A DNA stretch of 64,000 nt from positions 200,760 through 264,759 of the forward strand of contig JANQOU010000008.1 of the NCBI GenBank assembly GCA_028285585.1. Reading direction: 5' to 3'. Position numbers and translations under genes: made by a program. The notes under the pieces are model-generated. The model made no database searches. It worked only from the letters and a program-made list of their open reading frames with translations, and was not told where the DNA came from. Of this stretch, positions 1 through 64,000 are shown in pieces. The number at the start of each line of letters is the position of its first letter. Position 1 is the stretch's first letter. Source of the DNA: Acidimicrobiia bacterium. GTDB taxonomy: Bacteria > Actinomycetota > Acidimicrobiia > Spongiisociales > ZC4RG35.

Positions 1-493
1 AATCACCCTGGTCGATAGCGGCCTTGGCCCTGGCGAGATCATGTGCGGCGAGATGATCGATGAAGAGGATTCCGTTCAGGTGATCAATCTCGTGAAGGAA
101 CGTGCGTGCCAGCCTGCCGCTGACCATGAGCTCCTCCTGTGTCCCGCGATTGTCTTGAAACCGAACTCTAACCTCCCTGGCACGAGCCAACTCGAACCGG
201 AACGATCGGGGGAAAGACATGCACCCCTCATCGTCGAAGACGATGTCATCGGATGTTTCGAGAACATCCGGGTTCACGCAGTGTCCTGAGGAGTTGTCCG
301 ACCGCCAAACGAAGACTCGACGCAGAAGCCCCACCTGATTGCCTGCTAAACCTCCACCCCCGGCAGTGGCCAAAGTCAGGTGCATCCGACGGAGAATCTC
401 GGAGAGTTCGTCACCAAACTCCGTGACAGGTCGCGCCACCTCGCGAAGGATTGGATCCCCGAACGTGCTGATTGGCAGTAGATCGGAAGTCAT
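1..493 (-). CDS. def: Peptide deformylase; the 3' end runs off the window start
   Basis: Minus-strand translation gives ...GLAGNQVG...EGCMSF...ARTFLHEIDHLNGILFIDHL, the three canonical PDF motifs. The ATG at 493 forms an ATGA overlap with the stop of the upstream oppF-like gene. Confidence 0.85.
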   Translation of the reverse strand, partial: MTSDLLPISTFGDPILREVARPVTEFGDELSEILRRMHLTLATAGGGGLAGNQVGLLRRVFVWRSDNSSGHCVNPDVLETSDDIVFDDEGCMSFPRSFRFELARAREVRVRFQDNRGTQEELMVSGRLARTFLHEIDHLNGILFIDHLAAHDLARAKAAIDQGD

Positions 494-1497
494 CGGTGTT
501 TCTCCATCATCTCCTCAGCGAAGTGACAAGCGACAAGATGATCTCCTTCGACCAATCGCAGCTCCGGTTCGTCAGTTGCGCATTCCGGGCGAGCCATTGG
601 GCACCTCGTCCTGAACCGACATCCCGAAGGCGGTGATGCCGCGCTGGGCAGCTCCCCCTTCAGAATGATTCGCTGTGACCCGGCTTCCGGGTCGCGCGAA
701 GGCACCGCCGACATGAGCGCCTCGGTGTAAGGATGGGCAGGGGAGGCGAAGAGGTCGAACACCGAAGCAAGTTCGACGATCCGCCCCAGATACATAACCG
801 CCACGCGATCGGCTAGGTAGCGGACCACTCCCAGGTCATGGGAGATGAAGAAGTAGGTGAGACTGAGCTCGTCTCGAAGCTCGACCAGGAGATTGAGGAT
901 CTGCGCCTGAATAGAGACATCGAGCGCCGATACCGGTTCGTCCAGAAGGAGGAAGGTCGGCTCGGTTGACAGGGCGCGGGCAAGACCAATGCGCTGCCGC
1001 TGGCCGCCCGAAAACTCATGGGCGTGGCGATCGGCAACAGCCGGTGGCAGGCCAACGAGCTCGAGTAGCCGATCAACTCGTCCGATACGGTCATCGATGT
1101 CATGAACCACCAGTGGCTCCTCGACTATCTGACGCACCGTCATGCGCGGGTTCAATGAGGAGTGAGGGTTCTGGAACACAACTTGCATGTCTCGTCGATG
1201 AGGGCGCAATTGCCGTCTACCGAGGTTGGTGAGATCGGACCCCATGAATTGGACCGTGCCGGATGTCGGCTCTTCGAGACGTACGACGAGCCTACCGAGG
1301 GTGCTCTTGCCGCAACCCGATTCACCGACAAGTGCGAAGGTCTCCGCGGTCTCCACCTGCAAGGACACTCCGTCAACAGCCCGCACCGCCTGGGAGTTTC
1401 TCCGGCCGCCACCTGAGCTCGGGTAGTGCTTGACAAGATCCTCGACCCGCAGGAGTGGCTCCTCATAGTCACGACGACTCACGGCCCTACCCACCAT
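490..1497 (-). CDS. Oligopeptide/dipeptide ABC transporter ATP-binding protein (OppF/DppF-like)
   Basis: Walker A GESGCGKST, signature FSGGQRQR, Walker B LLLDEP, and a C-terminal Opp-type extension. Start chosen at MVGRAV (1497), which abuts the upstream oppD-like stop. Confidence 0.85.
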   Translation of the reverse strand: MVGRAVSRRDYEEPLLRVEDLVKHYPSSGGGRRNSQAVRAVDGVSLQVETAETFALVGESGCGKSTLGRLVVRLEEPTSGTVQFMGSDLTNLGRRQLRPHRRDMQVVFQNPHSSLNPRMTVRQIVEEPLVVHDIDDRIGRVDRLLELVGLPPAVADRHAHEFSGGQRQRIGLARALSTEPTFLLLDEPVSALDVSIQAQILNLLVELRDELSLTYFFISHDLGVVRYLADRVAVMYLGRIVELASVFDLFASPAHPYTEALMSAVPSRDPEAGSQRIILKGELPSAASPPSGCRFRTRCPMARPECATDEPELRLVEGDHLVACHFAEEMMEKHR

Positions 1498-2482
1498 TGG
1501 GAGCCTTACTAGCGAAAGGCCGCACCCAGCATGCGACTTTGTGACCGTCGCCAACTCGCTCGAGTGGGGGGTGAACCGATGGGCACTTCTCAACACCGTA
1601 AGAGCACCGTGGCGAGAAAGGACAGCCGTCCAAGGCTGCACCATGAATCGGTGGTGTCCCCGGGATTGAGACCAGCTGCTGATCTCGTCGGGTATCTGTA
1701 TCAACAATGCTGGCCAGGAGGCCTGCCGTGTAGGGGTGCTCAGCGTGCCGGAACAGCGTGGCCGTGGGTGCTTCTTCCATGACTCTGCCTCCGTACATCA
1801 CAAGTGTTCGGTCTGCGAAATCTGACAACAGAGATAGGTCGTGAGTTATCCAGATGACCGACATGTCCCGGTCCGCGGTTATTGACCTGACCATGTCGAC
1901 GATCTGTGCCTGAACCGTGACATCCAATGCGGTTGTTGGCTCGTCTGCGATGAGCAACTTGGGCGAACACGCCAACGCGCTGGCGATCATCACCCTTTGC
2001 CTCATGCCGCCGGATAACTCGTGTGGATAGGCCTTCATCCGTTCGGCGGGAGAGGGGATGCCAACTTGCTCCAAGAGATCCACGGCTCGCCGGTGAGCTT
2101 CGGTTCGGTCCAGGTCGAGGTGATACCGCATTCCCTCCATGAGTTGGACTCCGACACGCCGAACCGAGTTGAGAGCAGTCATCGGGTCTTGAAAGACGAC
2201 CCCGATCTCGCGACCTCTGAGCTGCCGTCGCTCCAGCGATGACATCTTCCGGACGTCGCGCTCATCAAAGAGAATCCGTCCTCCGATGATTTCGGCCGGC
2301 GGGGTCGGGAGCAGGTCAGGAATGGACATCGCGGTCACGCTCTTGCCCGAAGCAGATTCCCCGACAATTCCAAGCACTTCACCGTGACCAACCTCGAATG
2401 AGACGCCTTTTACAGCGTCGTTCACGCCTTGGTGTGTGGTGAAGCGAACCGAAAGGTCTTCTACCTGGAGAAGTGGAGTCAA
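1487..2482 (-). CDS. Oligopeptide/dipeptide ABC transporter ATP-binding protein (OppD/DppD-like)
   Basis: GESASGKS Walker A, LSGGMRQR signature, [10 protein letters not shown] Walker B, C-terminal oligopeptide-type domain. Confidence 0.85.
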
Positions 2483-3360
2483 GACGCTGCTACCAGATCA
2501 ATCCTTATACGCCCGTCCCTCGTGACCTCCGGCGCCACCAGAACCGACCTTGTGGGCAGCACTTCGGCATGGAACAGATCCTTGGTTACATCGTTGAATT
2601 GGGCATATGTGTCGAATTCATCGATGAACACTGTCATCTTCAGAATGTCGTCAAGCGATAAACCATGAGCCTCCAAGCGGCGCGAAGCGGACTCAAAAAC
2701 CGCAACGCTCGCTTCGCCCAGATTCTCTCCATGCCCGTATAGGCCATTCAGCGCCAGGAATGGGTCCCTCAGGATCTCCGAACTCTGATCCCCTTGTCCG
2801 CTTAGTTCCTTCAGCACAGCTTCGGCGTTCTCTTCTTGATCGGAGGCAACGGCCACCCAATCCATCTCGATTAGCCCGTGGAGTGCAACCGTCTCGACTT
2901 CTTCGTAGACGAACAGTCCGACCTCATGACCGAGGAATTCGCGAGTCTGTTCGGCAACGCTGGCCCTCGAATCGGGCTGCGCAACGAAGGCGGCAACCTC
3001 TACAACGGTCAGTGGAGCGCTCAAGGAGTCGGTGATGGCTTGAAGATGGTTCAGGCAGTGTCCGACCTGTTGTTCGAGCGATCCCTGTATCCCCGTCTCG
3101 ACATCGTCATCGCGATTCAAGGGAGCACCGACCTGCCCTCCAGTGAATAGGTAGGGCCCGAAAGCCACTGCCTGAGATCGGTGACCGAAGCTCGGTGGAG
3201 CATTGTCAGTCTCTATGCGACGCGCGACGTGAGTCACGATGCATTCCTTCCGTAGGACCAATCGCTCGCTTGGATCGGCCGTGTCTCGTGCCTCCGAGTG
3301 GGTCGGATCTGAGTCATGCCGCTCCACTCTGAAGGCGCTCGTCTCCACGGACCACCGCAC
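2479..3360 (-). CDS. Tandem-domain RidA/YjgF-family protein (two L-PSP-like domains); start uncertain
   Basis: Two consecutive RidA-like cores: AVAFGPYLFTGGQVG...VETVALHGLIEMDWVA and ...PTRSVLVAPEVTRDGRIRIDLVA. The N-terminal ~55 aa overlap the upstream amidohydrolase end, so the true start may be internal. Confidence 0.65.
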   Translation of the reverse strand: MRWSVETSAFRVERHDSDPTHSEARDTADPSERLVLRKECIVTHVARRIETDNAPPSFGHRSQAVAFGPYLFTGGQVGAPLNRDDDVETGIQGSLEQQVGHCLNHLQAITDSLSAPLTVVEVAAFVAQPDSRASVAEQTREFLGHEVGLFVYEEVETVALHGLIEMDWVAVASDQEENAEAVLKELSGQGDQSSEILRDPFLALNGLYGHGENLGEASVAVFESASRRLEAHGLSLDDILKMTVFIDEFDTYAQFNDVTKDLFHAEVLPTRSVLVAPEVTRDGRIRIDLVAAS

Positions 3361-4546
3361 CTTCCTTGATCACGACGTCGACGTTTGCGAGATCACTTAT
3401 TCTCTCGGCCGGATTGCCGTCCACTGCGATCAGGTCGGCGACTTTTCCAACCTCGATTCTGCCGAGGGAGTCCTCTTGATGAAGTGCCTCAGCCGACGCG
3501 GAGGTCGCAGCACGAAGCGCATCGATTGGATCCATCCCTATCTCAGTGAACAAGACACACTCCTGAGCAATGGATGCCCGAGGATTGTCGGCATCGGTAC
3601 CCGCCGCCATCCGAACACCAGCCTGCCAGGCTCGAGAAAGTCCTTCTTGGGCAAGGGCGGCCATCTCCTTGGCTTTCTCAGCTATGTGCTTACCAAAGCC
3701 CATCTCCAGGCCATAGTTGGCGAGGCTCCAAGCGATCGCTTGCGTGGGGACGATGGGGGTGTCGTGCTCCAGGAGGAGTTCGATTGCCTCGTCATCAAGT
3801 ATGTCGGCATGATCCACCCAGTCAACGCCTGCCCGAACGGCATTCTTGATCGACGCACTACTCACAGCGTGCGCTGAAGCCAGACGACCGGCCTTGTGGC
3901 CTTCCTCCACAATCGCGCGCATCTCTGGCTCAGACAGCTGCGGCCACCCGGGTGGTCCGATCAGTCGCCCTCCGCCCCCGCCAATACTGGAAGCTCCGTA
4001 GATCTTGAGGACGTCGACGCCGCGCTTCAGCTGAAGCCGAGCCGTCTTTCTCGCCTCTACTTCGCCAGTTACCTCCTCGACGTGATCCTCATTGCCAAGT
4101 CGGATCCCACCGTGTTGAGCAATGAGGGGCCCGCTGGCGAAGACGCGTGGTCCCTCGGTCCACCCGTCAGCAACTGCTTCACGCATAGCCACAGCCAGGT
4201 AGTCGGGTGCACCCGCGTCACGGACCGTCGTCACACCGCTGCTCAGCCAAGTCTCGGCTCCCCATGCGGCCTGAAAGATCTTCGCAGCGATCAACGGAGG
4301 CAGGTCCAAACTGACATCCCTCTCGCCGCCGCTGATTGGTTCCTTCAATAGAAGAAAATGATGGAAGTGGAGATCGAAAAGACCAGGCAGCAGCGTCCCA
4401 TCCACGTCCAGGACCTGGGCTGCTTGAGGTGCTTCCGACGCGGGCCCGACCCACGAGATCCGACCGTCGTCGACACCGACGCTCGTCGGTCCCAGTAGGT
4501 CAACGCCGTCAAACACTTCGCCTGCATTGATCATTAGTTCTGGCAC
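3314..4546 (-). CDS. Metal-dependent amidohydrolase-family protein
   Basis: N-terminal DLHFHH metal-binding motif and a C-terminal GTDA/HxD-type amidohydrolase fold signature. Start proposed at the GTG at 4546, which sits 6 nt after a GAGGAGG ribosome-binding site on the minus strand. The TTG at 4561 and the ATG at 4534 are alternatives. Confidence 0.75.
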   Translation of the reverse strand: MPELMINAGEVFDGVDLLGPTSVGVDDGRISWVGPASEAPQAAQVLDVDGTLLPGLFDLHFHHFLLLKEPISGGERDVSLDLPPLIAAKIFQAAWGAETWLSSGVTTVRDAGAPDYLAVAMREAVADGWTEGPRVFASGPLIAQHGGIRLGNEDHVEEVTGEVEARKTARLQLKRGVDVLKIYGASSIGGGGGRLIGPPGWPQLSEPEMRAIVEEGHKAGRLASAHAVSSASIKNAVRAGVDWVDHADILDDEAIELLLEHDTPIVPTQAIAWSLANYGLEMGFGKHIAEKAKEMAALAQEGLSRAWQAGVRMAAGTDADNPRASIAQECVLFTEIGMDPIDALRAATSASAEALHQEDSLGRIEVGKVADLIAVDGNPAERISDLANVDVVIKEGAVVRGDERLQSGAA

Positions 4547-4567
4547 TGATTGCCTCCTCAAGGCTCC

Positions 4568-5551
4568 TTAGCTGGAGTCATATACGTAGGGGTCCATTGC
4601 ATCTCTCAGCCCATCGCCGAGAAAATTGAAAGCCAATAGCGTCGCACCCAACGCCACGCCTGGGGCAATGAGCAGGTAGGGATCGGAGCGGATATACGCC
4701 ACACCCTCCGCAATCATGATCCCCCAGCTCGGCGTGGGTGGTTGAGCACCTAGCCCGAGAAAGCTGAGTCCGGCCTCCATCATGATCGCTGCCGGGATGC
4801 CGAACGTTGTTGCGACAATTACGGGAGCGAAGGCGTTGGGCAAAATGTGTCGCCGCATGATCCGCAAGTGACTAGCGCCGGTCGCATTGGCTGCCAGAAC
4901 GAACTCCTCTTCCTTCAACGAGAGGACTTGTCCGCGCACCAGGCGGGCGACCGTCAGCCAGAGAATCAGAGCCATGGCCAGCAGGACTCCTGTCAGACCT
5001 CCGGTCAGGTCGTCAATAGAGGCGACCACCCCAAGGAATCCCGAGTCGGCGTCATCGAGCGTCGGGCGCAGGTAGGTCATTGCCACTATCACGAACAGAA
5101 GTGGAGGGAATGCATACAGAACGTCGATTCCGCGCTGAACAAACAGATCGAAACGCCCTCCGAAATAGGCTGAGATCAGCCCTATTGGCACGCCTATCAG
5201 CAGAATGACGATCTGACCAACCACCGCGAGCGAAAGGGAGATTCGGGCCCCATAGAGAATCCGGGTCAGCACATCGCGGCCCAATGCGTCAGTTCCCAGC
5301 CAATGTGACGACGACGGTGATTGTGCAATCGCCCCGAAGTCAGTCCCGTCGTAAGTAAAAGGCGTCAACAGGGGTGCCGCGATGGCGGCGAACGCGAGCA
5401 CCGCCAAAAAGCCAAGGCTCAACATTGCCGAACGATTCCGACGGAGCCGCTGCCACGCTGCACGCGCCGGGCCTTGACCATCATGGAAGGCAACCGCCTC
5501 CATCGGGCTCGACTGCTCTGCGGGTAGCCCGCTCTCAATCACGTCACTCAT
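4568..5551 (-). CDS. ABC transporter permease (OppC/DppC-like)
   Basis: Multiple TM helices, an N-terminal cytoplasmic extension, and a binding-protein-dependent transport signature region (…AYIRSDPYLLIAPG…). Confidence 0.8.
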   Translation of the reverse strand: MSDVIESGLPAEQSSPMEAVAFHDGQGPARAAWQRLRRNRSAMLSLGFLAVLAFAAIAAPLLTPFTYDGTDFGAIAQSPSSSHWLGTDALGRDVLTRILYGARISLSLAVVGQIVILLIGVPIGLISAYFGGRFDLFVQRGIDVLYAFPPLLFVIVAMTYLRPTLDDADSGFLGVVASIDDLTGGLTGVLLAMALILWLTVARLVRGQVLSLKEEEFVLAANATGASHLRIMRRHILPNAFAPVIVATTFGIPAAIMMEAGLSFLGLGAQPPTPSWGIMIAEGVAYIRSDPYLLIAPGVALGATLLAFNFLGDGLRDAMDPYVYDSS

Positions 5552-6479
5552 AGGAGACTCGGGGGTCGAGCAGGGTGTAAATCAGATCAACCACGAGGTT
5601 CATCGTCATAACGATGACGGCGAACACGAGAGTGGTCCCAAGGATGACGGGATAGTCTCGGGCGAAAATGCTGTCGACGAAGTACCTGCCGATTCCGGGT
5701 TGGCTGGTGATGACCTCGACGAAGAACGATCCTGTGACGACTTCCGCGAACGCGACACCTGCGACCGTCGCCACCGGGATAAGCGCGTTCGGCAAGGCGT
5801 GACGTATGAGAATTGTCGACTCCGGCAACCCCTTCGATCTAGCCACACGAATGAAGTCGGCTCCCCACACTTCGAGCATGCTCGATCGCGTGTAGCGCGC
5901 CAAAAGGGCCATCGGATGGAGCGCGAGAGCGAAAGCAGGTATGAGGATGTTTATGGAAAACAGTCCATCCCATCCACCGGTCGGCAGCCATCCCAGACCA
6001 ACGGCGAACAAAATCACAAGGAGACTTGCTACGACATAATTCGGAGTCGACACCCCAATAATGGAGAAGAGCGAAGCCATACGATCGGTGAACGTGTTCC
6101 TCTTCAGCGCGCTGACCACGCCCAGAGTGATCCCAAAGACAGTTGCGATCAATATCGCAACCAAACCCAGTTGGAGTGAGACTGGAAGAGTGCGAGCCAC
6201 GATCTCGGTGACACCTTCACCGCTACGACTGAAGGAGACGCCAAGCGAACCTTCAGTGAAGATGTTCTTGAGGTAGGTCCAGTACTGCTGCCATATCGGC
6301 TCGTTCAGCCCATAAACCTCGTTGAGGCGCTCGATGACAGACTCCGGCAGAGGACGGGTCGATGCACCGTCCCACGGGCCTCCGGGTGTGGCGTGCATCA
6401 AGAAGAAGGTCAGAGAGAACACCACCAAGAGACTGGGCACCACCAGGGCCAACCTCGTCAGCAGGTATCGGGATCTCAC
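5544..6479 (-). CDS. ABC transporter permease (OppB/DppB-like)
   Basis: Hydrophobic 311-aa protein with a typical DppB-type N terminus (MRSRYLLTRLALVVPSLLVV) and an EAA-like loop. Confidence 0.8.
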   Translation of the reverse strand: MRSRYLLTRLALVVPSLLVVFSLTFFLMHATPGGPWDGASTRPLPESVIERLNEVYGLNEPIWQQYWTYLKNIFTEGSLGVSFSRSGEGVTEIVARTLPVSLQLGLVAILIATVFGITLGVVSALKRNTFTDRMASLFSIIGVSTPNYVVASLLVILFAVGLGWLPTGGWDGLFSINILIPAFALALHPMALLARYTRSSMLEVWGADFIRVARSKGLPESTILIRHALPNALIPVATVAGVAFAEVVTGSFFVEVITSQPGIGRYFVDSIFARDYPVILGTTLVFAVIVMTMNLVVDLIYTLLDPRVSYE

Positions 6480-6525
6480 CCAACAGTCCCGGAGATCCCG
6501 ATTACCTGCATCAATCGATAGAGCG

Positions 6526-8253
6526 TTAGCGGTTTACTTGCAGCCCAGGCGGCTGCGCAACACGAATCATCTCGGAAGCCTCAGTCGTGACTTCTGTGAA
6601 GTTCGACAAGACATCGGAAACGACCCAGGGCCTGGCTTCGTAGACCGTCGTGACGATTGGAAGATCACGATTGATGAGAGCCTCCGCTTCTTTCCAAAGC
6701 CGATCGTACGCGGTCTGATCTGGAGCAGACAGTGCTGCGTCAAGGGCGGTGACATAGCCAGGATTGTCATATCCGGAATGCCGCACGTTTCCTCGAGGAT
6801 CAAGCTGGCTCACGTGGAAAAAGCGGGGATCCTCGAGTTCAGCCCATTGCAGGGCCAGATAGACATCGAAGTCCTCTTCAGCTCGCGTGTTGCGCCATTC
6901 CGTCATGGCTGCCGGCTCCAAGATCTCAATCGAGACCTCGATCCCCAGATTCTCAGACCACATGGCGGCCAATGCCTGTGCGATCAGAGTCTCCCGTGCG
7001 AGCGTCCAAGAGGCGAGCTCCAGAGTCGGGAAGCCCACTCCATCCGCATACCCGGCCTGTGCCAGGAGGTCCTGTGCTGCCTCGACATCGAACTCGGGGA
7101 ACGTGTCGGGATCGTGACTCGACATCTGTGGCGGGCTGAAACTAGTCGCTTGCGCGTAGGCGCCCCGTAGGACGTCATTTGCCAGCGCGTCGAAGTCGAC
7201 GGCCCTCACCAAGGCTTCACGGACGAGGGGATCGTCCGTCGGTGCCGATTGGGTATCGAAGACCATTATCGAACCCCCGGCCAGCGGGATACGCACGACA
7301 TTGTCAGCCATCTCCGCATCGCTCTCCACTCGCTCGAGGTCGGCAGCGGGGATCAACGCAGCGTCAACCTCACCTGCTTCGTAGGGAGTCAGTGCTTCGT
7401 TCCAAGGATCCTGGAATGTCCGATAGATGATCCGGTCGATGTGTCTCGAGTCGGCCCATGGACCCGTGTACTCGGGATTCTTCACGAACTCGATCCGCTG
7501 ATCCCGAACCCACTCATCCAGCTTGTAGGGACCGTTGCCGACAAACGTCTCGGGATCGGTCCACGAGTCCCCATGCTCTTCGATCACGTCCTGGCGGACG
7601 GGGAAGTAGGCGTTCGTGCCGGTGACCCTCAGCCAATACGCTGCTGGCTGCGTGAGCGTCACTTCGAGTGTCAGTTCATCCAAGACTGCTATCCCAACTT
7701 CGGCCGGATCGGTGACCTCACCGTTGAGATACGCCTCAGCGTTGACGATCTCAAAGAAGAGATCGGGGGTGTACCCACCCACACTGGGATCGATCTGACG
7801 AATCCACGCATACCGGAAGTCTTCAGCGGTCAGGGGCTCTCCATCGCTCCACTTGAGACCTTCACGAAGGTGGAACGTATAGACAGTGCCGTCATCAGAA
7901 ACGTCCCATGATTCCGCGGCCAGCGGCTTGATCTCGCCGTCTTTGGCGTAGCTGTCGACCAAAGGCTCGTAAAGATTCTGATACTCCTGGAACCCCGGAC
8001 CGCCAACGGCTGGATCAAGGGAGGCAGGCTCAAAGGCGGGGAGAATCACATAGGTCTCCTCCGAGTCTCCGCCGGACGAATCGCCGCCACCAGAACCTTC
8101 GCCGGTTTCACTTGATGTGGTGCTGGTTTCTCCACCTGATGGTTCATCTGCGGCGCCGGAACAGCCGGCCACCACCACCGCCATGATGAAAAGAGCGACG
8201 AGCAACCTCACTGGTTGCACCAATCGCTCAGAAGAAAGGATTGACATTCTCAT
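6526..8253 (-). CDS. ABC transporter substrate-binding lipoprotein, family 5 (peptide/nickel)
   Basis: Signal peptide with lipobox (…VVVAGCSG), an acidic Gly/Ser linker, and an SBP_bac_5-like body. First gene of the minus-strand operon. Confidence 0.8.
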   Translation of the reverse strand: MRMSILSSERLVQPVRLLVALFIMAVVVAGCSGAADEPSGGETSTTSSETGEGSGGGDSSGGDSEETYVILPAFEPASLDPAVGGPGFQEYQNLYEPLVDSYAKDGEIKPLAAESWDVSDDGTVYTFHLREGLKWSDGEPLTAEDFRYAWIRQIDPSVGGYTPDLFFEIVNAEAYLNGEVTDPAEVGIAVLDELTLEVTLTQPAAYWLRVTGTNAYFPVRQDVIEEHGDSWTDPETFVGNGPYKLDEWVRDQRIEFVKNPEYTGPWADSRHIDRIIYRTFQDPWNEALTPYEAGEVDAALIPAADLERVESDAEMADNVVRIPLAGGSIMVFDTQSAPTDDPLVREALVRAVDFDALANDVLRGAYAQATSFSPPQMSSHDPDTFPEFDVEAAQDLLAQAGYADGVGFPTLELASWTLARETLIAQALAAMWSENLGIEVSIEILEPAAMTEWRNTRAEEDFDVYLALQWAELEDPRFFHVSQLDPRGNVRHSGYDNPGYVTALDAALSAPDQTAYDRLWKEAEALINRDLPIVTTVYEARPWVVSDVLSNFTEVTTEASEMIRVAQPPGLQVNR

Positions 8254-8422
8254 CTCCACTCGCCGGGGACACCCGTCAACGCGATCACAACTACCCAAGC
8301 TCCCAGGGGCTCATTGCAATTTCGTAACGAACATAACAAAGCCACAATACAGATACCCTCCGAAGGGTGTCAAGAGTGGCGGTGGCCGAAAGGGCTGATG
8401 GGTGGATCAGGCTGGTGGCTAA

Positions 8423-8442
8423 GGGCTACAGAGGACTAGCCC
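8423..8442 (-). terminator. Weak stem-loop downstream of the AMP-ligase gene
   Basis: GGGCTA-N8-TAGCCC inverted repeat located 3' of the 8500 stop on the minus strand. There is no U-tract, which is usual in high-GC genomes. Confidence 0.3.
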
Positions 8443-8499
8443 AGCGGCAGGAACTGGCAGCAGCACGTTGAGGGAGCAAACGGTCGGCCCTGTGACTCC

Positions 8500-10128
8500 C
8501 TACCCGCACGAGCGCAGTTTGAAGCGCTGAATCTTGCCGGTCTCCGTTTTCGGTAGGGACTCAACGAAGGCGACGCGGCGCGGGTACTTGTAGGGAGCGA
8601 TGTCATTCTTGACGAACTCCTGGAGTTCAACGACAAGACCATCCGACGGTTCCATTGCCTCCTTGAGAACTACGAAGGCCTTCACCAGCTGACCGCGTCG
8701 CTCGTCGGCAACGCCCACGACCCCGCAATCGGCCACAGCGTGGTGTTTCAGAAGCGAAGCCTCCACCTCGGGACCAGCGATGTTGTAGCCGGATGAGATG
8801 ATCATGTCGTCGGCGCGAGCCTGGAACCAGAAGTAGCCGTCTTCGTCTTGAAAGAAGGCGTCGCCCGTGAGATTCCAGGCGTCCTGGACGTAGTCCGTTT
8901 GTCGATCATCGTCCAGGTACCGACAACCGGTGGGGCCACGAACTGCGAGTCTCCCGACCCGTCCGGGTGGGAGCTCCTCCATGCCCGGACCGACTACCTT
9001 TGCCCTAACGCCCGGCAAGGGCTTTCCGGTAGCACCGGGTCTGATGTCATCGCCAGACGACGCGATGAAGATATGGAGCATCTCGGTGGACCCCATACTG
9101 TCGATCAAGGAGATGCCGGTCGCATCCCTAAATGCGCTGAACGTCGGCTCAGGGAGCGTTTCGCCCGACGAGACCCCCAGTCGCAGGCTCGAAAGGTCGT
9201 AATCCTCGAGGACGTCCAACATCATCCGATACGCCGTTGGTGCTGTGAAGCAGATCGTCGCGTTGTGTCGCTCGATGGCTTCCAAAAGTGGACGACCCGG
9301 TCGTTCGGTCAAGACCGTCGAAGCTCCGACCCGCATCGGAAAGACGACCAGACCCCCCAGGCCGAACGTGAACGCGAGCGGAGGACTACCACAAAACACA
9401 TCGTCGCTTGTTGGCTGAAGAACCGGAAGAAAGATGTCGGCGACCGCAAGAACATCTCGATGGAAGTGCATTGCGGCCTTTGGAGACCCTGTCGTGCCGG
9501 AGGTAAAGGCCAGCAACACAACATCGTCGGCTGCGGTGTCAGCCGCCTCGAACTCCTCCGATTCCTTGCGAGCGAGAACGAGCAGATCGTCTGCGTGGTC
9601 CTCGCCCCAGGCGACCGCACGGATACTCGAATCGGCGGTGCGCACCGCTTCGGCAACTTCGCTGTCAGCAAGGGCAAGATCGATCTCAGCGCGCTGGATG
9701 ACCGTCTTGAGCTCACCCGGCCGCAACAAAGGCATGGTGGCGACCACAACACCGCCCGCCTTCACGATCCCAAACCAAGCGGCAACAGCGTGAGGGGTGT
9801 TGAGACAATGCAAAAGGACGCGGTTTCCTGCAACCAGGCCATACCCATCAACGAGAACATTGGCGATCTGATTCGAAAGGGCGTCGAGTTTGGCGTACGT
9901 GAATGTCACGTTCCCGTCGCCCGACTTCATGCATGGCCTCTCACCCCATCCGCGGGCGACGGCCTTTGTGAGAAGCTCGACGGCGCAGTTGAGCTGACCG
10001 GGGTACTGCCTTAGTGGCTCCAGGTCCCAATTCATCTCGGGCCACCGATCAACCGGCGGGAGATTGTCTTTCGTGAACGTGTCCGTGTGTGCCGTGGTCC
10101 CCTTAGGGCCAGAATCAACAACTGCCAT
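8500..10128 (-). CDS. AMP-dependent synthetase/ligase (benzoate/aryl-CoA ligase-like)
   Basis: AMP-binding motif FTSGTTGSPK, an adenylation core, and a C-terminal …PKTETGKIQRFKLR. The N terminus is of the …TFTKDNLPP… type. Start placed at MAVVD (10128). Confidence 0.8.
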   Translation of the reverse strand: MAVVDSGPKGTTAHTDTFTKDNLPPVDRWPEMNWDLEPLRQYPGQLNCAVELLTKAVARGWGERPCMKSGDGNVTFTYAKLDALSNQIANVLVDGYGLVAGNRVLLHCLNTPHAVAAWFGIVKAGGVVVATMPLLRPGELKTVIQRAEIDLALADSEVAEAVRTADSSIRAVAWGEDHADDLLVLARKESEEFEAADTAADDVVLLAFTSGTTGSPKAAMHFHRDVLAVADIFLPVLQPTSDDVFCGSPPLAFTFGLGGLVVFPMRVGASTVLTERPGRPLLEAIERHNATICFTAPTAYRMMLDVLEDYDLSSLRLGVSSGETLPEPTFSAFRDATGISLIDSMGSTEMLHIFIASSGDDIRPGATGKPLPGVRAKVVGPGMEELPPGRVGRLAVRGPTGCRYLDDDRQTDYVQDAWNLTGDAFFQDEDGYFWFQARADDMIISSGYNIAGPEVEASLLKHHAVADCGVVGVADERRGQLVKAFVVLKEAMEPSDGLVVELQEFVKNDIAPYKYPRRVAFVESLPKTETGKIQRFKLRSCG

Positions 10129-10472
10129 CAGGCGAAGTCTTCTTGGTCGCTGAGATGCCGATCTGATGTCTGGCTCCACGCATCGATCAAGGCTCGGAAT
10201 GTGGCACGTGCGGTGATCATCGATGACGCGATCTGGAAGCTCAAGCGTCAGCGTAGCCACGTGACCACAGCGAGTCGCCGGGCACCGGCCAGCACGAAGA
10301 GGACGTCTCCTGACTCAGCAAAAGGGGCCCAGCAATCGGCGCCAGGCCCAACAACGAGACACCAACATGAGACAAACCTACCGACCCAAGGGCGAATACT
10401 CCTTCCCTCCTATGCCCCAGGGTTCACCTCATGGCAGACGCTTTCAAGCATGAGTCCAGTGGCGTCAGACCG

Positions 10473-10955
10473 TCATAGATCCAATTCAGCGCAGCTACGG
10501 GGGGCCTCCCAATATCCCCACTCGCTCACCGGGCTTCCCTCCAAAGGCTCGAGACTGGTGCTGTCAGCAAGGACATCGACACGTAGCCAGTTGCCACTTC
10601 CAACAGCAGCCAGTAGGAGACTGGGACGGTTGAGCGCCCAAGCTCCGACCCAGAGACGCGGCTCGACTTGCTCGCGGAGAATTCTCAGCCCGCGATTTGA
10701 CCAAATCTCGACCCAAACTTGGGTCACCCCTCGCGATGCGTCAAGCACCTCAGTGTGGACAATTGCGACATATTCGCCGTCTTGTGACCAGGCAGCCCAG
10801 TCCGGTCGCCGAGGGTACGTTGCCAACTCAGTTGGTTCAGAAAGATCGTTCGAGTAGATCGCGAGAAGATGCCCGTCTTCTCGCGGTGTTGACATGAGGA
10901 TATGGCGCTGCCGCTGTCGAGCATTCAGGGCCGAACGAGAGATGTCGACCATCAT
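10473..10955 (-). CDS. Hypothetical protein (Trp-rich, ~160 aa)
   Basis: ORF with protein-like composition that is not Arg/Ser/Pro-skewed like the overlapping plus-strand shadow ORFs. No recognisable motif; start uncertain. Confidence 0.45.
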   Translation of the reverse strand: MMVDISRSALNARQRQRHILMSTPREDGHLLAIYSNDLSEPTELATYPRRPDWAAWSQDGEYVAIVHTEVLDASRGVTQVWVEIWSNRGLRILREQVEPRLWVGAWALNRPSLLLAAVGSGNWLRVDVLADSTSLEPLEGSPVSEWGYWEAPRSCAELDL

Positions 10956-11007
10956 CGGGTACCTGGCGGAGTAGGCCCGGAATTGGTTTGGTGGTCCATT
11001 CGGCCGT

Positions 11008-12054
11008 CTAGCCCACAGACGGTGTGAGCAGGGAAACCAACATGTAGCCGACAACAGCGAGCGTGAGAGCGGCCGCAGCTCCCGTTGCGAGCGCTCGCCA
11101 CGAGGCCCGGGTCAGTTCCCCTATCACGAGACTCATTCCAACCCCGACTATCGCTACGAGGATGGCTAGATCCGCAAATCCTGTGAGCACGCCCGCGATC
11201 GGCTCTGAAATGACCCCGAAGGTGCGGAGAGCCATCATCCCAAAGAACGCCAGTAGGAAAGTCGGAATGGCGTTCCTGACGCTGGACCGCAGCCCGTCGC
11301 CTCGAGCGTGTTCGCCCCCCACCCGCCAAGCGACCGCGGGTATCACGAGCGCCATAGCGGCGTTCCGAATCAGTTTGACCACTGTTGCGACGTCGCGGGC
11401 CGACTCTGAAAACGCCGTCCCCGCCGCCACCACCTGGCTCGTGTCTTGGATTGCCAGACCGGCCCAGAGCCCGAAAGAGACATCGCCCATGCCCGATAGT
11501 CGACCAATGGGAGGAAGAATCAAGAGACTCACAGTGCCGCAGATCGTGACGGTGCTGACCGCAAGGGCGACATCCGACGAACGGGCCTTGATGACCGGCG
11601 CGGTGGCCATGATCGCCGTGTTGCCACAGATTGCGGAACCTACGCCGATCAAGGCTGCTAGCTGACGCCCACAGGACAAACGCTGGCCGACGATCCATGC
11701 CACTCCGAAGCCCAGTGTGATTGAAGTCGCCACGAGTACTATCGACTCCGATCCGAGTCGGGCGACATCGCCAAGGCTCAGCCGGGCGCCCAACAGCACG
11801 ATTCCGATTCTCAAGACATGACTCGTAAGGATTCGCAGCCCATCGCGCAGGTACCTGTGGGATAGGACATTCCCGACGATGACGCCGAGTATGAGGGCGA
11901 CGGGGATCGGGCTCACCCCGGCGGGCAGGGCTCCAGCGAGCAACGACGCCGACGCCGCCACGGCTGCTCCGGCCATGACTCCCGGGAGGTAGGACAGCAC
12001 CGTCGGGGTATCTGATCGGCTCGGTGTGTGACGAGCGGTCTCGGACTCGCTCAT
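11008..12054 (-). CDS. YeiH/UPF0324-family membrane protein (putative sulfate exporter family)
   Basis: ~10 TM helices with a YeiH-like core (…GVGSAICGNTAIMATAPVI…). Start at MSESE (12054). Confidence 0.7.
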   Translation of the reverse strand: MSESETARHTPSRSDTPTVLSYLPGVMAGAAVAASASLLAGALPAGVSPIPVALILGVIVGNVLSHRYLRDGLRILTSHVLRIGIVLLGARLSLGDVARLGSESIVLVATSITLGFGVAWIVGQRLSCGRQLAALIGVGSAICGNTAIMATAPVIKARSSDVALAVSTVTICGTVSLLILPPIGRLSGMGDVSFGLWAGLAIQDTSQVVAAGTAFSESARDVATVVKLIRNAAMALVIPAVAWRVGGEHARGDGLRSSVRNAIPTFLLAFFGMMALRTFGVISEPIAGVLTGFADLAILVAIVGVGMSLVIGELTRASWRALATGAAAALTLAVVGYMLVSLLTPSVG

Positions 12055-12172
12055 GTCTGTGAACGTGTCCCACGTGAGCTGGGTGGGCCAACCGCTCTGC
12101 GTCTCGCATGGATCAACGCTTCCTTCGGATGGGCACACACATCTGATTCCATTCGAGAGCTACTCGTCGGCA

Positions 12173-13348
12173 TCACCCCGAGTACTTGGAGGCTGCCCCG
12201 GTGTTGTACAGCACAACGGTGTCACCCGCCGAGAGCCATCCCGAAGCCAAGAGCTGTCGGTAGGCCGCAAGGCAAGCTCCGCCCTCCGGAGAGCCCCAAA
12301 CCCCGGTTTCTCTGGCCAGGGACAGAGAAGCGTCGATCATTTCCTTCTCCTCGACCGCAACAGCTGTCCCGTTGGTTGATCTCAACCCCTCGAGGATCAA
12401 ACGATCCCCCAAGGCCGACGGAACCCTCAGCCCGAACGCCAGGGACTCATCAGGATCAAGCCAGGTCTCAGCTCGATCAGCGCCATCGGTGACGGCCTTG
12501 ACGATCGGCGCACAGCCAGCCACCTGCACTGCGACCATCCGTGGGCGCAAGGAGTCGATCCACCCCAGCTCCTCCATCTCGTCGAAGGCTTTGACCATCC
12601 CGACGAGTCCGGTTCCGCCACCTGTCGGATAGATGACGACGTCGGGCAGCCGACCGAAATCCCAGAAGATCTCATAGCCCATCATCTTCTTGCCCTCCAC
12701 CCGGTACGGTTCGCCCAGAGTCGCAAGTGAAAACCAGGACGGATCCTTGGCCCGCTCTCGACTCAGCGCGCCCGCATCGGCGATGCTTCCCTGGACGAGA
12801 ATGACTTTGCCGCCCAAGGCTTCGATCTCATCGATCAACGGGAGTGGCGTGTTGGATGGAACCACCACCTCGACTGATACGCCGTAGATTGCGCCGTAGG
12901 CTGCTGCGGCTCCTCCGGCATTTCCGTTCGAGGGAAGACAGAAGTTTCGAGCGCCTAGTTCAAAGCTCCGGCCAACGGCCACCGCCATGCCCCGTGCTTT
13001 GAAAGAACCGGTCGGGTTCTGTGACTCGTCTTTGACCCAAACGTTCTCACCCACCCCACGACCGGGGAGCATCGGGGTGCCGCCCTCGCCCAGCGTCGGG
13101 CTCTGTGTTCCGGCGGCCAGAGGCAGCATCTCGTGGAAACGAAACTGCCCGCGATTGCGGGCGAGGACATCGGCGAGGGTCGCCGAGATGGACGAGATGT
13201 CGTAGCGCGCAAGGAGGGGCCCGCCACATTGCCCACACACATTCTGGAGAGTGTTGGCATCATGACGTTCGGAGCAGTGTCCACACTCGAGATGGGACAG
13301 CGCAGACGGGATCGTCTCGTCAGTCGTAGTGCTGGACATGTCGGGCAT
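12173..13348 (-). CDS. Threonine synthase-like PLP enzyme with an N-terminal zinc ribbon
   Basis: CGHC…CGQCGG zinc-ribbon and the PLP-lysine motif SFKARG. It has a tryptophan-synthase-beta-fold family body that ends …GDTVVLYNTG. Confidence 0.75.
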   Translation of the reverse strand: MPDMSSTTTDETIPSALSHLECGHCSERHDANTLQNVCGQCGGPLLARYDISSISATLADVLARNRGQFRFHEMLPLAAGTQSPTLGEGGTPMLPGRGVGENVWVKDESQNPTGSFKARGMAVAVGRSFELGARNFCLPSNGNAGGAAAAYGAIYGVSVEVVVPSNTPLPLIDEIEALGGKVILVQGSIADAGALSRERAKDPSWFSLATLGEPYRVEGKKMMGYEIFWDFGRLPDVVIYPTGGGTGLVGMVKAFDEMEELGWIDSLRPRMVAVQVAGCAPIVKAVTDGADRAETWLDPDESLAFGLRVPSALGDRLILEGLRSTNGTAVAVEEKEMIDASLSLARETGVWGSPEGGACLAAYRQLLASGWLSAGDTVVLYNTGAASKYSG

Positions 13349-13400
13349 CGAATTCTGGGGTGGGTGTCCCTCTCTCAACGGTTACCGCCTTACTTGGTTG

Positions 13401-14834
13401 CTAGTCGTCATCGTCTGCGACTGCGATCGTCGTCAGATCTCGGAAGGGTTCGATACCGAGCCGCCCTCCTTCGTAACCCCCGTAACCACTTGCCTTGAGC
13501 CCCCCGAACGGGAACTGAGGGGTGGTGGGGGAAGGAACGTTGACACCGATCAGCCCACATTCGATCTTCTGGCTCAGGCGGACTCCGCGTGCAGGATTCG
13601 AGGTCGCAAAGTACGCCGCCAATCCCATTTCATCTCCGATGCTGTCCTCGAACACCTCATCGATGTCGTCGAATCGGCGAAACGGTGCGACCGGGCCAAA
13701 GATCTCTTCGTTCCAGATTCGAGAATCGACCTGGGGATCCAGGACCGCCGTCGGCGCCATGTAGAAGTAGTTTGGGGTGTCGACATCAGTAGCCACGATG
13801 GTCGCTCCCCCGACCCGGGCCTCCTCGATCAAGGTCTGAAGACGATCGACCGAAGTCCTCTTCCGGAGCGGCCCAAGGTCGGTCTCAGGGTCGAGGGGAT
13901 CGCCCACACGCATCTTCGCAATGTGCTGACAGAACGCCGAGGTCACTTCGTCCCAAAGATTCGAGGCAACCCACACGTGGTTGGCGGCAATGCAGGACTG
14001 GCCATTGTTTCGGAACTTGGCGACGACCAGATCGGCAACGGCCGACTCCACTGAGGCGTCTTCGAGGATGATGAAGGGAGCATGCCCGCCGAGTTCGAGT
14101 GTCGTGTCCATCAGACGACTCCCCCCGGTCTGTGCCAGTTGGCGACCCACTGTGGTGGATCCAGTGAATGAGACTCCGTTGACCCGCTCATCGGCCAACC
14201 AGGTGTCAACAACGTCTCCCACGGGACCGACGACTGTGTTTACGACGCCGGGGGGTAGATGACGATCGAGAATCTCCGCCAACCTGAGACCCGCCAGAGC
14301 ACCGTCGAGGGAAGGCCGGAAAACGATCGAACAACCCGCCGCAAGGGCCGGAGCGATCTTCCGTGCTGGAATCGACACCGGGAAGTTCCACGGGGTCAGC
14401 ACCGCCACGACGCCCTTGGGGCGAGAAATCACCTTGTGCCTGACTCCGGGGCGCGCCCTCCACTCGAAGTCGGGATCGGTTCGCGTCACGGCAGCGAACC
14501 AGCGGAAGTAGCTGGCCGCGACCTCAATCTCCCCCCGGGCCTCGGCGAGCAACTTGCCTGATTCACGGGCGAGCAATCCGGAAAACCCTGAATCCGAGGC
14601 GCGGATCAGGTCGTCAGCAATGGCGAGGAGAGCATCGGCGCGTTCGGGTGCAACGGTTTTTGCCCAGTCCTTCCCCGCGTCTACAGCGACAGCCACTGCC
14701 GTCGTGGCTTCCGCTACACCGCCTCCGGCGATCGACGACAGGGTCTCCCCTGTTGCCGGCTCGGTCACGCCGATCGATGCGGGACCCGCGTCCGCTGCGC
14801 CGGAGATCCGGACGCCGGGTTCGATACTGCTCAT
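13401..14834 (-). CDS. NAD(P)-dependent aldehyde dehydrogenase
   Basis: ALDH motifs FTGSTTVG and ELGG plus the catalytic Cys context NNGQSCIAA. Start at MSSIEPG (14834), directly abutting the upstream dehydrogenase stop at 14839. Confidence 0.8.
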   Translation of the reverse strand: MSSIEPGVRISGAADAGPASIGVTEPATGETLSSIAGGGVAEATTAVAVAVDAGKDWAKTVAPERADALLAIADDLIRASDSGFSGLLARESGKLLAEARGEIEVAASYFRWFAAVTRTDPDFEWRARPGVRHKVISRPKGVVAVLTPWNFPVSIPARKIAPALAAGCSIVFRPSLDGALAGLRLAEILDRHLPPGVVNTVVGPVGDVVDTWLADERVNGVSFTGSTTVGRQLAQTGGSRLMDTTLELGGHAPFIILEDASVESAVADLVVAKFRNNGQSCIAANHVWVASNLWDEVTSAFCQHIAKMRVGDPLDPETDLGPLRKRTSVDRLQTLIEEARVGGATIVATDVDTPNYFYMAPTAVLDPQVDSRIWNEEIFGPVAPFRRFDDIDEVFEDSIGDEMGLAAYFATSNPARGVRLSQKIECGLIGVNVPSPTTPQFPFGGLKASGYGGYEGGRLGIEPFRDLTTIAVADDDD

Positions 14835-14838
14835 CGAT

Positions 14839-15840
14839 TCACTCGCTCGTCCCGCTGGCGGTGGGGGTTTCGCTGGCGCCGAGGATGGCTCTGACACCTT
14901 CTGCCACTTCGAAGGCGACACGCAACGACGACTCAATAGTGAGACCCGCGATGTGGGGTGTGAGAATGAGGTTCGGAACGTCTGCGAACGGTTCAGCGGC
15001 TTCGCAGGACAGCGGCTCGGTTTCGAACACGTCGAGGGCTGCTCCACCGAGTCGACCAGATCGCAGGGCAACGGCCACAGCATGTTGATCGACAATGCCT
15101 CCCCGGGAAGTGTTTACCAGCAACGAACCTGGCTTCATCAGTTGGATCGCTCGTTCGTCGATGAGGTTGTGAGTCTTTGATGTCAAGGGCACGTGGATGC
15201 TGATGGCGTCTGAAGACTCGAGTAGGTCGTCCCAGCCCGACGAGACAGCTTCTTGCCAGCGACTGTCGGCGGCGTCGATCTGCGGATCGTGGGCGGCAAC
15301 CGTCATCCCGAGAGCGGAGGCTCTCTTCGCCACTTCTCTGGCGGTGGCACCGAAGCCGACGAGCCCGAGTCGCTTGCCGGATGCTTCGAAACCGACACTT
15401 TCTCGTCTCGGCCATTCCCCATTGACAACTCGATCGGTGTGACCAAGAGCCGGTCTCCACAGAAGAAGCAGGGCCGCGACGACGTAGTCGGCAACGGACG
15501 TCGCATTCGCCCCAAACGCGGCGCGAACCTGGACATCGGCAGCCTCACAGGCCTCGACGTCGATGTTGTCCAAACCAGCACCTAACCGTCCGACCACCTG
15601 GAGACGCCGGGCCGCCGACAACAACTCGACATCGACCTTCGTCTGATTCCGGACCACCAGCCCCCTGGCCTGCGGCATCAACCGGAGCAACCGAGCGCGA
15701 TCGTTGTACAGAGTCGGGTCGTACACGACAGAGAAATCGTCTACCAGCCCACCAACAGCCTGCTCATCCATGTCTTCGCAGATGATGATCTCGGCCCGAG
15801 AAGGATCGGCTGGCTCGTCGGTGGAGTCTGAGTCGCTCAT
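14839..15840 (-). CDS. D-isomer-specific 2-hydroxyacid dehydrogenase (SerA/PGDH-like)
   Basis: Rossmann motif GLVGFGATAREVA, a catalytic …NTSRGGIVD… region and …TPHIAGLT…, which are hallmarks of the D-2-hydroxyacid dehydrogenase family. Confidence 0.8.
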   Translation of the reverse strand: MSDSDSTDEPADPSRAEIIICEDMDEQAVGGLVDDFSVVYDPTLYNDRARLLRLMPQARGLVVRNQTKVDVELLSAARRLQVVGRLGAGLDNIDVEACEAADVQVRAAFGANATSVADYVVAALLLLWRPALGHTDRVVNGEWPRRESVGFEASGKRLGLVGFGATAREVAKRASALGMTVAAHDPQIDAADSRWQEAVSSGWDDLLESSDAISIHVPLTSKTHNLIDERAIQLMKPGSLLVNTSRGGIVDQHAVAVALRSGRLGGAALDVFETEPLSCEAAEPFADVPNLILTPHIAGLTIESSLRVAFEVAEGVRAILGASETPTASGTSE

Positions 15841-15850
15841 CCGTCTTGCA

Positions 15851-15864
15851 TGTTACATGTAACA
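15851..15864. promoter_or_regulatory. Perfect 14-bp palindrome TGTTACATGTAACA (candidate GntR/FadR-type operator)
   Basis: Seen directly in the 70-bp gap between the MlrC-like stop (15911) and the 2-hydroxyacid dehydrogenase start (15840). GntR-family sites are of the form N-GT-N(x)-AC-N. Confidence 0.45.
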
Positions 15865-15910
15865 GGCCCTCCCGGCGAAAGAACAGGCGTGACTCGGTCT
15901 TGACCGCCTC

Positions 15911-17392
15911 CTAAGTGACGTCGGTGACGGGCTCGAACGGAAAGAGCGGTCTCCGGCGTCTCCGGTACGGAAGATTCTCCATGTCGGCCCGGGTCGAACC
16001 GGGTGTGGCGACCTTAAGGATCGTTGGGCAGTAGGGTGCGTAAGCGGGTATGGGCGCATTCGTCCCTTTGGCCACGATCACATCGAAGTCGGTGGGATCG
16101 AGCCCGCAACTCGTCAGCTGGCCGATGCTGAAAGGCATGACCCGGAGTGAGGTCAGCTGCACGGTGAGACCGTCACACGCGACGATGGCGGTGTGCCCCA
16201 TGTCGAATTCCTGGAGACCGGCATGACGGACAGCCTCCTCAAAGAACTTCCCCTCGTGCAGACTCAGCACGGTCGCGGAGGTCGTGATCGGTGACCCGTG
16301 CAGGTCGTCGGTCTTTGCCCCAACCTCCAGTTTCACCGACTTGCCCACCCCGGCGCTGGCGGCTGCCGCCACGCTCGTGGGGTCGTAGATGGCCACAAAC
16401 CCGCTCTCGATCGGTGATTCCAGGATCCTCTTCGCCAGGATGGTGCCGTCGCCGGCCGAGCCGCCTCCGATGTTGTCCCCGGTGTCGAGCAGGCAAACAC
16501 GCTCCGTCGCCGACGACGCCCGAGATACCGCTTCATCGACACCTACCAGACGTGCCACAAATCGCTCACGCTCGCTCATCAGGGTTGACCCGACACGACG
16601 CGCATGTTCGGTAGCTTCCTGTGGGGAGGCATCTGTGACAACCACCACCGACGCTCCGTTCTCAACCACATCGGCGAACCGGTATCCGAGACAGAAGCTG
16701 GCGCTGAGCACGTCTGGCTCAGAACGCACCTCGTCCATCAACATCCCGATAGACGCACAGGGCTCGACGCGTGTGTCCTGGAGCAAAACGTTGATGGCCA
16801 GTGGGGGAAACACCGCAGCTTGAGTCAGGGCTACTTCCCCCGCGACAGCCCTCAGCATGAGGTGCGCTGCCTCCATGCCCCGGTCGAATGTGTCCAGGTG
16901 GGGATTGGTCCGATACGCCACCAAAGCGTCGGTTGCATCCACCATGTCATTGGACACGTTGGCGTGGGCATCGAGCGTAGCGATGATTGGTATCTGCCCG
17001 ACGGCCGCCCTGATCTGTCGTAACCACCAGCCATCGGCGTCCGGGTGCTCTTCACAGACGGCAGCACCGTGAGCTGCCATCAGCAGCCCGTCGAGCGTGG
17101 GGACGGCACCAATCGCCGTGAGGGCCCGGTCGAGAAGGGCTTCGCAGGCAGCAGATGTGATCTCCCCGCTTGGGGTGGCCGAAGCCGAGAAAAGAGGCAC
17201 CGCTTCTACCGGATTGTCATCCAGACCGGCGAAAAACCCGCCTAGATCGGAGTGCTGACCCGTCCAGCGATCGCGCACACCAGGGCCAGCGTGCATCTCG
17301 AACATCTCAAGGTTCGTACGGGTTGGCACAAAGCTGTTCGATTCGTGCCAGAGACCCAAGACGCCGATCCGGGGGGTTCGGTTGCCGGTCAC
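15911..17392 (-). CDS. MlrC/M81-family metallopeptidase-like protein (DUF1485+DUF1611 architecture)
   Basis: N terminus PRIGVLGLWHESNSF, the hallmark start of the MlrC family. GTG start at 17392 forms a GTGA overlap with the upstream gene's stop. Confidence 0.75.
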   Translation of the reverse strand: MTGNRTPRIGVLGLWHESNSFVPTRTNLEMFEMHAGPGVRDRWTGQHSDLGGFFAGLDDNPVEAVPLFSASATPSGEITSAACEALLDRALTAIGAVPTLDGLLMAAHGAAVCEEHPDADGWWLRQIRAAVGQIPIIATLDAHANVSNDMVDATDALVAYRTNPHLDTFDRGMEAAHLMLRAVAGEVALTQAAVFPPLAINVLLQDTRVEPCASIGMLMDEVRSEPDVLSASFCLGYRFADVVENGASVVVVTDASPQEATEHARRVGSTLMSERERFVARLVGVDEAVSRASSATERVCLLDTGDNIGGGSAGDGTILAKRILESPIESGFVAIYDPTSVAAAASAGVGKSVKLEVGAKTDDLHGSPITTSATVLSLHEGKFFEEAVRHAGLQEFDMGHTAIVACDGLTVQLTSLRVMPFSIGQLTSCGLDPTDFDVIVAKGTNAPIPAYAPYCPTILKVATPGSTRADMENLPYRRRRRPLFPFEPVTDVT

Positions 17393-19287
17393 TTCGAGTC
17401 CGCGAACTCTCTCCCGTAGAAAGCGAAGTACTGCTCCACGGGTTCGTCCTTTCTGGCGCTGCCCCGTGCCATATCTGACGGGTTGGCCCGCCTGGAGTCG
17501 AGCCACGGCGAGTACAGGACTGCACCGAGTCTGGCCGCATGCAGGGCGGTTCGATCGTATTGGAGCCGCTCCGCAGCGTCGGGCCGCGTAGATTGGGAGG
17601 AGATCCCCATCTCCATGTCGGCTACCGCGAACTCGAGGTTGGCGGCAAGGGCCGAGACCATGAGCGCTTCGGCATCATCGGCAGGGTCAACAGATTTCAC
17701 ATCGGCCAGGCAATCTCGATACACCCGGGCGGTATTCTCAGTCACCGACGCATCCTCATATGACCCGAGGAAACCCTTGAAGAAGGTTCCACCGGCGTCT
17801 TCAAACCGCTCGAGAATGGTTGCCATCGTCGACGCCGATCCGGAGAAGCGCGCACTCAGATAGGACTCGATGAACTCCCGATAATCGAGGCTGACGTCCC
17901 AGGACAGCGCCGAGATGAGCTGATGGACGAGCTCATAGGTCAGCCAATCCCCCGGAACCACATACGTTCCGGACCCGAAGGCAGCGACACCGAGAGACCT
18001 ATAGAACGGTATCTCCTTCGACATGAGGTGTGGCAGGAGTACAGGCAACGAGTGCCACGCCATCTTCCGGTAGTACTCATACCAACCGACCTTGCCGGCA
18101 AAGCCGGCGTCTCTCCAGCGTGATAGCAGTGACGGCCACTCTGCATTCCTTGGCTGGTCCGGAGAGAAGATGGGCGCCCCATAGTCCCGATCGAGGGGTG
18201 CGAAGTCGACGATGACATCCTCGTGGTATCCATACTCGGGGTCGGGCGGATCGAGGGCCGGTGTGTATGAGAGAGTGGCGACCGTCACCGGCAGACGGTT
18301 GTTCCTCAGTTCCGCGCACAGCCGGTTGGTTACGTGAGCCTGAGCGTTGCTCATCGTTCCGAACCGGTCGACGGTCGACTCGGCCCACCGGGCGAAGTCG
18401 GGTGGCCACGCCTCGAAGATCGAGACCTCGGGTCGGTCGGCGAGATAATCGACCACGGCGTCGACATATGTCTGAACCGCCTCGGGGTGCTCCGCTTTGA
18501 ACACGGTTGGCGGAGGTTCGCCGGTGGCAGTGGGCTCATCGACTCCGCCGAACCAATCGGGATGGGCAGGTTCGAGATCGGAAGGCTTCAGGAACGACTG
18601 GTACCCGTGCCCGCCGGTTTCGACGGCAATGGCGCGCCTGGCCAACTCGGGTAGGACATGTTCCCGATAGTCGTCCCATCGCACGAGACCCCTCCCTTCG
18701 TCGTCGTAAGGGAAGACCAACGTGTTGCGTCTCTGCTTGGCCATCCAGTCGATAATGGCGACGAGAGCATCGGAGTCGATGCTCCACCCTTCGCCCGCGT
18801 CGGCGCGCCGAATGTCGAAGGACGGCGACTCGGTGACGCTGAGGCCCACATCGAGCGTGTTCGCAGCCGGGATCTTCTCGTGGTGCCCCCGGTAGGTCGG
18901 AAAGCGCGGGGCAAAGAACCGGACTCCCACCTGCTCCAGCAGCCGGTAGGTCGAATACAACACTCCCCGCTCGGACCGCGAGGCCAAAACACCCACCGGG
19001 CTATTCAGATTGATTGAGTAACCATCGGGGTGACGACCACAAAGCTCGACGCTCGCCGACTGGATACCGGCGACCACTTGTTCCGACGACGTCCCTCGAG
19101 GTGCAAGCGCCAACGCAGCAACCGAACCGGGGCCCGACTGATGTTCAGCTATGCCCAACCGCGCCCCCGTGATCAGATAGACGTACTTCTGCAGTTCTTC
19201 GGCGGCGAAGCCCACCGGATCAGCAGGGCTCTGACCCCCTATGGGTGTGATCACAAGTGAGGTTCTGCCTTGGTCGACAAGAAGCAT
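17389..19287 (-). CDS. Large hypothetical protein (632 aa), possibly a glycoside-hydrolase-like/DUF4838-type TIM-barrel
   Basis: Long ORF with coding-like composition that is translationally coupled on both sides. The function call is only a weak resemblance and is low confidence. Confidence 0.6.
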   Translation of the reverse strand: MLLVDQGRTSLVITPIGGQSPADPVGFAAEELQKYVYLITGARLGIAEHQSGPGSVAALALAPRGTSSEQVVAGIQSASVELCGRHPDGYSINLNSPVGVLASRSERGVLYSTYRLLEQVGVRFFAPRFPTYRGHHEKIPAANTLDVGLSVTESPSFDIRRADAGEGWSIDSDALVAIIDWMAKQRRNTLVFPYDDEGRGLVRWDDYREHVLPELARRAIAVETGGHGYQSFLKPSDLEPAHPDWFGGVDEPTATGEPPPTVFKAEHPEAVQTYVDAVVDYLADRPEVSIFEAWPPDFARWAESTVDRFGTMSNAQAHVTNRLCAELRNNRLPVTVATLSYTPALDPPDPEYGYHEDVIVDFAPLDRDYGAPIFSPDQPRNAEWPSLLSRWRDAGFAGKVGWYEYYRKMAWHSLPVLLPHLMSKEIPFYRSLGVAAFGSGTYVVPGDWLTYELVHQLISALSWDVSLDYREFIESYLSARFSGSASTMATILERFEDAGGTFFKGFLGSYEDASVTENTARVYRDCLADVKSVDPADDAEALMVSALAANLEFAVADMEMGISSQSTRPDAAERLQYDRTALHAARLGAVLYSPWLDSRRANPSDMARGSARKDEPVEQYFAFYGREFADSK

Positions 19288-20063
19288 CAGCTCGTCCCGG
19301 CATGGACGAGGAAGCCCGTCCCAGGCTCGACACCAGTGATGTTGTTAGGAATCCAATCGACAGCAGAGGCATCCAGGTAAGACTCAACCCAAAGGTCCCA
19401 ATGGATGGGCACAACTGTGTCGGCGTTCATGAGCCCCACGGCGTCCTCGAACTCCCCCTGGTTCAGATAGACCTTGTTCCCGAGAAGCGTCTCGCCGAAA
19501 TTCAGGAAGGCCAAGGTCACGTCGAGATCACCAACCTGTGAGAACACGTCGGGGTCGAACCCGGTGTCACCGAAGTGGGCCACCCTGGCCGTCTGAGACT
19601 CGACAACGTATGAGACAGCTTCGATGGCGAAGTCGTCGGCGCTGCGCAACACATTCACCACGAACGCTCCGACCTCAAGCCGATCTCCAGCACGCACCGG
19701 GCATACGTCGTCGATGCCTCCGGCTCTCAAAGCCTTGGCAGCTTCCCCGGGTGCGAACACCGCGGTCGAAGAACCGTTGCTCAAAGCGCGAACCGCTTCG
19801 GGGTCGCAGTGATCGCGATGCTCGTGGGTGATCAAAAAAACGTGGGCCTGGTGGGCGTCATCGGGTCCAATCGCCGACACTGCTCGCCGGGTGATCTTCG
19901 GATTGGCTGCCTGACCAAAGAAGGGGTCGATCCACAGATATTGATTGAGACTGCGAACGACGACCATCGAGCCTCCGGCCCAGAACATAAAGTCCCCCGA
20001 GATCGGGTTGCCGGGATCCAGCATCGGAGGGCCTGACTCCCTGGGAACCACCTCGATCGTCAC
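19287..20063 (-). CDS. MBL-fold metallo-hydrolase (UlaG-like)
   Basis: HxHxDH motif as LITHEHRDHCD. Translationally coupled to its neighbours. Confidence 0.8.
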   Translation of the reverse strand: MTIEVVPRESGPPMLDPGNPISGDFMFWAGGSMVVVRSLNQYLWIDPFFGQAANPKITRRAVSAIGPDDAHQAHVFLITHEHRDHCDPEAVRALSNGSSTAVFAPGEAAKALRAGGIDDVCPVRAGDRLEVGAFVVNVLRSADDFAIEAVSYVVESQTARVAHFGDTGFDPDVFSQVGDLDVTLAFLNFGETLLGNKVYLNQGEFEDAVGLMNADTVVPIHWDLWVESYLDASAVDWIPNNITGVEPGTGFLVHAGTS

Positions 20064-20956
20064 AGTATCGAATTCCTTTCCAGCACAATCTCGAGCTCGC
20101 GACGCTCCTCATCCGACAGAGGGGTCATCGGGTGACGGGGATCTCCTCCGACTAGCCCGGCAAGGTCCATGGCCGCCTTCGTGTATGGGATGAATGCCAG
20201 CTCGCCACGGCTCGATCGGGGTTGGAGCAGTCGTCGGTATGCCATGAGGCGTCGGTTGAGGTCGCGAGCTGTCTCGAGGTCTCCGGCCTCGACCGCGTCA
20301 CTGAGTTGCTTGATGAACCCGGGAGCAAACGCGGCAGTCGCCGGCATACATCCAGCAGGACCCGCCGCCAGGGCGAAGTACAGGGGGTCCTCAGCCCCGG
20401 CGATCACGGCCAACTCGGAGCCAAGGATGTCGACGATGTAAGAGAATCGAACCATGTCCTGACCCGCGTACTTGTACCCGATGACGTACTCGAACTCGGG
20501 TACGCGGCCGATGGCCAGAATATCGATCGCGTCGGCGATCGATGGGTTCTCATAGACAATGAACGGAGTGTGATCGGCGTTGAGCATCCTCAGCTCGTTG
20601 AGGACCTCATCGACTGATCCTGCCGAGGGTTTGACCATCAGCGCGTCCGCCATCCCGTCTCGGACCAGTTTGCACGAAGCACGCCAGGTTTCGGGGCGGG
20701 ATTCGGTCCCGAGCACAACAACGCCGGAATCGCCCACCGTGCCGCGTATCACCTCGAGCGACTGGACGAGCTCGTCCCAGGACAAGGAGAAAGGCTCCGC
20801 CATCGTCCCTCCGACCACGAAAGCGGACACCTGGCTGTCGGCCAGCGCAACCGCGTTCGCTTCCACGCCGTCGAAATCGATCGTCTGATGAGTGTCGCGG
20901 TGAAACGGAGTGGTCAACGCCGCCATCACCCCGCACAGCGCCGATCGGTCTATCAC
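20060..20956 (-). CDS. DapA/N-acetylneuraminate-lyase-family class I aldolase
   Basis: ~298 aa TIM-barrel aldolase family with an N-terminal GVMAALTTPF… and DHDPS-like spacing. ATGA overlaps at both ends. Confidence 0.65.
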   Translation of the reverse strand: MIDRSALCGVMAALTTPFHRDTHQTIDFDGVEANAVALADSQVSAFVVGGTMAEPFSLSWDELVQSLEVIRGTVGDSGVVVLGTESRPETWRASCKLVRDGMADALMVKPSAGSVDEVLNELRMLNADHTPFIVYENPSIADAIDILAIGRVPEFEYVIGYKYAGQDMVRFSYIVDILGSELAVIAGAEDPLYFALAAGPAGCMPATAAFAPGFIKQLSDAVEAGDLETARDLNRRLMAYRRLLQPRSSRGELAFIPYTKAAMDLAGLVGGDPRHPMTPLSDEERRELEIVLERNSIL

Positions 20957-22086
20957 AGGTCAGGCCGTTGGGGTGTGGGACCAGTGTGCGCGGCGGGGTT
21001 TTGCAGGTGGTAGGCAAGCCGATCGAGAATGATGTCGGCTTCCCCCACGTCCACCGGACTCGGGTTCACCAGAACCAGGTCGCCTTCGCTGGCGACGGCA
21101 ATCCGCTCAAAGTGCCATAGCCGGTTCGCCAGTTCTTCCGACGAGAGCGGGATGCGATCAAAGTCGATCCTTACCGCGGCCCGCGGACACGGCTGACCGG
21201 CCACATTGGGGAAGTCCCGGAAGGCCTCGACCCCCGGAATGGCATCCCACGAGTCGACCCACATCTCGACCATCTTCTCGCGCTGGGCGATCGTTTCATC
21301 CTCGTCCTCGAGGAGGTAGTCCTCAATCGCCGCGACCAAGCCAGCCATCACCTCCGGACTCACCTTGAGAGCACGGGCGAGCGTTTGATGTGGTGGACCG
21401 ATGGCGCGGCAAGCCTCAACCAGATCACGGCGGCCCACGAGGAATCCGCTGTTCTGGGGGCCTCTCACCTCCTTGCCGCCACTAAACGCTGCTGCGTCTG
21501 CCCCGAGTTCGGTTGTGTACCTCCACAGATTTGACGCCGGAGGTAGCTGGGCGGCGGCATCAACGAGAACGGGTATTCCCCTCGGTTTGCACACGGTGAC
21601 AACTTCATCGAGGGTCAGACTTGAGGCCGAGTCATCACGAACCGGGACAAAGAGGTAAGCACGCGCGCCACGTTCGATCGCTTCGACGAGCTGACCGACA
21701 CTGGTTCCGTTGTCATCACCGATCTCAACCAGACTCGCTCCCACCAGTCGAACCACAGCATCGTACGGGGTGCGCTGGGAGCGCTGAATCAACACCCGGA
21801 ATCCGCCTCTGTCCATCGGAAGCTGAGCCGTGGCCGCAGCATCTCCATCCGACATGAGAGCGAGGAATGCGATGGCGAGAGCCGCCGCTGCCCCGTTCGC
21901 GATGTAGGCACCGTCGTTTCGGGTGAGAGCTGCGATGTGGTCACCGAGTTCGGCCTGCATCGCGAACACGTCGTGGTACTCCGTGCCCGCGGGAGCCATG
22001 GCGTCGAGGGTTCGTTTCCTCATCCTCGAACCGCCAAGGAACGTCGACCAGGAATGGGCGTTGATGACCGGTTGGCCTTGGGGCAC
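20953..22086 (-). CDS. DgaE/SelA-like PLP-dependent enzyme (D-glucosaminate-6-phosphate ammonia-lyase family)
   Basis: N terminus …VINAHSWSTFLGGSRM… matches the …IINAAGTLTRLGGS… start of the DgaE/SelA-like family. Has a PLP-fold body. Confidence 0.65.
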   Translation of the reverse strand: MPQGQPVINAHSWSTFLGGSRMRKRTLDAMAPAGTEYHDVFAMQAELGDHIAALTRNDGAYIANGAAAALAIAFLALMSDGDAAATAQLPMDRGGFRVLIQRSQRTPYDAVVRLVGASLVEIGDDNGTSVGQLVEAIERGARAYLFVPVRDDSASSLTLDEVVTVCKPRGIPVLVDAAAQLPPASNLWRYTTELGADAAAFSGGKEVRGPQNSGFLVGRRDLVEACRAIGPPHQTLARALKVSPEVMAGLVAAIEDYLLEDEDETIAQREKMVEMWVDSWDAIPGVEAFRDFPNVAGQPCPRAAVRIDFDRIPLSSEELANRLWHFERIAVASEGDLVLVNPSPVDVGEADIILDRLAYHLQNPAAHTGPTPQRPDL

Positions 22087-22118
22087 CGATCCCTTGGTGA
22101 CTGAAGCTTCTTGGGTGC

Positions 22119-22595
22119 TCAGCTCTGATTCCTGACTTCGGCTATGACCTCGAGTTCAACAGGGATGTTGAAAGGGAGGCTGGCCATCCCCAGGGCGGCA
22201 CGCGTGTGCTGTCCGCGCTCCCCGAGAACCTCGAGCAGCAGTGACGATGCTCCGTCGATGACGGCCGGTTGCTTGGTGAATTCGGGACCGGCGTTCACCC
22301 AGCCCGTGAGTCTGACGATGCGCTCGATCGCATCCAGGCTCCCCAACAGATCCCTGAGAGCACCAAGGCAATTGAGTGCGGAGATCCAGGCAGCGTCCTG
22401 ACCCTGTTCGATCGTCAGCTCGGACCCCACCTTGCCTATGAAGATATGCCTGCCGTCCCAGTACGGCCCGAAACCAGAGGTGACCGCAAGACTCCCGGTA
22501 AGCACTGCCGTGGTGAAGAGGCTCTCCCGCTCGTCGGGCGGGGGCAGATCCACCCCCAGCCGGTGTCTGCGGTCTGCCGTATCGACGCTGCTCAC
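22119..22595 (-). CDS. RidA/YjgF/TdcF-family reactive-intermediate deaminase
   Basis: RidA-like core (…GKVGSELT…MASLPFNIPVELEVIAEV). Proposed GTG start at 22595, with a GGGAGG ribosome-binding site 4 nt upstream and a GTGA overlap with the upstream stop. Confidence 0.7.
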   Translation of the reverse strand: MSSVDTADRRHRLGVDLPPPDERESLFTTAVLTGSLAVTSGFGPYWDGRHIFIGKVGSELTIEQGQDAAWISALNCLGALRDLLGSLDAIERIVRLTGWVNAGPEFTKQPAVIDGASSLLLEVLGERGQHTRAALGMASLPFNIPVELEVIAEVRNQS

Positions 22596-23602
22596 GACGC
22601 CTCCCTCAGCCAATCCCGCCACTCACGTCCCGGTGATCTATCGGCCAGCGGAACGTCGAGGTGTCGTTCCGCGCGGTTGTATTCGCCGACTGACGCAACG
22701 ACCCTCGCTACATCCTCGTCGTCGATGCCGAGTTGATGGGGTCGCCACAGCACTCCGGCTCCGTCGAGAACCGTTAGAGGCCTCGCAACCGACCTTCCCC
22801 TGAGGAGGTGGGCAACGACGATCCCCAGCGCAACGGCCTCCCCGTGGACAAATTTGCGGCCCGTCACCCTCTCGAGATTCCATGCGAAAAGGTGCTCATA
22901 TCCTGCGCCGAGCGGCCCGCCGGACGACTCCATCAGGCGGACGCTCTCGTACAGGAGACGGAGTGTTTCGAGGCATTGAGCCTCGTCGGATGGGTCGTAG
23001 GCTCTCGCCAGACCCGCCAGGGCATCCACCAAGTCCTCGACGAGGGACGAATGGGTAGAGATCTCTCGGTCGTCTTCTTCACCTGCCTGGGTGTCGATCC
23101 AGTCGAGCAAGGCGGTCTCGACCGCCAAGACGTCGGCGAGACCGGCAGCGTTGATCCGACGCGGAGCGGTGGTGAGGACCGCCAGATCGAGGATCACCAG
23201 CCTGGGGTCGGCCCGATGCACCTCACCAGCCCGGCCGCTCTCGTCACGCTCACGCATCGAGGATGTGAAGATCGAGTTCGTCGAGGTCACTGTTGGAACT
23301 AGGACGAGATCGAACCCCGTCTCCGAGGCGACGAGTTTCGCCCAGTCGAGAGCCGCACCGCCCCCAAAACCAACGACGGTCGCTTCTGGATCTGAGTCGC
23401 TGGTGCGGCCGGCCGGCCTCTCCCCCGCGTTGAGGTTGATGCTCGATGGTATTCGAGACAGCTGATCGGCAAGGGCAGTTCGAGCACCAGATTCGCTGAC
23501 GATGATCAGTCGCCGCTCTCGTCTAAGAGCATCGACAAGGATGTCATGACCGACATCGAGCCAGCCCGACATCGCATCGACCCACGGTGGAAGGGGGTTC
23601 AT
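22592..23602 (-). CDS. Iron-containing alcohol dehydrogenase / dehydroquinate-synthase-like enzyme (G1PDH/AraM-like)
   Basis: NAD-binding glycine motif VVGFGGGAALDWAKLVA and a DHQS-like fold length. Confidence 0.65.
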   Translation of the reverse strand: MNPLPPWVDAMSGWLDVGHDILVDALRRERRLIIVSESGARTALADQLSRIPSSINLNAGERPAGRTSDSDPEATVVGFGGGAALDWAKLVASETGFDLVLVPTVTSTNSIFTSSMRERDESGRAGEVHRADPRLVILDLAVLTTAPRRINAAGLADVLAVETALLDWIDTQAGEEDDREISTHSSLVEDLVDALAGLARAYDPSDEAQCLETLRLLYESVRLMESSGGPLGAGYEHLFAWNLERVTGRKFVHGEAVALGIVVAHLLRGRSVARPLTVLDGAGVLWRPHQLGIDDEDVARVVASVGEYNRAERHLDVPLADRSPGREWRDWLREAS

Positions 23603-24789
23603 GTTTCACCTCTCGAAGCAGCGACCGCCGCCTGAACGAGCCTGTCGGCGGATCCGCGATGGACCGGCGAATCGAACCCGAAGTAGATGTGTGACTCCTC
23701 GACTTCATACCCACCCTCGTCATACGCGTGTTCGGGTGCCACATAGCCGAGGTAGCCGTCGGTGAGTGTCGCCGGCATCACGTCCCCAATCTCTCCCTCG
23801 ATCCGCTGGCCGACTTCGCTGAACAGTTCGGCGGGAGTGAGTAGAAGCCTCCATGGTCCAACACCAACGAACGACACGCGCGCGACACCAAGATCCGCAC
23901 CGCTGGTGGACTCGATCGGAGTCACGCTTTGCCCTGTGGCCAATCTGGCATGTGGGGCAGTCGAGATCTCGAGCGCGGCGCGCACAGCGACTCGACCTAC
24001 CTTCTCACCCGCACCACGGACCCTGTCGGGGTCGAAGGTCCAGTCGAATCGTCCCGATTCAGTGACGTGGCAAGAGCGGACGTCGCCACAATAGCCAAGA
24101 AGGAACACGGCGACGCTTCCCGGGAACTCCTCCTCGATCAGGTCCCTGACCACGCCGACGTAGTCAGGGCCGATCAGCGTTGATTCTCCGGCCGTCGTGG
24201 GGTGGCATCCGTAGGAGACCACCACTCCTCTTGGTGACCCATCCTCGGTGTCGAAGCGGGCGACCTTGACTCGACGGTCGACCGGACCATCGAAGTTGGC
24301 GTGTGGTGGCTTCGCGACAAGGCCGTCGGGACCGGGAAGCCTGCGGTTCACTCCCAGGTCGCACGAGCCTTCTCCGACGCCAAGGTGAACAGGAAGCTGG
24401 GCAGCCAAGGCACCAACAGCAGCCTCGGACGCGGACGCGAGCAGCGTGTCGATGTACGCGGGCTCACCGGTGGAACCGTCGGCGGTGATGAATGGAGGCA
24501 CCTGCGGCGCGGTGTGGGTGTGAGTCGATGCGACGTGGATCCGATTCGTTGCGACGCCAGATGCCTCGGACACCCCACCCTGGATTCGCGAGACGGTCGC
24601 AGACGATAGGCCGAGTAGGTCGAACACGATGACCACTACCTGGTCGGTGCCGTCGGATATCGCAATCGCGCGACAGTCGATATCCGCCTCCACACCGGTG
24701 GAAATCCTCTGCGTTGGCCAGCCACCGAGAGGCAATCCGGGAGCGGATGGGGTGATGCTCACCCGGCTGAATCCGGCGGTGACAGTCAT
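23599..24789 (-). CDS. Neutral/alkaline ceramidase-like hydrolase (N-terminal catalytic domain family)
   Basis: Motif HVASTHTHTAPQ resembles the …SATHTHSGPGG… zinc-site motif of neutral ceramidases. N terminus …RVSITPSAPG…. Confidence 0.55.
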   Translation of the reverse strand: MTVTAGFSRVSITPSAPGLPLGGWPTQRISTGVEADIDCRAIAISDGTDQVVVIVFDLLGLSSATVSRIQGGVSEASGVATNRIHVASTHTHTAPQVPPFITADGSTGEPAYIDTLLASASEAAVGALAAQLPVHLGVGEGSCDLGVNRRLPGPDGLVAKPPHANFDGPVDRRVKVARFDTEDGSPRGVVVSYGCHPTTAGESTLIGPDYVGVVRDLIEEEFPGSVAVFLLGYCGDVRSCHVTESGRFDWTFDPDRVRGAGEKVGRVAVRAALEISTAPHARLATGQSVTPIESTSGADLGVARVSFVGVGPWRLLLTPAELFSEVGQRIEGEIGDVMPATLTDGYLGYVAPEHAYDEGGYEVEESHIYFGFDSPVHRGSADRLVQAAVAASRGET

Positions 24790-25462
24790 GCCGACACCTC
24801 AACGCTTACATCGATAGCCGCCTGATAGGACCGAAGTTTGCGCAGTTCCAATTCGCCGGTAGATGCTGCGTCGGCCACGCCAAGCAGTGGCGCACCGATA
24901 GCGAAGGTGCCAAAACCTTCAGCCGCAAGCCCCCGCACGTAATTGGGTTCGATGCCACCGCTCAGAATCAACGGAGGGCTCCCAAACGGGCGGGTCATCG
25001 TGTCGAGATGGTCGGCTCCGAAGATTCCCGCGGGAAAGACCTTCAACATGTCTGCTCCAGCCGTCAGCGCAGTGTCGATCTCGGTCGGAGTCAATACTCC
25101 CGGCACGGCGACGAGGCCCTCGGCGCGCAGTCGTTGGATGACATCCGGGTTGGCTCCGGGAGCAACACCGAACGTCGCTCCCGACCGGGATGCCTCAGAG
25201 GCCTCCTCCACGGTGCGAACGGTGCCCAAACCAACGGGGAACTCGGCGCCGAACTCGTCGGCGAGCTCACGGACAGCGGCGAAGGCACCTTCGGATTCGG
25301 CGGTGACTTCCAGGGCCAGGATGTGCCGTTCGGATACCAGGACTTCGGCAGCGCGCAAGATAGCCCTCCGCTCCAACCCGCGGAACACCACGACGATGCC
25401 CGGACGGTTCAGAGTTTCGATGACGGGTGTCGGGTCAGGATGCTGGTGTTCGACTGTCACCC
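24786..25462 (-). CDS. eda: KDPG/KHG aldolase (Eda family)
   Basis: Eda-family TIM barrel (…LKVFPAG…LILSGGI…). GTG start at 25462 in a GTGA overlap with the upstream permease stop. Confidence 0.7.
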
Positions 25463-26311
25463 CTTCAAACCTCCCTCCAGAAGCCCTCTGCTGAACCACC
25501 TTTGGAAGATGATGTAGATGGCGAACGCCGGAATGAACATCACCAGGGCTGCCGCGGCGGCGACCGGAAACGAGAAGTCGGGGTCAGACGCACTAACAGT
25601 GAATGCTTTGATGCCCAGCGCCATCGGCTGAACGTCGATGCCGGCGAAAGTGAAGGCAAAAATGAACTCACCCCAAGCCGGTATGAACGTGAACAGGGCT
25701 ACGACGACCGCTCCACCTCGGGCGAGAGGGAACATCACCCAGCGGAAGATCTGCCAGCGGTTGGCCCCATCGACAACCGCAGCTTCGATCATTTCACCCG
25801 GTATGCCATCGAAGATCGTCCTCATGATGAAAGCGCCCAGGGACACGAACCAAGCCACATACACCAACACGAGTCCTTGGTAGGTGTCGAGCCAACCCAG
25901 GAGCAGCAGCTCCTGGTAGAGAGCGGCGATCGCGAGAACGGGGGGCAAGAACAGAGTCAGTGTGAGCAAGCCAAACAAGATCTTGTGGCCCGGAAAGTCG
26001 CTTCGCGACAGCGCGTACCCGGACAGCGCTGCCACGACGACAACTCCGATCACCGTCAGCCCTGTGACGATCACACTGTCGAGGTAGTAGCTCGCCATCT
26101 CAGGGACCCGCTGAGTCATCTCTCTGAAGTTGTCCAGCGTGAGGCTCGTCGGGAAAGGCTGGAACTGCTGTGTCTCAGGTCGAAAGGCGATCGATGCGAA
26201 CCAGACGAACGGAAACAAAACAGCAAAACAGCCCAGCACGAGTGCCAGGGTTCGAGTGCGGAGAGCTCCGGACCTCTTCCAGCGATGACCGGTGGTTGCC
26301 ATCCTGCTCAT
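25457..26311 (-). CDS. Carbohydrate ABC transporter permease (MalG/UgpE-like)
   Basis: 6 TM helices and an EAA loop region (…AAVVDGANRWQIFRWVMFPLARG…). ATGA overlap with the upstream permease. Confidence 0.8.
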   Translation of the reverse strand: MSRMATTGHRWKRSGALRTRTLALVLGCFAVLFPFVWFASIAFRPETQQFQPFPTSLTLDNFREMTQRVPEMASYYLDSVIVTGLTVIGVVVVAALSGYALSRSDFPGHKILFGLLTLTLFLPPVLAIAALYQELLLLGWLDTYQGLVLVYVAWFVSLGAFIMRTIFDGIPGEMIEAAVVDGANRWQIFRWVMFPLARGGAVVVALFTFIPAWGEFIFAFTFAGIDVQPMALGIKAFTVSASDPDFSFPVAAAAALVMFIPAFAIYIIFQRWFSRGLLEGGLKG

Positions 26312-27276
26312 TCGACCTCGGTCCTTACAATCTTCCAGATGAGCCATGCGAGAACGAGAGTGATGAGGCCGAGCATCAGGTACCAGGCGCTAGCCCGGCC
26401 GACTCTGTCCTGGTAGAAGAAGATCTCGAACGCCTCCAACCCATATGTTGTGGTGGCGTCAATTGGCCCGCCGCCCGTCATGAAGAGTGGCTCCGCAGTC
26501 AGCGCGAAGACTTTGAGTCTCAGGATTAGAACAATGGCGAGAACCGGCCGAAGAAGCGGCATCTGGACTGACCAGAAGGTCCTCCAACCGGAGGCACCGT
26601 CGACCCTTGCGGCATCCAGCAGACTTCTGGGGATCGCCGCAAGTCCGACCAGGAACAGGATCAGGACCTCCCCGAACAGCCTCCACGTGGTCATCGCAGC
26701 CATCGAGGGCAAGGCGAGATTGGGGTCGCCAAGGAAGTTGATCGGACCGATGAAGGGAATGGCTCCGAGGACCGACCGACTCAAGCCTACTTGGGGGTCG
26801 AGCATCCACACCCACATTTGAAAGACGATCGCCGCGGGAAGAACCACTGGGAGGTAGTAGATGATGCGGTAGACAGTGGCAGACCGTCGCTCACCGATCC
26901 TGTCGAGGGCTACCGCGATGGACAACGCGATGATGATGCTGATCGGCACGTACATCAGGAAGAACAGTGCCGACCGCGAAAGTGAGCTCCACATACGGTC
27001 GTCCTGGAACCAATGGACGTAGTTGTCGAAGCCGACGAACTCGTTGCGCTGTTGGACCACTGAGACTCTGAAGAACGAGTTGTAGATCGTCCTTACGATC
27101 GGATAGAAGACAAACGCGCCCATCACGAGCAGAAGGGGCACGGTGAAGGGGAAGCTGGTCCCCTTTCCCATTTGAGATGGACGACTGCTGGACTCGCGGA
27201 GACCTGACTGCCGCTTGTTGATGGTGTCGGTCATCTCACTCTCAGAAGGATGCGGAGTAGTGCGGCCCGTCAACAC
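26308..27276 (-). CDS. Carbohydrate ABC transporter permease (MalF/UgpA-like); start 27234 or 27276
   Basis: TM topology and an EAA motif (…DAARVDGASGWRTFWSVQMPLLRP…). Confidence 0.8.
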   Translation of the reverse strand: MLTGRTTPHPSESEMTDTINKRQSGLRESSSRPSQMGKGTSFPFTVPLLLVMGAFVFYPIVRTIYNSFFRVSVVQQRNEFVGFDNYVHWFQDDRMWSSLSRSALFFLMYVPISIIIALSIAVALDRIGERRSATVYRIIYYLPVVLPAAIVFQMWVWMLDPQVGLSRSVLGAIPFIGPINFLGDPNLALPSMAAMTTWRLFGEVLILFLVGLAAIPRSLLDAARVDGASGWRTFWSVQMPLLRPVLAIVLILRLKVFALTAEPLFMTGGGPIDATTTYGLEAFEIFFYQDRVGRASAWYLMLGLITLVLAWLIWKIVRTEVE

Positions 27277-27313
27277 ACAGGCCGCACCACTCTGGAGGAG
27301 GAATGGCTATCTG

Positions 27314-28693
27314 TTATCCGTTGAAGTCGGCGAACGCCTCCTGGAGGCGAGCCAGCATTGCGTCTCTGGTGTCTTCGGCCGAGATGTCCTCGATGATCAT
27401 ACGCTCGACTTCCTCCCGGAATATGCCCTGCTCGAAACCGAGCCAATAGGGATTGACCGGAAGCCCGGTGGAGACTTCGAGGGCGTCGAAAGTGGCCTGG
27501 GCCCACTCCGGCATCACGATGTCGTCCCGGGTCGAATACCAAGGTGTGGCACCGAAGTTGTCGATGGTCCACTGGATCGACACCGGGTCCCACATGACGC
27601 CGTGCATGAGGAAGTCGACAGCCTCTTGAGCGTGAGCCGCTTCCTTCTGAATCACTGCAGCCGAATTCCAGAACAGTGTCCCGGGATATGCATTCTCGGG
27701 GTTGGCTCCAAGGCCAATCACGCCTGGGTTAACGCCGGCGGTGATGGCCCGACCGACCTGCTTCTCCCAGTACATGATCATCGCGGCCTCGTTTGCCTGG
27801 AACGCCAGCGAAGAACCAAGCGGGGTCAGCACGTTCTCGGGGAAGAACTGAGACAGGTCCTTGATCAGCTGCAGCGCTTCCACAGCAGCAGGCTGGTCGA
27901 GGTTGAACAGTCCCTCTTCAGTGAACACGTCTTCTGTCAGCGTGACCATGAGGGGGAGGAAGAGTCGATGCGAGAACATGAAGTCTGCACCGAATCCGCT
28001 AACTCCCGGCATTGCTGCCTCAACCGCGGTCGCCGTTTCGATCAACTCGTCCCACGTCTTCGGCTGCTCCGGTGAGCCGGTGACCTCTTCGAGGAAGTCC
28101 TTCCTCCAGATGAGGAGCACGGTTGCGAGTGCCATTGGCAGGCTGTACGAGCTCCCATCGGAGTACGTGTTTGCCAGTCGAACTGACTCAGGCAGATCGT
28201 CGATCGCACCATCCGGATACAAGTCGTCGAGAGGCCTCAGCGCGCCTGCCTCGACGAGTGGTGCCACTTCGATCCATGGCGTGACCCCCACAATCGCGTC
28301 GAAAGAAGCCTCGCCATTCTGAGCTTCCAGTGCGTAACGCTGAACTGCGGCGGGTGCGTCGGGCAGATCATCAGCAGCGAGCACAGTGATCTCGATATCG
28401 ATGTTCGGATTCGCTGCCTCCCACCTCTCGACAGCGTTCTCGAACGGGTGCGTCGACATCATGTAGTCGTAGACGCCGAGCTTGACGATCACGGGTTCAG
28501 ATGAACCGGCCGTCGTGTCTGTCGCACCCAAGGTGGTGGTCGTATCTCTCGACGGCCCCGTGGTGTCGGTACCAGCTTCAGAGCTGGCGGTGCTCCCGTT
28601 GCCCTCCCCGTCGGAGGAGCCGCACGCTGCCGCCGTCAAGGAGAAGACCAAGAGCAGGACCACCATTCGGACGGTCCTAGTGCCAAATAACAT
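27314..28693 (-). CDS. Carbohydrate-type ABC transporter substrate-binding lipoprotein (family 1)
   Basis: Signal peptide with lipobox (LTAAACGSS), a Thr/Ser-rich linker and an SBP_bac_1-like body. First gene of the long minus-strand operon. Confidence 0.8.
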   Translation of the reverse strand: MLFGTRTVRMVVLLLVFSLTAAACGSSDGEGNGSTASSEAGTDTTGPSRDTTTTLGATDTTAGSSEPVIVKLGVYDYMMSTHPFENAVERWEAANPNIDIEITVLAADDLPDAPAAVQRYALEAQNGEASFDAIVGVTPWIEVAPLVEAGALRPLDDLYPDGAIDDLPESVRLANTYSDGSSYSLPMALATVLLIWRKDFLEEVTGSPEQPKTWDELIETATAVEAAMPGVSGFGADFMFSHRLFLPLMVTLTEDVFTEEGLFNLDQPAAVEALQLIKDLSQFFPENVLTPLGSSLAFQANEAAMIMYWEKQVGRAITAGVNPGVIGLGANPENAYPGTLFWNSAAVIQKEAAHAQEAVDFLMHGVMWDPVSIQWTIDNFGATPWYSTRDDIVMPEWAQATFDALEVSTGLPVNPYWLGFEQGIFREEVERMIIEDISAEDTRDAMLARLQEAFADFNG

Positions 28694-28741
28694 AGATCAC
28701 TCCAGTTGTTCGCCGTATGCCGGAGTCGGAGGTTGCCGACT

Positions 28742-28756
28742 GTGCATGTAACATAC
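28742..28756. promoter_or_regulatory. Near-copy of the 15.85-kb palindrome (GTGCATGTAACATAC) in the divergent regulator/operon promoter region
   Basis: Shares the CATGTAACA core and a TGTGCA half-site with TGTTACATGTAACA. Lies between the binding-protein-gene start (28693) and the GntR start (28936). Confidence 0.4.
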
Positions 28757-28935
28757 TTTAGGCCCACTCAGGAGTCAAGGGGGCAAAACCGCCTATTTGT
28801 GATGGGATTTCTGAACAGTCTCTTCGATCGGATTCCTTCGAGATGTGACGCCCTGTCGAATAGGGTATGCAACATGAGAATGGATCGAGGACGCTCGTGA
28901 CCTCTGCCGGGCCCGACGGTCAACCGCGGCAGATC

Positions 28936-29580
28936 ATGTCTGTCAGCCTCAAGGACCAGGTACTTGCCGGTCTGCGTGCAGGCCTCCTCAAGGGAGACTT
29001 CAAGCCAGGAAAGATCTACAAGATGGGGGAAGTCGGAGAGCAGTTTGGCGCATCCAGGACGCCCGTGAGGGAAGCTGTCCTGGAGCTCGAGTCACGAGGC
29101 GTCGTCGAGATAATCCGTAGCGTGGGGTTCCGTGTGACGGAGCCCACCCCAGACGACATCCAGGACATGTGGGAGGTCCGGGCGATCGTGGAAGTACCGG
29201 CAATGGAATCGCTGTCCGGCCGACTAGACGACTCGACGTTGGCCAAACTGTGGTCGCTGATCGACGACGTCGAGAAAGCAGCACGCTCCGATGACCTGGC
29301 AAGCTATCTCGCCAAAGACGCCCAGCTACATGACGCGCTCTACGAGGAGCTCTCCAACCGCCATCTCGCTGCGACCATTAGAGACCTTCGCGATTCGCAG
29401 CGGGTACCGAGCCTGGGAGCGCGACGAGCGTCCAGCGATTTGATCGCTCGCAATGAGGAGCACCGTGCATTGGTTGCGGCCATCGCATCCGGGGACACCG
29501 AGAAGATCCACAATCTGACTAGAGCCCACCTATTGGTGAACTACCACAAGTGGCAGAGTCAGAGCGATCACCGGGACTAG
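28936..29580 (+). CDS. GntR-family transcriptional regulator (FadR/FCD subfamily)
   Basis: N-terminal winged HTH (…LAGLRAGLLKGDFKPGKIYKMGEVGEQFGASRTPVREAV…) and a C-terminal all-helical FCD-like domain. The ATG at 28936 is preferred over the TTG at 28867. Confidence 0.8.
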   Translation: MSVSLKDQVLAGLRAGLLKGDFKPGKIYKMGEVGEQFGASRTPVREAVLELESRGVVEIIRSVGFRVTEPTPDDIQDMWEVRAIVEVPAMESLSGRLDDSTLAKLWSLIDDVEKAARSDDLASYLAKDAQLHDALYEELSNRHLAATIRDLRDSQRVPSLGARRASSDLIARNEEHRALVAAIASGDTEKIHNLTRAHLLVNYHKWQSQSDHRD

Positions 29581-29811
29581 CACCCTCAAGGCAAAGGTGA
29601 AACCACCCTCGTTTGGCTCGACACAGATGCTTATCCGGAGCCACTGGAGTACTTCGATCAACTGACGGACGGCGGAGAACAGGGATGACAAGCTGCCATG
29701 AGGGGTAGTGGTGCCCCTGGCCACGACACGACCTAACTGCTAGGACGTCGGTGTTCAACCGGGGCCAAAGCGACTGCCACGAGCTGGGGTGGTAGCTGTT
29801 CTCCCACGCAC

Positions 29812-30393
29812 CTACAAGTCGCGCCGCCGCATCGTCCTATCGGCTGCGTACCAAACGACACGAGAATTCTTCCAGATGCGTTCGCCACAAAAGACCATTC
29901 CCGCCTTCGAGATGACACGTCGAGCCGCACGATTGGAATCCGAGGTGACCGCTATGACCGTGTCAAGGCTGGAACAGGCGAAGACTCTCTCGACAACCGC
30001 GAAGACACCCTCAGTAGCCAGCCCGCGACCCCAATGCAGTGGCGATAGTTTGAAAGCTACCTCCCATCGATGTTGACCGGGCCAGTCGTCTAGGTAGTCC
30101 AGACCAATGTGGCCCACCCATGCGCCTGATCCGGTTTCGAAGGCACCCCATGGACCTGCCCCTTTCTTAGTCCACAAGTCGCAGTACCTATCAGAGATCA
30201 GCGTCGCCTCTTGAACCGTAAAACCACGACCCCCAGAAATGTACCGGACGACGCGAGGGTCCGAGACCAGATCGATGAACCGCTGAGCAAACTCAGGGCC
30301 CCACCTGACCAGCCGTAGTCGGTCAGTCTCGAAAGCCCTTGGCAGCTCGAAGCGGACTTGGGCAGTCTGCTCAGGGTGTGAGTTCACTGTCAT
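29812..30393 (-). CDS. GNAT-family N-acetyltransferase (RimJ/RimL-like)
   Basis: Acetyl-CoA-binding segment …WGRGLATEG… and GNAT fold length. ATGA overlap with the S41 peptidase stop. Confidence 0.7.
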   Translation of the reverse strand: MTVNSHPEQTAQVRFELPRAFETDRLRLVRWGPEFAQRFIDLVSDPRVVRYISGGRGFTVQEATLISDRYCDLWTKKGAGPWGAFETGSGAWVGHIGLDYLDDWPGQHRWEVAFKLSPLHWGRGLATEGVFAVVERVFACSSLDTVIAVTSDSNRAARRVISKAGMVFCGERIWKNSRVVWYAADRTMRRRDL

Positions 30394-31583
30394 CTGCTGA
30401 CCGCCGCACAGCTCTCGTACGTGCCCAGCGACACAACCCACTTCGCGGCTTCGTCCAACACCTCGTCGACGTCATCGAAAGGAAAGAGGTCGACCACTCT
30501 CTCATCTGGTTCGATCGGCCCGATGTAGGCGATGCCGTTTCGGTCATGTGGAACGCTGTTGGCTACCTGCAGCGATCCACCGTCAGCGAACTGAAACAAG
30601 CGAACTCCAGTAGGCAAGCCTCTGGTTCGGGATCCAAACGTACGAGTGTCTTGCCGACCACTGAAGCTGATTGCGAGCGCCTCGCCCGCGCTCGCTGTCT
30701 GGTTCCCCACTAATAGTGCAACTGGAGCGTGAGGACTCTTAACTCCTGCAGGTTCCGTGAGAGCAGCCTCCACGACCTCCGGCTCCAGGGTCGTTGGTAC
30801 GACATATGTCGTACCGGCCGGTGGAGGAACAGTTGTTGCGATTTCATCTAGGGACAGGCCGTTGATCGCCAAGCCTCCATTCTCGACTGACCATTGAAGC
30901 TCTATCTCGTTCCCGACATAACCAATGAACGTCTCTCCGTCCTCGGCAAGCAGCTTGCTCAACCCCTGAGCCATGATGGGCAGAGAACCTCCTTCGTTGG
31001 TTCGGAGGTCCAATACCCATCCACAGATCTCCCCACTCTCCTCGAGGCCCCGCACTAGGTCAGCCAGTTGTGACGGATACGAAGGAGTGGCCACGCGACT
31101 GAGCTGGGTCGTCCCTGGAAGGGTCAGGTATCCAAGTGAGCCCGAGTCGAGAAGGCTACCCATCGGGAGGTCAGTGAGTGATGCCGCACTCGACTCCCCC
31201 GGGCTTGTGGACACGGGTCTTCGGAATCTGGTGTGCCCATCGTCGAGCTTCTCAATCGCCATATCGATACTCAGATACGCTTCGCCGCTACGCGGGTGCT
31301 CACTCAGTCGGGAGAGTGACATTTCGCGTACAGCTTGCCAATCGATGTCGGTCGTTCTCCAGAACTCGCTCTCCAGCAGGCGGATGGCATCGTCCACGTA
31401 GATGGTGTAGTCGATGTCCGCATGCACCGAGGTTGAGGAAGGGGATGGAACGGAACCCACATTGACACCTTTGGAACAGCCTGCAAGCGCGACGCCCAAG
31501 ACGAGGATCGTCGTCGCAAAGACGGCTGTTTCTCTAGCCCAGAGTCGTTGCCTACGGTGCATGTTGTTTCTGGGGCGGTTCAT
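30390..31583 (-). CDS. S41-family peptidase (C-terminal processing/tail-specific protease-like) lipoprotein
   Basis: Lipobox LAGCS and S41 motifs …LDLRTNEGG… and …TASAGEA…. Confidence 0.75.
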
Positions 31584-31799
31584 CGCCAGCCTTGGAGCCG
31601 CGCCAGCGTCGTGTACATACCGTCGGCGCGAAACAGCTCGTCGTGCGTGCCTCGTTCCACTATTGCACCGTTGTCGAGCACGAGGATCTGGTCAGCCCTT
31701 CGAATGGTTGGGAAACGGTGAGAGAGCACCTCGTAGAAAATGGGGTGCTCAGAAGATGGCGCTCGTGGGTCGTGTGTGGGGTGGCGGACCGTAGCCATC
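31580..31799 (-). pseudogene. 3' remnant of an ABC exporter ATPase gene (last ~50 aa only)
   Basis: The translation ends …[44 protein letters not shown], which is the H-loop-to-C-terminus of MsbA-type ABC ATPases. There is no Walker A, Walker B or transmembrane domain upstream. The annotated ORF would otherwise run through the tRNA. Confidence 0.6.
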
Positions 31800-31853
31800 G
31801 CCGAAATCGGTAAATAGGACGCGCTAAGAAATGGCTCTGACCAGGGCAAACAG

Positions 31854-31927
31854 TGGAGCTGACGGGATTTGAACCCGTGACCCCCTCGTTGCGAACGAGG
31901 TGCTCTGCCAGGCTGAGCTACAGCCCC
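31854..31927 (-). tRNA. tRNA-Ala (anticodon CGC)
   Basis: Folded by hand. Acceptor stem GGGGCTG/CAGCTCC with the G3:U70 Ala identity pair and discriminator A. D-stem GCTC/GAGC. Anticodon stem CCTCG/CGAGG with loop TTCGCAA. T-arm ACGGG-TTCAAAT-CCCGT. No encoded CCA. Confidence 0.9.
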
Positions 31928-31959
31928 TTGCGGGATCGTGGATTCTACTGAGCAACGAA

Positions 31960-32070
31960 CCTGAGGCGATTTGGACCGTATCTGGGCCGGTGCCCTGAAA
32001 GGGCGTGGAGTTTCTGGAAGAAACTCCAACCTGATTTCATCAGGCATTACCTGAGGTTGGTAGAGGGGGG
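31960..32070. repeat. Partial copies of the same repeat family next to tRNA-Ala
   Basis: CCTGAGGCGATTTGGACCGTATCTGGGCCG is the reverse complement of the 62.3-kb unit. ATTACCTGAGGTTGGTAGAGGGGGG is a direct copy of the 62328-62355 arm. It overlaps the translin-gene stop and precedes two small hairpins (CCTGAT…ATCAGG, GGAGTTTC…GAAACTCC). Confidence 0.65.
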
Positions 32071-32673
32071 TTGGCGGAGGTCGGTGCGGAGGCGTTCTTG
32101 GACGATGGTCGCGGTCAGATCCGACCTGGAGCGCTCGACCAGGGAACGCGAGACATCGGTGGTGCGGCGAAGGCCGCTGGTCATCCCGTCTGGGTAGTCG
32201 ACAGTCGCCAGGCTGTCGACGATCTCGTCCATGTGGTCGAGCAGCGCCTCAGCCTCCTCGAGCTTCTCGTCGCGCAGCATGTCGAGCATCCGCCTACGCA
32301 TCTCCCCCACCGCCTCACCGAGCCCGTGCAGGTACGGCACCGGGTCCATGGACAGGTCCTCGAAGCCGGGGATGTCCTTCTCGAGGAACACAGCCTGGGT
32401 GATCCTGGCCTCGGCGTACTCCTTGGCGGCGTCGCTGACGAACCCGGCACCCGCCAGCTCGGGCTGGCCCTCCAAAGCTGCCCTGATATCGGACAACTCC
32501 TGTTCGGCAACGCCGATCAGTCTTTCGGCCTCCTCCCACTCTGAGCGATGCAGCGCCCTGATCGCGTTGGCGGAGGACCGAATCACCTTCCTCGATCCGG
32601 TGATTCCCTTCTCACGCGCGGCGAAGCGAGCGTCGAGGATTGTTCGAATCTCGTCCAGGGAGCCTGGATTCAA
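32047..32673 (-). CDS. Translin-family protein
   Basis: All-helical ~200-aa protein with the …[14 protein letters not shown]… segment resembling the conserved translin Y..G..D..GEL.R region. Confidence 0.5.
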
Positions 32674-33107
32674 TTAGCGATGACCCGGATCTGAGGCTCC
32701 TCCCACTCGGAGGGGCGCTCAGCCACATGTGTGACCTTCATCTGAAGGTTGCGGCGCTGATTCATCTGAGCCAGCAGCATCAGATACAGCGCAGTGAGCG
32801 AGACGAAGAAGGCACCAGTGAGCAGCAGCGGCAGAGAATTCACATACCAGGCACCGACGAGGCTGACTGTGGCCAGGCCGCCCAAGATGAACAAGGCCCG
32901 CCTGCGGCGGTACTGGATCACGTCGCGACGGCTGGAGGCGAGATCGGATGCCGTCCGCTTCTGAACGTAGGCCATGGAGTGGGTCCAACGATCAAACTCC
33001 TCGGTTGAGCCCATCGCCTCACGACGCTCACCGAAGAGTTGGGGCACGAGATAAACAGCCCAGACACCGGCAATCACCAGCAGGCCGACTATGACACTCG
33101 TTTCCAT
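32670..33107 (-). CDS. Hypothetical membrane protein (2-3 TM helices)
   Basis: Hydrophobic segments METSVIVGLLVIAGVWAVYLV and …LFILGGLATVSLVGAWYV… Start chosen at METSV. Confidence 0.5.
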   Translation of the reverse strand: METSVIVGLLVIAGVWAVYLVPQLFGERREAMGSTEEFDRWTHSMAYVQKRTASDLASSRRDVIQYRRRRALFILGGLATVSLVGAWYVNSLPLLLTGAFFVSLTALYLMLLAQMNQRRNLQMKVTHVAERPSEWEEPQIRVIAN

Positions 33108-33168
33108 GCTTCCTATTAGCTCCGTCCCACGTCGAGCGTAGTGGTGGCGACCACGCCCGATCAACGAC

Positions 33169-33645
33169 CTATGGCCGCAGCCATTCGCCCGATTTCCCAC
33201 CCGCTTTTTTGAGAAGGCGAACGGCCTCGATGATCACGTCCCTCTCGACGCTTTTGACCATGTCATAGACCGTCAGAGCGGCCGTCGAGACAGCAGTCAT
33301 AGCCTCCATCTCCACGCCGGTCTGGCCCGTAGTGGAAACGGTAGCGGTGATCTGCACGCCATGCGTACTCGGCTCGACCTTTACTTCGACGCCCGAGAGC
33401 GAAATCGGATGGCAAAGCGGGATCAGATCGGAGGTGCGTTTGGCGCCAGTGATGCCCGCCACACGAGCCACTGCCGCAGCGTCTCCCTTGGGAAGATCGC
33501 CCTGGAAGAACCGGTCGGCCAGCTCCGGTGACATGCGAACCAAGCCCTCGGCGACAGCGACCCGCTCGGTAATCGGCTTGTCACCAACATTCACCATGTG
33601 GACTTCGCCCTGATCGTTGAGGTGGGTGAGATCGCGGTCAGACAC
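33169..33645 (-). CDS. moaC: Cyclic pyranopterin monophosphate synthase MoaC
   Basis: LTHL…GE.HMVNV N terminus and a MoaC core (…DLIPLCHPI…). GTG start just after the moeA stop. Confidence 0.85.
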   Translation of the reverse strand: MSDRDLTHLNDQGEVHMVNVGDKPITERVAVAEGLVRMSPELADRFFQGDLPKGDAAAVARVAGITGAKRTSDLIPLCHPISLSGVEVKVEPSTHGVQITATVSTTGQTGVEMEAMTAVSTAALTVYDMVKSVERDVIIEAVRLLKKAGGKSGEWLRP

Positions 33646-34867
33646 CCTCGAGACCTCTCGTCTCCAGGGCGCGGAACAGCTCGAGAGTGACCGGCTTGCC
33701 TGGCTCGACATCGGCTACGCCCCTGGGCACAACCGCAAAGGCATCGGCGGCGGCCGCGCCGGAGAGAACGTTGGAAGCCTGGCTCCCCGTCGAGCGGGCA
33801 GCGAGAGCACCGTCTTCTTCGCTCAACTGGACCCTGACGAACACCGTCTTGGCGGGATCGGTCTCAAACCTCTCCCCTGCCACACCCTGAACCTGTGGCC
33901 GGAACAGACGACTCGCCCCCTGCATCGCGAGGAGAGCAGGGCGCACGAACTGCTCGAAGGAAACCGTCACTGACACCGGGTTCCCGGGCAGGCCGAAGAA
34001 GGGAGTGCCCCCCAACGAACCGAAGGCGAAAGGCTTGCCAGGCTTCATCGCAACCGACAAGAACTCAACCCCGGTGTCTTCGCGCAACACGAGCTTGGTC
34101 ACGTCGTAGTCACCCATCGAGACACCGCCAGTGGTGACGATCACATCCGTCTCCACCGCGGCTTGGCCAAGAGTGGCGCGCAAGGCGTCGGCATCGTCGG
34201 GGACGGTCCCGTAGTCGACCATCTCAACACCGACCTCGGCGAGGATCGCAGCCAGCATCGGGCGGTTGGAGTCTCGGATCTGCCCTGGTGCCAAGTCGCG
34301 GGTGGCGGCGGGCTGCAACTCGTCGCCGGTCGACATGAACCCAACCTTGGGTCGCTTCGAGACAACGGGAGTCACGGCACCAATCGTGGCCAGCACTCCG
34401 ATGTGCATCGGGCTCAACCGGTCGCCGGCCTGGAACACCGTCTGACCAGAGTGAACGTCACCGCCGGCAGGCCGCACATGAAGCCCCTGTCCTACGACTA
34501 CGGCAACAGTGACCGTGTCGTCCTCCACGGTGGTGTCCTCCACCCGGACCACCGTGTCGGCACCAGGCGGCATCGGAGCACCGGTCATGATCCTGATCGC
34601 CTCGCCCGGCCCGACTTCGCCGGAGGCAACAAAGCCGGCGGGCACGTCCTCGAGTATGGCAAGCACGGCACCGGCCTCCCTGACGTCGTCGCCCAAGACG
34701 GCGAAGCCGTCCATTGCGGAATTGTGGAACGGGGGCACATCCTCCGGTGCCGTCACCGGCTCGGCCAGCACCCGCCACAAGCCGTCGCGGTAGTCGATCT
34801 CCTCGGACCCGAGCCTGGGGACAGAAGACAGCACATGGCTGCGGACATCCTCGAGAGGGCGCATCAT
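33638..34867 (-). CDS. moeA: Molybdopterin molybdotransferase MoeA
   Basis: MoeA N-terminal …PPFHNSAMDGFAV… and a central MoCF_biosynth domain (…TTGGVSMGDYD…). Confidence 0.85.
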   Translation of the reverse strand: MMRPLEDVRSHVLSSVPRLGSEEIDYRDGLWRVLAEPVTAPEDVPPFHNSAMDGFAVLGDDVREAGAVLAILEDVPAGFVASGEVGPGEAIRIMTGAPMPPGADTVVRVEDTTVEDDTVTVAVVVGQGLHVRPAGGDVHSGQTVFQAGDRLSPMHIGVLATIGAVTPVVSKRPKVGFMSTGDELQPAATRDLAPGQIRDSNRPMLAAILAEVGVEMVDYGTVPDDADALRATLGQAAVETDVIVTTGGVSMGDYDVTKLVLREDTGVEFLSVAMKPGKPFAFGSLGGTPFFGLPGNPVSVTVSFEQFVRPALLAMQGASRLFRPQVQGVAGERFETDPAKTVFVRVQLSEEDGALAARSTGSQASNVLSGAAAADAFAVVPRGVADVEPGKPVTLELFRALETRGLEGV

Positions 34868-35643
34868 GAATCCACCCCTCTGGTGCCCAACTCTTGTGTC
34901 GCATGGACCAGGCCGGCCGGCGAGCCCACGTCGAGAAGATCGGTGTCCGCGATCCAGCCTTTGAGCCTTCCTCGCTTTCCCAACTCATCGATCGCGTCGG
35001 TGAGCTGAATCTCGCCCAGCGCTCCCGGGCTCGTCTTCTCCAAGATCGAGAACACCTCGGGTGTCAGCAGGTAGCGCCCGACCAGCCCGTAGTTCGACGG
35101 GGCGTTGTCCGGGCCGGGCTTCTCCACTGCTCCGCCCAGGTCCAGGTAACCGTCCTTCACGTCAGAGGTCGGCACCACAAACCCGTACTTGGTCAGGTAC
35201 TCGTCCGAATACTCCCGCAAGCACATCACCGAAGTCGCTCCGTCGTTGCTGCCCTCCGCCAGCGCCGGGAGTACGTCCTGACCGGGACGAACGATGTTGT
35301 CGGACAGCAAGCAGAAGAAGGGGCGGTCGGCAACCATCTCCGCCGCGGCGCTGACGGCGTGGCCCAGGCCCAGCGGTTCCTCTTGCACCACAGGGCGAAC
35401 CCGGATGTCTTCCAACCCCGGCAGCGGGCCTTCAATGGAGAAGTGCTGGGCCACGAGATGACCTGCGTCGAGGTCGACCACGACGATGGCTTCCTTGGCG
35501 CCGGCCCGGGCAGCCTCCTCCACCATGTACTGGATAGCCGGGCGGTCGACCACCGTGATCAGAGCCTTGGGCACAACCCGCGTCGCCGGACGCATCCGAG
35601 TCCCACGCCCGGCAGCAGGAATGACAGCCACGTCGATGCTCAC
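34864..35643 (-). CDS. galU: UTP--glucose-1-phosphate uridylyltransferase
   Basis: N terminus …AVIPAAGRGTRMRPATRVVPKAL… is the GalU nucleotide-binding motif. GTG start at 35643 in a GTGA overlap with the plsY stop. Confidence 0.8.
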   Translation of the reverse strand: MSIDVAVIPAAGRGTRMRPATRVVPKALITVVDRPAIQYMVEEAARAGAKEAIVVVDLDAGHLVAQHFSIEGPLPGLEDIRVRPVVQEEPLGLGHAVSAAAEMVADRPFFCLLSDNIVRPGQDVLPALAEGSNDGATSVMCLREYSDEYLTKYGFVVPTSDVKDGYLDLGGAVEKPGPDNAPSNYGLVGRYLLTPEVFSILEKTSPGALGEIQLTDAIDELGKRGRLKGWIADTDLLDVGSPAGLVHATQELGTRGVDS

Positions 35644-36233
35644 GCGACGACTTTCTGCTCGTCTCCCCTGACCATCCGCTGAATGTTGCCCTTGTGTCGG
35701 AACACGACCAAGGCGATGGTCGCCAACAGCCAAGCCCAGGAGACACCCTCCACCCCTTGCCACCAGGCCAGCGGGATGGTCACTGCGACGGCTGCCATCG
35801 AAGCGACCGAAGCGGTGCGGGTGAGCCGTGTCAGCAACGCCCAAACGGCACCGGTGATGAGTGCGACCAGAGGCAAAGCGAAGATCAGCACTCCGAGCCC
35901 GGTGGCGACGCCTTTGCCACCGCGGAACTTGTGGAAGATCGGATAGCAGTGGCCCACGACCGCCGCGAAGCCGGCTGCAAACACCCATGGCCCTAGAGCA
36001 TCCGGCGACCCGGAAGCGATGAGACCCATCGCGGCGCCAATGACACCCTTGACGGTGTCGCCGATCAGGACCATCACGGCCGGGCCCTTGCCCATCGTCC
36101 GGAGCACGTTGGAGGTCCCAGGGTTCCCACTGCCCACCTCGTGAATGTTGATCCCGTGCATCCGTCCGATGATCACGGCGAAGTCGACAGAGCCCACCAC
36201 ATAGGCAGCGAGGAGTCCGATGGCGAGAACCAT
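35640..36233 (-). CDS. plsY: Glycerol-3-phosphate acyltransferase PlsY
   Basis: PlsY motifs …GSGNPGTSNVLR… and …HCYPIFHKFRGGKGVAT…, with ~5 TM helices. Confidence 0.85.
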   Translation of the reverse strand: MVLAIGLLAAYVVGSVDFAVIIGRMHGINIHEVGSGNPGTSNVLRTMGKGPAVMVLIGDTVKGVIGAAMGLIASGSPDALGPWVFAAGFAAVVGHCYPIFHKFRGGKGVATGLGVLIFALPLVALITGAVWALLTRLTRTASVASMAAVAVTIPLAWWQGVEGVSWAWLLATIALVVFRHKGNIQRMVRGDEQKVVA

Positions 36234-36326
36234 TGCGCCGATCTTATTGGCTTGGCAAGGAATGGAAGAGGACGGGCCTCGGTTCTACAATCCGCCTGTC
36301 CACCTCACCCGAACGGTTGTTCAGCG

Positions 36327-36620
36327 ATGCCGACCTACGAATACGTTTGCAAGAAATGCGGTGAGAACTTCGATGTGCACCAGTCGTTCTCGGACAAACC
36401 GCTGAAGAAGCACGCCGATTGCGGCGGTGAACTGCAAAAGGTCTTCCACGCGCGCGGCATCGTCTTCAAAGGCGGGGGCTTCTATGCCACCGACTCCAAC
36501 GCCTCGACTCGCTCCGAGAAGAAGCCGGCAAAATCCGACGACAAGAAAACCGATAAGTCGGAGAAGAAGGCCAAACCGAAGGAGAAGGCCTCTAGCTCTA
36601 CCTCAACAGAGAAGAGCTGA
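36327..36620 (+). CDS. FmdB-family zinc-ribbon protein with a Lys-rich tail
   Basis: MPTYEYVCKKCGENF…CGGEL CxxC…CxxC zinc ribbon typical of the FmdB family. The ATG at 36327 is preferred over the upstream shadow start. Confidence 0.7.
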   Translation: MPTYEYVCKKCGENFDVHQSFSDKPLKKHADCGGELQKVFHARGIVFKGGGFYATDSNASTRSEKKPAKSDDKKTDKSEKKAKPKEKASSSTSTEKS

Positions 36621-36664
36621 CCAAGCCTCTACAAACCTGCGTCGCTGCCCCGTACCTTGGCGAC

Positions 36665-37180
36665 ATGCTGTGGTTGCAAGGCCCCAACTGGTCCAGGTGG
36701 GCCGTCGCCGCTCTCCTCATCGCCGGAAGTCTCTGGGTGGAGTTGCGACCGGCTGCGATGACAGAGCACCCCTTTGCCACGGTGGAGATCGTCCCGGGTG
36801 ATGAGATTGACACAAGCAACACGGAGTTTCGTCACGTACCCGTCGGCACCTTCCGCCCCATCGACGGGTCCTTCGCCAGCCGTCACATCGCGGCAGGAGA
36901 CCCGATCCTCGAGTCCGATGTCGACGAGACCAACCGATCGGTCCCGGCCGGGTGGTGGAGCGTCAGCACCGATGTCCCGCAGGGGGCCAGAGTCGGCGAC
37001 CCCGTCCAGGTGCTCGTCCTCTCCAGCGGCAGGAGTGTCGACGGTGTGGTGACCGCAGTCGAGCCCGACGATCCCTTCATCGGCGAAACCGGGGCAATCG
37101 CCGTCTCACCCCAACATGTAACCGAGGTGGCGATGGCGGCCGCCGAAGGCCAGATCGTGGTGCTTGTCGCCGCTCGCTGA
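36665..37180 (+). CDS. SAF-domain protein (CpaB/FlgA-like), membrane anchored
   Basis: N-terminal TM helix, and a gene position immediately after fmdB as is common in actinobacteria. The SAF-like β-rich C-terminus is a weak assignment. Confidence 0.55.
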   Translation: MLWLQGPNWSRWAVAALLIAGSLWVELRPAAMTEHPFATVEIVPGDEIDTSNTEFRHVPVGTFRPIDGSFASRHIAAGDPILESDVDETNRSVPAGWWSVSTDVPQGARVGDPVQVLVLSSGRSVDGVVTAVEPDDPFIGETGAIAVSPQHVTEVAMAAAEGQIVVLVAAR

Positions 37181-37213
37181 AGCCGCCGGAGGCGGTGGCG
37201 CTACCGTGGCCTC

Positions 37214-37987
37214 GTGCTTGCGGCCATCGTCTGGGGACTCGTCCAGGGGCTCACGGAGTTCCTCCCCATCTCCTCATCCGGCCATCTGGTCATCGTGCCC
37301 GCCTACCTCGAGAAGCTGGGCTTCGACATCGCACCGCCAAGCCTCGGGGTGTCCGCCGTGCTCCATCTGGGGACGCTGGCCGCGGTCCTCATCTACTTCC
37401 GTGACGACATTCTCAAGGCGCTTCGCCTCCGCACCGACCCCGAGGGGCGGAAGATCGCGCTGCTCGTCATCGTCGGTTCGGTGCCGGCGCTGATCGGCTT
37501 CCCGCTCCGTGACAGCCTCGACACCTTCCAGGACACCGTCTCCAACGTGGGTTTCGCCCTGGTGGCAACCGGGCTCGTCCTGCTGATCGGGCAACGCGTT
37601 GCGATCGGGATGCGAAGGCTGACGGACGGCCGGCTGAGCGACGCTGTCTGGGTCGGCCTGGCCCAAGCACTTGCTCTGATCCCGGGGATCTCGCGGTCAG
37701 GGATGACGATCACAGCTGGCGGCGCACGCGGATTCGAGCCGACAGAAGCAGTCCGCTACTCCTTCCTGCTCGGCATCCCCGCTGTCGCCGGAGCAGGCCT
37801 CCTCTCTCTTCCCGAGTTGGTCGACTCGGGTGAGTTCGGCTTGGAGATGATCGTGGCGATGGTGATGGCGGCCATCTCTGGCTACGTGGCAATCCGCTGG
37901 GTGTTCGCCGCGGTCAGAGGCTCCGGGTTGACCCCGTTCGCGATCTACTGCCTTGCCGTAGGCGCATTGACAGCCGTGATCTTCTGA
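37214..37987 (+). CDS. uppP: Undecaprenyl-diphosphatase
   Basis: BacA/UppP motifs …GLTEFLPISSSGHL… and …PGISRSGMTI…. Confidence 0.85.
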   Translation: MLAAIVWGLVQGLTEFLPISSSGHLVIVPAYLEKLGFDIAPPSLGVSAVLHLGTLAAVLIYFRDDILKALRLRTDPEGRKIALLVIVGSVPALIGFPLRDSLDTFQDTVSNVGFALVATGLVLLIGQRVAIGMRRLTDGRLSDAVWVGLAQALALIPGISRSGMTITAGGARGFEPTEAVRYSFLLGIPAVAGAGLLSLPELVDSGEFGLEMIVAMVMAAISGYVAIRWVFAAVRGSGLTPFAIYCLAVGALTAVIF

Positions 37988-38003
37988 AGAGGAAACGCGA
38001 CTC

Positions 38004-39635
38004 TTACTGGCTGTAGTTGGACGACATCCTCATCGTCTCGGCGATGTGGACATTGACCAAGGCTGGGAGGCCCGACGCCTTCGCACGTTCCAACGCGGGA
38101 CGGATCTCGTCGGGGTCATCGACGGACTCGCCGTAGCCGCCGAGGCCCTCGACCATCTTGTGATAGGGGCGGACACCGAGGTCCGTGGCGACTAGTCGGT
38201 CCGGGTATGCCATGCGATGGAACGTCTTGATGTTCGACCAGACCCCGTCGTTGCCGACCACGCCGATGATGGGCAGTCCCAGCCGGACCATGGTGTCGTA
38301 CTCCATCCCGTTGAAGCCGAAGCCGCCGTCGCCGAAAACGACACCCACCGTCTTATCGGGGTGGGCCACCTGGGCGGCAATCGCATAGGGAGCCCCGGTG
38401 CCCAGCGTGCCGAAGGGCCCTGGATCGAGCACATGACCCGCCGTTGAAGTCTGGAGCCATCGGGCGGTCGTGGAGACGATGTCACCCCCGTCCACTGAGA
38501 CGACGGAATCGGGACCGAAGAACGCGGCGACCTCTTTGGCGAACCGTTGCGGCATGACCGGCGAGGAGTTGTCGTCGGCCTCGGCAGCTGCGGCTTCTGC
38601 CTTCTCTGCCTCGCCGTCCATAATCTCCTTGGTCCAAACCGGTGTCTCGGTCCGGCGGAAACGATCGGCGTCGTCAACCAGCTGTGCCACCACCGTCATC
38701 GGGTCGGCGACCACCGCTATGTGGGCTGGGCGATTCCACCCGACCTTGGTGCCGTCGGCGTCGACTTGGATGACCGTCGCATCAGGGTTGATCTTCTCGC
38801 CGTACGAGGTGCGGAAGTCCCAATCCACCCCGAGTGCCAGCACGACATCGGCCTCACTCATGGCCCGCGACCGCTGATGCGACCCGAGAAGCGGGTGGCC
38901 ATGTGGCAGCGATCCCCGTGCCCGGCTGTTCACATATGTGGGTGCGTCCAGTGCCTCCGCCAGCTCAGTGAGCCGATTCGGCTCGTCCACGCGCGATCCG
39001 GCACCGGCGAACACCATCACTCGCTCCGACCCGGCCAGGGCTTCGACTATCTGATCCAAGGTGTCCCGGTCGGCACCGAAGCCGGACGACTGGCGATAGG
39101 CGGTGGGAAAACGGACCGCGGTCTCCTCGACCATGTCGAACTGGACGTCCATGGGCACGTCCAGAAACACCGGTCCGCCGCGCCCGTCGAAAGCATGTCT
39201 CACCGCAGTGGCGATGTAGTCGGCGAGGCGGTCGACCTGCCAAGCGGTGGCCGACCACTTGGTGATCGAGTGAAAGATGCGGGTGTGGTCCATCTCCTGA
39301 AGCCCGCCCTTCAACTCCTGGCGGATCAGGTGGCGGCCACCTAGGACGAGCATCGGGGTCGATCCATAGAAAGCGGTCGCAACACCGGTGACAGTGCCCG
39401 TGACACCTGGCCCGGCCGTGACCGCAGCCACGCCCAACCGTCCGGTCAACCGGGTGTAGGCCTCAGCAGCATGGGCCGCCGTCTGCTCGTGACGCACGTC
39501 GACGATGCGAATCCCCTCCTGAACGCAGCCGTCGAGGATGGGGAGGATGTGACCACCCGTCAGGGTGAAGAGAGCATCGACGCCTTCGTTCTTGAGGGCA
39601 CGAGCGATGATCTGCCCGCCATGTACCTGTGCCAT
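38004..39635 (-). CDS. Thiamine-pyrophosphate-dependent enzyme (acetolactate synthase large-subunit family)
   Basis: TPP-binding motif GDGGFGFNGMEYDT…N and N-terminal/central/C-terminal TPP-enzyme domain organisation. Confidence 0.8.
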   Translation of the reverse strand: MAQVHGGQIIARALKNEGVDALFTLTGGHILPILDGCVQEGIRIVDVRHEQTAAHAAEAYTRLTGRLGVAAVTAGPGVTGTVTGVATAFYGSTPMLVLGGRHLIRQELKGGLQEMDHTRIFHSITKWSATAWQVDRLADYIATAVRHAFDGRGGPVFLDVPMDVQFDMVEETAVRFPTAYRQSSGFGADRDTLDQIVEALAGSERVMVFAGAGSRVDEPNRLTELAEALDAPTYVNSRARGSLPHGHPLLGSHQRSRAMSEADVVLALGVDWDFRTSYGEKINPDATVIQVDADGTKVGWNRPAHIAVVADPMTVVAQLVDDADRFRRTETPVWTKEIMDGEAEKAEAAAAEADDNSSPVMPQRFAKEVAAFFGPDSVVSVDGGDIVSTTARWLQTSTAGHVLDPGPFGTLGTGAPYAIAAQVAHPDKTVGVVFGDGGFGFNGMEYDTMVRLGLPIIGVVGNDGVWSNIKTFHRMAYPDRLVATDLGVRPYHKMVEGLGGYGESVDDPDEIRPALERAKASGLPALVNVHIAETMRMSSNYSQ

Positions 39636-40381
39636 CAGAGAACTACATCCAGCCCGAGATGGACACCACCCTCCAAGTCACCAATGCGGCGTATCGCGAG
39701 CAGAGCCCCAGAGGCGAATGACTCGTAGCTCGTCGACATGTGCTCGATCGAGAGGATCTCACCGCTGTTGGACAAGGCGATCTCCTGATGTGAGATGAGA
39801 CCGGGGAGACGCAGCGAGTGGACTCTGACCCCTTCGACATCTCCGCCGCGAGAGCCAGGGACCAGTTCCTCGGAGCCGTCAGCCGACCCACCACCCGACT
39901 CGGCGATGCCCATGGCGGATGCCAGAGCCGTGCCCGACGGGGCATCGGGCTTGGTGGAGTGATGCCGCTCGATCACTTCAACCGCTTCGAAGTGCCGGGC
40001 CGCCTCGGCGCCAAACCTCATCATCAGGACAGCCCCGATCGAGAAGTTGGGCACAACCAGGCATGGACTGCCGGTCCCCCAGATGTCGCGCAGCTGATCG
40101 AGACGCTCCGGAGTGAATCCCGACGTGCCGACAACACCGGCCAGGCCCATCTCACTCCATGCCCCGAGGTTGTCGAACACCACGTCGGGGTGGGCGGTCT
40201 CAACGACGACATCAGCGCTGAAGCCAGCTGGGTCATCCGTGATAGTCACCCCACCCATCTGCTGACCGGATCGATTCGGGTTGTAGAGCCCGGACAACTC
40301 CAAGTCGTCACTGGCGACAATGGTGTCGATTATCGGCCCGGCGAGCTTGCCGCCCGCGCCGGAGACGGCGACCCGAGTCAC
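39635..40381 (-). CDS. dapB: 4-hydroxy-tetrahydrodipicolinate reductase
   Basis: N-terminal Rossmann motif …VAVSGAGGKLAG… and the DapB motif …ERHHSTKPDAPSGTAL…. Confidence 0.85.
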   Translation of the reverse strand: MTRVAVSGAGGKLAGPIIDTIVASDDLELSGLYNPNRSGQQMGGVTITDDPAGFSADVVVETAHPDVVFDNLGAWSEMGLAGVVGTSGFTPERLDQLRDIWGTGSPCLVVPNFSIGAVLMMRFGAEAARHFEAVEVIERHHSTKPDAPSGTALASAMGIAESGGGSADGSEELVPGSRGGDVEGVRVHSLRLPGLISHQEIALSNSGEILSIEHMSTSYESFASGALLAIRRIGDLEGGVHLGLDVVL

Positions 40382-40385
40382 CGTG

Positions 40386-40637
40386 TCAGTGTGCCGAGTC
40401 CATGGTCATCGCCATGCCGGCGAAACCGCCACCGAACCCTCCTAGGAGGATTCCGGGCAGCAGGGATGTGGCGAAGGAGTCACCCAGGTCGAGGTCGGTG
40501 ATGACCCAGACGGCAAGAGTGATGCCGACTATGCAGGCCGGGAAGCCGATGGCAGCCCCCCGGAGAATGGCCCTGCCCATCCGGGCGGCCGGGGTGATCT
40601 CAGTGTCGGTCGTGGGCTCGGACATCTCCGACATCAT
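40386..40637 (-). CDS. Small hypothetical membrane protein (83 aa)
   Basis: Two hydrophobic helices. Lies between dapB and the MFS gene. Weak call. Confidence 0.4.
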   Translation of the reverse strand: MMSEMSEPTTDTEITPAARMGRAILRGAAIGFPACIVGITLAVWVITDLDLGDSFATSLLPGILLGGFGGGFAGMAMTMDSAH

Positions 40638-40645
40638 GCCAGATC

Positions 40646-41911
40646 TCAGGCATCCATCGCATCCTGGCGCGGGATGTCATCCGCGGGGAGCTTCATACGC
40701 CGGACGGCAATGATGAATGGGAGCCGAATCGCATACACGGCACCGGCGACGATGTACCCGACACCGAGCGAGTAGGCGTCGGCCACCCGGCCCAACGCCG
40801 GCTGGGAAACCACACCACCGGCGCTTCCCATCAGCGAGGAGAACGAGAGCACCGTCGCTCGTTGCTCCGAGGGGATCACCTCGTTCATGTAGGCCTGCTG
40901 GAGGGGCCCGCTCAGAGCCCACATCATCGCCACCAGGGTCAACAAAACGACGGCCATCCAGAATCCCCAAGGGACGTCGAGCAGCTCGGCCAGGCCCACA
41001 CCCACAACGGCGATGGAACCGAGTGTCACCTCGACTGCGATGACCCCGGTCCGGGATCGCACGTACTTGCGGACGAGGTTCACCGAGGCCCCACCCGCCA
41101 TCTGAGCCAGGGCAAACACCGCGGCCGCTATTCCGGACAGGTAGACGGCGTTGGGGTCACCGAACAGCTCCAACAGGTACGGTTGGAATGCGTAGAAGAC
41201 CCATATTCCGACGCCCATCGAGAAGGGTGCGCCGAGCAGGAACATCCTGATCGACGGGTTGCCGATGCCGTGCTTGATCGAGCCTCTGACGATGGTGGCC
41301 AACTCCTCTCTGATCGACTGCCCTTGTATCGGTGTGTAACCGATGTCGTGCATCTTCAGATAGGCCACGGTGATCACGATGACCAGCATGACGGAGCGCA
41401 TCACATATGGAATCCCCAGGCTCAGCTGGCCGACGAAACCGCCGAGCACGGTCCCGATCAACATGGCGAGGCCGGTAGCCATCTGCCCGCGGCCAAAGAC
41501 GCTCTCGACCGGGCCATCGAACCCCGTTGCATCGAGGGCGTCGATGAGCCAGGCCTCAGTTGCTCCGCTGAAGAACGTGAATCCAAGGCCGATCAGCGCC
41601 GAGACGGCGATCCACCACCCCACCGGTGCCGCTACCGCCCACAAACCGAGGTAGGCGACCGTCGTTATCAGCAGGGTGATCGCACCGAGGATGAACGAGA
41701 TCCGGCGGCCGGAGGCGTCGGCGACCACGCCGGTGGGCACCTCGAACAGAACCATGCCCGCGGTGAAAGCGGCGTTGGCCACAAACGCCTCGGTGAGAGT
41801 GAGTCCGGCGTCGAGCAAGAACAGCGTGTTGACGCCCCAGATGAACGAGGCCGCCAACGTTTGCAGCAGAATCAGCCAGAGATACGTGCGCTGGATTTCC
41901 TGTGGTGTCAT
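40646..41911 (-). CDS. MFS transporter
   Basis: 12 predicted TM helices and an MFS loop motif …VADASGRR… Start at MTPQE (41911) avoids overlap with the divergent agmatinase-family start. Confidence 0.8.
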   Translation of the reverse strand: MTPQEIQRTYLWLILLQTLAASFIWGVNTLFLLDAGLTLTEAFVANAAFTAGMVLFEVPTGVVADASGRRISFILGAITLLITTVAYLGLWAVAAPVGWWIAVSALIGLGFTFFSGATEAWLIDALDATGFDGPVESVFGRGQMATGLAMLIGTVLGGFVGQLSLGIPYVMRSVMLVIVITVAYLKMHDIGYTPIQGQSIREELATIVRGSIKHGIGNPSIRMFLLGAPFSMGVGIWVFYAFQPYLLELFGDPNAVYLSGIAAAVFALAQMAGGASVNLVRKYVRSRTGVIAVEVTLGSIAVVGVGLAELLDVPWGFWMAVVLLTLVAMMWALSGPLQQAYMNEVIPSEQRATVLSFSSLMGSAGGVVSQPALGRVADAYSLGVGYIVAGAVYAIRLPFIIAVRRMKLPADDIPRQDAMDA

Positions 41912-41951
41912 GGGTGCCGTTGGTGTCGGTCCAGTTAGCGTATCGGACCGC

Positions 41952-42959
41952 ATGTTCACCCCCTATGAAGAACGCAAGACGGAGGTGCCCTTCGCCTCCT
42001 CGGAGTACTTCTCCTTCGCGGCGCGAAGCTCCTTCCTGGGCTGCCCCGCCCGGCCCATGAACGACCTCGGCGACGCCGGAGTCGTCATCCTCGGCGCACC
42101 GTTCGACATCGGAACGACCTATCGAGCAGGGGCGCGTTTCGGGCCTGCCGCGATACGAAACGCCGACTACGGAGCAATGGACGGTTACCGGCCGCATCTC
42201 CCCACGGGGATCGACCCCTTCGAAACCCTCGGAGTCGTCGACATCGGAGACGTGATGGTCACCCCAGCGGACATGGAGCGGTCGATCGAGGAGATCGCCG
42301 ACACGGTGGCTCATGTAGCCGAAGCGGGCAAGGTCCCAATAATCCTCGGTGGCGATCACACCATCACCTGGCCCAACGCCATGGGAATCGCCCGGACCCA
42401 CGGCTTCGGCGAGTTCGCATTGATCCACTTCGACGCTCACGCCGACACCGGATTCCTGCAACGCGGCTCCCTGGTGGGGCACGGGACACCCATGAGAAGG
42501 CTCATCGAGTCGGGCGCGGTCCCGGGCCACCGCTTCGTTCAGATAGGTCTCCGTGGCTACTGGCCGGAGCCAGACGTCATGGAGTGGGGTCGGGAGCAGA
42601 AGATGCGGACTTTCTTGATGAGCCAGATCGTCGACGAGGGTCTCGACAAAGTCGTGGACGATGCCGTCGACTACGCCATCGGCGGCGGGGCCAAGGGAGT
42701 GTTCATCTCAGTCGACATCGATGTGGTCGACCCGGGACTCGCCCCGGGAACCGGGACTCCAGAGCCGGGCGGCCTCAACTCGAGGGAGATCCTGGACACC
42801 ATCCGCAGGCTGGCCAAGGACCTGAACGTCCTCGGAGGGGACATCGTGGAGGTGTCACCTCCTTACGACGGGCCGGGCGAGCAGACGGCCTATCTAGCCA
42901 ACCGCGTCGTGTTAGAGATGCTCAACGGGATGGCAGAGCGGAAGACCTCCGCAGGCTGA
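41952..42959 (+). CDS. Agmatinase/arginase-family ureohydrolase
   Basis: Mn-binding motifs …GGDHTIT…, …DAHADT… and …SVDIDVVDP… Start at MFTPYEERK. The upstream 92 aa of the annotated ORF is an antisense shadow of the MFS gene. Confidence 0.85.
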   Translation: MFTPYEERKTEVPFASSEYFSFAARSSFLGCPARPMNDLGDAGVVILGAPFDIGTTYRAGARFGPAAIRNADYGAMDGYRPHLPTGIDPFETLGVVDIGDVMVTPADMERSIEEIADTVAHVAEAGKVPIILGGDHTITWPNAMGIARTHGFGEFALIHFDAHADTGFLQRGSLVGHGTPMRRLIESGAVPGHRFVQIGLRGYWPEPDVMEWGREQKMRTFLMSQIVDEGLDKVVDDAVDYAIGGGAKGVFISVDIDVVDPGLAPGTGTPEPGGLNSREILDTIRRLAKDLNVLGGDIVEVSPPYDGPGEQTAYLANRVVLEMLNGMAERKTSAG

Positions 42960-42963
42960 CAGC

Positions 42964-43995
42964 TCAGAGCTGGAAGGTCTCCCACGGGTGATCTCCGGGC
43001 ACACCCCAGACGGCGCGCATCCTCCGTCTTGCCGGCTCCATGACAACTGCGCCACAGGTGGCGACATCGTGCGGATCGTCGGTGTGCTTGGAGATCCTCG
43101 GGTCTTTGAAGAACACCTCTGGAGATGCCGAGTTCGACCGGCCCAACTCGAGACGCAGCTCCGAGTCGGCTACATGCTCCGGCTCTCGGTATCCATGCTC
43201 GCGTGCCGTCTCGGGGTGGACACAGTGGTTCGAGTGAACAAACGGCTGCTCGACGACCATGGTGACCTCTTTCCGTTCCGGCATGGCCTCGATGTTGGCG
43301 CCACGACCGTCCGGCCCCATCACCATGAAGTTGTGGCCACCGGCCAGATCAGCCTCCATAACCACGTCAACAGCTGATTCGAAGTTGGTCTGCTGAAGGG
43401 CCTTCCTGACGACAAAAGGCCAGGTGACGCCGGGCCTGCCCACGGCGTTGAGATTGTTGATCCCGATCGAGATCCCGGCCTCGTTCATTCCCATCTGCCC
43501 GAGGCACCCGGCGGTGGTCTGCACGAGTGCGCTGGGCCCCATCAACGGGTCGAGTTTGAGCATGATCACGTACTCACCGGCCGACATGTGCATGTCCCAC
43601 GTCTGGGCGTAGAAGCCACCCTCGGGGTTGATCACGGCCGTGCAGTTGTGCTCGTCAGGTGCGCTGCCGACATGCCCTCTGACCACATCCACCACATCGG
43701 TGAAACCTCCGACAACCACAGCTTCCGCTTGGGTGACACCGGCAGCCTCCGCCATCGCCGTCATCTCGGCGAACAGGCTCTCCGAGTACCGCTCGTGATG
43801 AGGAAGGGTGGTCTCAGTCAACTCCAGGATCAGCTCGCGATCGACATCTCCACCACTCCAACGCTCCTGACCGGTGAGCCCGATCCGATCCTCCAGGTAC
43901 TTGCCGATCATGTCAGAGCAGGATTCGCCGTGACCACGGCCCAGATCGGACGAGTCGCCGAACACCTCGAGCAGCCTCAGTTCTCCTCCAAACAC
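42964..43995 (-). CDS. C45-family acyl-CoA:6-APA acyltransferase-like (autoproteolytic N-terminal-nucleophile hydrolase/acyltransferase)
   Basis: Length and the …HNCTA… putative Gly-Cys processing site resemble the isopenicillin-N acyltransferase (peptidase C45) family. Moderate confidence. Confidence 0.55.
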   Translation of the reverse strand: MFGGELRLLEVFGDSSDLGRGHGESCSDMIGKYLEDRIGLTGQERWSGGDVDRELILELTETTLPHHERYSESLFAEMTAMAEAAGVTQAEAVVVGGFTDVVDVVRGHVGSAPDEHNCTAVINPEGGFYAQTWDMHMSAGEYVIMLKLDPLMGPSALVQTTAGCLGQMGMNEAGISIGINNLNAVGRPGVTWPFVVRKALQQTNFESAVDVVMEADLAGGHNFMVMGPDGRGANIEAMPERKEVTMVVEQPFVHSNHCVHPETAREHGYREPEHVADSELRLELGRSNSASPEVFFKDPRISKHTDDPHDVATCGAVVMEPARRRMRAVWGVPGDHPWETFQL

Positions 43996-44025
43996 GACCT
44001 ACACGCTACTCAGCCGGCATTCGAA

Positions 44026-45165
44026 TCATCCCCGGCCGAGTTGGAAGTACTCGGTGTAGGCAGGCTCCACTGGTCCCGTGTAACGGAGACGATCGAGCGA
44101 GTCAGTGAGATCGGCGCTCGGGTACAAGACTTGATTGGCCACCAGGTCGGGAGAGATCAGGCCCTGAGCGGCGGCGTTCGGGCTGGCATGCCGACCCCAG
44201 TTGGCGAGCTCCGCCGCATTCTCGAGATCGAGAATGAAGTTGATGAACGCATGAGCCGTGCACCGGCTCTCGGCGGCAAGAGGAATCGTCATGCTGTCGA
44301 CCCAGAGAGTCCCGCCCTCGGCCGGGAACACAAACGAGACTGCGCTTCGATCGTCCTCGTCGTCGAGGCCTGCCAGGAAGTCGCCACCTCGAATCTGGGC
44401 CACGGCCAGCTCGCCGCTGATCAGCGACTCCATTTGCCCTTCGTCGCGGAACCTGACAGATCGATCGCGCGAGTCGGCGATGAGATCCGCTGCAGCGGCA
44501 AGCTCGCTCTCATCGGTGGTGTTGACCGAATGCCTGAGGTGGCGAAGCGCCCCTGCCATGGTCTCCCGCGCATTGTCGAGGAGGGCGAGACCTCCGGGCG
44601 ACTCGATCGCCGAGTCGAAGAAGACCGACCAGCTGATCGGCGACTCCTGAGAGACCAGAGCGTTGTTGATCGCCAACCCGGTCGTGCCCCACTGGAAGGC
44701 CGCCGAGTGGGCGCTTCCCGAGTCGAAGACGGGTTCCTCGAACGTCGCACCCAGGTTGGCGAAGTTGGGAAGAAGCCGGCGGTCGAGCCTGCTCAGATAT
44801 CCCTCGTCAACGAGACGCTCGACCACATGATCGGTGGCAATCACCACGTCGTACGAAGCTCCTGACTGAAGCTTCGCGTGCAGCGACTCGTTGGAGTCGT
44901 AGAAGTCCTCGATCACACGCACACCGAGCTCCTCCTCGAACCTGTCGAGGAGAGTCGTGGGCATCCGCGACTCCCGGTGATAGATGTGGAGGTTGCCGTC
45001 GGCTTCCCGCGCCTCGCACTCCAACGGGACCGTGGTGTCCACAGGCAAAGTCGCATCCACAGTGCCCGCGCCGCCGTCGGCCGGAGAACAGGCGGCGATG
45101 ACCAACGCTGCCGAAGCGATCAAGACGGCTCGCGAGAAAGCGATGCGCTTCACCAGATCTTCCAC
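44026..45165 (-). CDS. Spermidine/putrescine-type ABC substrate-binding lipoprotein (PotD/PotF-like), orphan
   Basis: Lipobox …VIAACS… and a PotD-like body. No cognate permease or ATPase is adjacent. Confidence 0.7.
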   Translation of the reverse strand: MEDLVKRIAFSRAVLIASAALVIAACSPADGGAGTVDATLPVDTTVPLECEAREADGNLHIYHRESRMPTTLLDRFEEELGVRVIEDFYDSNESLHAKLQSGASYDVVIATDHVVERLVDEGYLSRLDRRLLPNFANLGATFEEPVFDSGSAHSAAFQWGTTGLAINNALVSQESPISWSVFFDSAIESPGGLALLDNARETMAGALRHLRHSVNTTDESELAAAADLIADSRDRSVRFRDEGQMESLISGELAVAQIRGGDFLAGLDDEDDRSAVSFVFPAEGGTLWVDSMTIPLAAESRCTAHAFINFILDLENAAELANWGRHASPNAAAQGLISPDLVANQVLYPSADLTDSLDRLRYTGPVEPAYTEYFQLGRG

Positions 45166-45198
45166 ACTGCCACCTACGGTTTTCTAGCAGCCGCCCGC

Positions 45199-45270
45199 CG
45201 TTGCTATAGCAAGGCGTCGCGCTGAGCGACACGCGTTGCTATAGCAAGGGGTCGCGTCAGGCGACACGCG
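45199..45270. repeat. Two tandem 35-bp direct repeats, each carrying the palindrome TTGCTATAGCAA and GTCGC-N5-GCGAC
   Basis: Seen directly: CGTTGCTATAGCAAGGCGTCGCGCTGAGCGACACG followed by CGTTGCTATAGCAAGGGGTCGCGTCAGGCGACACG. They lie in the divergent region between the PotD-like gene and the aminotransferase gene. Confidence 0.8.
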
Positions 45271-45309
45271 GTGCACGCGCGATGATGCGCGCAGTTAGCC
45301 TCCACCGCC

Positions 45310-46548
45310 ATGACCTCCTTCTGGCACCCGTTTGCGGAGATGAGCAAGGTGAAGACAGCCCCCTTCATCATCGACCGCGGGGAAGACATCTACGTCTACG
45401 ACGAGCAGGGCAATCGCTATCTCGATGCTGCCGCCTCCCTCTGGTACATGAACATCGGATACGGGCGGGATGAAGTGATCGACGCCATGGACCGTCAGAT
45501 GCGGAAGCTGCCGGCCTTTCACGCCTTCGTCGACTACGGCACCAGGCCGCCGATGGATCTAGCGGCGAAGATCGCTTCGGTGTCCCCGGATCCCGACTCG
45601 AAGGTCTTCTTCGGCTCCGGAGGCTCGGACGCCATCGACACCGCAGCCAAGATGGCGCGTCGCTACTTCAACGCCATCGGCCAGCCCGAGCGCACCATCT
45701 TCATCGCCAGGGAGTGGGCTTACCACGGCATGCACAGCTACGGCACCGCCCTCGGCGGCATGGAGCAGAATCGTCTCGGGTATGGAGGCGACCTCGTCTC
45801 CGACGTCGTGATGGTCCCCTACGACGACGCCGAAGCCGTGGAGAAGGCGATCGATCACGCCGGAGCAGACCGGGTCGCCGGCATCTTCGTGGAAGCCGTC
45901 ATCGGTGCCGGCGGGATCCGGCCGGTCAGCGAGGACTACCTGAGGACGGTGCGCCAATCGATCCGAGACGCCGGAGCTCTCTACATCTCGGACGAGGTGA
46001 TCACCGGCTTCGGCCGTGCCGGCGACTGGTTCGCCGCGGGCAGGTTCGGGCTGGAACCAGATCTGATGACCTTTGCCAAAGGTGTCACCTGCGGATACGC
46101 CCCTCTGGGCGGCGTTGTCGCCGCAAGTCACATCGCGGAGCCCTTCTTCTCCCAACCCGGCCTCATGTTCCGCCATGGCTACACGTACTCGGGCCACTCG
46201 ACGGCCTGTGCGGCCGGCATCGTCGTGATGGACATCATCGAACGAGAGGGACTGCTCGAGCGTGCCCGCCAGCTCGAAGGAGAGATGTACGAGGCGCTCC
46301 TCCCTTTGGAGGCCTTGGATGTCGTCGACCATGTGAGACGCGGAGTGGGTGCTCTCACCGCGGTTCAGTTGGAGGTCGGCGAAGACGAGACATTGCCCGG
46401 CCGAGCCGCGGCTGCTTGCAGGAAGGCCGGCGTCCTCACCCGGGCGATGGGCAACGGTGCCTTGCAAGTCTCCCCTCCCCTGACGATGACTCCTGATCAG
46501 GTCAAGGAGATGGCCGGCCTGTTCGACACGGGTCTCCGCAGCCTGTGA
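45310..46548 (+). CDS. Class-III (omega) aminotransferase, PLP-dependent
   Basis: AT-III motifs …FGSGGSDAIDTA…, …DEVITGFGRAG… and …TFAKGVTCGY… (PLP-Lys). Confidence 0.85.
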   Translation: MTSFWHPFAEMSKVKTAPFIIDRGEDIYVYDEQGNRYLDAAASLWYMNIGYGRDEVIDAMDRQMRKLPAFHAFVDYGTRPPMDLAAKIASVSPDPDSKVFFGSGGSDAIDTAAKMARRYFNAIGQPERTIFIAREWAYHGMHSYGTALGGMEQNRLGYGGDLVSDVVMVPYDDAEAVEKAIDHAGADRVAGIFVEAVIGAGGIRPVSEDYLRTVRQSIRDAGALYISDEVITGFGRAGDWFAAGRFGLEPDLMTFAKGVTCGYAPLGGVVAASHIAEPFFSQPGLMFRHGYTYSGHSTACAAGIVVMDIIEREGLLERARQLEGEMYEALLPLEALDVVDHVRRGVGALTAVQLEVGEDETLPGRAAAACRKAGVLTRAMGNGALQVSPPLTMTPDQVKEMAGLFDTGLRSL

Positions 46549-46630
46549 GGTAGAGCTGACGAAACAGTCTGTCGGCGATCCGACACAGAGCTCACACCCG
46601 CCGGCGTTGGACACGACGTAGGCTCGACCT

Positions 46631-47017
46631 GTGACCGAAGCCTGGCGTCATCGCCTGTTCCTCAGTGCCCCATTCGTTGCCATCGGCGCACTGGCGTTGG
46701 TGACGCCGTCTGAAGACGGTCTAACCGTTTGCCCCTTTGCCTTGTGCACGGGCTCGGCTTGCCCGGGTTGCGGGATGACTCGGGCAGCTTCCAGCCTGAT
46801 TCGCGGTGACTTCTCCGGGGCGATGTTCTATCACCCGCTGGTGCTGCTGATCGGGGCCCAGGCATTGGCCGGGTGGATCTGGTACCTGCTGCGCAGAACC
46901 GGCCGCGTAGGGCCGGTGAATCAAACGACGCTGACCGTCATCCTTGCGATCACCGCAGTCGCGTTGGTTGCAGTCTGGGTTGCTCGACTGGTGTCGGGGA
47001 CGCTGCCTCCGGTCTGA
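46631..47017 (+). CDS. DUF2752-family membrane protein
   Basis: CPFALCTGSACPGCGMTRA motif characteristic of DUF2752. Confidence 0.65.
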   Translation: MTEAWRHRLFLSAPFVAIGALALVTPSEDGLTVCPFALCTGSACPGCGMTRAASSLIRGDFSGAMFYHPLVLLIGAQALAGWIWYLLRRTGRVGPVNQTTLTVILAITAVALVAVWVARLVSGTLPPV

Positions 47018-47816
47018 CCAACCTGCCCATCAGCCACATCACCGTGGCCAGTGCGGCTGCCACGGCGCCTACCGCTACCGGCAACACCCACTGCGACCGC
47101 GCCAACAAGGAGACCGCCTCTTCGATCGGTGCTCTGCCCCCACCGGGGTCGAGAATCCAAGAGCCGAGACGAAGCAGTATCCCGAAGCTGAGACCTCCAA
47201 GCGCCAACTTGACCAGCAGACGACGAGCCTCGCCGAAGCGGTCCGTGGAAACGCCCAAAGCCACTGCCCCTGAGACGGCCATCGTCAGCACGGCCAACAA
47301 CGCGGCGGTCCCGAACCGGCTGGCCGCCGGGCTCTCCGGCCCGACGAAGGGTGCGACGCCCGGCTCCCGAATCACCAGTGGGTCAAGGCCCGCCAGCACT
47401 CTGGCCACTTCCCGCTCGGGAATCTGGAACCCAGCAGCCTCGATGGTCGATGCGATGTCCGACACCGCCGGGAGCAGCACCGAGGCCACGTCCACCGAAC
47501 CATCAGTTGGGTGGGAAACGGCTATCACCACTTCGGCGATGAAGCGGTCAATTGCCTCGTCGGCCGCCGTGGTGTCCATCACGTAGCCGACCAAAGACCC
47601 CACCTGCCCGTCGGACAGGCCGTAGTCGACCAGCTCGTCTTCGAGCCAAGACGCGACCAGGCCGGAGACTGCTGGAGCCTCGGCCAAGGGCGCAGCGGCA
47701 TCAGCAAGAGCATCGGTGTCGACGACCACAGCCCGCCCCCAGAGGGAGATGAACAGAGCGGTGGCGGCCAGCCCAAAGACCCAGCCGGCCCCGGACCTGA
47801 TCGAAGTGCGGGTCAT
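46950..47816 (-). CDS. Hypothetical membrane protein
   Basis: Start at MTRTS (47816) gives an ATGA overlap with the mrp stop. Hydrophobic N and C termini. The upstream 86 aa of the annotated ORF is Arg/Cys-rich shadow sequence. Confidence 0.5.
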   Translation of the reverse strand: MTRTSIRSGAGWVFGLAATALFISLWGRAVVVDTDALADAAAPLAEAPAVSGLVASWLEDELVDYGLSDGQVGSLVGYVMDTTAADEAIDRFIAEVVIAVSHPTDGSVDVASVLLPAVSDIASTIEAAGFQIPEREVARVLAGLDPLVIREPGVAPFVGPESPAASRFGTAALLAVLTMAVSGAVALGVSTDRFGEARRLLVKLALGGLSFGILLRLGSWILDPGGGRAPIEEAVSLLARSQWVLPVAVGAVAAALATVMWLMGRLVRPEAASPTPVEQPRLQPTRLR

Positions 47817-48898
47817 TGGTTGATGACGAGTGCCGGGTTGGTGCGAACCCGAGGCCTTTTCTCTATGACAGCAGAGGCAAGGGTGTCGAAGGCATCGGCA
47901 GCCTCCGAGCCGGGAGCCGCCAGCACCACAGGGTGCCCGGAGTCGGCACCTCGGCCCATCGCCGGGAGCAACGGCACTCGAGCCATGAGATCGACGCCCA
48001 GCTCTTGGGCAAGACTCTCGCCGCCCCCAGAGCCAAAGAGCTCGTAGCGCTTGTCGTCGTCGCCGGTGAACCACGACATGTTCTCCACGACCCCAATCAC
48101 CTGCTGGTCGACCTCGGCGGCCATCAACGCCGCTCGCCGGGCGACCCGCTGAGCCGTGGGCTGTGGCGTGGTGACCAAGAGCACCTGAGCCCGAGGAAGA
48201 AACTGCGACATCGAGATGGCAATGTCTCCCGTGCCGGGCGGCATGTCGACGACCAGAAAGTCGAGGTTGTCCCAGAAGACATCCTTGAGGAACTGCTCGA
48301 TGGCCTTGTGAAGCATGGGGCCACGCCAGATGACCGCCTTGTCATCACCGACGAAGTAGTCCATCGACATCACCTTCACCCCGTGGGCGACCGGCGGGAT
48401 GATTGCGTCGGCGACCATGGCCGGGGGCGAGGAGATCCCGAGCATGGCGGGAATCGAGAAGCCCCATATGTCGCCGTCGACGATCCCGACCTTGTTCCCG
48501 GTCCGTTGCAGGGCGACGGACAGATTTGCCGAGACCGAAGACTTGCCCACGCCACCCTTGCCGGAGGAGACGGCGACGACACGAGTGGCAGATCCGGGCT
48601 CGCCGATTGGAGGCCCCATTTCGGACCGCCTATCGGCGATCCAACTCTCCTGGGCGGCGTCATCCATGACCTGGATGTCGATGTCGGCCCCTCGTGCATG
48701 GGGCTCGAGGGCATGTTTGAGCAATTCGTCCAGCTCCGGCGGCACATAGTGAGTTGGAATCACCAACTCGACCTTTGCCTTGCCGGTGACGGTCTTCTCG
48801 ACATTCTTGACAAGTCCGAGATCACCCAGGGTCCGCCCCACTATCAGGGGCGACTCGATGGACGCGACTGCTTCGTAGATGTCGTCTTTGGAGGCCAT
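47813..48898 (-). CDS. Mrp/ApbC-family Fe-S cluster carrier ATPase with an N-terminal DUF59 domain
   Basis: P-loop …VSSGKGGVGKSSVSANL…, the Mrp signature …CxxC-like… and …DMPPGTGD…. Confidence 0.85.
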   Translation of the reverse strand: MASKDDIYEAVASIESPLIVGRTLGDLGLVKNVEKTVTGKAKVELVIPTHYVPPELDELLKHALEPHARGADIDIQVMDDAAQESWIADRRSEMGPPIGEPGSATRVVAVSSGKGGVGKSSVSANLSVALQRTGNKVGIVDGDIWGFSIPAMLGISSPPAMVADAIIPPVAHGVKVMSMDYFVGDDKAVIWRGPMLHKAIEQFLKDVFWDNLDFLVVDMPPGTGDIAISMSQFLPRAQVLLVTTPQPTAQRVARRAALMAAEVDQQVIGVVENMSWFTGDDDKRYELFGSGGGESLAQELGVDLMARVPLLPAMGRGADSGHPVVLAAPGSEAADAFDTLASAVIEKRPRVRTNPALVINQ

Positions 48899-48964
48899 GC
48901 GATCCCTACTGCAAGGTTCTTAGGAGACTTTGAAAACTATAGTTTTGGGCAGGGAGTATCCCGT

Positions 48965-49666
48965 ATGGACGTCAAGACACTCGATTCTCGGATCTCAGAT
49001 CTCACCGCATCGCTCGGTGACTCCACCAGACGCGCCATCTACATCGCCGTTCGCGAGTCCGCTGAGCCGCTGACCACCTCCGAGGTGGCCAAGCTGTTCG
49101 ACATCCATGCCAACGTCGCCCGCCATCACCTAGACCGCCTCGCCGACGACGGCTACGTACAGGTGAGCCATCGGCCCAGTGCCAACCAGGGTGCGGGACG
49201 GCCCGCCAAGACCTACGAGGCAACCTCCAAGGAAGTCACGGTCCACTTCGCTCCACGACGGTTCGAGATGCTCACCGAAATGTTGTTCCAGGTGCTCGAG
49301 GAGGTGGCACCAGAGAACGTCTCCGAGGTCGCGGAGAATGTGGGGCGAAGCTACGGAGAGAAACTGGCATCAGAGATAGGCGCACCCGAAGAACCTGGAT
49401 ACGACGACGCAGTCCAGGCGGTGGCCAGCGCCATGACGGGCCTGGGCTTCTCCGTCGACCCCGACGTCCCCGGACAGCGGCTTCTCACTTCGCATTGCCC
49501 CTTCGGCGAGAGCGCCACCAACCATCCCGAGGTGATCTGCTCGCTCGATCGCGGGATAGTCGCCGGTCTGTTTGGCGCCCTCTCCTTCGACTGCAACCCG
49601 GTGGTGATCCCTCACAAAGCCTTGGATGACGATTGCGTCACCCAAGTCCCAGTGACAATCGGCTGA
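48965..49666 (+). CDS. Winged-helix transcriptional regulator (ArsR/DeoR-like N-terminal HTH)
   Basis: N-terminal …TRRAIYIAVRESAEPLTTSEVAKLFDIHANVARHHLDRLADDGYV… HTH. Only the C-terminal 233 codons of annotated ORF 47816-49666 are taken as real. Confidence 0.6.
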   Translation: MDVKTLDSRISDLTASLGDSTRRAIYIAVRESAEPLTTSEVAKLFDIHANVARHHLDRLADDGYVQVSHRPSANQGAGRPAKTYEATSKEVTVHFAPRRFEMLTEMLFQVLEEVAPENVSEVAENVGRSYGEKLASEIGAPEEPGYDDAVQAVASAMTGLGFSVDPDVPGQRLLTSHCPFGESATNHPEVICSLDRGIVAGLFGALSFDCNPVVIPHKALDDDCVTQVPVTIG

Positions 49667-49694
49667 CAACGCGCAGGACCACTGGCACGCTGAC

Positions 49695-50528
49695 ATGAGC
49701 CAACTCTCCGATCGTCACCAACACTTCTGGGATCTTCATCAGGCAGGTTGCTTCGTCATCCCCAACCCTTGGGACGCCGGCAGCGCACGTCTCATGGCGG
49801 CAACCGGAGCCCAGGCACTCGCCACAACGAGCGCCGGTTTCGCCTTCACCTTGGGGCGGCCGGATATGGGGCATGTGACGAGAGACGAGGCTCTCGATCA
49901 CGCCGCAGCGATTGTGGCCGCCACACCGCTCCCAGTGAGCGGCGACTTCGAGAACGGCTTCGCCGACGAGCCCGAAGCCGTTGCAGAAACGGTGCGACTT
50001 GCGCGCGAAGCAGGATTGTCCGGATGCTCCATCGAAGACACACAGATGACGGAGTCCAACCCGGCCTACGACTTCGACTTGGCGGTTGATCGAATCGCCG
50101 CGGCAGTTGAAGCAGCGCGGTCCCTCAACGACCCTTTTGTCCTTTGCGCCCGCGCCGACGGTGTGATCAACGGGAGCTACGACATGGAGGAGGCAATCGA
50201 GCGCATCGCCGCTTTCGACCGCGCCGGAGCAGACCTCATCTATGTGCCGCTGGTACCCGACGTCGCGGCCCTCGAGCGAGTGCTGGCCGCCGTCTCCAAA
50301 CCCGTGAACGCTCTCGCCGGCGGAGCCTTGGCCCAGCTTTCGGTCGAAGAGTTGGCAGCGCTGGGCACGCGACGGATCTCAGTGGGCTCTTTGATCGCCA
50401 GGATGACGCATGCAGCAACTCTTCGCGCCATACGCGCAATCGTCGACGACGGGGACTTCGGCGTTTTCGCTGAAGCGTCCGGAGGACTTGGCATCGACCG
50501 TCTGTTGGAGCAGGGCGCCGGCGCCTGA
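49695..50528 (+). CDS. Isocitrate-lyase/PEP-mutase-family protein (2-methylisocitrate-lyase-like)
   Basis: ICL/PEPM-family N terminus …FVIPNPWDAGSARL… and family-typical length. Confidence 0.7.
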   Translation: MSQLSDRHQHFWDLHQAGCFVIPNPWDAGSARLMAATGAQALATTSAGFAFTLGRPDMGHVTRDEALDHAAAIVAATPLPVSGDFENGFADEPEAVAETVRLAREAGLSGCSIEDTQMTESNPAYDFDLAVDRIAAAVEAARSLNDPFVLCARADGVINGSYDMEEAIERIAAFDRAGADLIYVPLVPDVAALERVLAAVSKPVNALAGGALAQLSVEELAALGTRRISVGSLIARMTHAATLRAIRAIVDDGDFGVFAEASGGLGIDRLLEQGAGA

Positions 50529-50640
50529 CCAGGTTTCGCCTGAGATAAAGCGGGCCGTTCTTGCCCTTCTGGTGGGAAGGCCCACTGCCCGGCCGTAGTT
50601 AATCTCAAAGAAGATAAAACTTGAAGACGAAAGGCCTGAA

Positions 50641-53301
50641 ATGAGACATGACCCTTTCGGCGCTCGCTCCGGCCTCGACACCCCGCTCGGAACACGCGAG
50701 ATCGCCCGCCTCGATTCACTTGAAGGCGTAGAGGAACTGCCCTACTCGATCAAGGTGCTTCTTGAGTCTGCGCTGCGCAACCTCGACGGAGTCTCGATCA
50801 CCGAAGACGACGTGCGTCGCATCGCCGCGTACGACGCTCGCAACGTCGAGCAGAGTGAGATCCCGTTCGTGCCTGGCCGGGTGGTCCTTCAGGACTTCAC
50901 CGGCGTCCCGGCGGTCGTCGATCTCGCTGCCATGCGCGAAGCCATCGTCCGGATGACCGGCGACGAAGGCGCAGCCCAGAGGGTCAATCCCCTGATCCCG
51001 GCCGACCTGGTGATCGACCACTCGGTGCAGGTCGATGCCTTCGCGAGACCGGATGCGCTGATCATCAACTCGAACAAGGAGTTCGAGCGCAACCAGGAGC
51101 GATACGAGTTCTTGAAGTGGGGCCAGTCGGCCTTCGCCAACTTCAGGGTTGTCCCGCCCGCCACGGGCATAGTCCACCAAGTCAACCTGGAGTACTTGGC
51201 GAAGGTGGTCTGGGACGACGGCGACACCCTTTATCCCGACAGCCTGGTGGGCACGGACTCGCACACCACCATGATCAACGGCCTTGGCGTCGTCGGCTGG
51301 GGCGTGGGAGGCATCGAAGCCGAGGCCGCGATGGTCGGCCAGCCCATCTACATGCTTCTGCCTGAGGTTGTCGGGTTCCGGCTGACCGGCAGGCTGGCGG
51401 AGGGAGCGACCGCAACCGACCTCGTCCTCAGAGTCACTGAGATGCTCCGAAACCACGGCGTGGTCGGCAAATTCGTTGAGTTCCACGGCCCCGGGCTAGA
51501 CGAGATGCCACTGGCCAATCGAGCCACCATCGCCAACATGGCCCCAGAGTACGGAGCGACGGTTGGCTTCTTCCCCGTCGACGACCAGACCTTGACCTAC
51601 ATGCGCCTCACCGGGCGCGACGACAAGCTGATCGACACCGTCGAGGCCTACTACAAGACACAGGGGATGTGGCGGGAGAACAACCGCAGCATCAACTACA
51701 GCGCCGATCTGGAGCTCGACATGGGAACCGTTCAGCCTGCTCTCGCCGGGCCGAAACGACCCCAGGATCGGATCGATCTCTCGTCGATGAAGTCTCAGTG
51801 GTCCTCCGACCTCAGCGGGGAGTTCGGCAGGAAAGAGGATTCAGCCGTCGCTTCGGTCAGCTACGAAGGGGAGACGTTCGACCTCACCGATGGTGACGTG
51901 GTGATCGCCGCAATCACCTCCTGCACCAACACCTCCAACCCGGATGTCATGGTCGGTGCCGGCCTGGTCGCCCGAAAGGCGCGCGAGCTGGGCTTGGACC
52001 GCAAGCCGTGGGTGAAGACCTCCTTGGCTCCCGGTTCCAAGGTCGTGACCGAGTACCTGACCGAGTCGGGCTTGCTCAAGGACTTGGAGGCCCTTGGCTT
52101 CGGAGTTGTCGGATACGGGTGCACAACCTGCATCGGGAACTCGGGGCCACTCCCCGAGCCGATCTCGGAGGGGATCAACCAACACGAGCTGGTCGCTGCA
52201 TCGGTGCTGTCGGGAAACCGGAACTTCGAGGGGCGCATCAGCCCGGACGTGCGCGCCAACTATCTCGCCTCCCCTCCCCTGGTTGTTGCCTATGCCCTGG
52301 CAGGCACGGTCGATTGGGATCCGGTGAACGAGCCGATCGGGGTCGACTCGTCCGGCAACGAGATCTTCCTCCGTGACATCTGGCCGACCGAAGCCGAGAT
52401 CGCCGATCTGGTTGGAGAGAGCGTTCACAAGTCGCAGTTCGTCGACAAGTACGGAGACGTGTTCACCGGGTCCGACGAGTGGCGTGCCATCTCGACCAGC
52501 GAGTCCGACCTCTACACGTGGGATCCGGGGTCGACCTACGTACAGGAGCCGCCGTTCTTCACCGAGCTGACCCGCGAGGTGAGCCCGATCCAGCCAATCT
52601 CGGGAGCCCGAGTCCTTGCCATGCTTGGTGACTCGGTGACCACCGACCACATCAGCCCGGCCGGGTCGATCGCCACTGCGTCCCCGGCGGGGGAATACCT
52701 GATATCGCAAGGCGTGCAGCCCGCGATGTTCAACTCCTACGGATCACGGCGCGGCAACGACCGGGTGATGACCCGCGGCACCTTCGCCAACATAAGAGTC
52801 AGGAACAAGCTGGCTCCCGGGGCCGAAGGGGGGTGGACGACCGACCTCCTCGACGGCGAGGTGAAGTCGATCTACGAGGCCGCCTTGCACTACAAGGACG
52901 CAGGCGTCCCACTCGTCGTGCTCGGTGGCATCGACTACGGGATGGGCAGCTCTCGTGACTGGGCAGCCAAGGGAACCTTCCTGCTCGGGATCAAGGCCGT
53001 GATCACCAAGTCCTTCGAGAGGATCCACAGGTCCAATCTGGTGATGATGGGCGTGCTGCCTCTCAACTTCGCCGAGGGTGAAGACGCCGACAGTCTCGGG
53101 CTCGACGGGACCGAGGTGTTCGACATCGCCGTCGACGACACCCTCACCCCTCGCCAAACAGTGTCGGTGACGGCAACGAAGTCCGACGGCACCACTGTCA
53201 CCTTCGACACAGTTGCCCGAGTCGACACGCCGATCGAAGTCGAGTACCTGCGCAACGGTGGCATCCTTCACTACGTGCTCAGGGAGATGGCATCTGATTG
53301 A
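50641..53301 (+). CDS. acnA: Aconitate hydratase A
   Basis: 886 aa with aconitase-family motifs (…[10 protein letters not shown]…, …[10 protein letters not shown]…) and a swivel domain. Confidence 0.9.
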
Positions 53302-53821
53302 CCAGGACCCGGCGCCGGGCCCTCTGCCCCGGCCCAGCCTCAGGCTCACCGGAGTCTTCGCCGCCGTAGTCGCCATCGGGCTCATCGTCGGATGGGTGGT
53401 CAACTCGGACGACATTGCAGTAGCCGAGGTGGGCAGTCCGGCTCCGGACTTCACCGTGCCCCTGATCGGAGGCGGGACCTTCACCCTGTCCGAGCAATCC
53501 GGGATCGTCGTGATCAACGAGTGGGCCTCGTGGTGCACACCATGCCGGAAGGAGATACCCGAGATATCGGCGTTTGCCGACGCCAACCCCGATGTCGTGG
53601 TGATCGGTGTCGCCGTGGAAGACACAGCCGAAGCTGCCACTGCTTTCGCCGGCGAGGTCGGTGCCACTTACCAATTGGCAATCGGCGATACCGCCTTCGA
53701 GCGCAGCTACCCGCGGTTCGGGCTGCCGGTCACATACGTGGTCGACGCCAACGGGGTGGTGGTCAAGCTGTTCAACGGGCTGATCACCAAACAAAAACTG
53801 GAGGAACTGGTCTCGAGCTAA
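53213..53821 (+). CDS. TlpA-family thiol-disulfide oxidoreductase (membrane-anchored thioredoxin-like); start uncertain
   Basis: WCTPC CxxC motif after a TM anchor. The TTG at 53213 and the GTG at 53258 both overlap the acnA 3' end. No in-frame start lies after the acnA stop and before the TM helix. Confidence 0.7.
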
Positions 53822-54537
53822 GTGGCAGAAGGGCCGAACTTCTTCTCGTGAAGCTGAGCGAACTCGAAGTTCGGTCCCGAGACCATCTCCGCCCACACCA
53901 CCAGCCGCTCACGCGCCGAGAACTTGGGATGGCACGTGGTCAAGGTCATCCAGCCGCCGGCCCTCGCCGCGGTGACCCACACATCGGTGGGTGCCACGAT
54001 CCTCATCTCCCGCACCACGTACCGGTGGACTCCTACGGCTGACTCGACCTCCATCACATCCCCGACCTCGAGAAGGTCGAAGTCGAAAAAGGGCCGCCCG
54101 TGAGTGGTGCGATGACCTGACAGGACCGAGTTACCGGGCTGCCCGGGTAGAGGGGTTCCCTCCATGTGCCCGGGACCGCTCTTCAGGGTCTCCAGATCGA
54201 CTCCGGCAAAAACCACCTCGTCCACGCCGATCTTCGGGATCCTGAGAAAGGCAAACGCAGTGCCGTGCTCCGGCACATCCTCCGGGTAGTACTGGACTAC
54301 GCCAGGAGTCCCCGGAAGATCAGCATCGCCACCAATGAACTCCTCGGGATCGATCGTCTCCACGGTGGGCGACTCGGATTGCGATCCCTCGAGCTCGTGC
54401 TGGAGCTCCTCAGCGGCTGCCTCTTGAACACCGGCGTTGATCAGATCAGTGACGAAGAGCTGATAGCCAAGGTATCCAAAGATGAACACCCCGCTCCAAA
54501 TCAGCGTCCAGCCGAGAACCTGAACATTGCGACGCAT
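53818..54537 (-). CDS. Class E sortase
   Basis: N-terminal TM anchor and the catalytic TLTTCHP (TLxTC) motif. Confidence 0.8.
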   Translation of the reverse strand: MRRNVQVLGWTLIWSGVFIFGYLGYQLFVTDLINAGVQEAAAEELQHELEGSQSESPTVETIDPEEFIGGDADLPGTPGVVQYYPEDVPEHGTAFAFLRIPKIGVDEVVFAGVDLETLKSGPGHMEGTPLPGQPGNSVLSGHRTTHGRPFFDFDLLEVGDVMEVESAVGVHRYVVREMRIVAPTDVWVTAARAGGWMTLTTCHPKFSARERLVVWAEMVSGPNFEFAQLHEKKFGPSAT

Positions 54538-54662
54538 CCGGGAAGGCTAAAACGAGTGGCGAGCTAGACCGGGCTTGGCTCAGTCACGACTTGAGTTTCG
54601 TTCTAAGAAAGCCCGGGACTCGCCAACTGGCTATCCGACCTATTGTTCAAATAGACGAAAGA

Positions 54663-55184
54663 ATGTCAACGTCCCGAATTGAGCAACCGCTGGCACGACC
54701 AGTTCTGTTGGCCGTACTCGCGGTTGCCACCGCCCTCGGTGCCTGTGCTATCGGCCGCACCGAACAGCCTGAATTCGGGCCCAACGAGAGCATCCTGGAT
54801 TGTTCAGCTGGGGTAAGTCGCGAGACGAGCCTGCCCGAGAACTACACCGAGGTTCTCGGCGCTGTGGGGCTGAACACGGGACTTCTATCTCTGGCCGAAG
54901 GCCCGCAATCAGAGGCGCGCTTCGCCAAATCGGGCCTATACGTGAGGGCAGGTGAGTGGTTCCGACTTTCAGTCGCACCGCCACACGACGACTCGGCTGC
55001 ACTTCTTTGGGGTGCAGAACACGGCCAAGCATCGACATTCGCCGGCGAACCCTGCGGCTCGGGTTCGGAATGGATCGTCTTCACCGGCGGCTACATCGTC
55101 GAGGAACCGTCATGTCTGACCATAAACATTGAGGGCGCCCGTGGTGAAGAAGAAGTCTCAGTCGGAATCGGAGTCGGTTGTTAG
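54663..55184 (+). CDS. Hypothetical lipoprotein
   Basis: Signal peptide with lipobox (…ATALGACAIG). No sortase sorting signal. Start at MSTSRIEQ. Confidence 0.5.
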   Translation: MSTSRIEQPLARPVLLAVLAVATALGACAIGRTEQPEFGPNESILDCSAGVSRETSLPENYTEVLGAVGLNTGLLSLAEGPQSEARFAKSGLYVRAGEWFRLSVAPPHDDSAALLWGAEHGQASTFAGEPCGSGSEWIVFTGGYIVEEPSCLTINIEGARGEEEVSVGIGVGC

Positions 55185-55410
55185 AAGTCGGCCTGGGGTG
55201 GAGCCTTGGCCAACACTGCCAACACCAAGGTCGCTCATGGTTCGAGGCGGCGATCAGTGACAACAAAGCTGACGAACAGATTCCGAAGAATCAAAGCATC
55301 AAGTCGAACCCCTGTGTCCCGCCAGGAATGCTCCGCAATTGCCTTACGCGCATACAGAACCGTCACAACGCATGGGACGCCCCCGCAGAGAGCGATCAAT
55401 CAGCCGTGAC

Positions 55411-56181
55411 TCAGCCACCCGTCCAGTCAGGATCACGCTTCTCCAGGAAGGCGGCTACACCCTCCTTGGCGTCCTCCGTGAGAGTGATCTCGGTGAGCCC
55501 GCCTTGGAGCCGGTCCAGAGCCGTGTCGAGATCGAGCCCAGCCATCCCATAAAAGGAGTCCTTGCCGAGCATCAAAGTGGCCGGACTCATTGCCAACAAC
55601 GCACTCACAAGTTCGTCGACCTCGTCATCGAGATCCTCCCTGGCCACCACACGACTCACCGCACCGAGCCGCTGCGCCTCGTGCGGGTCAATGATCCGCC
55701 CGGTCAGCATCAACTCGAGAGCCGCCTTCTTCGGCATCGCCCGAACGAGGATCGCCGAGATCATCATCGGCCACAGCCCCACGTTCACCTCGGTGGTGCC
55801 CAACTTGGCGTCATCGACACAGATCGTCACGTCACATGCGACGGCCAGGCCGAACCCGCCGGCAAGGGCGTGCCCATTGACACGAGCCACCGTCGGCTTT
55901 CCGGCACGCATCATCAGCCGGAACAGGTCGGCTAGATGACCACGCTCCCGATGCAAGCCGACCGGGTCGTCGGCGAACGAGCCGGACAAGTCTCCACCAG
56001 CGCTGAATACGCGATCGCCGGCACCCGTGTAGACGATCACACCAACGTCGTCGTCGGCCACGGCCGCTTTCGTTGCATCGAGCAGGCCAGACATCGTCTC
56101 CACCGACATCGGATTGCGCCGCTCCGGGTCATCGATCGTGATCATGGCCCTGCGGTCGGACACCTCATATCTGACACTCAT
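55411..56181 (-). CDS. Enoyl-CoA hydratase/isomerase family protein
   Basis: Crotonase-fold signature …VIVYTGAGDRVFSAGGDL…. Confidence 0.85.
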   Translation of the reverse strand: MSVRYEVSDRRAMITIDDPERRNPMSVETMSGLLDATKAAVADDDVGVIVYTGAGDRVFSAGGDLSGSFADDPVGLHRERGHLADLFRLMMRAGKPTVARVNGHALAGGFGLAVACDVTICVDDAKLGTTEVNVGLWPMMISAILVRAMPKKAALELMLTGRIIDPHEAQRLGAVSRVVAREDLDDEVDELVSALLAMSPATLMLGKDSFYGMAGLDLDTALDRLQGGLTEITLTEDAKEGVAAFLEKRDPDWTGG

Positions 56182-56224
56182 GTCCGTCTTCTTGGCCTTT
56201 CAGCTCTGATACATTCGCCACCCC

Positions 56225-56812
56225 ATGCTATGGCTGGCAATCGTCCTCTTCCTTGCTCTCGCCATAGCGATGCTCCGCGGCGGGCGGTTGGTCAACCTCG
56301 GGGACATTGAGCTTCGCGCCTGGTGGCTCCTTTTCATTGCCTTCGGCCTGCAGGCGGCCACCGGGTTCCTGTCCGAGGACGCCGAGACTCTTGGCCTCGT
56401 TTTGGTGCTCACGTCTTTCGTGCTGTTGATGGTGTTGGTCACGCTGAATCGAGCGAAACCGGGGATGTGGATTGCCGGTCTCGGTGTGTTGATGAATTTC
56501 ACCGTGATCGCACTGAATGGCGGGATGCCGGTGCTCGCCGGGGCTGCCGAAGTCGCCAGCGCATTCACGGTCACCGACCCTGATCTGTCGGGAAGCTTCA
56601 AACATGTGCTCCTCGACGAGAGCTCACGTCTCACCTTCTTCGCCGACGTGATCCCTCTGCGGCTTGCCGGCATCGGCGAGGTGATCAGCATCGGGGACAT
56701 CTTCCTAGCCGTGGGGCTGGGGGCGTTCCTCGAGTACGAGCTGCGTCGGCCCCGTCGCTACTTCAAGCGAGGCGCCCGAGCCCAACCCGGTTCGGCGAAC
56801 AGGCCGAACTAG
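56225..56812 (+). CDS. DUF5317-family membrane protein
   Basis: Four TM helices, and a position next to HD/HD-GYP membrane proteins as is typical for DUF5317. Confidence 0.55.
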   Translation: MLWLAIVLFLALAIAMLRGGRLVNLGDIELRAWWLLFIAFGLQAATGFLSEDAETLGLVLVLTSFVLLMVLVTLNRAKPGMWIAGLGVLMNFTVIALNGGMPVLAGAAEVASAFTVTDPDLSGSFKHVLLDESSRLTFFADVIPLRLAGIGEVISIGDIFLAVGLGAFLEYELRRPRRYFKRGARAQPGSANRPN

Positions 56813-56939
56813 CAACAACCCACCTGTGTGCGCGGAGTTTGCGAAGCAAACTCAAGGCTGCCGAGCCCCCGAGGCAGCCAGGTTCAGCAAATAGGCCCGG
56901 CTAACAACAACCCACGGCTGCCGAACCGGTCGAGACAGG

Positions 56940-58184
56940 CTAAGCGCGGACCGGCATCAGCACGCCCCGCCCCTCGAGCAAGCGGCGCAACGAGGCGACG
57001 ACCTCGGGGTCGTAGTCGTAAGCGGCTCCGGCGTGGAGAGCCTCCAATGCCTGGAGTGGCGACAGTGACTCCTGATGGACCTTCCAGTCGTAGGCCGCGG
57101 CAACTTTGATGATCCGGGAGATGATCGAGATGTCGGGGTCGTCCTGCTCCCCCGGCTTCCGGAATGGGTCGTATTGATGACGGACGTCGTCGGCCACCCG
57201 CTCCAGATACGGCGACTCGGCGATGATCTCGGCGCTCCAACGTGCGATGTCGTCGTCGGTGTAGCCCATGCGGATGATGTTCGGCTCGTTGAGGCTGACC
57301 CGCCCGATGTCGTGCATCAGGCCGGCGTACTCGACATCTTCGACTTGTGAAGGCCCGAGCCCCATCTCCTTGGCTATCGAGGCGGCGATGGACGTGGTCC
57401 GGTCGGCGTGACCGTCGATTGCAAGGCCAGAGACCTCTGGGATCCGCGCCAATGCCCTGATGGTCTGCTTGTAGGTGACCTTCGTCTCCTGGAAGCGTTT
57501 GAAGGCCGAATGGGCGAATGAGTACGGCAGCAGGGCGATGGGAGCGGCCCACCAGCCGATCTCGATGAACAACTCCCCGAACAAAGCGCCGGTGAGCACC
57601 AGGCCCATGAACACGTTGAGGTCGTGGAGGATCGCCCGGGCCAGGTAATTCCGCGACAACTCGCGGGGCCCGAGGATGAGCAGCGCACGCAGAACCACCT
57701 CGACGATGAGCCAGGCCACGAGAGCGACAGCGAAGGGAAGAAGGTCCTCCCACCCACCGGACAGATCGGAGAACACGCCGACTCGCATCGCCGAGTAGAC
57801 CAACCCGTAGGCGACATACCCGCCAAACCGCCTGGTCAGCGTAGGAAGAAGCACGTCGTGCTCCTCACCCCTCGAGAAGCGGAGGACCCACACCGCCGAG
57901 AGGCCTAGCCCGTAGGCGCACAGCGTCCCTGCGGTGTCGACGCCGTCGACACCCGAGAACACAAAGGGAATGGCAGCGGCCACCGCGAGGCCGGTAGTGA
58001 ACCGGTTGCCGGAGTTGGAGGTGGCGACATCTATCAACGAGGCAATCGCCAGCCCTGCGGCCGCTACCAACAGGGCGAAAGCGGTAGTCGATGCCCTGGT
58101 CGCGGCGTATACGCCGAGCACGGCCGTGACGATCGGGAACAGCCACGAAGTGGCGGTGACGATGCGAGGGTTCCAGCTAGCCAC
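56940..58184 (-). CDS. Membrane-anchored HD-domain phosphohydrolase (HD-GYP-related, lacks an intact GYP)
   Basis: N-terminal multi-TM domain followed by an HD domain (…GLMHDIGRV…). Overlaps the upstream HD-GYP gene by 8 nt. Confidence 0.7.
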   Translation of the reverse strand: MASWNPRIVTATSWLFPIVTAVLGVYAATRASTTAFALLVAAAGLAIASLIDVATSNSGNRFTTGLAVAAAIPFVFSGVDGVDTAGTLCAYGLGLSAVWVLRFSRGEEHDVLLPTLTRRFGGYVAYGLVYSAMRVGVFSDLSGGWEDLLPFAVALVAWLIVEVVLRALLILGPRELSRNYLARAILHDLNVFMGLVLTGALFGELFIEIGWWAAPIALLPYSFAHSAFKRFQETKVTYKQTIRALARIPEVSGLAIDGHADRTTSIAASIAKEMGLGPSQVEDVEYAGLMHDIGRVSLNEPNIIRMGYTDDDIARWSAEIIAESPYLERVADDVRHQYDPFRKPGEQDDPDISIISRIIKVAAAYDWKVHQESLSPLQALEALHAGAAYDYDPEVVASLRRLLEGRGVLMPVRA

Positions 58185-59568
58185 GGAGAGTCAGCTCCGG
58201 CTCTTCGGCAAGTCGACGAGCCATCTCCTCGTCGTTCACGTGGGGTGCTCCCCAGCGACGCCCGGTCTTGTTAAGCGCCTTCTCGAAGGCATCCACCACG
58301 TCCGGGTGGAACTGAGCGCCGGAATGCTTGCGCAGCTCGCCGAGGGCGTACTGCTGTGACAATGCCATCCGGTACGACCGTGCCGAGGTCATGGCGTCGA
58401 AGGCGTCTGCCACCGCGACAATGCATGCCTCGAGGCTCGGAGTCTGGCCCTCGGTGTGGCCACGGCCGCCATAGCCGTTGCCGTCATAGTGACTGTGGTG
58501 GCCCGAGGCGATGTCGACCATCGGCTGGAGGAAGTCGACCTCCGCCAGGATCTCTTCGACGAGATGAGCGTGCGCCTTCATCTCGGCGTACTCGTTGTCG
58601 TCGAGACGGCCCTTCTTCCGGATCAACTCGGTGGGAACGGCGAGCTTGCCGAGATCGTGGATGAGCGCGGCCCACTTGACGGTCTCCTGCTGGGTGCCGG
58701 TGAACCCAAGCTCCTCACCGATCATCTGGGCGAAGTACGCCACCCGCTCAGTGTGGCCGCGGGTGTACATGTCCTTGGCCTCGAGGGTCTTGACGAAGCC
58801 GCGGATCGCGGAGAGGTGCGACTCCCGGAGCTGGGAGAAGGCATACAACGACATGTGGCCGATCCCGTAGACACCGACGATGAGCACCAGAACGGCGGGA
58901 CGGTCGGTGATGACATAGGCGGCACCGAGCAGGCCGCCGATGAGACCCATCAGCACCTGACCGCTGAACAGGACATTCATCTGCGACCAGGGTTGGAGGT
59001 TCTCGTTGCCGTAGACGGTCTTCACCGCCTTGCGAACCAGGATGCTGTTGATGGTCACATAGGCGAGAGCAGCGAGACTTGAAGCCACTGCTACCCGGAT
59101 CAGGTCGCGAGTCTGGAGCGAGCTGACCTGGCCGAGATTGAGATCGAGAAGAACCCCGGCCACGGTTGCAGAGAGCACCAACTGCCCGAAGTTGGCCATG
59201 GGTTGGAACCAACGTCGCTCCTTGAAATCGGCGATGACGGCGGACCCAGCGGCGGCGATCAGAGCCATGGCAAAGGTGGCATCGGAGCCCTGCTCGACAG
59301 CCGCCACCACACCGGCAGTCATGATCACCATGATCGAAGACGACTGGAACAGACGATCATTGACCTCGACGCTGAACACCTCGAGGATCACATAGAGCAC
59401 GGCAAACGGGATCCAGAGACGCCACTCGGGTGGGTCGAAGATGAAGAAGGCGGAAACGAGAGCGATCAAGCCCAGCGTGTAATAAGGGACCGCGATCCTG
59501 AGCTTTCGCTGGACCGAGGGGTGAAGACGGCCACGTCTTCGCACTGGCTTGTCAGAATTCAACGTCAT
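58177..59568 (-). CDS. Membrane-anchored HD-GYP-like c-di-GMP phosphodiesterase (degenerate GYP→GYG)
   Basis: N-terminal ~7TM-like domain and an HD motif ALIHDLGK. The segment GHHSHYDGNGYGG matches the HHExxDGxGYP signature of HD-GYP with substitutions. Confidence 0.7.
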   Translation of the reverse strand: MTLNSDKPVRRRGRLHPSVQRKLRIAVPYYTLGLIALVSAFFIFDPPEWRLWIPFAVLYVILEVFSVEVNDRLFQSSSIMVIMTAGVVAAVEQGSDATFAMALIAAAGSAVIADFKERRWFQPMANFGQLVLSATVAGVLLDLNLGQVSSLQTRDLIRVAVASSLAALAYVTINSILVRKAVKTVYGNENLQPWSQMNVLFSGQVLMGLIGGLLGAAYVITDRPAVLVLIVGVYGIGHMSLYAFSQLRESHLSAIRGFVKTLEAKDMYTRGHTERVAYFAQMIGEELGFTGTQQETVKWAALIHDLGKLAVPTELIRKKGRLDDNEYAEMKAHAHLVEEILAEVDFLQPMVDIASGHHSHYDGNGYGGRGHTEGQTPSLEACIVAVADAFDAMTSARSYRMALSQQYALGELRKHSGAQFHPDVVDAFEKALNKTGRRWGAPHVNDEEMARRLAEEPELTLRG

Positions 59569-60056
59569 GGGGGACCCCGGGACGACATGTTGCCCTACGT
59601 ATGTGGTGAGACGGCGTCAATATCAGCCGATCCTTGAACTTGCCGCGCCGGCGGCCAAAAGTGCGGCCAGGCTGGCGGCGGCAGCGAGAATGCGGACCAA
59701 ACGGACCCTCATACGACTTGCACGCTCACCTTCATGTCTCATTTCACCGACGTTGTGTGTCGGTGCAGACATTCCGCTCCGCTAGGTAGATGTGCGAACA
59801 GTTGCTTTGGACAAGGCCAAAGTCGACGCCGTTTACTCACCAATTCCCGATCAAGTCGGGAACCCTTTACATGTCAAAGGCCCCTGACTTCGCCCGCCGT
59901 ATCTGAGCATCGGCAAACGGTCAGGGAGACCGATTGCCCCACAGCCCCATTGAATTCACCTTCCAGCACTGATCAATCTAGACCTCACGCTGAGTAGTCA
60001 CAAGAGGAAACTCGGCCACGAAACGCAGTCTCCACACGCACCGCCGTTACGCTTCG

Positions 60057-60683
60057 ATGGCAATGGATGTGGTTGCACTCCAAGAGAAAATCGGCCGTAT
60101 CGACGGGGTCGAAGCAGCCCGTGTGGTGGCCGGGAACGGCCACATCGACGAGATCCATGTGCTGGCCCGCCGGCACAAGGCACCAAAACAGCTGGTCAGG
60201 GACGTGCAGTCACTCGGGGCCGCCCTGTTCGACGTCGACATCGACCGCCGCATCGTCTCGGTGGTCCAACTCGCGGACGCCGACCTCAACGGCGGGATCC
60301 GGCCTGCACTCACCGACGTCTCCGAGAACCTGGAAGGCACCCGTGTCGAAGTGACGGTCACTCTGCGTTGGGAAGACTCGCTTCTGGTCGGAAAGTCGAC
60401 CGGTGCCGCAGCGAACACCATGCGGCCGCGCCAGATCGCAGAAGCAACACTCGAGGCCGTGCGCCAGTCCATCCACCTCGGAGCGGCCGTGGGGATCTCG
60501 TCAATGGACATCGTCACTCTGGGCAGCCGCGAAGTGGCCGTCGCCCAGGTGGTGCTGGTCACCGAGAACTCGGAACGCATGCTGATCGGATCCGCCTACG
60601 TCGAAGATGACAAACAGAGAGCGACCGTGCGCGCCGTGCTCGACGCGCTCAACCGGATCCTCCCCGATCTGAAAGCCCGTTGA
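60057..60683 (+). CDS. Hypothetical protein (208 aa)
   Basis: Protein-like composition and a TTGA overlap with the downstream GGT gene. No motif recognised. Confidence 0.55.
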   Translation: MAMDVVALQEKIGRIDGVEAARVVAGNGHIDEIHVLARRHKAPKQLVRDVQSLGAALFDVDIDRRIVSVVQLADADLNGGIRPALTDVSENLEGTRVEVTVTLRWEDSLLVGKSTGAAANTMRPRQIAEATLEAVRQSIHLGAAVGISSMDIVTLGSREVAVAQVVLVTENSERMLIGSAYVEDDKQRATVRAVLDALNRILPDLKAR

Positions 60684-62227
60684 CCCAAAGGGCCGTAGCC
60701 ACGCCCCATCATCTGTCGGCGGCGGCTGCTCGGCAGATTCTCGATGGTGGCGGGAACGCTGTGGACGCCGCAATCGCCGCGGTCGCTGCCCAGGGAGTCG
60801 TCGCCCCGGAGACATGTGGCGTGGGTGGGGACCTGTTTGCCCTCGTTCACCAACCCGGCTGGGAACGCCCCTTGGCCCTCAACTCCTCAGGTCAGGCCGG
60901 ATCGGATGTCGACGCCGACTCGATCCGGGCGGCAGGCCATACCGAGATACCCCAGGATCACCCGGCGGTGGTCACAGTTCCTGGCTGCGTCGACGGCTTG
61001 GCCGAATTGTCGGCGCGACTCGGCTCGATCGACCTGGCCGAGGCCCTTGGACCGGCGATCGACCTCGCCCGTGAGGGCTTCGCGGCCTCTGACGAGCAGT
61101 CCGGCGCCTTCACCAGACGTGCCGCCGAGTATGCAAGCAATCCAGCAGTGTCCGAGTTCTACCCGGATGGTCAGCCGGTTCAACCGGGGGCATTGGTCCG
61201 GCGCGAACGTCTCGCCCGCACGCTCGAGGTGATCGGCTCAGACGGGAGGTACGGCTTCTACCTCGGCGAGCCGGGACGTGAGATTGTCGAGACCATCGAC
61301 GGGATCCGGCACACCGACCTGGAGCGGAACAACGCCGAGTGGGTCGAGCCGATTGAGGCTTCCGTGGCGGGTTACGAGTGCTGGACCATCCCACCCAACT
61401 CCCAGGGATACCTGACCCCGGCGGCATTGGCGGTGTTCCAGATGCTGGAGCCCCCGGAAGACTCGGAAGACCCACTGTGGTGGCATCTGCTCATCGAGTC
61501 CTACCGGGCCGTGGCGTGGGAACGCGACGACCTCGTCTCCGAGCCAAAGACGGCTCCTTTGCCGGACCGGCTCCTTCTCGATCAGTCTCGCTTGGAGAGA
61601 CTGTCGTCAACCGTCTCCGCCGACCGAACCGGTGTCTGGCCCCGAACCGGAGCACCTTCCGACACTGCCCACCTCTGTGTCGCCGACGAGAACGGATTGG
61701 GCGTATCCATCATCCAGTCGAACTACCGGGGCACCGGGTCACCTTTCGGTGCCGCCAACAGCGGATTCCTGTTCCAGGATCGAGGCGGAGGTTTCAACCT
61801 GATGCCGGGTCATCCCAATGAGCTCCGGCCCGGGAAGCGGCCGCTGCACACTCTTTCGCCAACCCTGTGGACCGACGGAGACCAGCCGCGGTGGCTCTTG
61901 GGAACACGCGGTGGTGCCATTCAGCCTCAGCTTCTTGCTCAGGTGGCCGCCAGGGGGATCGTGAGCAGCTCAGGGTTGGATGAGGCTCAGCAGGCACCAC
62001 GCTGGTCCATCGCCGACTTCGGGCCGCAGACCCAGAGTGTGGTCAGACTGGAACCGGGAGTGCCCGCAGAGGTGACGGATGGGCTGGCCCGCCGCGGCCA
62101 CCAGCTGGAGCAAATGGACGAGCCTCAGTCGGGTTGGGGACCTGTCTCCGTCATTGAGTTGGACGGCGATTCGCGACAAGCCGCCGCCGACCCCCGCGTC
62201 ACCACCACCACAACCCACCTCTGGTAG
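60680..62227 (+). CDS. Gamma-glutamyltransferase-family protein
   Basis: GGT-family N terminus (…AVATPHHLSAAAARQILDGGGNAVDAAIA…) and a C-terminal small-subunit region with a T-nucleophile context. Confidence 0.8.
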   Translation: MTQRAVATPHHLSAAAARQILDGGGNAVDAAIAAVAAQGVVAPETCGVGGDLFALVHQPGWERPLALNSSGQAGSDVDADSIRAAGHTEIPQDHPAVVTVPGCVDGLAELSARLGSIDLAEALGPAIDLAREGFAASDEQSGAFTRRAAEYASNPAVSEFYPDGQPVQPGALVRRERLARTLEVIGSDGRYGFYLGEPGREIVETIDGIRHTDLERNNAEWVEPIEASVAGYECWTIPPNSQGYLTPAALAVFQMLEPPEDSEDPLWWHLLIESYRAVAWERDDLVSEPKTAPLPDRLLLDQSRLERLSSTVSADRTGVWPRTGAPSDTAHLCVADENGLGVSIIQSNYRGTGSPFGAANSGFLFQDRGGGFNLMPGHPNELRPGKRPLHTLSPTLWTDGDQPRWLLGTRGGAIQPQLLAQVAARGIVSSSGLDEAQQAPRWSIADFGPQTQSVVRLEPGVPAEVTDGLARRGHQLEQMDEPQSGWGPVSVIELDGDSRQAAADPRVTTTTTHLW

Positions 62228-62355
62228 CAACCCCCTCACCCGCAACCTCAGGTAATAACGCCCAAATACGGTCCAAATCACCTCACGTTCAGCCCCAACT
62301 TGAGGCCATAGCGCCCAGATACGGTCGGTATTACCTGAGGTTCGCGGTAGGGGGG
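62228..62355. repeat. 128-bp convergent intergenic region forming a long imperfect hairpin built from a repeat-element family
   Basis: Seen directly: CAACCCCCTCACCCGCAACCTCAGGTAATA…TATTACCTGAGGTTCGCGGTAGGGGGGT as outer arms. Internal direct repeats are ACGCCCAAATACGGTCC and GCGCCCAGATACGGTCGG. Confidence 0.7.
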
Positions 62356-63372
62356 TCAGGGTTTGAGGTCGGTGATGACCTGGCGGGCTGCATCCGGGTC
62401 CGACTCGAGTATCGAGCCGAAGGTGTAGAAGCCGATCCTCTGCACGCGATCGCCGTAACGATCGAGGATCGCCTGGCCCAGCTTGTCGACCGGGGCCGCG
62501 ATGCCGATCTCGAACAACGCCTCATCAGGGATGACGTCGGCCATCTCTGCCCACTGCCCACGCTTCGACATGGCGTGGACCTCGTCTCCGAACTCCCAGC
62601 CGCTGGCCTCCAACACCGGCCGGTACGAAGGCGTCGACGCATAGAACGAGATCTGCTGCCGGATCGGGCCCATGGCCTGCTCGACCTCCGAGTCGTCCCG
62701 GCCGGTCATGATGAAGACCGGGCTGACCAGCTCCACATCGTCGAGCGACCGTCCCGCACTCTCTGCTCCACTGGTGATGTTGGGCAGGACGACCTGGTCG
62801 AGATAGTCCACGGTGTGGAACGGGTGGACATGAAACCCGTCGCACACCTCACCTGCCATGCGGCTCAGATGCGGACCCACCCCCGCGATGTACACGGGGA
62901 TGTCCGGATGAGTAATCGGCCCCGGATCGAAGAACGGGGTCATCAGCGAGAAGTTGTAGAACTCGCCCTCGTACCGGAGCCGGGACGAGTCCTGCCAGGC
63001 CTCCCAAATCGCCCGCATCGACAGGATGTAATCCTTCAGCCGGGCGGTTGGCTGCCCCCACTCCGTGCTGAACCGACGAGTTATGTGCGGCTTGATCTGA
63101 GTTCCCAGCCCAAGGAGAAAGCGGCCTTTGGACATGCGCGCCAGGTCCCAACTCACCATTGCGGTGACCATCGGTGAGCGCGGGAAAGCAACTGCGATCG
63201 CGGTCCCCAAGTCGATGTCGAGCCCCTCGGCTCCGGCAAGCGCCAGCGGCAGGAACGGGTCGTACTTCGTCTCCGTGGAGAAGAACCCCTCGTATCCGAG
63301 ATCGGCCGCCTGGCGAACGGCACTCGAAGCAGCCTCCGGCGAGGTCATCGGGTAGTAGAAGTCGGCCTTCAT
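62356..63372 (-). CDS. LLM-class flavin/F420-dependent oxidoreductase (luciferase-like monooxygenase family)
   Basis: Luciferase-like TIM-barrel family length and motifs (…GFFSTETKYDPFLPLA…, …RIGFYTFGSI…). Confidence 0.75.
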   Translation of the reverse strand: MKADFYYPMTSPEAASSAVRQAADLGYEGFFSTETKYDPFLPLALAGAEGLDIDLGTAIAVAFPRSPMVTAMVSWDLARMSKGRFLLGLGTQIKPHITRRFSTEWGQPTARLKDYILSMRAIWEAWQDSSRLRYEGEFYNFSLMTPFFDPGPITHPDIPVYIAGVGPHLSRMAGEVCDGFHVHPFHTVDYLDQVVLPNITSGAESAGRSLDDVELVSPVFIMTGRDDSEVEQAMGPIRQQISFYASTPSYRPVLEASGWEFGDEVHAMSKRGQWAEMADVIPDEALFEIGIAAPVDKLGQAILDRYGDRVQRIGFYTFGSILESDPDAARQVITDLKP

Positions 63373-63416
63373 GGAAGCCAGCGTAGATGAGTCAGGCCAC
63401 CGGGTAGCCTGAGCAC

Positions 63417-63734
63417 ATGAGACGCCTGGCGAAGTTCATCGGGTTTGTCGGAGGGGCAGCGGCACTCATCTGGGCGATGCGTGATCGCTTCGTTTCCGTG
63501 GCGGCTTCGCGTGAGCCCGAGCCGCCGACCTTTCGCTCCGGATCCTCGGTCGAGACCGTCCCCGTCGACGCAGTCGATGGGATCGGCCCGGTCTTCGCGC
63601 AAAGACTCACGGCTGCGGGCCTCGGATCTGTGAACGAGCTGGCCGAAGCCTCACCCGATGCGGTAGCAGAGGCAGCATCGATCAGCGTCGCCCGAGCCAA
63701 CACCTGGATCAACGAAGCTAAGAGCCACATCTGA
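63417..63734 (+). CDS. Small membrane-anchored helix-hairpin-helix protein
   Basis: N-terminal TM helix and an HhH-like segment …IDGIGPVFAQRLTAAGLGSVNELAEASPDAV…. Confidence 0.5.
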   Translation: MRRLAKFIGFVGGAAALIWAMRDRFVSVAASREPEPPTFRSGSSVETVPVDAVDGIGPVFAQRLTAAGLGSVNELAEASPDAVAEAASISVARANTWINEAKSHI

Positions 63735-64000
63735 GTGCTCTATCTCCACGAGCCTGAGGATCTCGGGGGCCTCCTCGACGATGAACCGCGGTTTCGCGCC
63801 GACCAACTAGGCGACTGGCTGTACAGGACACCAGTCCTCTCCATCGAAGACATGACCAACCTCCCGGAGGCACTGCGCTCGAAGCTGGCTTCGGGTCATT
63901 GGCCTTTCGACGTCGAGATGGAGCAGAGCTCGGACCAGAGCCGGACGCGAAAGTGGCTGTTCCGCTCCCCCGACGGCGCCGCCATCGAAGCCGTCCTCAT
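63735..64000 (+). CDS. rlmN: 23S rRNA/tRNA m2A methyltransferase RlmN, 5' end (continues past the window)
   Basis: N terminus …EPRFRADQLGDWLY… matches the conserved RlmN …FRAKQ…W.Y segment. The GTG at 63735 immediately follows the upstream stop. Confidence 0.7.
   Translation, partial: MLYLHEPEDLGGLLDDEPRFRADQLGDWLYRTPVLSIEDMTNLPEALRSKLASGHWPFDVEMEQSSDQSRTRKWLFRSPDGAAIEAVL

Follow-up and report, generated by a model that had tools for sequence, protein, structure and literature searches.

The question raised by this locus is whether two related sequence elements lying 12.9 kb apart are operators of one and the same regulator. The first (site 1) is a perfect 14-bp palindrome, TGTTACATGTAACA, at positions 15851 to 15864 of the window (the whole stretch of DNA that was analyzed, 64,000 nucleotides in length, with a G+C content of 62%). 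It lies in a 70-bp gap (15841 to 15910) between two genes of the minus strand, one for an M81/MlrC-type peptidase (15911 to 17506) and the other for a D-2-hydroxyacid dehydrogenase (14839 to 15840, with its ATG at 15840). The second (site 2) is the sequence TGTGCATGTAACATAC at 28741 to 28756, between the gene for an SBP_bac_1 binding protein (27314 to 28693, minus strand) and the divergent gene for an FCD-type GntR regulator (28897 to 29580, plus strand). The preliminary description of this DNA had read the two sites as one regulon under the control of the GntR protein.

The layout of the locus agreed with that description. The palindrome falls inside the 15846 to 15866 interval to which it had been assigned, the 70-bp gap separates the MlrC-like gene from the dehydrogenase/ALDH/ThrC-like genes, and the open reading frames (ORFs) and the GntR and FCD domains place a FadR-type regulator divergent to the binding protein that heads a 12-gene operon. 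According to its ORFs and Pfam/NCBIfam matches, this operon occupies 15911 to 28693 on the minus strand and encodes, in order, the SBP_bac_1 binding protein, two permeases, a KDPG-type aldolase, a ceramidase-like protein, Fe-ADH_2, a RidA-like protein, a DgaE/SelA-like PLP enzyme, a DHDPS-type aldolase, an MBL-fold protein, a DUF4838 protein, and, as the last gene product, the M81/MlrC-type peptidase. The DgaE-like protein belongs to the D-glucosaminate-6-phosphate ammonia-lyase family of PLP enzymes, and Fe-ADH_2 is glycerol-1-phosphate-dehydrogenase-like. No ABC ATPase gene was found in the operon. The 12 minus-strand ORFs from the binding protein to MlrC either overlap or are spaced by no more than about 37 bp, which makes the 70-bp gap the largest of the locus. 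Downstream of site 1, the dehydrogenase gene is the first of a distal module (11008 to 15840, minus strand) that also encodes an aldehyde dehydrogenase, a ThrC-family PLP enzyme, and a membrane protein that is a putative exporter of the YeiH family. The 12-gene operon probably encodes a pathway, not described so far, whose substrate is an amino-sugar acid or a glyco-peptide.

Homologs of the distal dehydrogenase carry the JGI label "(S)-sulfolactate dehydrogenase," and the last gene of the module encodes a protein of the YeiH "putative sulfate exporter" family. Organosulfonate chemistry, at which these labels hint for the 11008 to 15840 module, was considered and dropped, as the NCBIfam scores were below the cutoff (for all module proteins save the ThrC-family one) and the contexts of the homologs differed. 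The best dehydrogenase homolog found anywhere was only 60% identical, and the homologs sit in unrelated contexts.

A single close relative of the cluster, and the only syntenic relative of the 12-gene operon, was found across the protein collection, in ENA sample ERZ25072999, with a DgaE-like protein that is 68% identical and a regulator that is 76% identical to those of the window. Its two loci keep the window gene order. One (L005) has the regulator, binding protein, permeases, aldolase, and ceramidase-like gene in the same arrangement as the window, and the other (L001) holds the remaining operon, which stops at MlrC, ahead of a convergent gene. Neither the dehydrogenase module nor the motif described below was present in L001. 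The end of the relative's operon at MlrC suggests that the distal module was added on as a unit of its own. Three further loci (L002 to L004) with 51% identical DgaE-like homologs were tried as informative loci and set aside, their gene content being different and the motif being absent.

A perfect 14-bp palindrome is not rare in this window, which contains nine of them compared to 5.9 ± 2.4 in sequences simulated with a first-order Markov model. Site 2 had been called a near-copy of the palindrome. A related sequence is present at 28741 to 28756, but the whole palindrome is not, since the two sites have only one half and the CATG center in common (ATGTWACATGYA). When the window was searched with TGTTACATGTAACA at up to three mismatches, site 2 was not recovered, and the idea of a near-copy was therefore dropped in favor of a shared 12-mer. 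On the minus strand, this 12-mer reads ATGT[T/A]ACATG[C/T]A at both sites, with GGGCCT four bases upstream, and the best gap-to-gap alignment (minus strand) was GGGCCT-N4-[C/T]ATGT[A/T]ACATGCA. Among 300 shuffles, 43 reached an 11/13 match and one reached a 17/23 match; the resemblance of site 1 to site 2 is, by itself, borderline. Because 14-bp palindromes are common here and the similarity between the sites is borderline, the case rests on comparative data.

For the comparison, loci were taken that contain regulator homologs of 41 to 50% identity with near-identical DNA-binding helices. The consensus in these loci was a 16-bp perfect palindrome, ATGCTACATGTAGCAT, found in one to three promoter regions per locus and exclusively in intergenic DNA, with the central CATG and the G3/C14 pair being invariant. 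The motif was counted in six lineages, namely, the window, L005, L006, L008/L009, L010, L091, and L092. An operator centered on GT…AC, as anticipated in the preliminary description, was not what emerged; the motif is a 16-bp dyad, ATGYTRCATGYARCAT, with CATG at its center. An 11-bp palindrome, CATGTWACATG, was also tried as the dyad and was rejected, as it fits the window and L005 whereas the sites in other genomes center on CATG.

The 12-mer ATGYWRCATGYA, derived from the window, L005, and L006, was counted three to four times each in L008 (positions 1510, 7090, and 16402) and L010 (positions 1313, 7077, and 15776), where shuffling gave an expectation of 0.00. In L006 it was counted twice, as overlapping matches that represent one site (position 362). 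All three loci adjoin regulators of 43 to 50% identity, and every occurrence was in promoter-type intergenic DNA. A metagenome search with an alignment of the regulator gave no homolog above 35% identity, and these matches served as a negative control: 690 kb around 80 GntR homologs of 27 to 35% identity was searched for ATGYWRCATGYA, with 0 matches.

A symmetrized matrix was then built from seven sites in L006, L008, and L010 only, none of them from the window, and L091 and L092, fetched once the matrix was fixed, were used as held-out loci. In L091, which is from Nocardioides endophyticus (GCA_039543845.1), the top matches scored 26.6, 23.6, and 17.4 bits and were all intergenic; the site at 10735 of this locus is in a 74-bp gap between codirectional genes. 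The top match in L092 scored 25.3 bits and was likewise intergenic. All 11 of the strong foreign sites were intergenic, although intergenic DNA makes up just 7.1% of those loci. A prior-free count of strand-collapsed 8-mers in the intergenic DNA of L006, L008, L010, L091, and L092 gave GCTACATG, TGCTACAT, and ATGCTACA as the most widely shared, each being present in 5/5 loci and in seven to nine regions. The count thus recovered the same motif with no input from the window, by which circularity was controlled. Motif-like 16-mers, ATGGTACATGTAGCGC and ATGATACATGTAGCGC, with scores of 17.4 bits, were seen at L051 4973, L053 3157, and L062 4808, about 3 kb from GntR homologs that are only about 28 to 29% identical; these may be related operators or chance matches.

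The clade loci otherwise differ from one another, with SBP_bac_3 or SBP_bac_5 transporters, amidohydrolases, GFO_IDH, and M24/creatinase-like enzymes, together with PALP enzymes, RidA, and sometimes MlrC. The sole regulatory gene common to these differing loci is the regulator gene.

This regulator was assigned to the FadR subfamily (FCD) of GntR proteins on the basis of its domain content, PF00392 (1.6e-12) and PF07729 (6.5e-20), each above its cutoff. Its wHTH region is nearly invariant across the clade (YKMGE..FGASRTPVREA..LELE..G..E..R.VGFRV). It was the only GntR homolog found in a search of the window, with no second paralog, and a search of the genome contigs returned a single match, from Pirellula, at 25% identity. 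The best NCBIfam match was the PhnR-type phosphonate-utilization regulator (TIGR03338), which the window protein resembles in being an FCD-type GntR regulator beside a transport and catabolic cluster. However, the window locus has no phosphonate genes, and the score of 94 bits is far under the 271.5-bit cutoff, indicating that the regulator is not a member of the PhnR type. Literature and database searches found no characterized member of this regulator clade, and a full-text search with the core sequence and GntR returned nothing relevant.

The start of the regulator gene has two possible positions. The database copy of the protein (P0121, 227 amino acids) has a GTG start at 28897, 10 codons after the first ATG of the ORF, which could begin at 28867. 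A possible weak third site, TATGCAACATGA (28866 to 28877, plus strand), is situated at this first ATG, 20 to 30 nt before the annotated GTG start, and its matrix score was only 4.6 bits. The sequence TATGCA[A/G]CATG at the first ATG is kept in L005 (6087 to 6101), where it forms the inverted repeat TATGCA-N3-TGCATA. The 28866 to 28877 element may serve as an operator for weak autoregulation or, should translation truly begin at the ATG, may simply reflect a conserved MQH N terminus.

When the window was scored with the matrix from the other genomes, site 1 was the top match, with a score of 20.65 bits, a p value of 6e-8 per position, and an expectation of 0.004 matches per 64 kb. The predicted 16-bp operator, ATGTTACATGTAACAG, spans 15850 to 15865, located 10 to 25 nt upstream of the dehydrogenase ATG, and contains the 14-bp palindrome. 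It matches the consensus at 13/16 positions and is self-complementary at 14/16. It departs from the consensus by C>T and G>A at symmetric positions, which preserves the dyad. A weaker match, GTCTTGCATGTTACAT (15843 to 15858; 11.59 bits, about 0.53 expected per 64 kb), overlaps site 1 with an offset of 7 bp and brings the CATG-type boxes to three, the added one being gene proximal; on the minus strand, the boxes are CCTG-TTA-CATG-TAA-CATG with 7-bp spacing. Judged by its match to the foreign sites, the palindrome of site 1 very probably serves the neighboring GntR-type regulator as a genuine and strong binding site.

At site 2, the predicted operator is degenerate (ATGTTACATGCACAGT; 28739 to 28754, minus strand), consisting of one consensus half-site and the CATG center, and the 12-mer at its core agrees with ATGYWRCATGYA at every position. 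Its score of 11.84 bits was the third highest in the window, with 0.48 such matches expected per window, and site 2 alone is statistically weak. A match with a comparable score at 50403 to 50418 (11.95 bits, about 0.45 expected per 64 kb) is within a coding ORF and was taken as chance. In the 203-bp intergenic region of site 2 itself, the expectation is about 0.0015. The site is part of a 20-nt island, TGTGCATGTAACATACTTTA, that is identical in L005, while the flanking intergenic DNA has diverged. A promoter for the binding-protein operon was predicted at 28750 to 28778 on the minus strand (TTGACT, a 17-nt spacer, and TATGTT), this being the sole promoter-like site in 28550 to 29000, where 0.1 was expected in shuffles. 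The site 2 operator overlaps the -10 of this promoter and covers roughly -11 to +5. Site 2 is credible because it is in the regulator's own intergenic region, is conserved in L005, and overlaps the predicted -10. On these predictions, the strong, consensus-like operator is site 1, and the regulator's own divergent promoter holds a degenerate one.

We put the probability at about three in four that the adjacent FCD-type GntR regulator uses both sites as operators, by which it would locally repress two transcription units. Phylogenetic footprinting and the cross-genome co-occurrence of motif and regulator support the earlier suggestion of one regulon. A dimer of the regulator presumably binds the 16-bp dyad with its invariant CATG center. 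Bound to site 2, over the -10/start region, it would block RNA polymerase and thereby occlude the promoter of the 12-gene operon, for which the placement of the operator is classic. Site 1, a near-perfect consensus-like copy, would put the distal dehydrogenase/ALDH/ThrC-like/YeiH module under the same regulator, most likely through occlusion of a weak internal promoter (with TAACAT as the -10) that would give a leaderless or near-leaderless transcript. The regulator at site 1 may also stop read-through from the upstream operon. A pathway metabolite bound to the FCD domain should free the regulator and induce both units, by analogy with characterized FadR-subfamily regulators. In this scheme, we infer that the regulator physically binds the sites, that it represses rather than activates, and that an internal promoter and an effector exist; the model for repression and effector release is provided by the characterized members of the FadR subfamily (PMC4494728 and general knowledge).

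How the distal genes are transcribed bears on the role of site 1. Site 1 might be a genuine operator without an internal promoter, in which case the distal genes would be expressed by read-through and the regulator would serve there as a roadblock or as an auxiliary high-affinity anchor. In keeping with this, a consensus scan of 15600 to 16100 found no sigma-70-type promoter (-35 and -10 with 16- to 18-nt spacing) and no terminator, the only candidate element being the -10-like hexamer TAACAT (TANNNT), and the gap is just 70 bp with all genes being codirectional. High-GC Gram-positive promoters, however, often have no recognizable -35, and a promoter may thus exist at site 1 despite the empty scan. 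The TAACAT hexamer, read from the sequence at 15850 to 15855 (minus strand), is 9 nt upstream of the dehydrogenase ATG, which has no Shine-Dalgarno sequence before it, as in a leaderless start. Also against read-through, the relative's operon stops at MlrC, and the other strong sites are all intergenic and upstream of gene starts, including the one in the 74-bp codirectional gap of L091. TAACAT also abuts the operators at L008 7090 and L010 7077, and one L008 operator directly adjoins a start codon. A separately promoted distal unit is favored because of the position of TAACAT, the absent Shine-Dalgarno sequence, and the end of the relative's operon at MlrC, and TAACAT is a plausible candidate for the internal promoter of a leaderless or near-leaderless dehydrogenase transcript. 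As the consensus scan finds no promoter at site 1, transcription by read-through keeps a real, if clearly smaller, share of the probability and is best described as unlikely.

It is highly improbable that the palindrome and its partial copy arose by chance or are bound by another, unlinked transcription factor, the neighboring GntR protein being irrelevant. The commonness of 14-bp palindromes in the window (9 versus about 6 expected), the frequency with which shuffles reproduced the 11/13 gap match (43/300), and a motif that departs from the GT-N2-3-AC spacing canonical for FadR-subfamily members would each be compatible with such an origin. Against it, site 1 reached p = 6e-8 per position with a matrix from other genomes, the motif was found de novo beside the regulator clade in five further loci and was absent near distant GntR genes, and these loci share no other regulator gene. 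That the palindrome acts in RNA, as a hairpin at the MlrC-dehydrogenase junction affecting processing, stability, or translation initiation, is scarcely credible, because although a short A/U-rich hairpin is possible about 10 nt before the start codon, the 110-nt junction folds with a z score of +0.98 (174 of 200 shuffles being at least as stable), no Rfam family matches in the gap, and elsewhere the motif is in divergent promoter regions on either strand, which fits a DNA site.

The preferred assignment of both sites to the adjacent regulator can be set beside known systems. The window regulator has the N-terminal GntR wHTH and C-terminal FCD domains of FadR, DgoR, LldR, and PdhR. Like FadR-subfamily operators, the window motif is an A/T-richer palindrome in GC-rich DNA at a divergent catabolic/transport promoter, over a predicted -10, and there are several sites per locus, with an extra box 7 bp away. 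Extra half-sites 7 to 12 nt from GntR palindromes have been described (PMC4494728). The consensus for the subfamily consists of TKGT/ACMA boxes in which GT and AC are 2 to 3 nt apart, and some other members have atypical motifs (PMC4494728). This canonical TKGT/ACMA box layout was not found in the window motif, which differs in having a central CATG with TGY...RCA flanks 8 nt apart. Alternative readings of the motif are three CATG boxes spaced by 7 bp and GT-T-AC with 1-nt spacing. As in other local regulons with multiple operators, three promoter regions with an operator are present within about 10 kb of the regulator gene in each of L008, L010, and L091. Site 1 of the window differs in being in a short codirectional gap rather than in a divergent region, as does the similar site at L091 10735.

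More tentatively, and with the odds somewhat against it, we suggest that these proteins form a clade within the FCD-type GntR regulators that has yet to be described and occurs mostly in Actinomycetota-like genomes, that its members use a noncanonical 16-bp dyad of CATG boxes at 7-bp spacing and govern variable catabolic islands in which MlrC/M81, RidA, PLP-enzyme, and amidohydrolase genes abound, and that the window regulon captured its distal module through a perfect operator at a leaderless internal promoter. If true, this capture would illustrate concretely how a regulon can grow by acquiring an operator. In other respects the system appears ordinary, with standard local repressor logic and a somewhat atypical motif. 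The dyad ATGYTRCATGYARCAT provides a testable operator model for this uncharacterized clade, which has a member in a named species, N. endophyticus, where three sites are predicted in the vicinity of the regulator gene (L091 9886 to 9901, 10735 to 10750, and 19660 to 19675). Regulons may be delimited with the motif, by which the poorly understood M81/MlrC, DUF4838, DgaE-like, ceramidase-like, and RidA genes could be grouped into functional units. The motif would also link the distal dehydrogenase/ALDH/ThrC-like/exporter module functionally to the 12-gene operon, which would help in guessing the pathway.

Other elements were observed in the window. A tRNA gene (31854 to 31927, minus strand) was the sole Rfam match. 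Two tandem 35-bp units at 45199 to 45268 (CGTTGCTATAGCAAGG.GTCGCG...GCGACACG) are 86% identical to each other, and in each of them a GC-rich hairpin comes after a 12-bp palindrome, TTGCTATAGCAA. Both units are located in the divergent region between a binding-protein gene (44026 to 45165, minus strand) and a class-III aminotransferase gene (45310 to 46548, plus strand), and the repeat resembles an operator of some other regulator that has undergone duplication. A single 16-bp palindrome in the window is perfect, namely, TACGACATATGTCGTA at 30798 to 30813, inside an S41 peptidase-like ORF (30390 to 31583, minus strand).

Follow-up and report, generated by a model that had tools for sequence, protein, structure and literature searches.

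A densely packed operon of 12 co-directional open reading frames (28693-15911, minus strand) lies within the window, by which we mean the whole 64-kb stretch of DNA that was analysed, and its most likely function is to take up a small N-acetyl-amino-sugar glycoside and degrade it to pyruvate without phosphorylation. A GntR-repressed, kinase-free catabolic operon for such an imported glycoside is our best overall explanation, and we give it a probability of about 0.5. The glycoside probably bears a β-linked N-acetylhexosamine together with an N-acyl-2-amino-2-deoxy-aldonic acid or its lactone; of the candidate substrates, C1-oxidised chitooligosaccharides (GlcNAc-GlcNAc1A, for example) can be named most concretely. 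Families were assigned by search, and from there we infer substrates and step order.

Organization and conservation of the operon

In the direction of transcription, the twelve genes encode the following:

27314..28693, minus strand: CUT1-type solute-binding lipoprotein (SBP; SBP_bac_1, 86 bits)
26308..27234, minus strand: ABC permease 1 (BPD_transp_1)
25457..26311, minus strand: ABC permease 2 (BPD_transp_1), ATGA overlap with permease 1
24786..25460, minus strand: KDPG/KHG-type class I aldolase, Eda-like (PF01081, 93 bits)
23599..24789, minus strand: short neutral-ceramidase-like Zn amidohydrolase, catalytic domain only (Ceramidase_alk N-terminal region, fold)
22592..23602, minus strand: Fe-ADH_2/glycerol-(1-phosphate)-dehydrogenase-like NAD(P) oxidoreductase (PF13685)
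22119..22595, minus strand: YjgF_endoribonc/Rid-family protein (PF14588, 69 bits)
20953..22086, minus strand: DgaE-family fold-type I PLP lyase (TIGR01437, E 1e-45; PDB 7LC0, E 5e-32)
20060..20956, minus strand: DHDPS/NAL-family class I aldolase (PF00701, 105 bits)
19287..20063, minus strand: metallo-beta-lactamase (MBL)-fold hydrolase (Lactamase_B_2, 55 bits)
17389..19287, minus strand: cytoplasmic DUF4838 glycoside hydrolase, GH163/GH185-related (PF16126, 58 bits, cutoff 26.6)
15911..17392, minus strand: M81 (MlrC-like) Zn metallohydrolase (DUF1485, 276 bits; MlrC_C, 174 bits)

Eight junctions are 4-nt ATGA/GTGA overlaps (permease 1/permease 2, permease 2/Eda-like aldolase, Eda-like aldolase/ceramidase-like, ceramidase-like/Fe-ADH_2, Fe-ADH_2/YjgF, lyase/DHDPS-type aldolase, DHDPS-type aldolase/MBL and DUF4838/MlrC-like), one is a 1-nt TGATG overlap (MBL/DUF4838), and two are short gaps. 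The gap from YjgF to the lyase is 32 nt; the one from the SBP gene to permease 1 is 79 nt when counted to the ATG at 27234, which agrees with the 308-aa homologue on contig L108, and 37 nt to an upstream GTG. It contains a hairpin with an 8-bp stem that may stabilize the transcript:

27260..27287, minus strand: inverted repeat GTGCGGCC-N12-GGCCGCAC in the SBP gene/permease 1 gap, read from the sequence

A second uncultured organism also has the whole operon, together with its divergent GntR/FCD regulator and the 19-nt promoter/operator block; there the same 12-gene order is spread over two contigs of another metagenome (L108 and L001) and the proteins are 46-86% identical. Only two full copies were found, and the repetition of gene order and divergent regulator indicates that the operon is more than a chance arrangement. 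These overlaps and this neighborhood conservation bear out the sequence-only reading, which had described one translationally coupled catabolic unit and had named conservation of the neighborhood as a check. All of its family calls are upheld by Pfam or NCBIfam profile matches, the ceramidase-like call by fold as well.

Regulator, operator, and extent of the regulon

Regulatory features, and the genes following the operon, are:

28867..29580, plus strand: divergent GntR/FCD-family transcription regulator (Pfam GntR, 47 bits; FCD, 72 bits)
28746..28778, minus strand: promoter-like site TTGACT-17-TATGTT (promoter scan)
15850..15865, no strand assigned: two overlapping ATGTWACAT copies (an exact copy and another with a single mismatch) within the 70 nt that separate the operon from the next gene
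15840-14839, minus strand: D-2-hydroxyacid dehydrogenase (Pfam and NCBIfam matches)
14834-13401, minus strand: aldehyde dehydrogenase (ALDH; Pfam and NCBIfam matches)

The regulator is 76% identical to its L108 counterpart. A palindrome, ATGTWACAT (28746-28754), overlaps the promoter-like site and is the probable GntR operator. Its only two exact matches in the 64 kb lie in the non-coding gaps bounding the operon, one in the divergent region upstream of the SBP gene, the other following the MlrC-like gene, and the 19-nt promoter/operator block (AAAGTATGTTACATGCACA) is identical in L108 while the surrounding spacer has diverged. Because the palindrome is repeated before the gene at 15840, the regulon probably extends beyond 15911 to the dehydrogenase pair at 13401..15840; the 12-gene string proposed earlier stands, its end at 15911 probably not as the limit of the regulon. 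Homologues of the pair (40-41% identity) lie near a DgaE-like gene in L002, and both genes are absent after the MlrC gene in L001.

A sugar-type importer without ATPase or kinase

The N-terminal segment of the SBP terminates in AAAC, as in lipoproteins; its nearest solved structures are maltose/oligosaccharide binders (E 1e-10), and its identity to the L108 homologue is 85%, that of permease 1 being 86% over 308/308 aa. Profile searches matched no operon product to a kinase or an ABC ATPase, and the operon has no PTS; neither kinase nor PTS occurs in the adjacent dehydrogenase unit. Across the window, ATPases are limited to the Opp-type ones at 490-2482. The CUT1-type importer lacking its own ATPase, and the missing kinase, are thus as first described.

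The lyase and its proposed Rid partner

We propose, from sequence comparison, that the lyase is a 2-amino-2-deoxy-aldonate ammonia-lyase. The structure it matches, PDB 7LC0, is Salmonella DgaE. As had been claimed, the protein is DgaE-like and not a bona fide SelA, since the SelA equivalog reaches only 39 bits (cutoff 268); the NCBIfam DgaE equivalog reaches 136 bits (cutoff 600), and the subfamily cutoff is also far from reached. In DgaE numbering, the PLP Lys213, the carboxylate Arg226, and, as the only one of three phosphate-binding arginines, Arg301 are kept; His162 and His163 are replaced by Arg and Asp, and the phosphate-cluster Arg332 and Arg346 are missing here and in 120/120 nearest homologues, in an alignment of only moderate confidence around residues 332-346. 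Residue roles, including His163 as proton donor, are those of PMC9529869, in which the phosphate-site roles rest on a manually docked DgaE model. Given the loss of His163 and of two of the three arginines, the substrate is probably unphosphorylated and the intermediate of glucosaminate/KDG type, not KDPG. The DgaE H163A mutant releases the enamine (PMC9529869), and the replacement of His163 here gives a rationale for a Rid partner.

The YjgF/Rid protein is accordingly proposed as an enamine/imine deaminase; it is 71% identical to its L001 homologue and 42% to those of clusters L088 and L031. We take the Arg in ...HTRAALGMASLP... to be the RidA catalytic position, by comparison with E. coli RidA.

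The match to the D-glucosaminate-6-P route claimed earlier holds at the level of families but not at these residues. Like Salmonella dgaABCDEF, the operon couples a lyase of the same PLP family, with its PLP Lys and Arg226, to an Eda/DgaF-type aldolase; unlike it, the operon has eight further genes and lacks a mannose-type PTS, hence phosphorylation on uptake, as well as the histidines and two arginines of DgaE.

Glycosidase and amidases

The 632-aa protein had been left without a function, but it matches Pfam DUF4838, and the best 36 PDB fold matches of its AF2 model (pLDDT 85.5) are all GH84/GH20. We predict that it is a β-N-acetylhexosaminidase-like glycosidase, which strengthens the amino-sugar reading. 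It also has a GH67N-like N-terminal domain, and no signal peptide is readable in its sequence. GH163 and GH185, both of them substrate-assisted β-GlcNAcases, have DUF4838 as their catalytic domain, and catalytic positions Q174, H227, D309, and Y436 and the sulfate-binding R633 have been defined in Sp_0475 (PMC10570127). The operon protein shares PF16126 and a GH20/GH84-like fold with GH163 (BT1035) and GH185 (Sp_0475), and the lack of a signal peptide with the cytoplasmic GH185 cluster, but its context is amino-sugar-acid catabolism, whereas that of the BT1035/Sp_0475 type is N-glycan or sulfated-mucin use. DUF4838 homologues in an Actinomycetota MAG bear NPCBM carbohydrate-binding domains; they adjoin DHDPS, Fe-ADH_2, YjgF, and Eda genes in L031 and DgaE-like, MBL, and Ldh_2 genes in L012, where the MBL homologue likewise sits beside DgaE-like and Ldh_2.

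The ceramidase-like protein scores 30.7 bits against the Ceramidase_alk N-terminal region, just under the gathering score of 32.1, though its AF2 model (pLDDT 93) confirms the call: the best Foldseek matches are the neutral ceramidases 2ZWS, 2ZXC, and 4WGK (E 1e-27 to 1e-24, TMq about 0.8). Like neutral ceramidase (PF04734; 2ZWS, 4WGK), it has the catalytic-domain fold and the His/His/Arg/His/Glu/Tyr set, here the family-invariant H90, H92, R150, H196, E321, and Y349; unlike it, the protein has 396 aa rather than about 650, neither C-terminal domain nor signal peptide, and 14-17% identity. It is the sole amidase in cluster L088. We propose that it is an N-deacylase, and its context argues for a soluble N-acyl sugar acid rather than ceramide as substrate.

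The MlrC-like call is likewise sustained by DUF1485 and MlrC_C, and the protein matches 3IUU (E 7e-44) and 7YLQ (E 9e-39). It shares the two-domain M81 architecture, the Zn ligands E39, D167, H169, and H191, and H133 with microcystinase MlrC (7YLQ; residue roles from PMC9982164), but E70 is Gly, W59 and F67 of the substrate cavity are not kept, the NCBIfam MlrC model gives 128 bits where 999 are required, and mlrA and mlrB are not present here. Any role that we assign it in the pathway is a guess.

Aldolases, MBL hydrolase, and Fe-ADH_2 enzyme

Aligned to solved aldolases, the Eda-like protein shows the E-x-T and LKxFPA (Schiff-base Lys) motifs; it scores 109 bits on TIGR01182, under the cutoff of 156. 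The DHDPS-type aldolase has readable GYKYAG Lys and YENP motifs and reaches no NCBIfam equivalog. No match between it and the DHDPS genes in L088 or L031 was detected by tblastn, so conservation by orthology does not include the aldolase step, and why the operon has two aldolases is a matter for guesswork. The MBL hydrolase, with a HEHRDH motif and an NCBIfam match to L-ascorbate-6-P lactonase (E 7.5e-12), is proposed as a sugar-acid lactonase, a role that we guess at; in L088 an SGL lactonase holds the equivalent role. The Fe-ADH_2 protein matches G1PDH (94 bits, E 1e-26) and glycerol dehydrogenase (60 bits), both under cutoff. It shares the subfamily motif LGAGxEHLFAWNLExVTGRxFxHGE and a GGG motif with L001, L088, and L031, and its gene always adjoins a ceramidase-like or YjgF gene, but its role in the pathway is also a guess.

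Alternative explanations

A classical phosphorylated D-glucosaminate route, with a kinase elsewhere, the lyase producing KDPG, and the Eda-like aldolase yielding pyruvate and glyceraldehyde-3-phosphate, would suit the DgaE family and structure match, the KDPG/KHG-family aldolase, and the retained Arg301. We consider it unlikely, given the residues lost from the lyase, its low equivalog score, and the lack of a kinase or PTS in the operon and adjacent unit; moreover, the second, DHDPS-type aldolase and the co-regulated ALDH suit an unphosphorylated aldehyde product, and deacetylation and deamination in the ong pathway are likewise unphosphorylated. Similarly doubtful is an oxidative route for nonulosonic acids, sialic acid included, or for ManNAc. 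There a NanA-like, DHDPS-type lyase would free an N-acyl-hexosamine; oxidation to a lactone/aldonate, deacylation (with two amidases where the sugar is di-N-acylated), and deamination would follow, and the Eda-type aldolase would make the last cut. This would account for two aldolases and two amidases, and L088 has SASA, DHDPS, ROK, GFO_IDH_MocA, and SGL beside its ceramidase-like/Fe-ADH_2/YjgF core, but on the NanA model the operon's DHDPS protein reaches only 45 bits (cutoff 281), it shows no detectable similarity to that of L088, a sialidase is absent (the glycosidase being HexNAc-ase-like), the operon lacks a sugar 1-dehydrogenase of a usual family, and our literature search gave no description of such a route.

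The substrate could instead be a conjugate of a peptide or D-amino acid, for example cell-wall peptides or a compound resembling a cyanopeptide; the amidases would cut unusual amides in it, the lyase and Rid protein would deaminate freed D-Ser/D-Thr-type residues, and the sugar enzymes would be accessory. DgaE-like relatives do adjoin Opp-type transporters, an M14 peptidase, an MR_MLE enzyme, and amidohydrolases, ceramidase-like relatives adjoin Opp-type transporters and an amidase, and OngC-type enzymes deaminate D-Ser and D-Thr too (PMC9537276). The sugar-type CUT1 importer, the glycosidase, lactonase-like MBL enzyme, and two pyruvate aldolases fixed in a conserved operon, and the MlrC E70 and substrate-binding residues not kept make this improbable. 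Least probable by far is use of glycerophosphodiester/teichoic-acid fragments, in which a UgpB-like SBP would import GlcNAc-substituted glycerol phosphate, the MBL protein would be a phosphodiesterase, DUF4838 would remove GlcNAc, and the G1PDH-like enzyme would oxidise sn-glycerol-1-phosphate. MBL-fold phosphodiesterases exist, G1PDH is the best NCBIfam match of the Fe-ADH_2 protein, and UgpB is among the weak PDB matches of the SBP (E 5e-3). These matches are all weak, however, the lyase, Rid protein, two aldolases, and two amidases are left unexplained, and the L088 Fe-ADH_2 is accompanied by a sugar dehydrogenase and lactonase but no phosphodiesterase.

Proposed pathway and its precedent

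In the preferred reading, kinase-free use of an amino-sugar glycoside, the compound would enter through the CUT1 ABC system, powered by an ATPase encoded elsewhere; the cytoplasmic DUF4838 glycosidase would cut the β-HexNAc linkage, the MBL-fold enzyme would open the aldonolactone, and the short ceramidase-like Zn amidase would remove the N-acyl group, while the M81/MlrC-like hydrolase might also deacylate or remove a second amide-linked substituent. The DgaE-like PLP enzyme would then carry out α,β-elimination on the unphosphorylated D-α-amino-β-hydroxy acid, and YjgF/Rid would hydrolyse the released enamine/imine to 2-keto-3-deoxy-aldonate and NH3. DHDPS-type and/or Eda-type class I aldolases would give pyruvate and an aldehyde, to be reduced by the glycerol-dehydrogenase-like Fe-ADH_2 or, alternatively, oxidised by the co-regulated downstream ALDH/2-hydroxyacid dehydrogenase pair. 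In the scanned parts of the window, neither a chitinase nor an LPMO appeared.

Variant clusters back the order suggested earlier for an N-acylated amino-sugar(-acid) conjugate, with amide cleavage, then deamination, then aldol cleavage. L002-L004 combine DgaE-like genes with D-aminoacylase-type amidohydrolases, RidA, and CUT1 ABC genes. L088, a related metagenomic cluster, has ceramidase-like, Fe-ADH_2, YjgF, SGL lactonase, and DHDPS genes, a fold-type III Ala_racemase_N/D-ser_dehydrat deaminase (OngC family), a GFO_IDH_MocA dehydrogenase, a SASA (sialate O-acetylesterase-like) protein, and a ROK protein. Its OngC-type deaminase and SGL lactonase on a retained ceramidase-like/Fe-ADH_2/YjgF core would represent non-orthologous displacement.

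The claim that this is not a described pathway holds for the enzyme set, but the same reaction logic is published for GlcNAc1A. The experimentally validated ong pathway of Pseudoalteromonas prydzensis acts on C1-oxidised chitooligosaccharides/GlcNAc1A (Jiang et al. 2022, PMC9537276) through a GH20, a D-aminoacylase, and a PLP deaminase for which RidA is essential, yielding KDG, with deacetylation and deamination on unphosphorylated compounds. In both systems a β-HexNAc-ase would free an amino-sugar acid for N-deacylation without prior phosphorylation, after which a PLP enzyme partnered by a Rid-family protein would deaminate it to a 2-keto-3-deoxy acid, all under repressor control. They differ in the glycosidase (cytoplasmic DUF4838 versus periplasmic GH20), deacylase (ceramidase-like and/or M81 versus Amidohydro_3 D-aminoacylase), lyase (fold-type I DgaE-like versus fold-type III OngC), and uptake (CUT1 ABC versus TonB receptors and an SSS symporter); the KdgK kinase of ong is not in the operon, which has in addition two aldolases and the MBL and Fe-ADH_2 enzymes. 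By analogy, the operon would follow the logic of the ong pathway with non-homologous enzymes for most steps.

Operon organization and family assignments

The sequence-only reading proposed a translationally coupled string of twelve genes running from 28693 down to 15911. Recomputing every junction bore this out: twelve consecutive minus-strand ORFs span the interval, with 4-nt ATGA/GTGA overlaps at eight junctions, a 1-nt TGATG overlap between the MBL and DUF4838 genes, and short gaps at the remaining two, binding protein/permease 1 and YjgF/DgaE-like. The latter gap is 32 nt; the former is 79 nt, counted to an ATG at 27234, from which permease 1 is a 308-aa product that aligns end to end with a homologue. 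An inverted repeat with an 8-bp stem (GTGCGGCC-N12-GGCCGCAC, 27260-27287) lies in the gap 3' of the binding-protein gene, and this hairpin may stabilize or attenuate the transcript so that more binding protein is made relative to permease.

Products of the operon, minus strand, in gene order from 28693 to 15911.
Importer (first three genes): SBP_bac_1 binding protein and two BPD_transp_1 permeases (Pfam)
Eda-like: KDPG/KHG aldolase (Pfam/NCBIfam)
Ceramidase-like: N-terminal match to Ceramidase_alk, 30.7 bits, just under the gathering score of 32.1
Fe-ADH_2: best NCBIfam matches G1PDH and glycerol dehydrogenase, every one below cutoff
Rid-family protein: YjgF_endoribonc
Lyase: DgaE family, TIGR01437 E 1e-45
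DHDPS-type protein: DHDPS
MBL: Lactamase_B_2; L-ascorbate-6-P lactonase matched weakly
632-aa protein: DUF4838, 58 bits (cutoff 26.6), with a GH67N-like N-terminal domain
MlrC-like: DUF1485, 276 bits, and MlrC_C, 174 bits

Pfam and NCBIfam agreed with the families assigned earlier to the importer, the Eda-like, ceramidase-like, Fe-ADH_2, Rid, DgaE-like, DHDPS, MBL and MlrC-like proteins. The exception was the 632-aa product, which had been taken for a protein of unknown function and in fact matches DUF4838 well above cutoff. By Pfam the importer has the CUT1 composition, an SBP_bac_1 binding protein and a pair of BPD_transp_1 permeases, for which a MalK/MsiK-type ATPase is optional. As had been noted, the Pfam and NCBIfam searches found neither a kinase nor an ABC ATPase among the operon products, and the 64-kb window holds no MalK-type ATPase, a MalK-type query matching only the Opp-type ATPases at 490-2482. 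The CUT1 importer presumably uses a shared ATPase encoded elsewhere.

The DgaE-like lyase and its proposed Rid partner

One alternative for the PLP enzyme was a bona fide SelA. The window lyase matches the structure of Salmonella DgaE, the PLP lyase of the D-glucosaminate-6-P (dga) pathway (7LC0), at E 5e-32, compared with E 3e-5 for solved SelA structures, and its score against the SelA equivalog TIGR00474 is 39 bits (cutoff 268), from a match that spans the PLP core only. We therefore rejected SelA, and the earlier preference for a DgaE-like protein stands. As to function, we compared the residues with roles published for DgaE (PMC9529869), using a pairwise alignment to DgaE and an alignment of 121 sequences.

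DgaE functional residues and their counterparts in the window lyase (alignment moderately confident around Arg332 and Arg346).
PLP Lys, chain residue 213 (SG(A/G)K), Schiff base: kept, as in 120/120 homologues
Arg226, α-carboxylate binding: kept, as in 86/120 homologues
Arg301, phosphate cluster: kept in the window protein
His162, loop anchor: Arg in the window protein
His163, the proton donor that DGL strictly conserves: replaced by Asp
Arg332, phosphate cluster: Ala or Ser in the window protein; Arg in 0/120 homologues
Arg346, phosphate cluster: Ser in the window protein; Arg in 0/120 homologues

The operon had been matched to the established D-glucosaminate route, and its kinship with the Salmonella dga system holds at the level of the lyase and aldolase families only. 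The lyase fails both DgaE models (NF047797, 136 bits, cutoff 600; TIGR01437, 156 bits, cutoff 385), and it fails two functional-residue tests, at His162/His163 and at Arg332/Arg346. Arg301, Arg332 and Arg346 have been proposed to bind the 6-phosphate (PMC9529869). Arg332 and Arg346 are absent, judged against a DgaE phosphate site that itself comes from manual docking, and the operon has neither a kinase nor a PTS; taken together, this argues for an unphosphorylated substrate.

The H163A mutant of DgaE releases an enamine instead of the imine (PMC9529869). Since the window lyase is without His163, a translationally linked Rid partner has a rationale. An Arg of the Rid-family protein presumably occupies the position of the RidA catalytic Arg, by comparison with E. 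coli RidA.

Ceramidase-like and MlrC-like hydrolases

A structural model of the ceramidase-like protein (17 homologues, pLDDT 93) matched the catalytic domain of neutral ceramidases in Foldseek (2ZWS, E 1.4e-27, TMq 0.82; 4WGK, E 9e-25); TMt is only ~0.5 because the 630-670-aa targets carry an extra domain. H90, H92, R150, H196, E321 and Y349 are invariant among the 17 family members, and these residues may correspond to the Zn-binding and catalytic set of the P. aeruginosa neutral ceramidase. The protein is a cytoplasmic, single-domain polypeptide of 396 aa that has neither the C-terminal domain nor the secretion signal of bona fide ceramidases, and on these grounds we rejected a secreted lipid ceramidase. 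In an exhaustive HMMER search, E ≤ 1e-3 was reached by 10,567 representative relatives, E ≤ 1e-30 by just 91 and E ≤ 1e-50 by about ten, so the immediate subfamily is rare. The first ceramidase alignment was too diverse to yield search patterns, and a metagenome contig scan with the ceramidase-like alignment gave zero confirmed matches.

The MlrC-like protein has both domains of the M81/MlrC family. Aligned to 7YLQ, it keeps the Zn ligands E39, D167, H169 and H191, and H133 as well, and three microcystinase residues are changed (E70 to Gly, W59 to Ala, F67 to Trp); the roles of the Zn-ligand and substrate-binding residues are published (PMC9982164). With these three residues lost and NF041767 far below cutoff (128 bits, cutoff 999), a bona fide microcystinase was rejected. 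The protein probably works as a metallohydrolase on a substrate other than microcystin.

The 632-aa DUF4838 glycosidase

PF16126 covers residues 133-487 of the 632-aa protein (58.1 bits, gathering score 26.6). DUF4838 is the catalytic domain of CAZy families GH163 and GH185, both β-N-acetylglucosaminidases, represented by the endo-β-GlcNAcase BT1035 (GH163) and by Sp_0475 (GH185), a cytoplasmic 6-sulfo-β-GlcNAcase with a substrate-assisted mechanism (PMC10570127). In an AlphaFold (AF2) model built from 20 homologues (pLDDT 85.5), the protein is predicted to have the architecture of these families, an N-terminal alpha/beta domain followed by a GH20/GH84-like TIM barrel, and its best 36 Foldseek PDB matches were all GH84 O-GlcNAcases or GH20 β-hexosaminidases (E 1e-8 to 4e-6). 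No signal peptide was found on it. His227, Asp297 (of a WPPD motif), Tyr405 and Gly167 are invariant in the subfamily and Glu166 nearly so (≥90%), which makes these five residues candidate counterparts of the catalytic Q174, H227, D309 and Y436 of Sp_0475.

We compared 80 GTDB loci that encode DUF4838 homologues; only one Actinomycetota MAG (Dino_bin11) shares operon partners with the window, so DUF4838 alone is no pathway marker. In another locus (L109, 7520-11932), a haloarchaeal DUF4838 homologue with 40% identity lies directly 3' of a sulfatase gene and a GNAT acetyltransferase gene, a neighborhood in keeping with the 6-sulfo-GlcNAcase activity known from GH185.

Related gene clusters

Every operon protein is a singleton at 90% identity, and a scan of genome contigs from 185,579 GTDB species representatives, queried with just the DgaE-like protein, turned up no close relative. 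Conservation of the gene neighborhood had been suggested as a check on the unity of the locus, and the operon order does recur: a second full copy could be rebuilt from two contigs of one ENA metagenome, L108 and L001.

Related loci (percentages are identity to the window proteins).
L108: divergent GntR 76%, binding protein 85%, permeases 86% and 84%, Eda 46%, ceramidase-like ~60%, Fe-ADH_2 57%
L001: ceramidase-like through MlrC-like, order as in the window, 52-71%; then unrelated convergent genes
L031 (Actinomycetota MAG Dino_bin11): DUF4838 with NPCBM and LamG domains; DHDPS, Fe-ADH_2, YjgF and Eda alongside
L012 (Dino_bin11): DUF4838 with DgaE-like, MBL and Ldh_2 genes
L088/L089: Opp-type ABC, SASA, DHDPS, SGL lactonase, ceramidase-like, Fe-ADH_2, Ala_racemase_N/D-ser_dehydrat, YjgF, GFO_IDH_MocA, ROK (in this order)

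Between the window and the L108/L001 copy, the transporter proteins share 84-86% and the regulators 76% amino acid identity; the enzymes share only 46-71%, with Eda lowest. At 5014-6205 of L108, a contig labeled with 2x coverage, the ceramidase-like gene is split into ORFs of 170 and 238 aa; either the sequence has an error there or the gene is a pseudogene. In L012, a 234-aa ORF (8699-9403) adjoining the DgaE-like and MBL genes corresponds to the GH67N-like N-terminal domain of a DUF4838 protein alone and may be a gene remnant. A 484-aa protein in L031 is not ceramidase-like (hhalign probability 0.2).

The ceramidase-like gene of L088/L089 is 39% identical to that of the window. Judged by its predicted products, this locus has the same core as the window, with the lyase swapped for a fold-type III family, that of OngC, the PLP deaminase of the ong pathway for oxidized chitin, and the MBL enzyme for a classical lactonase. 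Three further loci (L002-L004) carry DgaE-like genes, 51% identical, together with D-aminoacylase-type amidohydrolases, RidA, SDR and CUT1 ABC genes, and L002 additionally has DHDPS, 2-hydroxyacid dehydrogenase and ALDH genes near the DgaE-like gene. Distant DgaE-like and ceramidase-like genes also adjoin peptide-type transporters and peptidases. The metagenomic contigs L003 (4043-5476) and L004 (1314-2747) each carry a SAVED-domain gene, of a defense-system effector type, at a distance of ~5 kb from their DgaE-like gene. Scanning metagenome contigs with the Fe-ADH_2 alignment gave distant glycerol-dehydrogenase-like loci only, the generic GGGxxxDxAK pattern dominating.

A putative operator shared by two proposed transcription units

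The 64 kb contain two exact copies of the palindrome ATGTWACAT, against ~0.1 that we estimate from base composition. A promoter scan placed a σ70-like match 57 nt upstream of the first operon gene.

Regulatory features.
28867-29580, plus strand: GntR/FCD regulator gene, divergent from the first operon gene (Pfam)
28867-28875: one-mismatch copy of the palindrome, ATGCAACAT, covering the GntR start codon
28746: exact copy, overlapping the -10 of the promoter-like site
15850: exact copy in the 70 nt between the MlrC-like gene and the next one, with an overlapping one-mismatch copy at 15857

In L108 the site lies in a 19-nt block identical between both organisms, and a second conserved block spans the ribosome-binding site; the remaining spacer has diverged. 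The palindrome is the putative GntR operator, and its copy on the GntR start codon may serve autoregulation. Because the palindrome also occurs beyond the MlrC-like gene, we rejected a regulon ending at 15911. The 15850 site presumably marks a second regulated promoter in the window genome, for a PGDH-like 2-hydroxyacid dehydrogenase and an SSADH-like ALDH; no copy follows the MlrC gene in L001. A threonine synthase gene (12173-13378, minus strand; PRK08197, 452 bits, cutoff 303; N-terminal Cys-rich stretch) begins 22 nt after the ALDH gene and may or may not belong to the regulated unit, and the 385-aa ORF that follows it (10952-12109) had no family match.

Farther along the same strand, at 490-8298, the window encodes an Opp/Dpp-type ABC system (SBP_bac_5, two permeases and two ATPases) with an Amidohydro_1 protein, which resembles Xaa-Pro dipeptidase at a score below cutoff, and a 293-aa protein containing two Rid/L-PSP stretches, another pairing of an amide hydrolase with the Rid family.

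A proposed route for N-acyl amino-sugar acids

From families, folds, conserved residues, synteny and the operator, we infer the following sequence of reactions. A disaccharide-sized compound would be imported, the DUF4838 enzyme would cleave its β-HexNAc, and the MBL enzyme would open a lactone. The ceramidase-like enzyme would then N-deacylate the product, the M81 enzyme serving as an amidase beside it or in its place, and the DgaE-like enzyme would carry out a PLP-dependent β-elimination, Rid-assisted hydrolysis of the imine giving a 2-keto-3-deoxy-aldonate. Aldol cleavage would yield pyruvate and an aldehyde, to be reduced by the glycerol-dehydrogenase-like enzyme or oxidized by the downstream ALDH.

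The logic is that of the ong pathway for GlcNAc-GlcNAc1A (GlcNAc1A being the C1-oxidized acid of N-acetylglucosamine), which is experimentally established (PMC9537276). Yet the operon is no member of that cluster type: the overlap at family level is the Rid-family protein only, and homologues of OngA (GH20), OngB (D-aminoacylase), OngC (fold-type III PLP) and KdgK do not occur in it, the steps being covered by other families and without a kinase. The earlier statement that this is not a described pathway therefore holds for the enzyme set, for which we found no describing paper, but not for the logic. Nor did we find literature on an oxidative ManNAc/sialic route. In natronoarchaea, genome-based prediction places DgaE homologues and RutC-family proteins (Rid superfamily) in chitinase gene clusters (PMC12343721). 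The shared ong logic and these archaeal clusters lead us to favor C1-oxidized chitooligosaccharides, our most concrete guess at the substrate; other N-acyl amino-sugar acids are possible, and the parts of the window that we scanned showed neither a chitinase nor an LPMO.

We infer all that goes beyond family assignment, and several enzyme families would gain new functions. Taken jointly, a complete phosphorylation-independent route for HexNAc-β-(N-acyl-aminoaldonate) glycosides, built on four enzyme families with undescribed activities, has in our estimate about one chance in four. The DUF4838 glycosidase would accept an aldonic-acid aglycone, the single-domain ceramidase-like enzyme would be an N-acyl-aminoaldonate deacylase, the M81 hydrolase would have a non-peptide amide substrate, and the DgaE-like lyase would take unphosphorylated glucosaminate-type acids and, being without the His163 proton donor, would depend on Rid.

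If this four-family reading is true, Gram-positive-type bacteria would have an oxidative pathway for chitin or amino sugars that is the second of its kind and was assembled independently. If the proposed sequence of reactions is right, a route for amino-sugar acids handled like N-acyl-D-amino acids, LPMO products from chitin among them, would have been built from unrelated enzyme families outside the marine Gammaproteobacteria. The conserved operator would offer an easy handle toward the inducer, and the operon would provide candidates with which to test how KDG-type intermediates are handled without a kinase. A rare subfamily of short ceramidase-like amidases would also receive its first function, as would a large DgaE-like clade without the phosphate site, a clade of cytoplasmic DUF4838 glycosidases and a non-microcystinase M81 protein.

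Follow-up and report, generated by a model that had tools for sequence, protein, structure and literature searches.

The tandem repeat at 45199–45270 of the window, which is the whole stretch of 64,000 nucleotides of marine Acidimicrobiia DNA analysed here, is probably one copy of a dispersed palindromic element resembling the REPIN and TRIT elements. The element is likely to consist of two perfect copies of a 12-bp palindrome, TTGCTATAGCAA (hereafter P), placed exactly 23 nt apart, with a GC-rich and roughly self-complementary spacer between them (P-N23-P, about 47–55 bp). The copy in the window appears to carry a slipped extra half-unit, namely a second spacer, and thus resembles two tandem 35-bp repeats.

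The two 35-bp units are located head-to-tail at 45199–45233 and 45234–45268, and they are 86% identical. TRF analysis gave a period of 35 with 2.2 copies and a score of 115 over the span 45199–45274. Each unit contains P and the inverted repeat GTCGC-N5-GCGAC (hereafter H), as the sequence-only reading had described. In the 64-kb window, P and H are each found only in these two units, with two matches to P at up to two mismatches (0.39 expected) and two matches to H (0.42 expected). When the search of the window was relaxed to three mismatches, nothing above chance was detected. The two units differ at five positions, one base of the spacer and the four that make up the 4-nt loop core. The loop core is CTGA in unit 1 and TCAG in unit 2, and these are mutual reverse complements. 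In addition, P1-H1-P2 forms a 53-bp imperfect palindrome whose 26-nt arms are 85% complementary, and the unit junctions have the common microhomology CG(T/G)TGC.

According to the covariance model match and the arm complementarity, the part common to the dispersed family is the core element P1-spacer(H1)-P2 with short flanks (45195–45253), to which no strand is assigned. P1 (45201–45212) is kept in the contigs L006, L017 and L018 of the same species, and the bases on either side of it vary. The 23-nt spacer 1 (45213–45235) contains the hairpin H1 (GTCGC GCTGA GCGAC, 45216–45230) and agrees with the consensus of the family spacers at 13 of 23 positions. P2 (45236–45247) is 35 bp from P1, corresponding to N=23 as in nine high-GC loci described below. 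The second spacer copy (45248–45270), with the hairpin H2 (GTCGC GTCAG GCGAC, 45251–45265), is identical to spacer 1 at 18 of 23 positions and folds as its own hairpin, with the loop core reverse-complemented relative to H1. This extra half-unit was not seen in the other family members. The following 12 nt (GTGCACGCGCGA, 45271–45282) might conceivably represent a decayed third P, as a by-eye count gives 6/12 matches to P, which is not significant alone, and the TRF array reaches 45274.

Breaks of assembly are observed inside the repeat. Among the Logan assemblies, L001 starts at 45220, L007 starts at 45251, and L017 and L018 end at 45244, so that four independent breaks are counted. Short-read assemblies break at the element in this locus, a pattern that points to micro-diversity or to graph problems due to the palindromes. 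It is possible that the copy number of the 35-bp unit varies in the population.

The motif was searched for elsewhere using two patterns, P followed by GTCGC..GCGAC, and P-N{10,40}-P. Using the first pattern, four matches were detected in 185,579 species genomes, and no match was detected in the JGI metagenomes and IMG/VR; evidently, none of these collections contains the source species. The four matches (L008, L009, L010 and L011) are all from rumen Lachnospiraceae and lie at the 3' end of an IS66-type element, and they were set aside as one independent chance match. In these contigs, the 3' end of the transposase gene and the terminal region contain TTGCTATAGCAAGCGTCGCAAATAAGCGAC, and the element end GTAAGCGTCAAATCC comes after it. 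The second pattern gave 46 metagenome loci and four viral loci. Most of these are low-GC tandem or inverted repeats that contain P by chance, and they were not counted. Any tandem or inverted repeat with one P gives two copies; thus the 46 matches were not accepted as 46 independent events, and only the high-GC class with N=23 was used. This class comprises nine loci (GC 0.58–0.66), all of which have exactly N=23 like the window and a GC-rich, hairpin-like spacer. Three of the nine were typed (L027, L065 and L026), and all three are from Acidimicrobiia. The samples with family matches are of marine, soil and wetland types. The copies L044 and L061 are probably on one 59-kb soil contig.

A covariance model was built from ten other loci (the nine high-GC loci and L072), with the window excluded. 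The model matches the window at full length over 45195–45253 with 59.1 bits (E about 5e-13), much of this score coming from P and the spacer adding its 13/23 consensus match, and the next best match in 168 kb of Acidimicrobiia DNA has 13 bits. Over 432 kb of loci, the family model R1 detected only copies with two perfect P and no diverged ones; because two perfect P were required, the family sample is biased, and variants of P would have been missed. No stand-alone P-like site with up to two mismatches was detected in the Acidimicrobiia loci checked in a mismatch-tolerant manner, the ferredoxin and aroG relatives being checked separately. The 64-kb window contains one copy, and scans of the other relatives' loci using the family models detected no further copy. 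The element thus appears sparse in the DNA examined, at roughly 0–2 copies per 60 kb, and this low apparent copy number speaks against the dispersed-element reading.

The family consensus gave no match by BLAST against the PLSDB plasmids and the INPHARED phages. Phage contigs with several P copies show other spacings and AT-rich contexts, and they were treated as unrelated. Arrays of TTGCTATAGCAA with near-variants TTCTATAGCAA and A/T-rich flanks are present in low-GC phage or phage-like contigs (L067 at 2609–2915, L021, L032, L045 and L066), and L067 has six TTGCTATAGCAA copies in about 300 bp. These arrays resemble the operators or iterons of an unrelated system. In Rfam 15, only a tRNA reaches the gathering score in the window, and nothing meaningful was detected at E up to 10 for 45100–45400 or at E up to 1 for four family loci. 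A full-text literature search for TTGCTATAGCAA gave only irrelevant eukaryotic or oligonucleotide matches. The motif is new to Rfam 15, PLSDB, INPHARED and the literature searched under the P sequence.

The comparison of L027 and L072 indicates which part of the element is constrained. The two elements are located in the same place between aroG and osmC, and the DAHP synthases are 91% identical. The P copies agree at 24 of 24 positions, whereas the spacers agree at 13 of 23 (16 of 23 if one is inverted) and the next 18 nt agree at only 8 of 18. As L072 was retrieved via its protein, the comparison is not biased towards P. These results indicate that P is under sequence constraint while the spacer and the flank drift. 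In L070, the third aroG relative, P is lost and only a decayed remnant is left. At about 5050–5160 of L070 and L071, where P is absent, the element-like fragments GCCAACGTG..TTTCCGAG..CGTAGCAA are present and the DAHP synthase is five residues longer; these fragments look like a decayed copy. The block CTAGTGTCGGTCGACCCCCACCC.GAGGAATCATCATG upstream of osmC (on the reverse strand of L027, at 5075–5126 of L072, and in L070) is invariant at 37 of 38 positions, and the preceding 18 nt are scrambled. This block is probably the osmC promoter, with TAGTGT as the -10 box, together with the ribosome-binding site.

Across the nine high-GC loci, P is perfect and the spacing is fixed in both marine and soil lineages, and the palindrome of P reaches 14–16 bp in several copies. 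No substitution between the two units or between strains falls in P or in the H stems. That P and the spacing do not vary across these lineages argues for sequence-specific recognition of P, and since P itself is palindromic, the recogniser is probably a symmetric factor. The spacers behave differently. Across loci within a lineage they are identical at 17–23 of 23 positions (L026, L044, L061, L064 and L065; L027 and L056; L029 and L054), and between lineages they are unlike, which argues that the module spread as a unit. The presence of homologous spacers at loci that are not themselves homologous likewise argues for the copying of P-N23-P as a whole from place to place in genomes. The pairing of the long hairpin is kept in 88.7% of cells. 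Sliding the partner column lowers this value to 30–49%, and in eight pairs both sides have changed. In the marine copies L027 and L072, the spacer pairing is imperfect, with 7–8 non-Watson–Crick pairs of 25. The loop core of H2 (45256–45259) is the reverse complement of that of H1 (45221–45224), and the L072 spacer fits that of L027 better when inverted. These two observations suggest flipping of the palindrome centre, as template switching in hairpins would produce.

The family copies are located beside unrelated housekeeping genes, including mdh/FG-GAP, DUF2207/methyltransferase, aconitase/acyltransferase, LPG synthase/SHOCT, rpoA, ferredoxin, DAHP synthase and histidine phosphatase genes. 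Five of the nine loci are convergent, two are co-directional, and two have no assigned context; the divergent context is found only for the copy in the window. In seven loci, stop codons come 3–15 nt from the element; in L027 and L072, the TAG that ends the DAHP synthase gene falls within P1 itself. The convergent loci L061, L044 and L064 have a stop codon on both sides of the element, at a distance of 3–13 nt. Ten element-less contigs of the ferredoxin locus have a small hairpin followed by TTTT in the same place as the element in L026. In L054, a separate canonical terminator is located immediately beside the element. By-eye inspection of the family copies showed no target-site duplications around them, and no transposase or RAYT gene is present among the annotated genes of the window and the element neighbours. 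The only adjoining regulator genes seen in these contexts (TetR in L070 and L071, HTH_20 in L070–L072) are either at loci without the element or kept regardless of it. A 21-bp tandem repeat (attctctatggggcgaacccc, at least three copies, 1202–1290) directly follows the element downstream of rpoA in L029. In L026 past about nt 776, the carboxyltransferase frame that comes after the element resembles its orthologue over about 65 residues only, and an ORF with a Clp_N domain is present on the opposite strand; this part corresponds to a rearrangement or a chimeric metagenome contig.

From these features, the following course can be proposed. The module would have spread as a unit, like a REPIN or another miniature mobile element. 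P would be recognised by a conserved symmetric factor, which may be a mobilising enzyme or a binder of the P duplex, the P duplex being identical in linear DNA and in the folded hairpin stem. At its usual sites, the hairpin of roughly 25 bp would probably act as a bidirectional 3'-end element (a terminator or an RNA stabiliser), like TRIT. The copy in the window would have landed in, or been retained in, a divergent promoter region, where it probably gained the extra half-unit by slippage between the 16-bp direct repeats CGTTGCTATAGCAAGG; a third P (45271–45282) may since have decayed. As this copy is located between divergent gene starts and not at 3' ends, a terminator role makes little sense there. 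Effects on the flanking genes would be secondary, for example through occupancy by the P factor or through a hairpin in the 5' UTR of the binding-protein gene.

The copy in the window is located between a PotD-like solute-binding lipoprotein gene on the minus strand (44026–45165, Pfam SBP_bac_8/6) and a class-III aminotransferase gene on the plus strand (45310–46548, Pfam Aminotran_3, E = 3e-77), in agreement with the sequence-only reading. The named homologues of the aminotransferase are from Acidimicrobiia. Further out on the binding-protein side, the cluster has genes for a C45/AAT-like protein, an arginase-family enzyme and an MFS transporter. The earlier statement that no regulator gene is adjacent holds for the immediate neighbours, and the nearest HTH genes encode an HTH_20 protein (48926–49666) and a GntR/FCD regulator (28867–29580). 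The HTH_20 gene is kept in relatives without the repeat. The GntR/FCD regulator was considered as a candidate for the P binder and was rejected, its own upstream region being without a P-like or H-like site.

The motif TAGCCTC is located 6–8 nt before the ATG of the aminotransferase gene, and it is the only upstream motif of this gene conserved in all the relatives. Between the motif and the ATG, no Shine–Dalgarno sequence is present in the window (45296–45309) and in L002, L003, L004, L012, L013 and L014. According to the actinobacterial TANNNT consensus, TAGCCT (45296–45301, plus strand) is probably the -10 box of a leaderless mRNA. On the plus strand of the intergenic region, only TAGCCT and TACGGT (45175–45180) fit TANNNT; TACGGT is at the far end, adjoining the start of the binding-protein gene, and only TAGCCT is suitably placed for the aminotransferase ATG. 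The aminotransferase mRNA is thus probably leaderless or nearly so, with a conserved promoter next to the ATG. The repeat ends 26 bp upstream of the putative -10 box. On the minus strand, the binding-protein gene has the Shine–Dalgarno sequence AGGTGG (45170–45175), read from the sequence 4 nt before the GTG start, and no TANNNT -10 box for this gene was found on the minus strand in 45150–45330. A sigma-70 promoter consensus scan of the intergenic region gave no match. A terminator scan of 44900–45500 detected no terminator, and the hairpin has no T-tract after it.

Neither a permease nor an ATPase gene for the PotD-like protein was found in the window. The dN/dS of the binding-protein gene against L006 is 0.23, and by this measure the gene is live and under purifying selection. 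Compared with the protein at the corresponding position in L003, the identity is 44%, whereas the neighbouring genes reach 78% and 84%, which indicates that this side of the intergenic region was replaced or has diverged fast. No homologue of more than 45% identity was found outside the species. The PotD-like protein appears to be an orphan binding protein, either fast-diverged or replaced. Differences in gene content are observed around the locus. The region from the arginase-family gene to the aminotransferase gene (window 42960–45310; L002 5434–9956, L004 7191–9956, L013 441–2125) is a gene-content hot spot, which contains GNAT, MarR, Rce1-like, GT4, DUF2652 and GrpB genes among the relatives, with the binding-protein gene present or absent. 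In the relatives L002 (11236–12507), L003 (5731–7005), L012 and L013, the aminotransferase gene is followed by a gene for a DAO/FAD oxidoreductase of 423–424 aa with overlapping stop and start codons; in the window (46548–46631) this gene is missing, and a DUF2752 gene (46631–47017) comes directly after the aminotransferase gene. On a larger scale, a tRNA gene on the minus strand (31854–31927) divides the window. The GC content at the third codon position is 0.62–0.74 below it (1–31500) and 0.78–0.83 for most genes at 32000–64000. The part 1–31500 may be a compositional island rich in ABC-transporter and catabolic genes, including the GntR/FCD regulator gene at 28867–29580.

The sequence-only reading had regarded the repeat as an operator of the polyamine-type cluster. 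In this explanation, P1 and P2 are bound cooperatively, 3.3 helical turns apart, by a trans-acting dimer-of-dimers regulator that controls the divergent promoters, and the other loci would be further sites of the same, possibly global, regulator. Several features agree with it. P is a perfect 12-bp palindrome that extends to 14–16 bp in several copies, and the drift seen in the remaining sequence spares both P and the 35-bp spacing. The copy in the window lies in the promoter region, with P1 36 bp from the start of the binding-protein gene and P2 48 bp from the putative -10 box of the aminotransferase gene. In L027 and L072, the element is just upstream of the conserved promoter-like block of osmC. 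The region is also conserved within the species. The element is kept in the same-species contigs L006, L017 and L018, in which the aminotransferase (L006) is 99% identical to that in the window and the binding protein (L017 and L018) is 97% identical, and a near-identical contig was found from Tara Oceans. In the intergenic region, these contigs show only two substitutions, one on each side of P1. The 144-bp intergenic region thus has two differences within the species, versus about ten expected from the synonymous divergence of the flanking genes (dS 0.06–0.085). This conservation beyond synonymous sites leaves room for a local regulatory effect.

Against an operator stand the other loci and the relatives. 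The five strictly convergent loci have stop codons 3–15 nt away on both sides or terminators alongside, and in such contexts an operator has nothing to regulate. Spacers homologous between unrelated loci point to copying of a module and not to operator evolution, and they are not expected of operators that evolved independently. The DNA checked yielded neither single nor imperfect P sites at other places, and neither the window nor the other contexts inspected showed a linked regulator gene. Eight relatives (L002, L003, L004, L012, L013 and L014–16), whose aminotransferases are 83–85% identical to that in the window, have no P, and their upstream regions, and often their upstream genes too, are unrelated to those of the window. 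The orthologous clusters of these relatives work without P, and the module is found beside unrelated genes. These results do not agree with an operator evolved for the polyamine-type cluster, and we consider an operator pair unlikely. What stands of the earlier proposal is that P acts like a recognition site, being kept while its surroundings drift, with the 35-bp spacing fixed in nine loci. The conservation of P and the fixed spacing fit a symmetric factor acting in trans, probably a protein, as had been presumed, whereas a control owned by the cluster is not supported.

The earlier alternative, that the repeat encodes a structured 5' leader or a riboswitch-like RNA of the binding-protein or the aminotransferase mRNA, is likewise unsupported. 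The repeat folds stably on either strand (-61 and -57 kcal/mol, z about -2.2), and the 5' UTR of the binding-protein gene may include the element, as no -10 box was located for that gene. On the other hand, the aminotransferase mRNA appears leaderless, no Rfam match was obtained for the repeat even at E = 10, and the family copies are located behind unrelated genes. The counts of G-U and A-C pairs, sense versus antisense, are symmetric (9 versus 7) and give no sign of a strand-specific RNA. We therefore regard a leader RNA as very improbable. Furthermore, a pure RNA-hairpin model leaves the palindromy and the conservation of P unexplained. A neutral tandem duplication of a 35-bp stretch with chance palindromes, having neither function nor relatives, would account for the exact 35-bp register, the junction microhomology CG(T/G)TGC and the restriction of the repeat to one species at this locus, but it is highly unlikely, as the same P, the 23-nt spacing and similar spacers recur in other Acidimicrobiia, the substitutions avoid P and the H stems, and the chance of the family spacing is about 1 in 31.

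Returning to the dispersed element, we put forward only tentatively that P-N23-P is an undescribed element system of Acidimicrobiia, present in marine as well as in soil or wetland lineages, in which a putative conserved protein recognises the TTGCTATAGCAA duplex, such as a domesticated transposase or a factor for bidirectional termination. If this is the case, a putative domesticated transposase would maintain a small REPIN-like population. Alternatively, the hairpins would be sequence-specific, factor-assisted bidirectional terminators, a role that has long been suspected for the mycobacterial TRITs but is not known to have been shown. Acidimicrobiia are abundant in oceans and soils. To our knowledge, they are almost unstudied genetically, and classical terminators are mostly lacking in them. 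A P kept letter-perfect at gene ends would give a handle on how transcripts end or are protected in Acidimicrobiia, or on a small, long-lived mobile-element system outside Proteobacteria. For annotation, the present case warns that a striking palindrome pair does not necessarily serve the adjoining genes as an operator, even where it lies in a promoter region.

The element was compared with known systems. Integron attC sites have the boxes RYYYAAC ... GTTRRRY around an imperfect palindrome. By inspection, GTTGCTA and TAGCAAC fit neither GTTRRRY nor RYYYAAC, and attC was rejected. The ClgR box (CGC-N5-GCG), the NrdR box, and the LacI-type and FNR-type sites were also rejected, as none of their consensus sequences fits in a by-eye comparison. 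Tandem palindromic operators for dimers of dimers are exemplified by paired NrdR boxes about three turns apart and by operators of the TetR/IclR type. Like these, P-N23-P has two identical, conserved palindromes about 3.3 turns apart with a free spacer. It differs from them in that the spacer is homologous between loci and self-complementary, in that most sites are located at gene 3' ends or between convergent genes, and in that no linked regulator was found. The palindromes lie in a promoter region in the window, but they are not conserved upstream of orthologues or in a regulon; they are absent in the eight relatives, and the other copies are behind unrelated genes, mostly in places without a promoter.

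Hairpin-only ('I-shaped') intrinsic terminators without a U-tract occur in Actinobacteria. P-N23-P resembles them in forming a strong GC-rich hairpin directly after a stop codon with no T-run, and in L026 the element takes the place of a small canonical terminator-like hairpin. It is unlike them in that its sequence is conserved between genes and lineages, whereas ordinary terminators, as far as we know, share no conserved sequence between genes or lineages. A canonical intrinsic terminator, a GC-rich hairpin followed by a T-run, was not detected in the scan of 44900–45500.

REP/RAYT systems are known mainly from Proteobacteria; the elements number dozens to hundreds in a genome, and the cognate RAYT (Y1 transposase) gene is single-copy and as a rule has REPs at its sides. 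The REP and REPIN elements are mobilised by RAYT transposases (PMC3116915, PMC3337134, PMC2817692). Both these elements and P-N23-P are extragenic palindromic hairpin modules at unrelated loci, inherited vertically over long periods, with lineage-specific sequence variants and a conserved recognised part. A dispersed imperfect-palindrome hairpin is found here at ten independent loci with unrelated neighbours, with its pairing kept at 88.7%. P-N23-P differs in that the family consensus (GCGTTGCTATAGCAA...) has no GTAG head tetranucleotide, in that no RAYT gene was seen among the annotated neighbours, in that the element is much shorter than typical REPINs, and in that the apparent copy number is low.

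TRIT, the 'Tuberculosis Rho-independent terminator' motif of Mycobacterium (Gardner et al. 2011, PMC3152330), is a sequence-conserved, palindromic and bidirectional motif, centred around -8 from stop codons and confined to one lineage or genus, with 147 copies per genome, and its authors proposed a factor that recognises the conserved duplex (PMC3152330). P-N23-P differs in that the sequences are unrelated and the host is Acidimicrobiia, TRIT being set apart here by its published description as a motif confined to its genus. It has, in addition, two internal perfect sub-palindromes at a fixed distance and appears sparse, its terminator role is only predicted, and the copy in the window is in a divergent promoter region. 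In other respects the two correspond. The usual location of the P-N23-P copies, close against stop codons and between convergent genes, agrees with REP-type elements, and the agreement with TRIT is particularly good. Both are dispersed, conserved in sequence and in structure, palindromic, bidirectional and found in one actinobacterial lineage, and the P-N23-P family, like TRIT, is bound in position to stop codons and often overlaps them.

Follow-up and report, generated by a model that had tools for sequence, protein, structure and literature searches.

The 64-kb window, by which we mean the whole stretch of DNA that was analysed, contains a convergent pair of genes. One is an ORF for a gamma-glutamyltranspeptidase (GGT, PF01019) at 60680-62227, its TAG stop being 62225-62227, and the other, on the minus strand, is an ORF for a luciferase-like / F420-dependent oxidoreductase (LLM, PF00296) at 62356-63372, with its stop seen as TCA at 62356-62358. 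The 128 nt between the two stops are nearly all one imperfect palindrome, here called element A, which begins 0-3 nt from both stop codons and is by a wide margin the longest inverted repeat of the window. The initial annotation had described this spacer as filled by one long imperfect hairpin, and all of its sequence details were recovered. The repeat finder delimits two arms of 60 nt each (62230-62289 and 62297-62356) which are 70% complementary and share a perfect 14-bp core. The sequence 3' of the terminal G-run is TCAGGGTTTGAGG.

As RNA, element A has a minimum free energy of -55.7 kcal/mol on the plus strand (z = -5.6) and of -66.3 kcal/mol on the minus strand (z = -4.9), and on neither strand did any of 200 dinucleotide-preserving shuffles fold as low, so that the hairpin is borne out by RNA folding as well. 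Two direct repeats had also been noticed inside the palindrome. These are real, and the boxes concerned (62258-62274 and 62311-62328) lie within a longer direct repeat of 53 nt with 74% identity. The features of element A, and those of a second copy in the window (copy B), are listed in Table 1.

Table 1. Positions of element A, copy B and their component features in the window (a dot in the strand column marks features given no strand).
Feature	Position	Strand	Basis
Copy B, single u2-type unit	31957-32001	+	unit profile, E = 1.6e-10
Copy B, interior with small perfect hairpins unmatched to the family (GGAGTTTCT/AGAAACTCC and CCTGAT/ATCAGG)	32002-32043	.	sequence
Copy B, right terminus GCATTACCTGAGGTT-GGTAGA-GGGGGG-TTGG	32044-32074	+	sequence match, family profile
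Translin-like gene, last eight codons and TAA (QPPSTNLR and stop)	32047-32073	-	read from element terminus CAACCCCCCTCTACCAACCTCAGGTAA
Element A, full-length, imperfect palindrome of 127 nt	62230-62356	.	inverted arms, fold z-scores; family-profile nhmmer E = 5e-42
Outer C-run (C5), left terminus, pairing with the G-run at 62350-62355	62231-62235	+	sequence
Left terminal inverted-repeat core AACCTCAGGTAATA	62244-62257	+	exact reverse complement of 62329-62342
Unit u2, 47 nt, G-type CGTGAGG / CCTGAGG sites, direct relative to u1	62244-62290	-	profile E = 5e-12 on minus; part of the 53-nt direct repeat
Box copy, GCCCAAATACGGTC on plus, GACCGTATTTGGGC on minus	62260-62273	-	sequence, unit profile
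Unit u1, 47 nt, C-type CCTCAGG / CCTCAAG sites	62297-62343	- (strand of box GACCGTATCTGGGC)	profile E = 3e-12 on minus vs 2e-3 on plus
Box copy, GCCCAGATACGGTC on plus, GACCGTATCTGGGC on minus	62313-62326	-	sequence, unit profile
Right terminal inverted-repeat core TATTACCTGAGGTT	62329-62342	+	exact reverse complement of 62244-62257
Outer G-run (G6), right terminus, abutting the LLM stop TCA (62356-62358)	62350-62355	+	sequence

Element A proved to be one member of a family that is built from an asymmetric unit of 47 nt, GAAC-CTNAGG-N6-GACCGTATYTGGGC-N7-CCTNAGGTT, in which 9-bp inverted ends (AACCTNAGG / CCTNAGGTT) surround a 14-nt box, GACCGTATYTGGGC. The unit was aligned free of gaps in six instances from four loci, namely both units of element A (on the minus strand), both units of a full copy in a related genome (L008), the one unit of copy B and one unit in the relative L050. 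These six give unit-profile E-values of 1e-10 to 5e-13 on one strand and far weaker values on the other, and the same asymmetry is seen in the profile scores, which are 39-47 bits on one strand vs 10-25 bits on the other. On the minus strand each unit of element A scores 44 bits, and on the plus strand each L008 unit scores 43-47 bits, so that, by the box, the two units of an element are direct repeats. Weaker instances occur in L052, L053 and L054 (7241-7284 in each, E = 2.5e-5) and in L055 (11046-11089, E = 0.01).

A full element consists of unit 1, a loop of 6-21 nt and unit 2, the latter in direct (head-to-tail) orientation, and is capped by the extensions AACCCCCC...GGGGGGTT, giving a hairpin of ~125-140 nt. 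As the sites of unit 1 are of the CCTCAGG type and those of unit 2 of the CCTGAGG type, the two units base-pair over their full extent: the left end of unit 1 is perfectly complementary to the right end of unit 2, the inner ends are mutually paired, and the boxes are partly paired via G-U on the strand that reads CCGTATYTGG. Outside the units, the ends consist of (Y)AACCCCC(C)-TC-N4-6 and its complement, and the terminus (Y)AACCCCC(C)TC is present in all five intact termini, which lie at unrelated sites (left and right in A, right in B, left and right in L008). The 13-mer ATTACCTGAGGTT from the right core of element A recurs in copy B and is present at either end of the L008 copy. The spacing of the boxes varies, being 53 nt in A and 61-62 nt in L008, with a single box in B; the stems and the box are the conserved parts of the family, and variation is found in the linkers and in the loop.

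Copy B is found between a gene for tRNA-Ala(cgc) (31853-31927) and an ORF for a translin-like protein (32047-32673). That pieces of the family recur beside the tRNA gene and overlap the translin stop had been recognised at the outset and is correct, as 31957-31989 matches element A in inverted orientation (blastn, 90% over 31 nt) and ATTACCTGAGGTT is found exactly at 32046-32058, followed by G6. A third small hairpin, GCCC/GGGC, lies at the right end of the unit (at about 31991-32005). Judging from this layout, copy B is a rearranged copy with one u2-type unit, unrelated hairpins and a right terminus. Its two neighbouring genes are co-directional.

The insertion of copy B has left a trace in the neighbouring protein. 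The translin-like protein of the window has 208 aa, and its eight extra C-terminal codons, together with the TAA stop (which lies in CAGGTAAT), are copy B sequence. Nearly all of the best 120 translin-like homologues align over only ~96% of the query, and nine of the twelve more distant homologues read have 201-203 aa and end in ...ERLRxDLRxx. In the sister lineage L056 (81% identity), the protein ends in ...DLRP and the element is absent. An unrelated spacer of 158 nt is present there in front of tRNA-Ala, and the only sequence in common with the window is GTAGAATCC just upstream of the tRNA, which is probably the -10 region of the tRNA-Ala gene. In the relative L045 (75%), the translin-like gene and the tRNA are separated by 1.75 kb with four genes. 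The same QPPSTNLR tail is found in a 95%-identical relative (P0122 / L044), together with the first 45 nt of the element, after which the contig ends. As the tail is present in this relative and absent from L056 and from nearly all homologues, the insertion of copy B is recent and has recoded the end of the gene.

The second full copy is that in L008 (L008:673-813; MAG "Acidimicrobiia bacterium IP29b_bin.45"), which is 80% identical to element A (105/131), has the same terminal inverted repeats and folds better still, with z = -8.3 and -7.4 on the two strands. It is flanked by a Zincin_2-like gene and by a gene for a 310-aa protein, the latter upstream of an anti-sigma/sigma pair. Like element A it is placed exactly between convergent stop codons, 0-3 nt from each, and these stops (TAA/TTA) prolong its palindrome. 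At least four lineages thus have homologous copies, at sites that are not orthologous.

Relatives differ in whether the GGT/LLM site itself is occupied (the percentages refer to the amino-acid identity of LLM, from alignment to the LLM protein of the window). It is empty in L042 (80%, spacer of 7 nt), in L043 (78%, 22 nt) and in L049 (83%, 15 nt), which is the sister of the window in the LLM tree. One u2-type unit in opposite orientation occupies the 79-nt spacer of L050 and L051 (80%), and one decayed unit, again in opposite orientation, that of L055 (74%, about 65 nt), while L052-54 (76%) have 73 nt of unrelated sequence. The L049 spacer, CACCAACCTGACGGG, contains a solo AACCTGA and might, as far as so short a sequence allows, be an excision footprint. 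That the box has opposite orientations at the GGT/LLM site of the window and of L050 may be due either to two insertions or to an inversion between CCTNAGG sites. A second orthologous site behaves in the same way: the convergent spacer between a Flavin_Reduct gene and a LysM-M23 peptidase gene carries a unit in L052-54 (7241-7284) and is empty, with a length of 0-14 nt, in L001 (the lineage of the window), L042, L043 and L055.

Taken together, the alignments reveal a modular palindromic family with homologous copies at unrelated sites, and with orthologous sites that are either filled or empty. Homology across non-orthologous sites combined with presence or absence at orthologous ones points to a dispersed repeat that is, or at least formerly was, mobile. 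The pattern of filled and empty sites could have arisen from an ancestral element followed by repeated deletions as well as from repeated insertion.

Our preferred interpretation, to which we assign a probability of about 75%, is that element A is a full-length member of a family of dispersed palindromic repeats (REP/MITE-like) that are small, non-coding and non-autonomous. As far as the data show, the family is confined to one clade of uncultured Acidimicrobiia. A REP/MITE-like nature had been among the initial suggestions, and it is the one that the copies at non-orthologous sites and the variable occupancy of the GGT/LLM site support. The family would spread, or would have spread in the past, as a non-autonomous mobile element with an enzyme supplied in trans, candidates being a transposase with specificity for the inverted ends and a RAYT-like single-strand transposase with specificity for the hairpin. 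Copies would persist mainly in tiny convergent spacers, presumably because these are the only sites in a compact genome that can take ~130 nt without damage to a promoter. Paired units would be the active and conserved form, and single units decaying remnants, and an insertion may recode the end of a gene, as for copy B. Since the element starts 0-3 nt from both stops, each of the two convergent mRNAs would probably carry it as its 3' end, where the G+C-rich hairpin would most likely act as a barrier to 3'-exonucleases and/or as a pause or termination structure that lacks a U-tract. Such a role at RNA 3' ends, which is purely inferred, would be a by-product and would not account for the existence of the element. 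Convergent genes in this compact genome are otherwise 0-22 nt apart.

The distribution of the copies and the state of their pairing are consistent with this interpretation. Convergent spacers make up four of the five independent copy sites, compared with 8 of the 53 gene junctions of the window (binomial P = 0.002). Between element A and the L008 copy, 4 of 76 paired columns differ, compared with 22 of 55 that are unpaired (Fisher P = 1e-6), a contrast that is biased, since the two sequences compared are also those from which the structure was predicted. The single unit of L055 folds no better than shuffles (z about 0). That it is decayed while the full copies fold fits the pattern described for REPINs, namely conserved doublets and decaying singlets (PMC3337134).

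By analogy, the closest known kinds are REPINs and bacterial MITEs. REPINs are hairpin-forming doublets of REP sequences, with RAYT transposases as the mobilising enzymes, and they have been described in Pseudomonas and in Enterobacteria (PMC3116915, PMC3337134). The family resembles them in consisting of non-coding extragenic elements of roughly 90-140 nt in which two short repeat units form one long hairpin, in the good conservation of the doublets as compared with singles that resemble decaying remnants, in its enrichment at gene ends, and in that neither shows an obvious target-site duplication. It differs in the orientation of the units, as REPs are inverted whereas the 47-nt units are direct by the box and owe their hairpin to the near-palindromic CCTNAGG ends. 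REPINs have a RAYT gene, whereas none is known for this family and none is present in the 64-kb window; the family does not conserve the 5' GTAG typical of classical REPs; and hundreds of REPINs per genome contrast with an apparently low copy number in the data at hand. A literature search for described REPINs in the actinobacterial class of the host found none.

MITEs have been described in several bacteria, including Correia/CREE in Neisseria, ERIC/IRU in enterobacteria, RUP and SPRITE in pneumococcus, and RPEs in Rickettsia (PMC10969869). With these the family shares a length of 100-150 nt, terminal inverted repeats and the lack of coding capacity, and also the occurrence of filled and empty orthologous sites (here the GGT/LLM and the Flavin_Reduct/LysM spacers), the property that the whole element forms a stable RNA hairpin when co-transcribed, and the alteration of the C-terminus of an adjacent gene, where copy B resembles RPEs and other MITEs. 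Its 125-140 nt are well within the size of a MITE (under about 500 bp, without a transposase gene), and the terminal inverted repeats of element A comprise the 14-bp core and a mismatched extension out to C5-6 / G6. Unusual for a MITE are the direct dimer of an asymmetric unit and the termini of G/C homopolymer runs; moreover, the family has no known parent insertion sequence that shares its ends, and there is no convincing target-site duplication. The ends to be sought in any such parent are AACCCCCCTC...AACCTCAGGTAAT. The bases flanking the element are CA/CA at A and TA/TA at L008, which is to be read with the ends having been set post hoc at A-C5...G6-T, in two cases only, and with stop codons constraining the bases. 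In our view the family is new, but the kind of bacterial "junk/mobile" DNA to which it belongs is familiar; it will not surprise the specialist and leaves the general picture unchanged. Proteobacteria and Firmicutes commonly carry small palindromic repeats.

Few copies were recovered from the sequences searched. In searches with nhmmer using the full-element and the unit profiles (window and 55 loci), the window yielded A and B and no further copy, and about 360 kb of related loci contributed few more. An exact 18-base pattern, ATTACCTGAGGTTN{5,9}GGGGG, which is too strict for diverged units such as that of L050, was used to scan larger collections. Among 185,579 GTDB species-representative genomes it retrieved one clear locus (L008) and a doubtful, degenerate one (L012:2256-2345), the remaining matches being due to chance or to coding sequence, several of them to a conserved gene end of Tabrizicola. 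The exact end pattern gave no family locus in JGI metagenomes, and the two-ended pattern gave 0 matches in viral contigs. A literature search on such elements in Acidimicrobiia found no paper.

The searches for an enzyme were likewise negative within the window. None of its about 55 ORFs matched a transposase, integrase or Y1-transposase family of Pfam, and the matches that were obtained are to transporters and to metabolic or housekeeping genes. Two reading frames are open through the element, both in A and in L008, and a protein database search with the translated element returned no candidate.

Of several possible explanations other than a mobile repeat, the one that best withstands the evidence is a functional cis-acting module, either a selected bidirectional terminator or a stabiliser of mRNA 3' ends, that was copied by recombination and kept as a protection against transcriptional collision or read-through. 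A bidirectional terminator module had been proposed initially. The placement of the two full copies 0-3 nt from both stops, the preponderance of convergent spacers (4 of 5 sites), the restriction of conservation to the stems and the prolongation of the inverted repeat by the TAA/TTA stops of L008 would all be expected from such a module. However, placement at convergent gene ends is expected equally from purifying selection on a selfish insert, and other observations are difficult to reconcile with a selected function: three relatives have spacers of 7-22 nt and no element at the same site, single units decay and lose the structure (z about 0 in L055), and copy B is rearranged and lies between co-directional genes. 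Also, the element has no T-run, and a scan of 61500-63000 on both strands for terminator-like hairpins followed by a T-run found none. We therefore regard a selected module as unlikely, and termination as possible only as a side effect of the hairpin. An intrinsic (rho-independent) terminator was rejected for the missing T/U-run.

Hairpin terminators that lack a U-tract ('I-shaped') have been proposed for Actinobacteria, and their efficacy is disputed in the literature. Element A is similar in being a G+C-rich hairpin that directly follows a stop and has no T-run. It differs in having a stem several times longer, and in being a dispersed homologous repeat, which relatives lack at the same site, and not a structure of local evolutionary origin.

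A more far-reaching version of the mobile repeat, which we consider quite doubtful, would make the 47-nt unit the recognition module of an undescribed mobility system in Actinomycetota that acts on single-stranded or hairpin DNA and targets the bases at or next to the stops of convergent genes. The element would then be a portable, bidirectional gene-end cassette with its own stops, the box of which can be inverted between CCTNAGG sites. Such an inversion would account for the box being turned round in L050 relative to the window at the shared site, with a similar outer extension in both. The stops carried on such a cassette would be TAA/TTA in L008 and, for the translin-like gene, the TAA in CAGGTAAT.

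The double-stranded DNA might instead be the functional form, with four CCTNAGG half-palindromes and two direct 14-nt boxes placed 53 nt apart (about five helical turns) as a binding array for a nucleoid-associated protein, a regulator or a recombinase, and with the hairpin being incidental. The boxes are indeed direct rather than inverted and represent the best-conserved part of the interior, and the unit is clearly asymmetric (39-47 vs 10-25 bits). Three points make this improbable in our judgement. The central base of CCTNAGG is C in unit 1 and G in unit 2, so that the units pair, a property relevant only to a hairpin or cruciform; the spacing of the boxes differs among the copies; and no candidate binding protein is linked to any of them.

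A stand-alone gene for a structured small RNA, 6S-like as initially suggested or a new sRNA, is very hard to sustain. The long closed stem with internal loops, which folds beyond shuffles on both strands, is what would be expected of such an RNA. However, the sequence is palindromic on both strands, insertion-variable and multi-copy, it is rearranged in B and missing from the same site in close relatives, and no sigma-70-like promoter was found in or beside the element on either strand. Known RNAs are not represented: at gathering thresholds, tRNA-Ala was the sole Rfam match in the window, and at E <= 10 the region 62100-62500 gave only a weak snoRNA model at 62368-62407, a match that lies beyond the element and falls far short of the model's gathering score. 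With no covariance-model match inside the element, 6S RNA or any other Rfam family was discarded.

Synteny refutes the reading that the direct copies of ATTACCTGAGGTT-N6-7-GGGGGG, which are 30.3 kb apart with one adjoining a tRNA gene, are attL/attR relics of an island integrated at tRNA-Ala, a form of the initial proposal of recombination-site relics: whether or not the element is present, GGT (inside) and LLM (outside) are adjacent and convergent in five of five relatives showing both (three from gene tables, two by the conserved C-terminal coding sequence of GGT), the window is collinear with L045 over 32-40 kb and with L052 over 50-64 kb and has no integrase, and the same motif occurs inverted within element A and in an unrelated context in L008.

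Further known structures were compared and rejected. An integron attC site does not fit, as CGCGAAC / GTTCGCG, GTTGCAA and GTTGGTA do not conform to RYYYAAC / GTTRRRY, and the flanks are syntenic core genes and not a cassette array. A retron msr/msd was dismissed as no reverse transcriptase is present. Ends of the Tn3 family start with 5'-GGGG, whereas those of the element start with 5'-CCCCC.

In practical terms, the family profile may provide a strain-typing marker and help to recognise assembly breaks in MAGs from this clade. Caution is advised in annotation, as the element gives rise to open frames and C-terminal tails that are spurious. It also offers a test case for whether, in compact actinobacterial genomes, long hairpins without a U-tract that lie between convergent genes bring about termination or stabilise the transcripts. 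The homologues that bear a name carry Acidimicrobiia or Actinomycetota MAG labels. Three short-read contigs (L001, L044 and L051) end inside a copy, and such breaks fit a sequence that is repeated or polymorphic.

Three short-read contigs, from Logan and MEGAHIT assemblies and independent of one another, end within copies of the palindromic element (see table). As all three break off inside a copy, this suggests that the repeated nature of the element, or variation in it, disrupts assemblies of this Acidimicrobiia clade.

Features located in the window and in related contigs
Feature	Position	Strand	Remark
Contig end	L001:7200-7220		inside element copy
Contig end	L044:707-723		inside element copy
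Contig end	L051:1437-1463		inside element copy
Solute-binding-protein gene	44026-45165	-	one side of divergent spacer holding 35-nt repeats
Class-III aminotransferase gene	45310-46548	+	other side of divergent spacer holding 35-nt repeats

The convergent spacer between the gamma-glutamyltranspeptidase (GGT) and F420/luciferase-like oxidoreductase (LLM) genes differs among relatives. In the sister lineage of the window it comprises just 15 nt (L049:1054-1068; CACCAACCTGACGGG), a very short sequence for which an alignment to the element's fused ends (CACC..AACCTGA..CGGG), as a subsequence of them, is possible. It may represent a footprint of deletion or excision, a comparison for which 15 nt are too short to judge. 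The corresponding spacer of another relative (L052:10952-11024, 73 nt) is unrelated in sequence to the element and carries a hairpin of its own (GCGTGTG...CACACGC), the fold of this spacer not being significant. Its end, GGGGTTA, resembles the element terminus.

In an Actinomycetota MAG, CCCCCGTTTGTAACCTCAGGTAATA comes after a gene end within a convergent spacer (L012:2256-2345). The interior of this region did not match the 47-nt unit in nhmmer searches (E ~0.01-0.04), and the similarity could be fortuitous or mark a remote or degenerate family member.

Another convergent spacer in the window comprises the 127 nt between the DUF5317 gene (+ strand) and the HD-domain gene (- strand) at 56813-56939. 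Copies of the direct repeat CAACAACCCAC bound it (56814-24 and 56905-15), and small perfect hairpins occur inside; as a whole it does not fold significantly (z = -1.1 to -1.8). In L052 the two genes overlap and the spacer is absent. The spacer may be a small insertion belonging to a family other than that of the palindromic element.

In a 75%-identical relative (L045), the translin-like gene and tRNA-Ala(cgc) are separated by 1.75 kb (10610-12358) encoding a 139-aa protein, an HTH_3 regulator and two PPK2 fragments. Because these four genes are absent from both the window and its sister lineage L056, this represents a small variable segment adjoining the tRNA. Within the window, a 29-nt stretch (31723-31751) lying about 100 nt past the tRNA-Ala 3' end shows 72% complementarity to 31878-31906 within the tRNA gene, which could be due to chance or be the relic of a tRNA fragment.

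A divergent spacer (see table) contains two 35-nt repeats in tandem (45198-45268) that are 86% identical to each other, each with internal palindromes (CGTTGCTATAGCAAGG; GTCGCG...CGCGAC). These repeats resemble paired operator sites.
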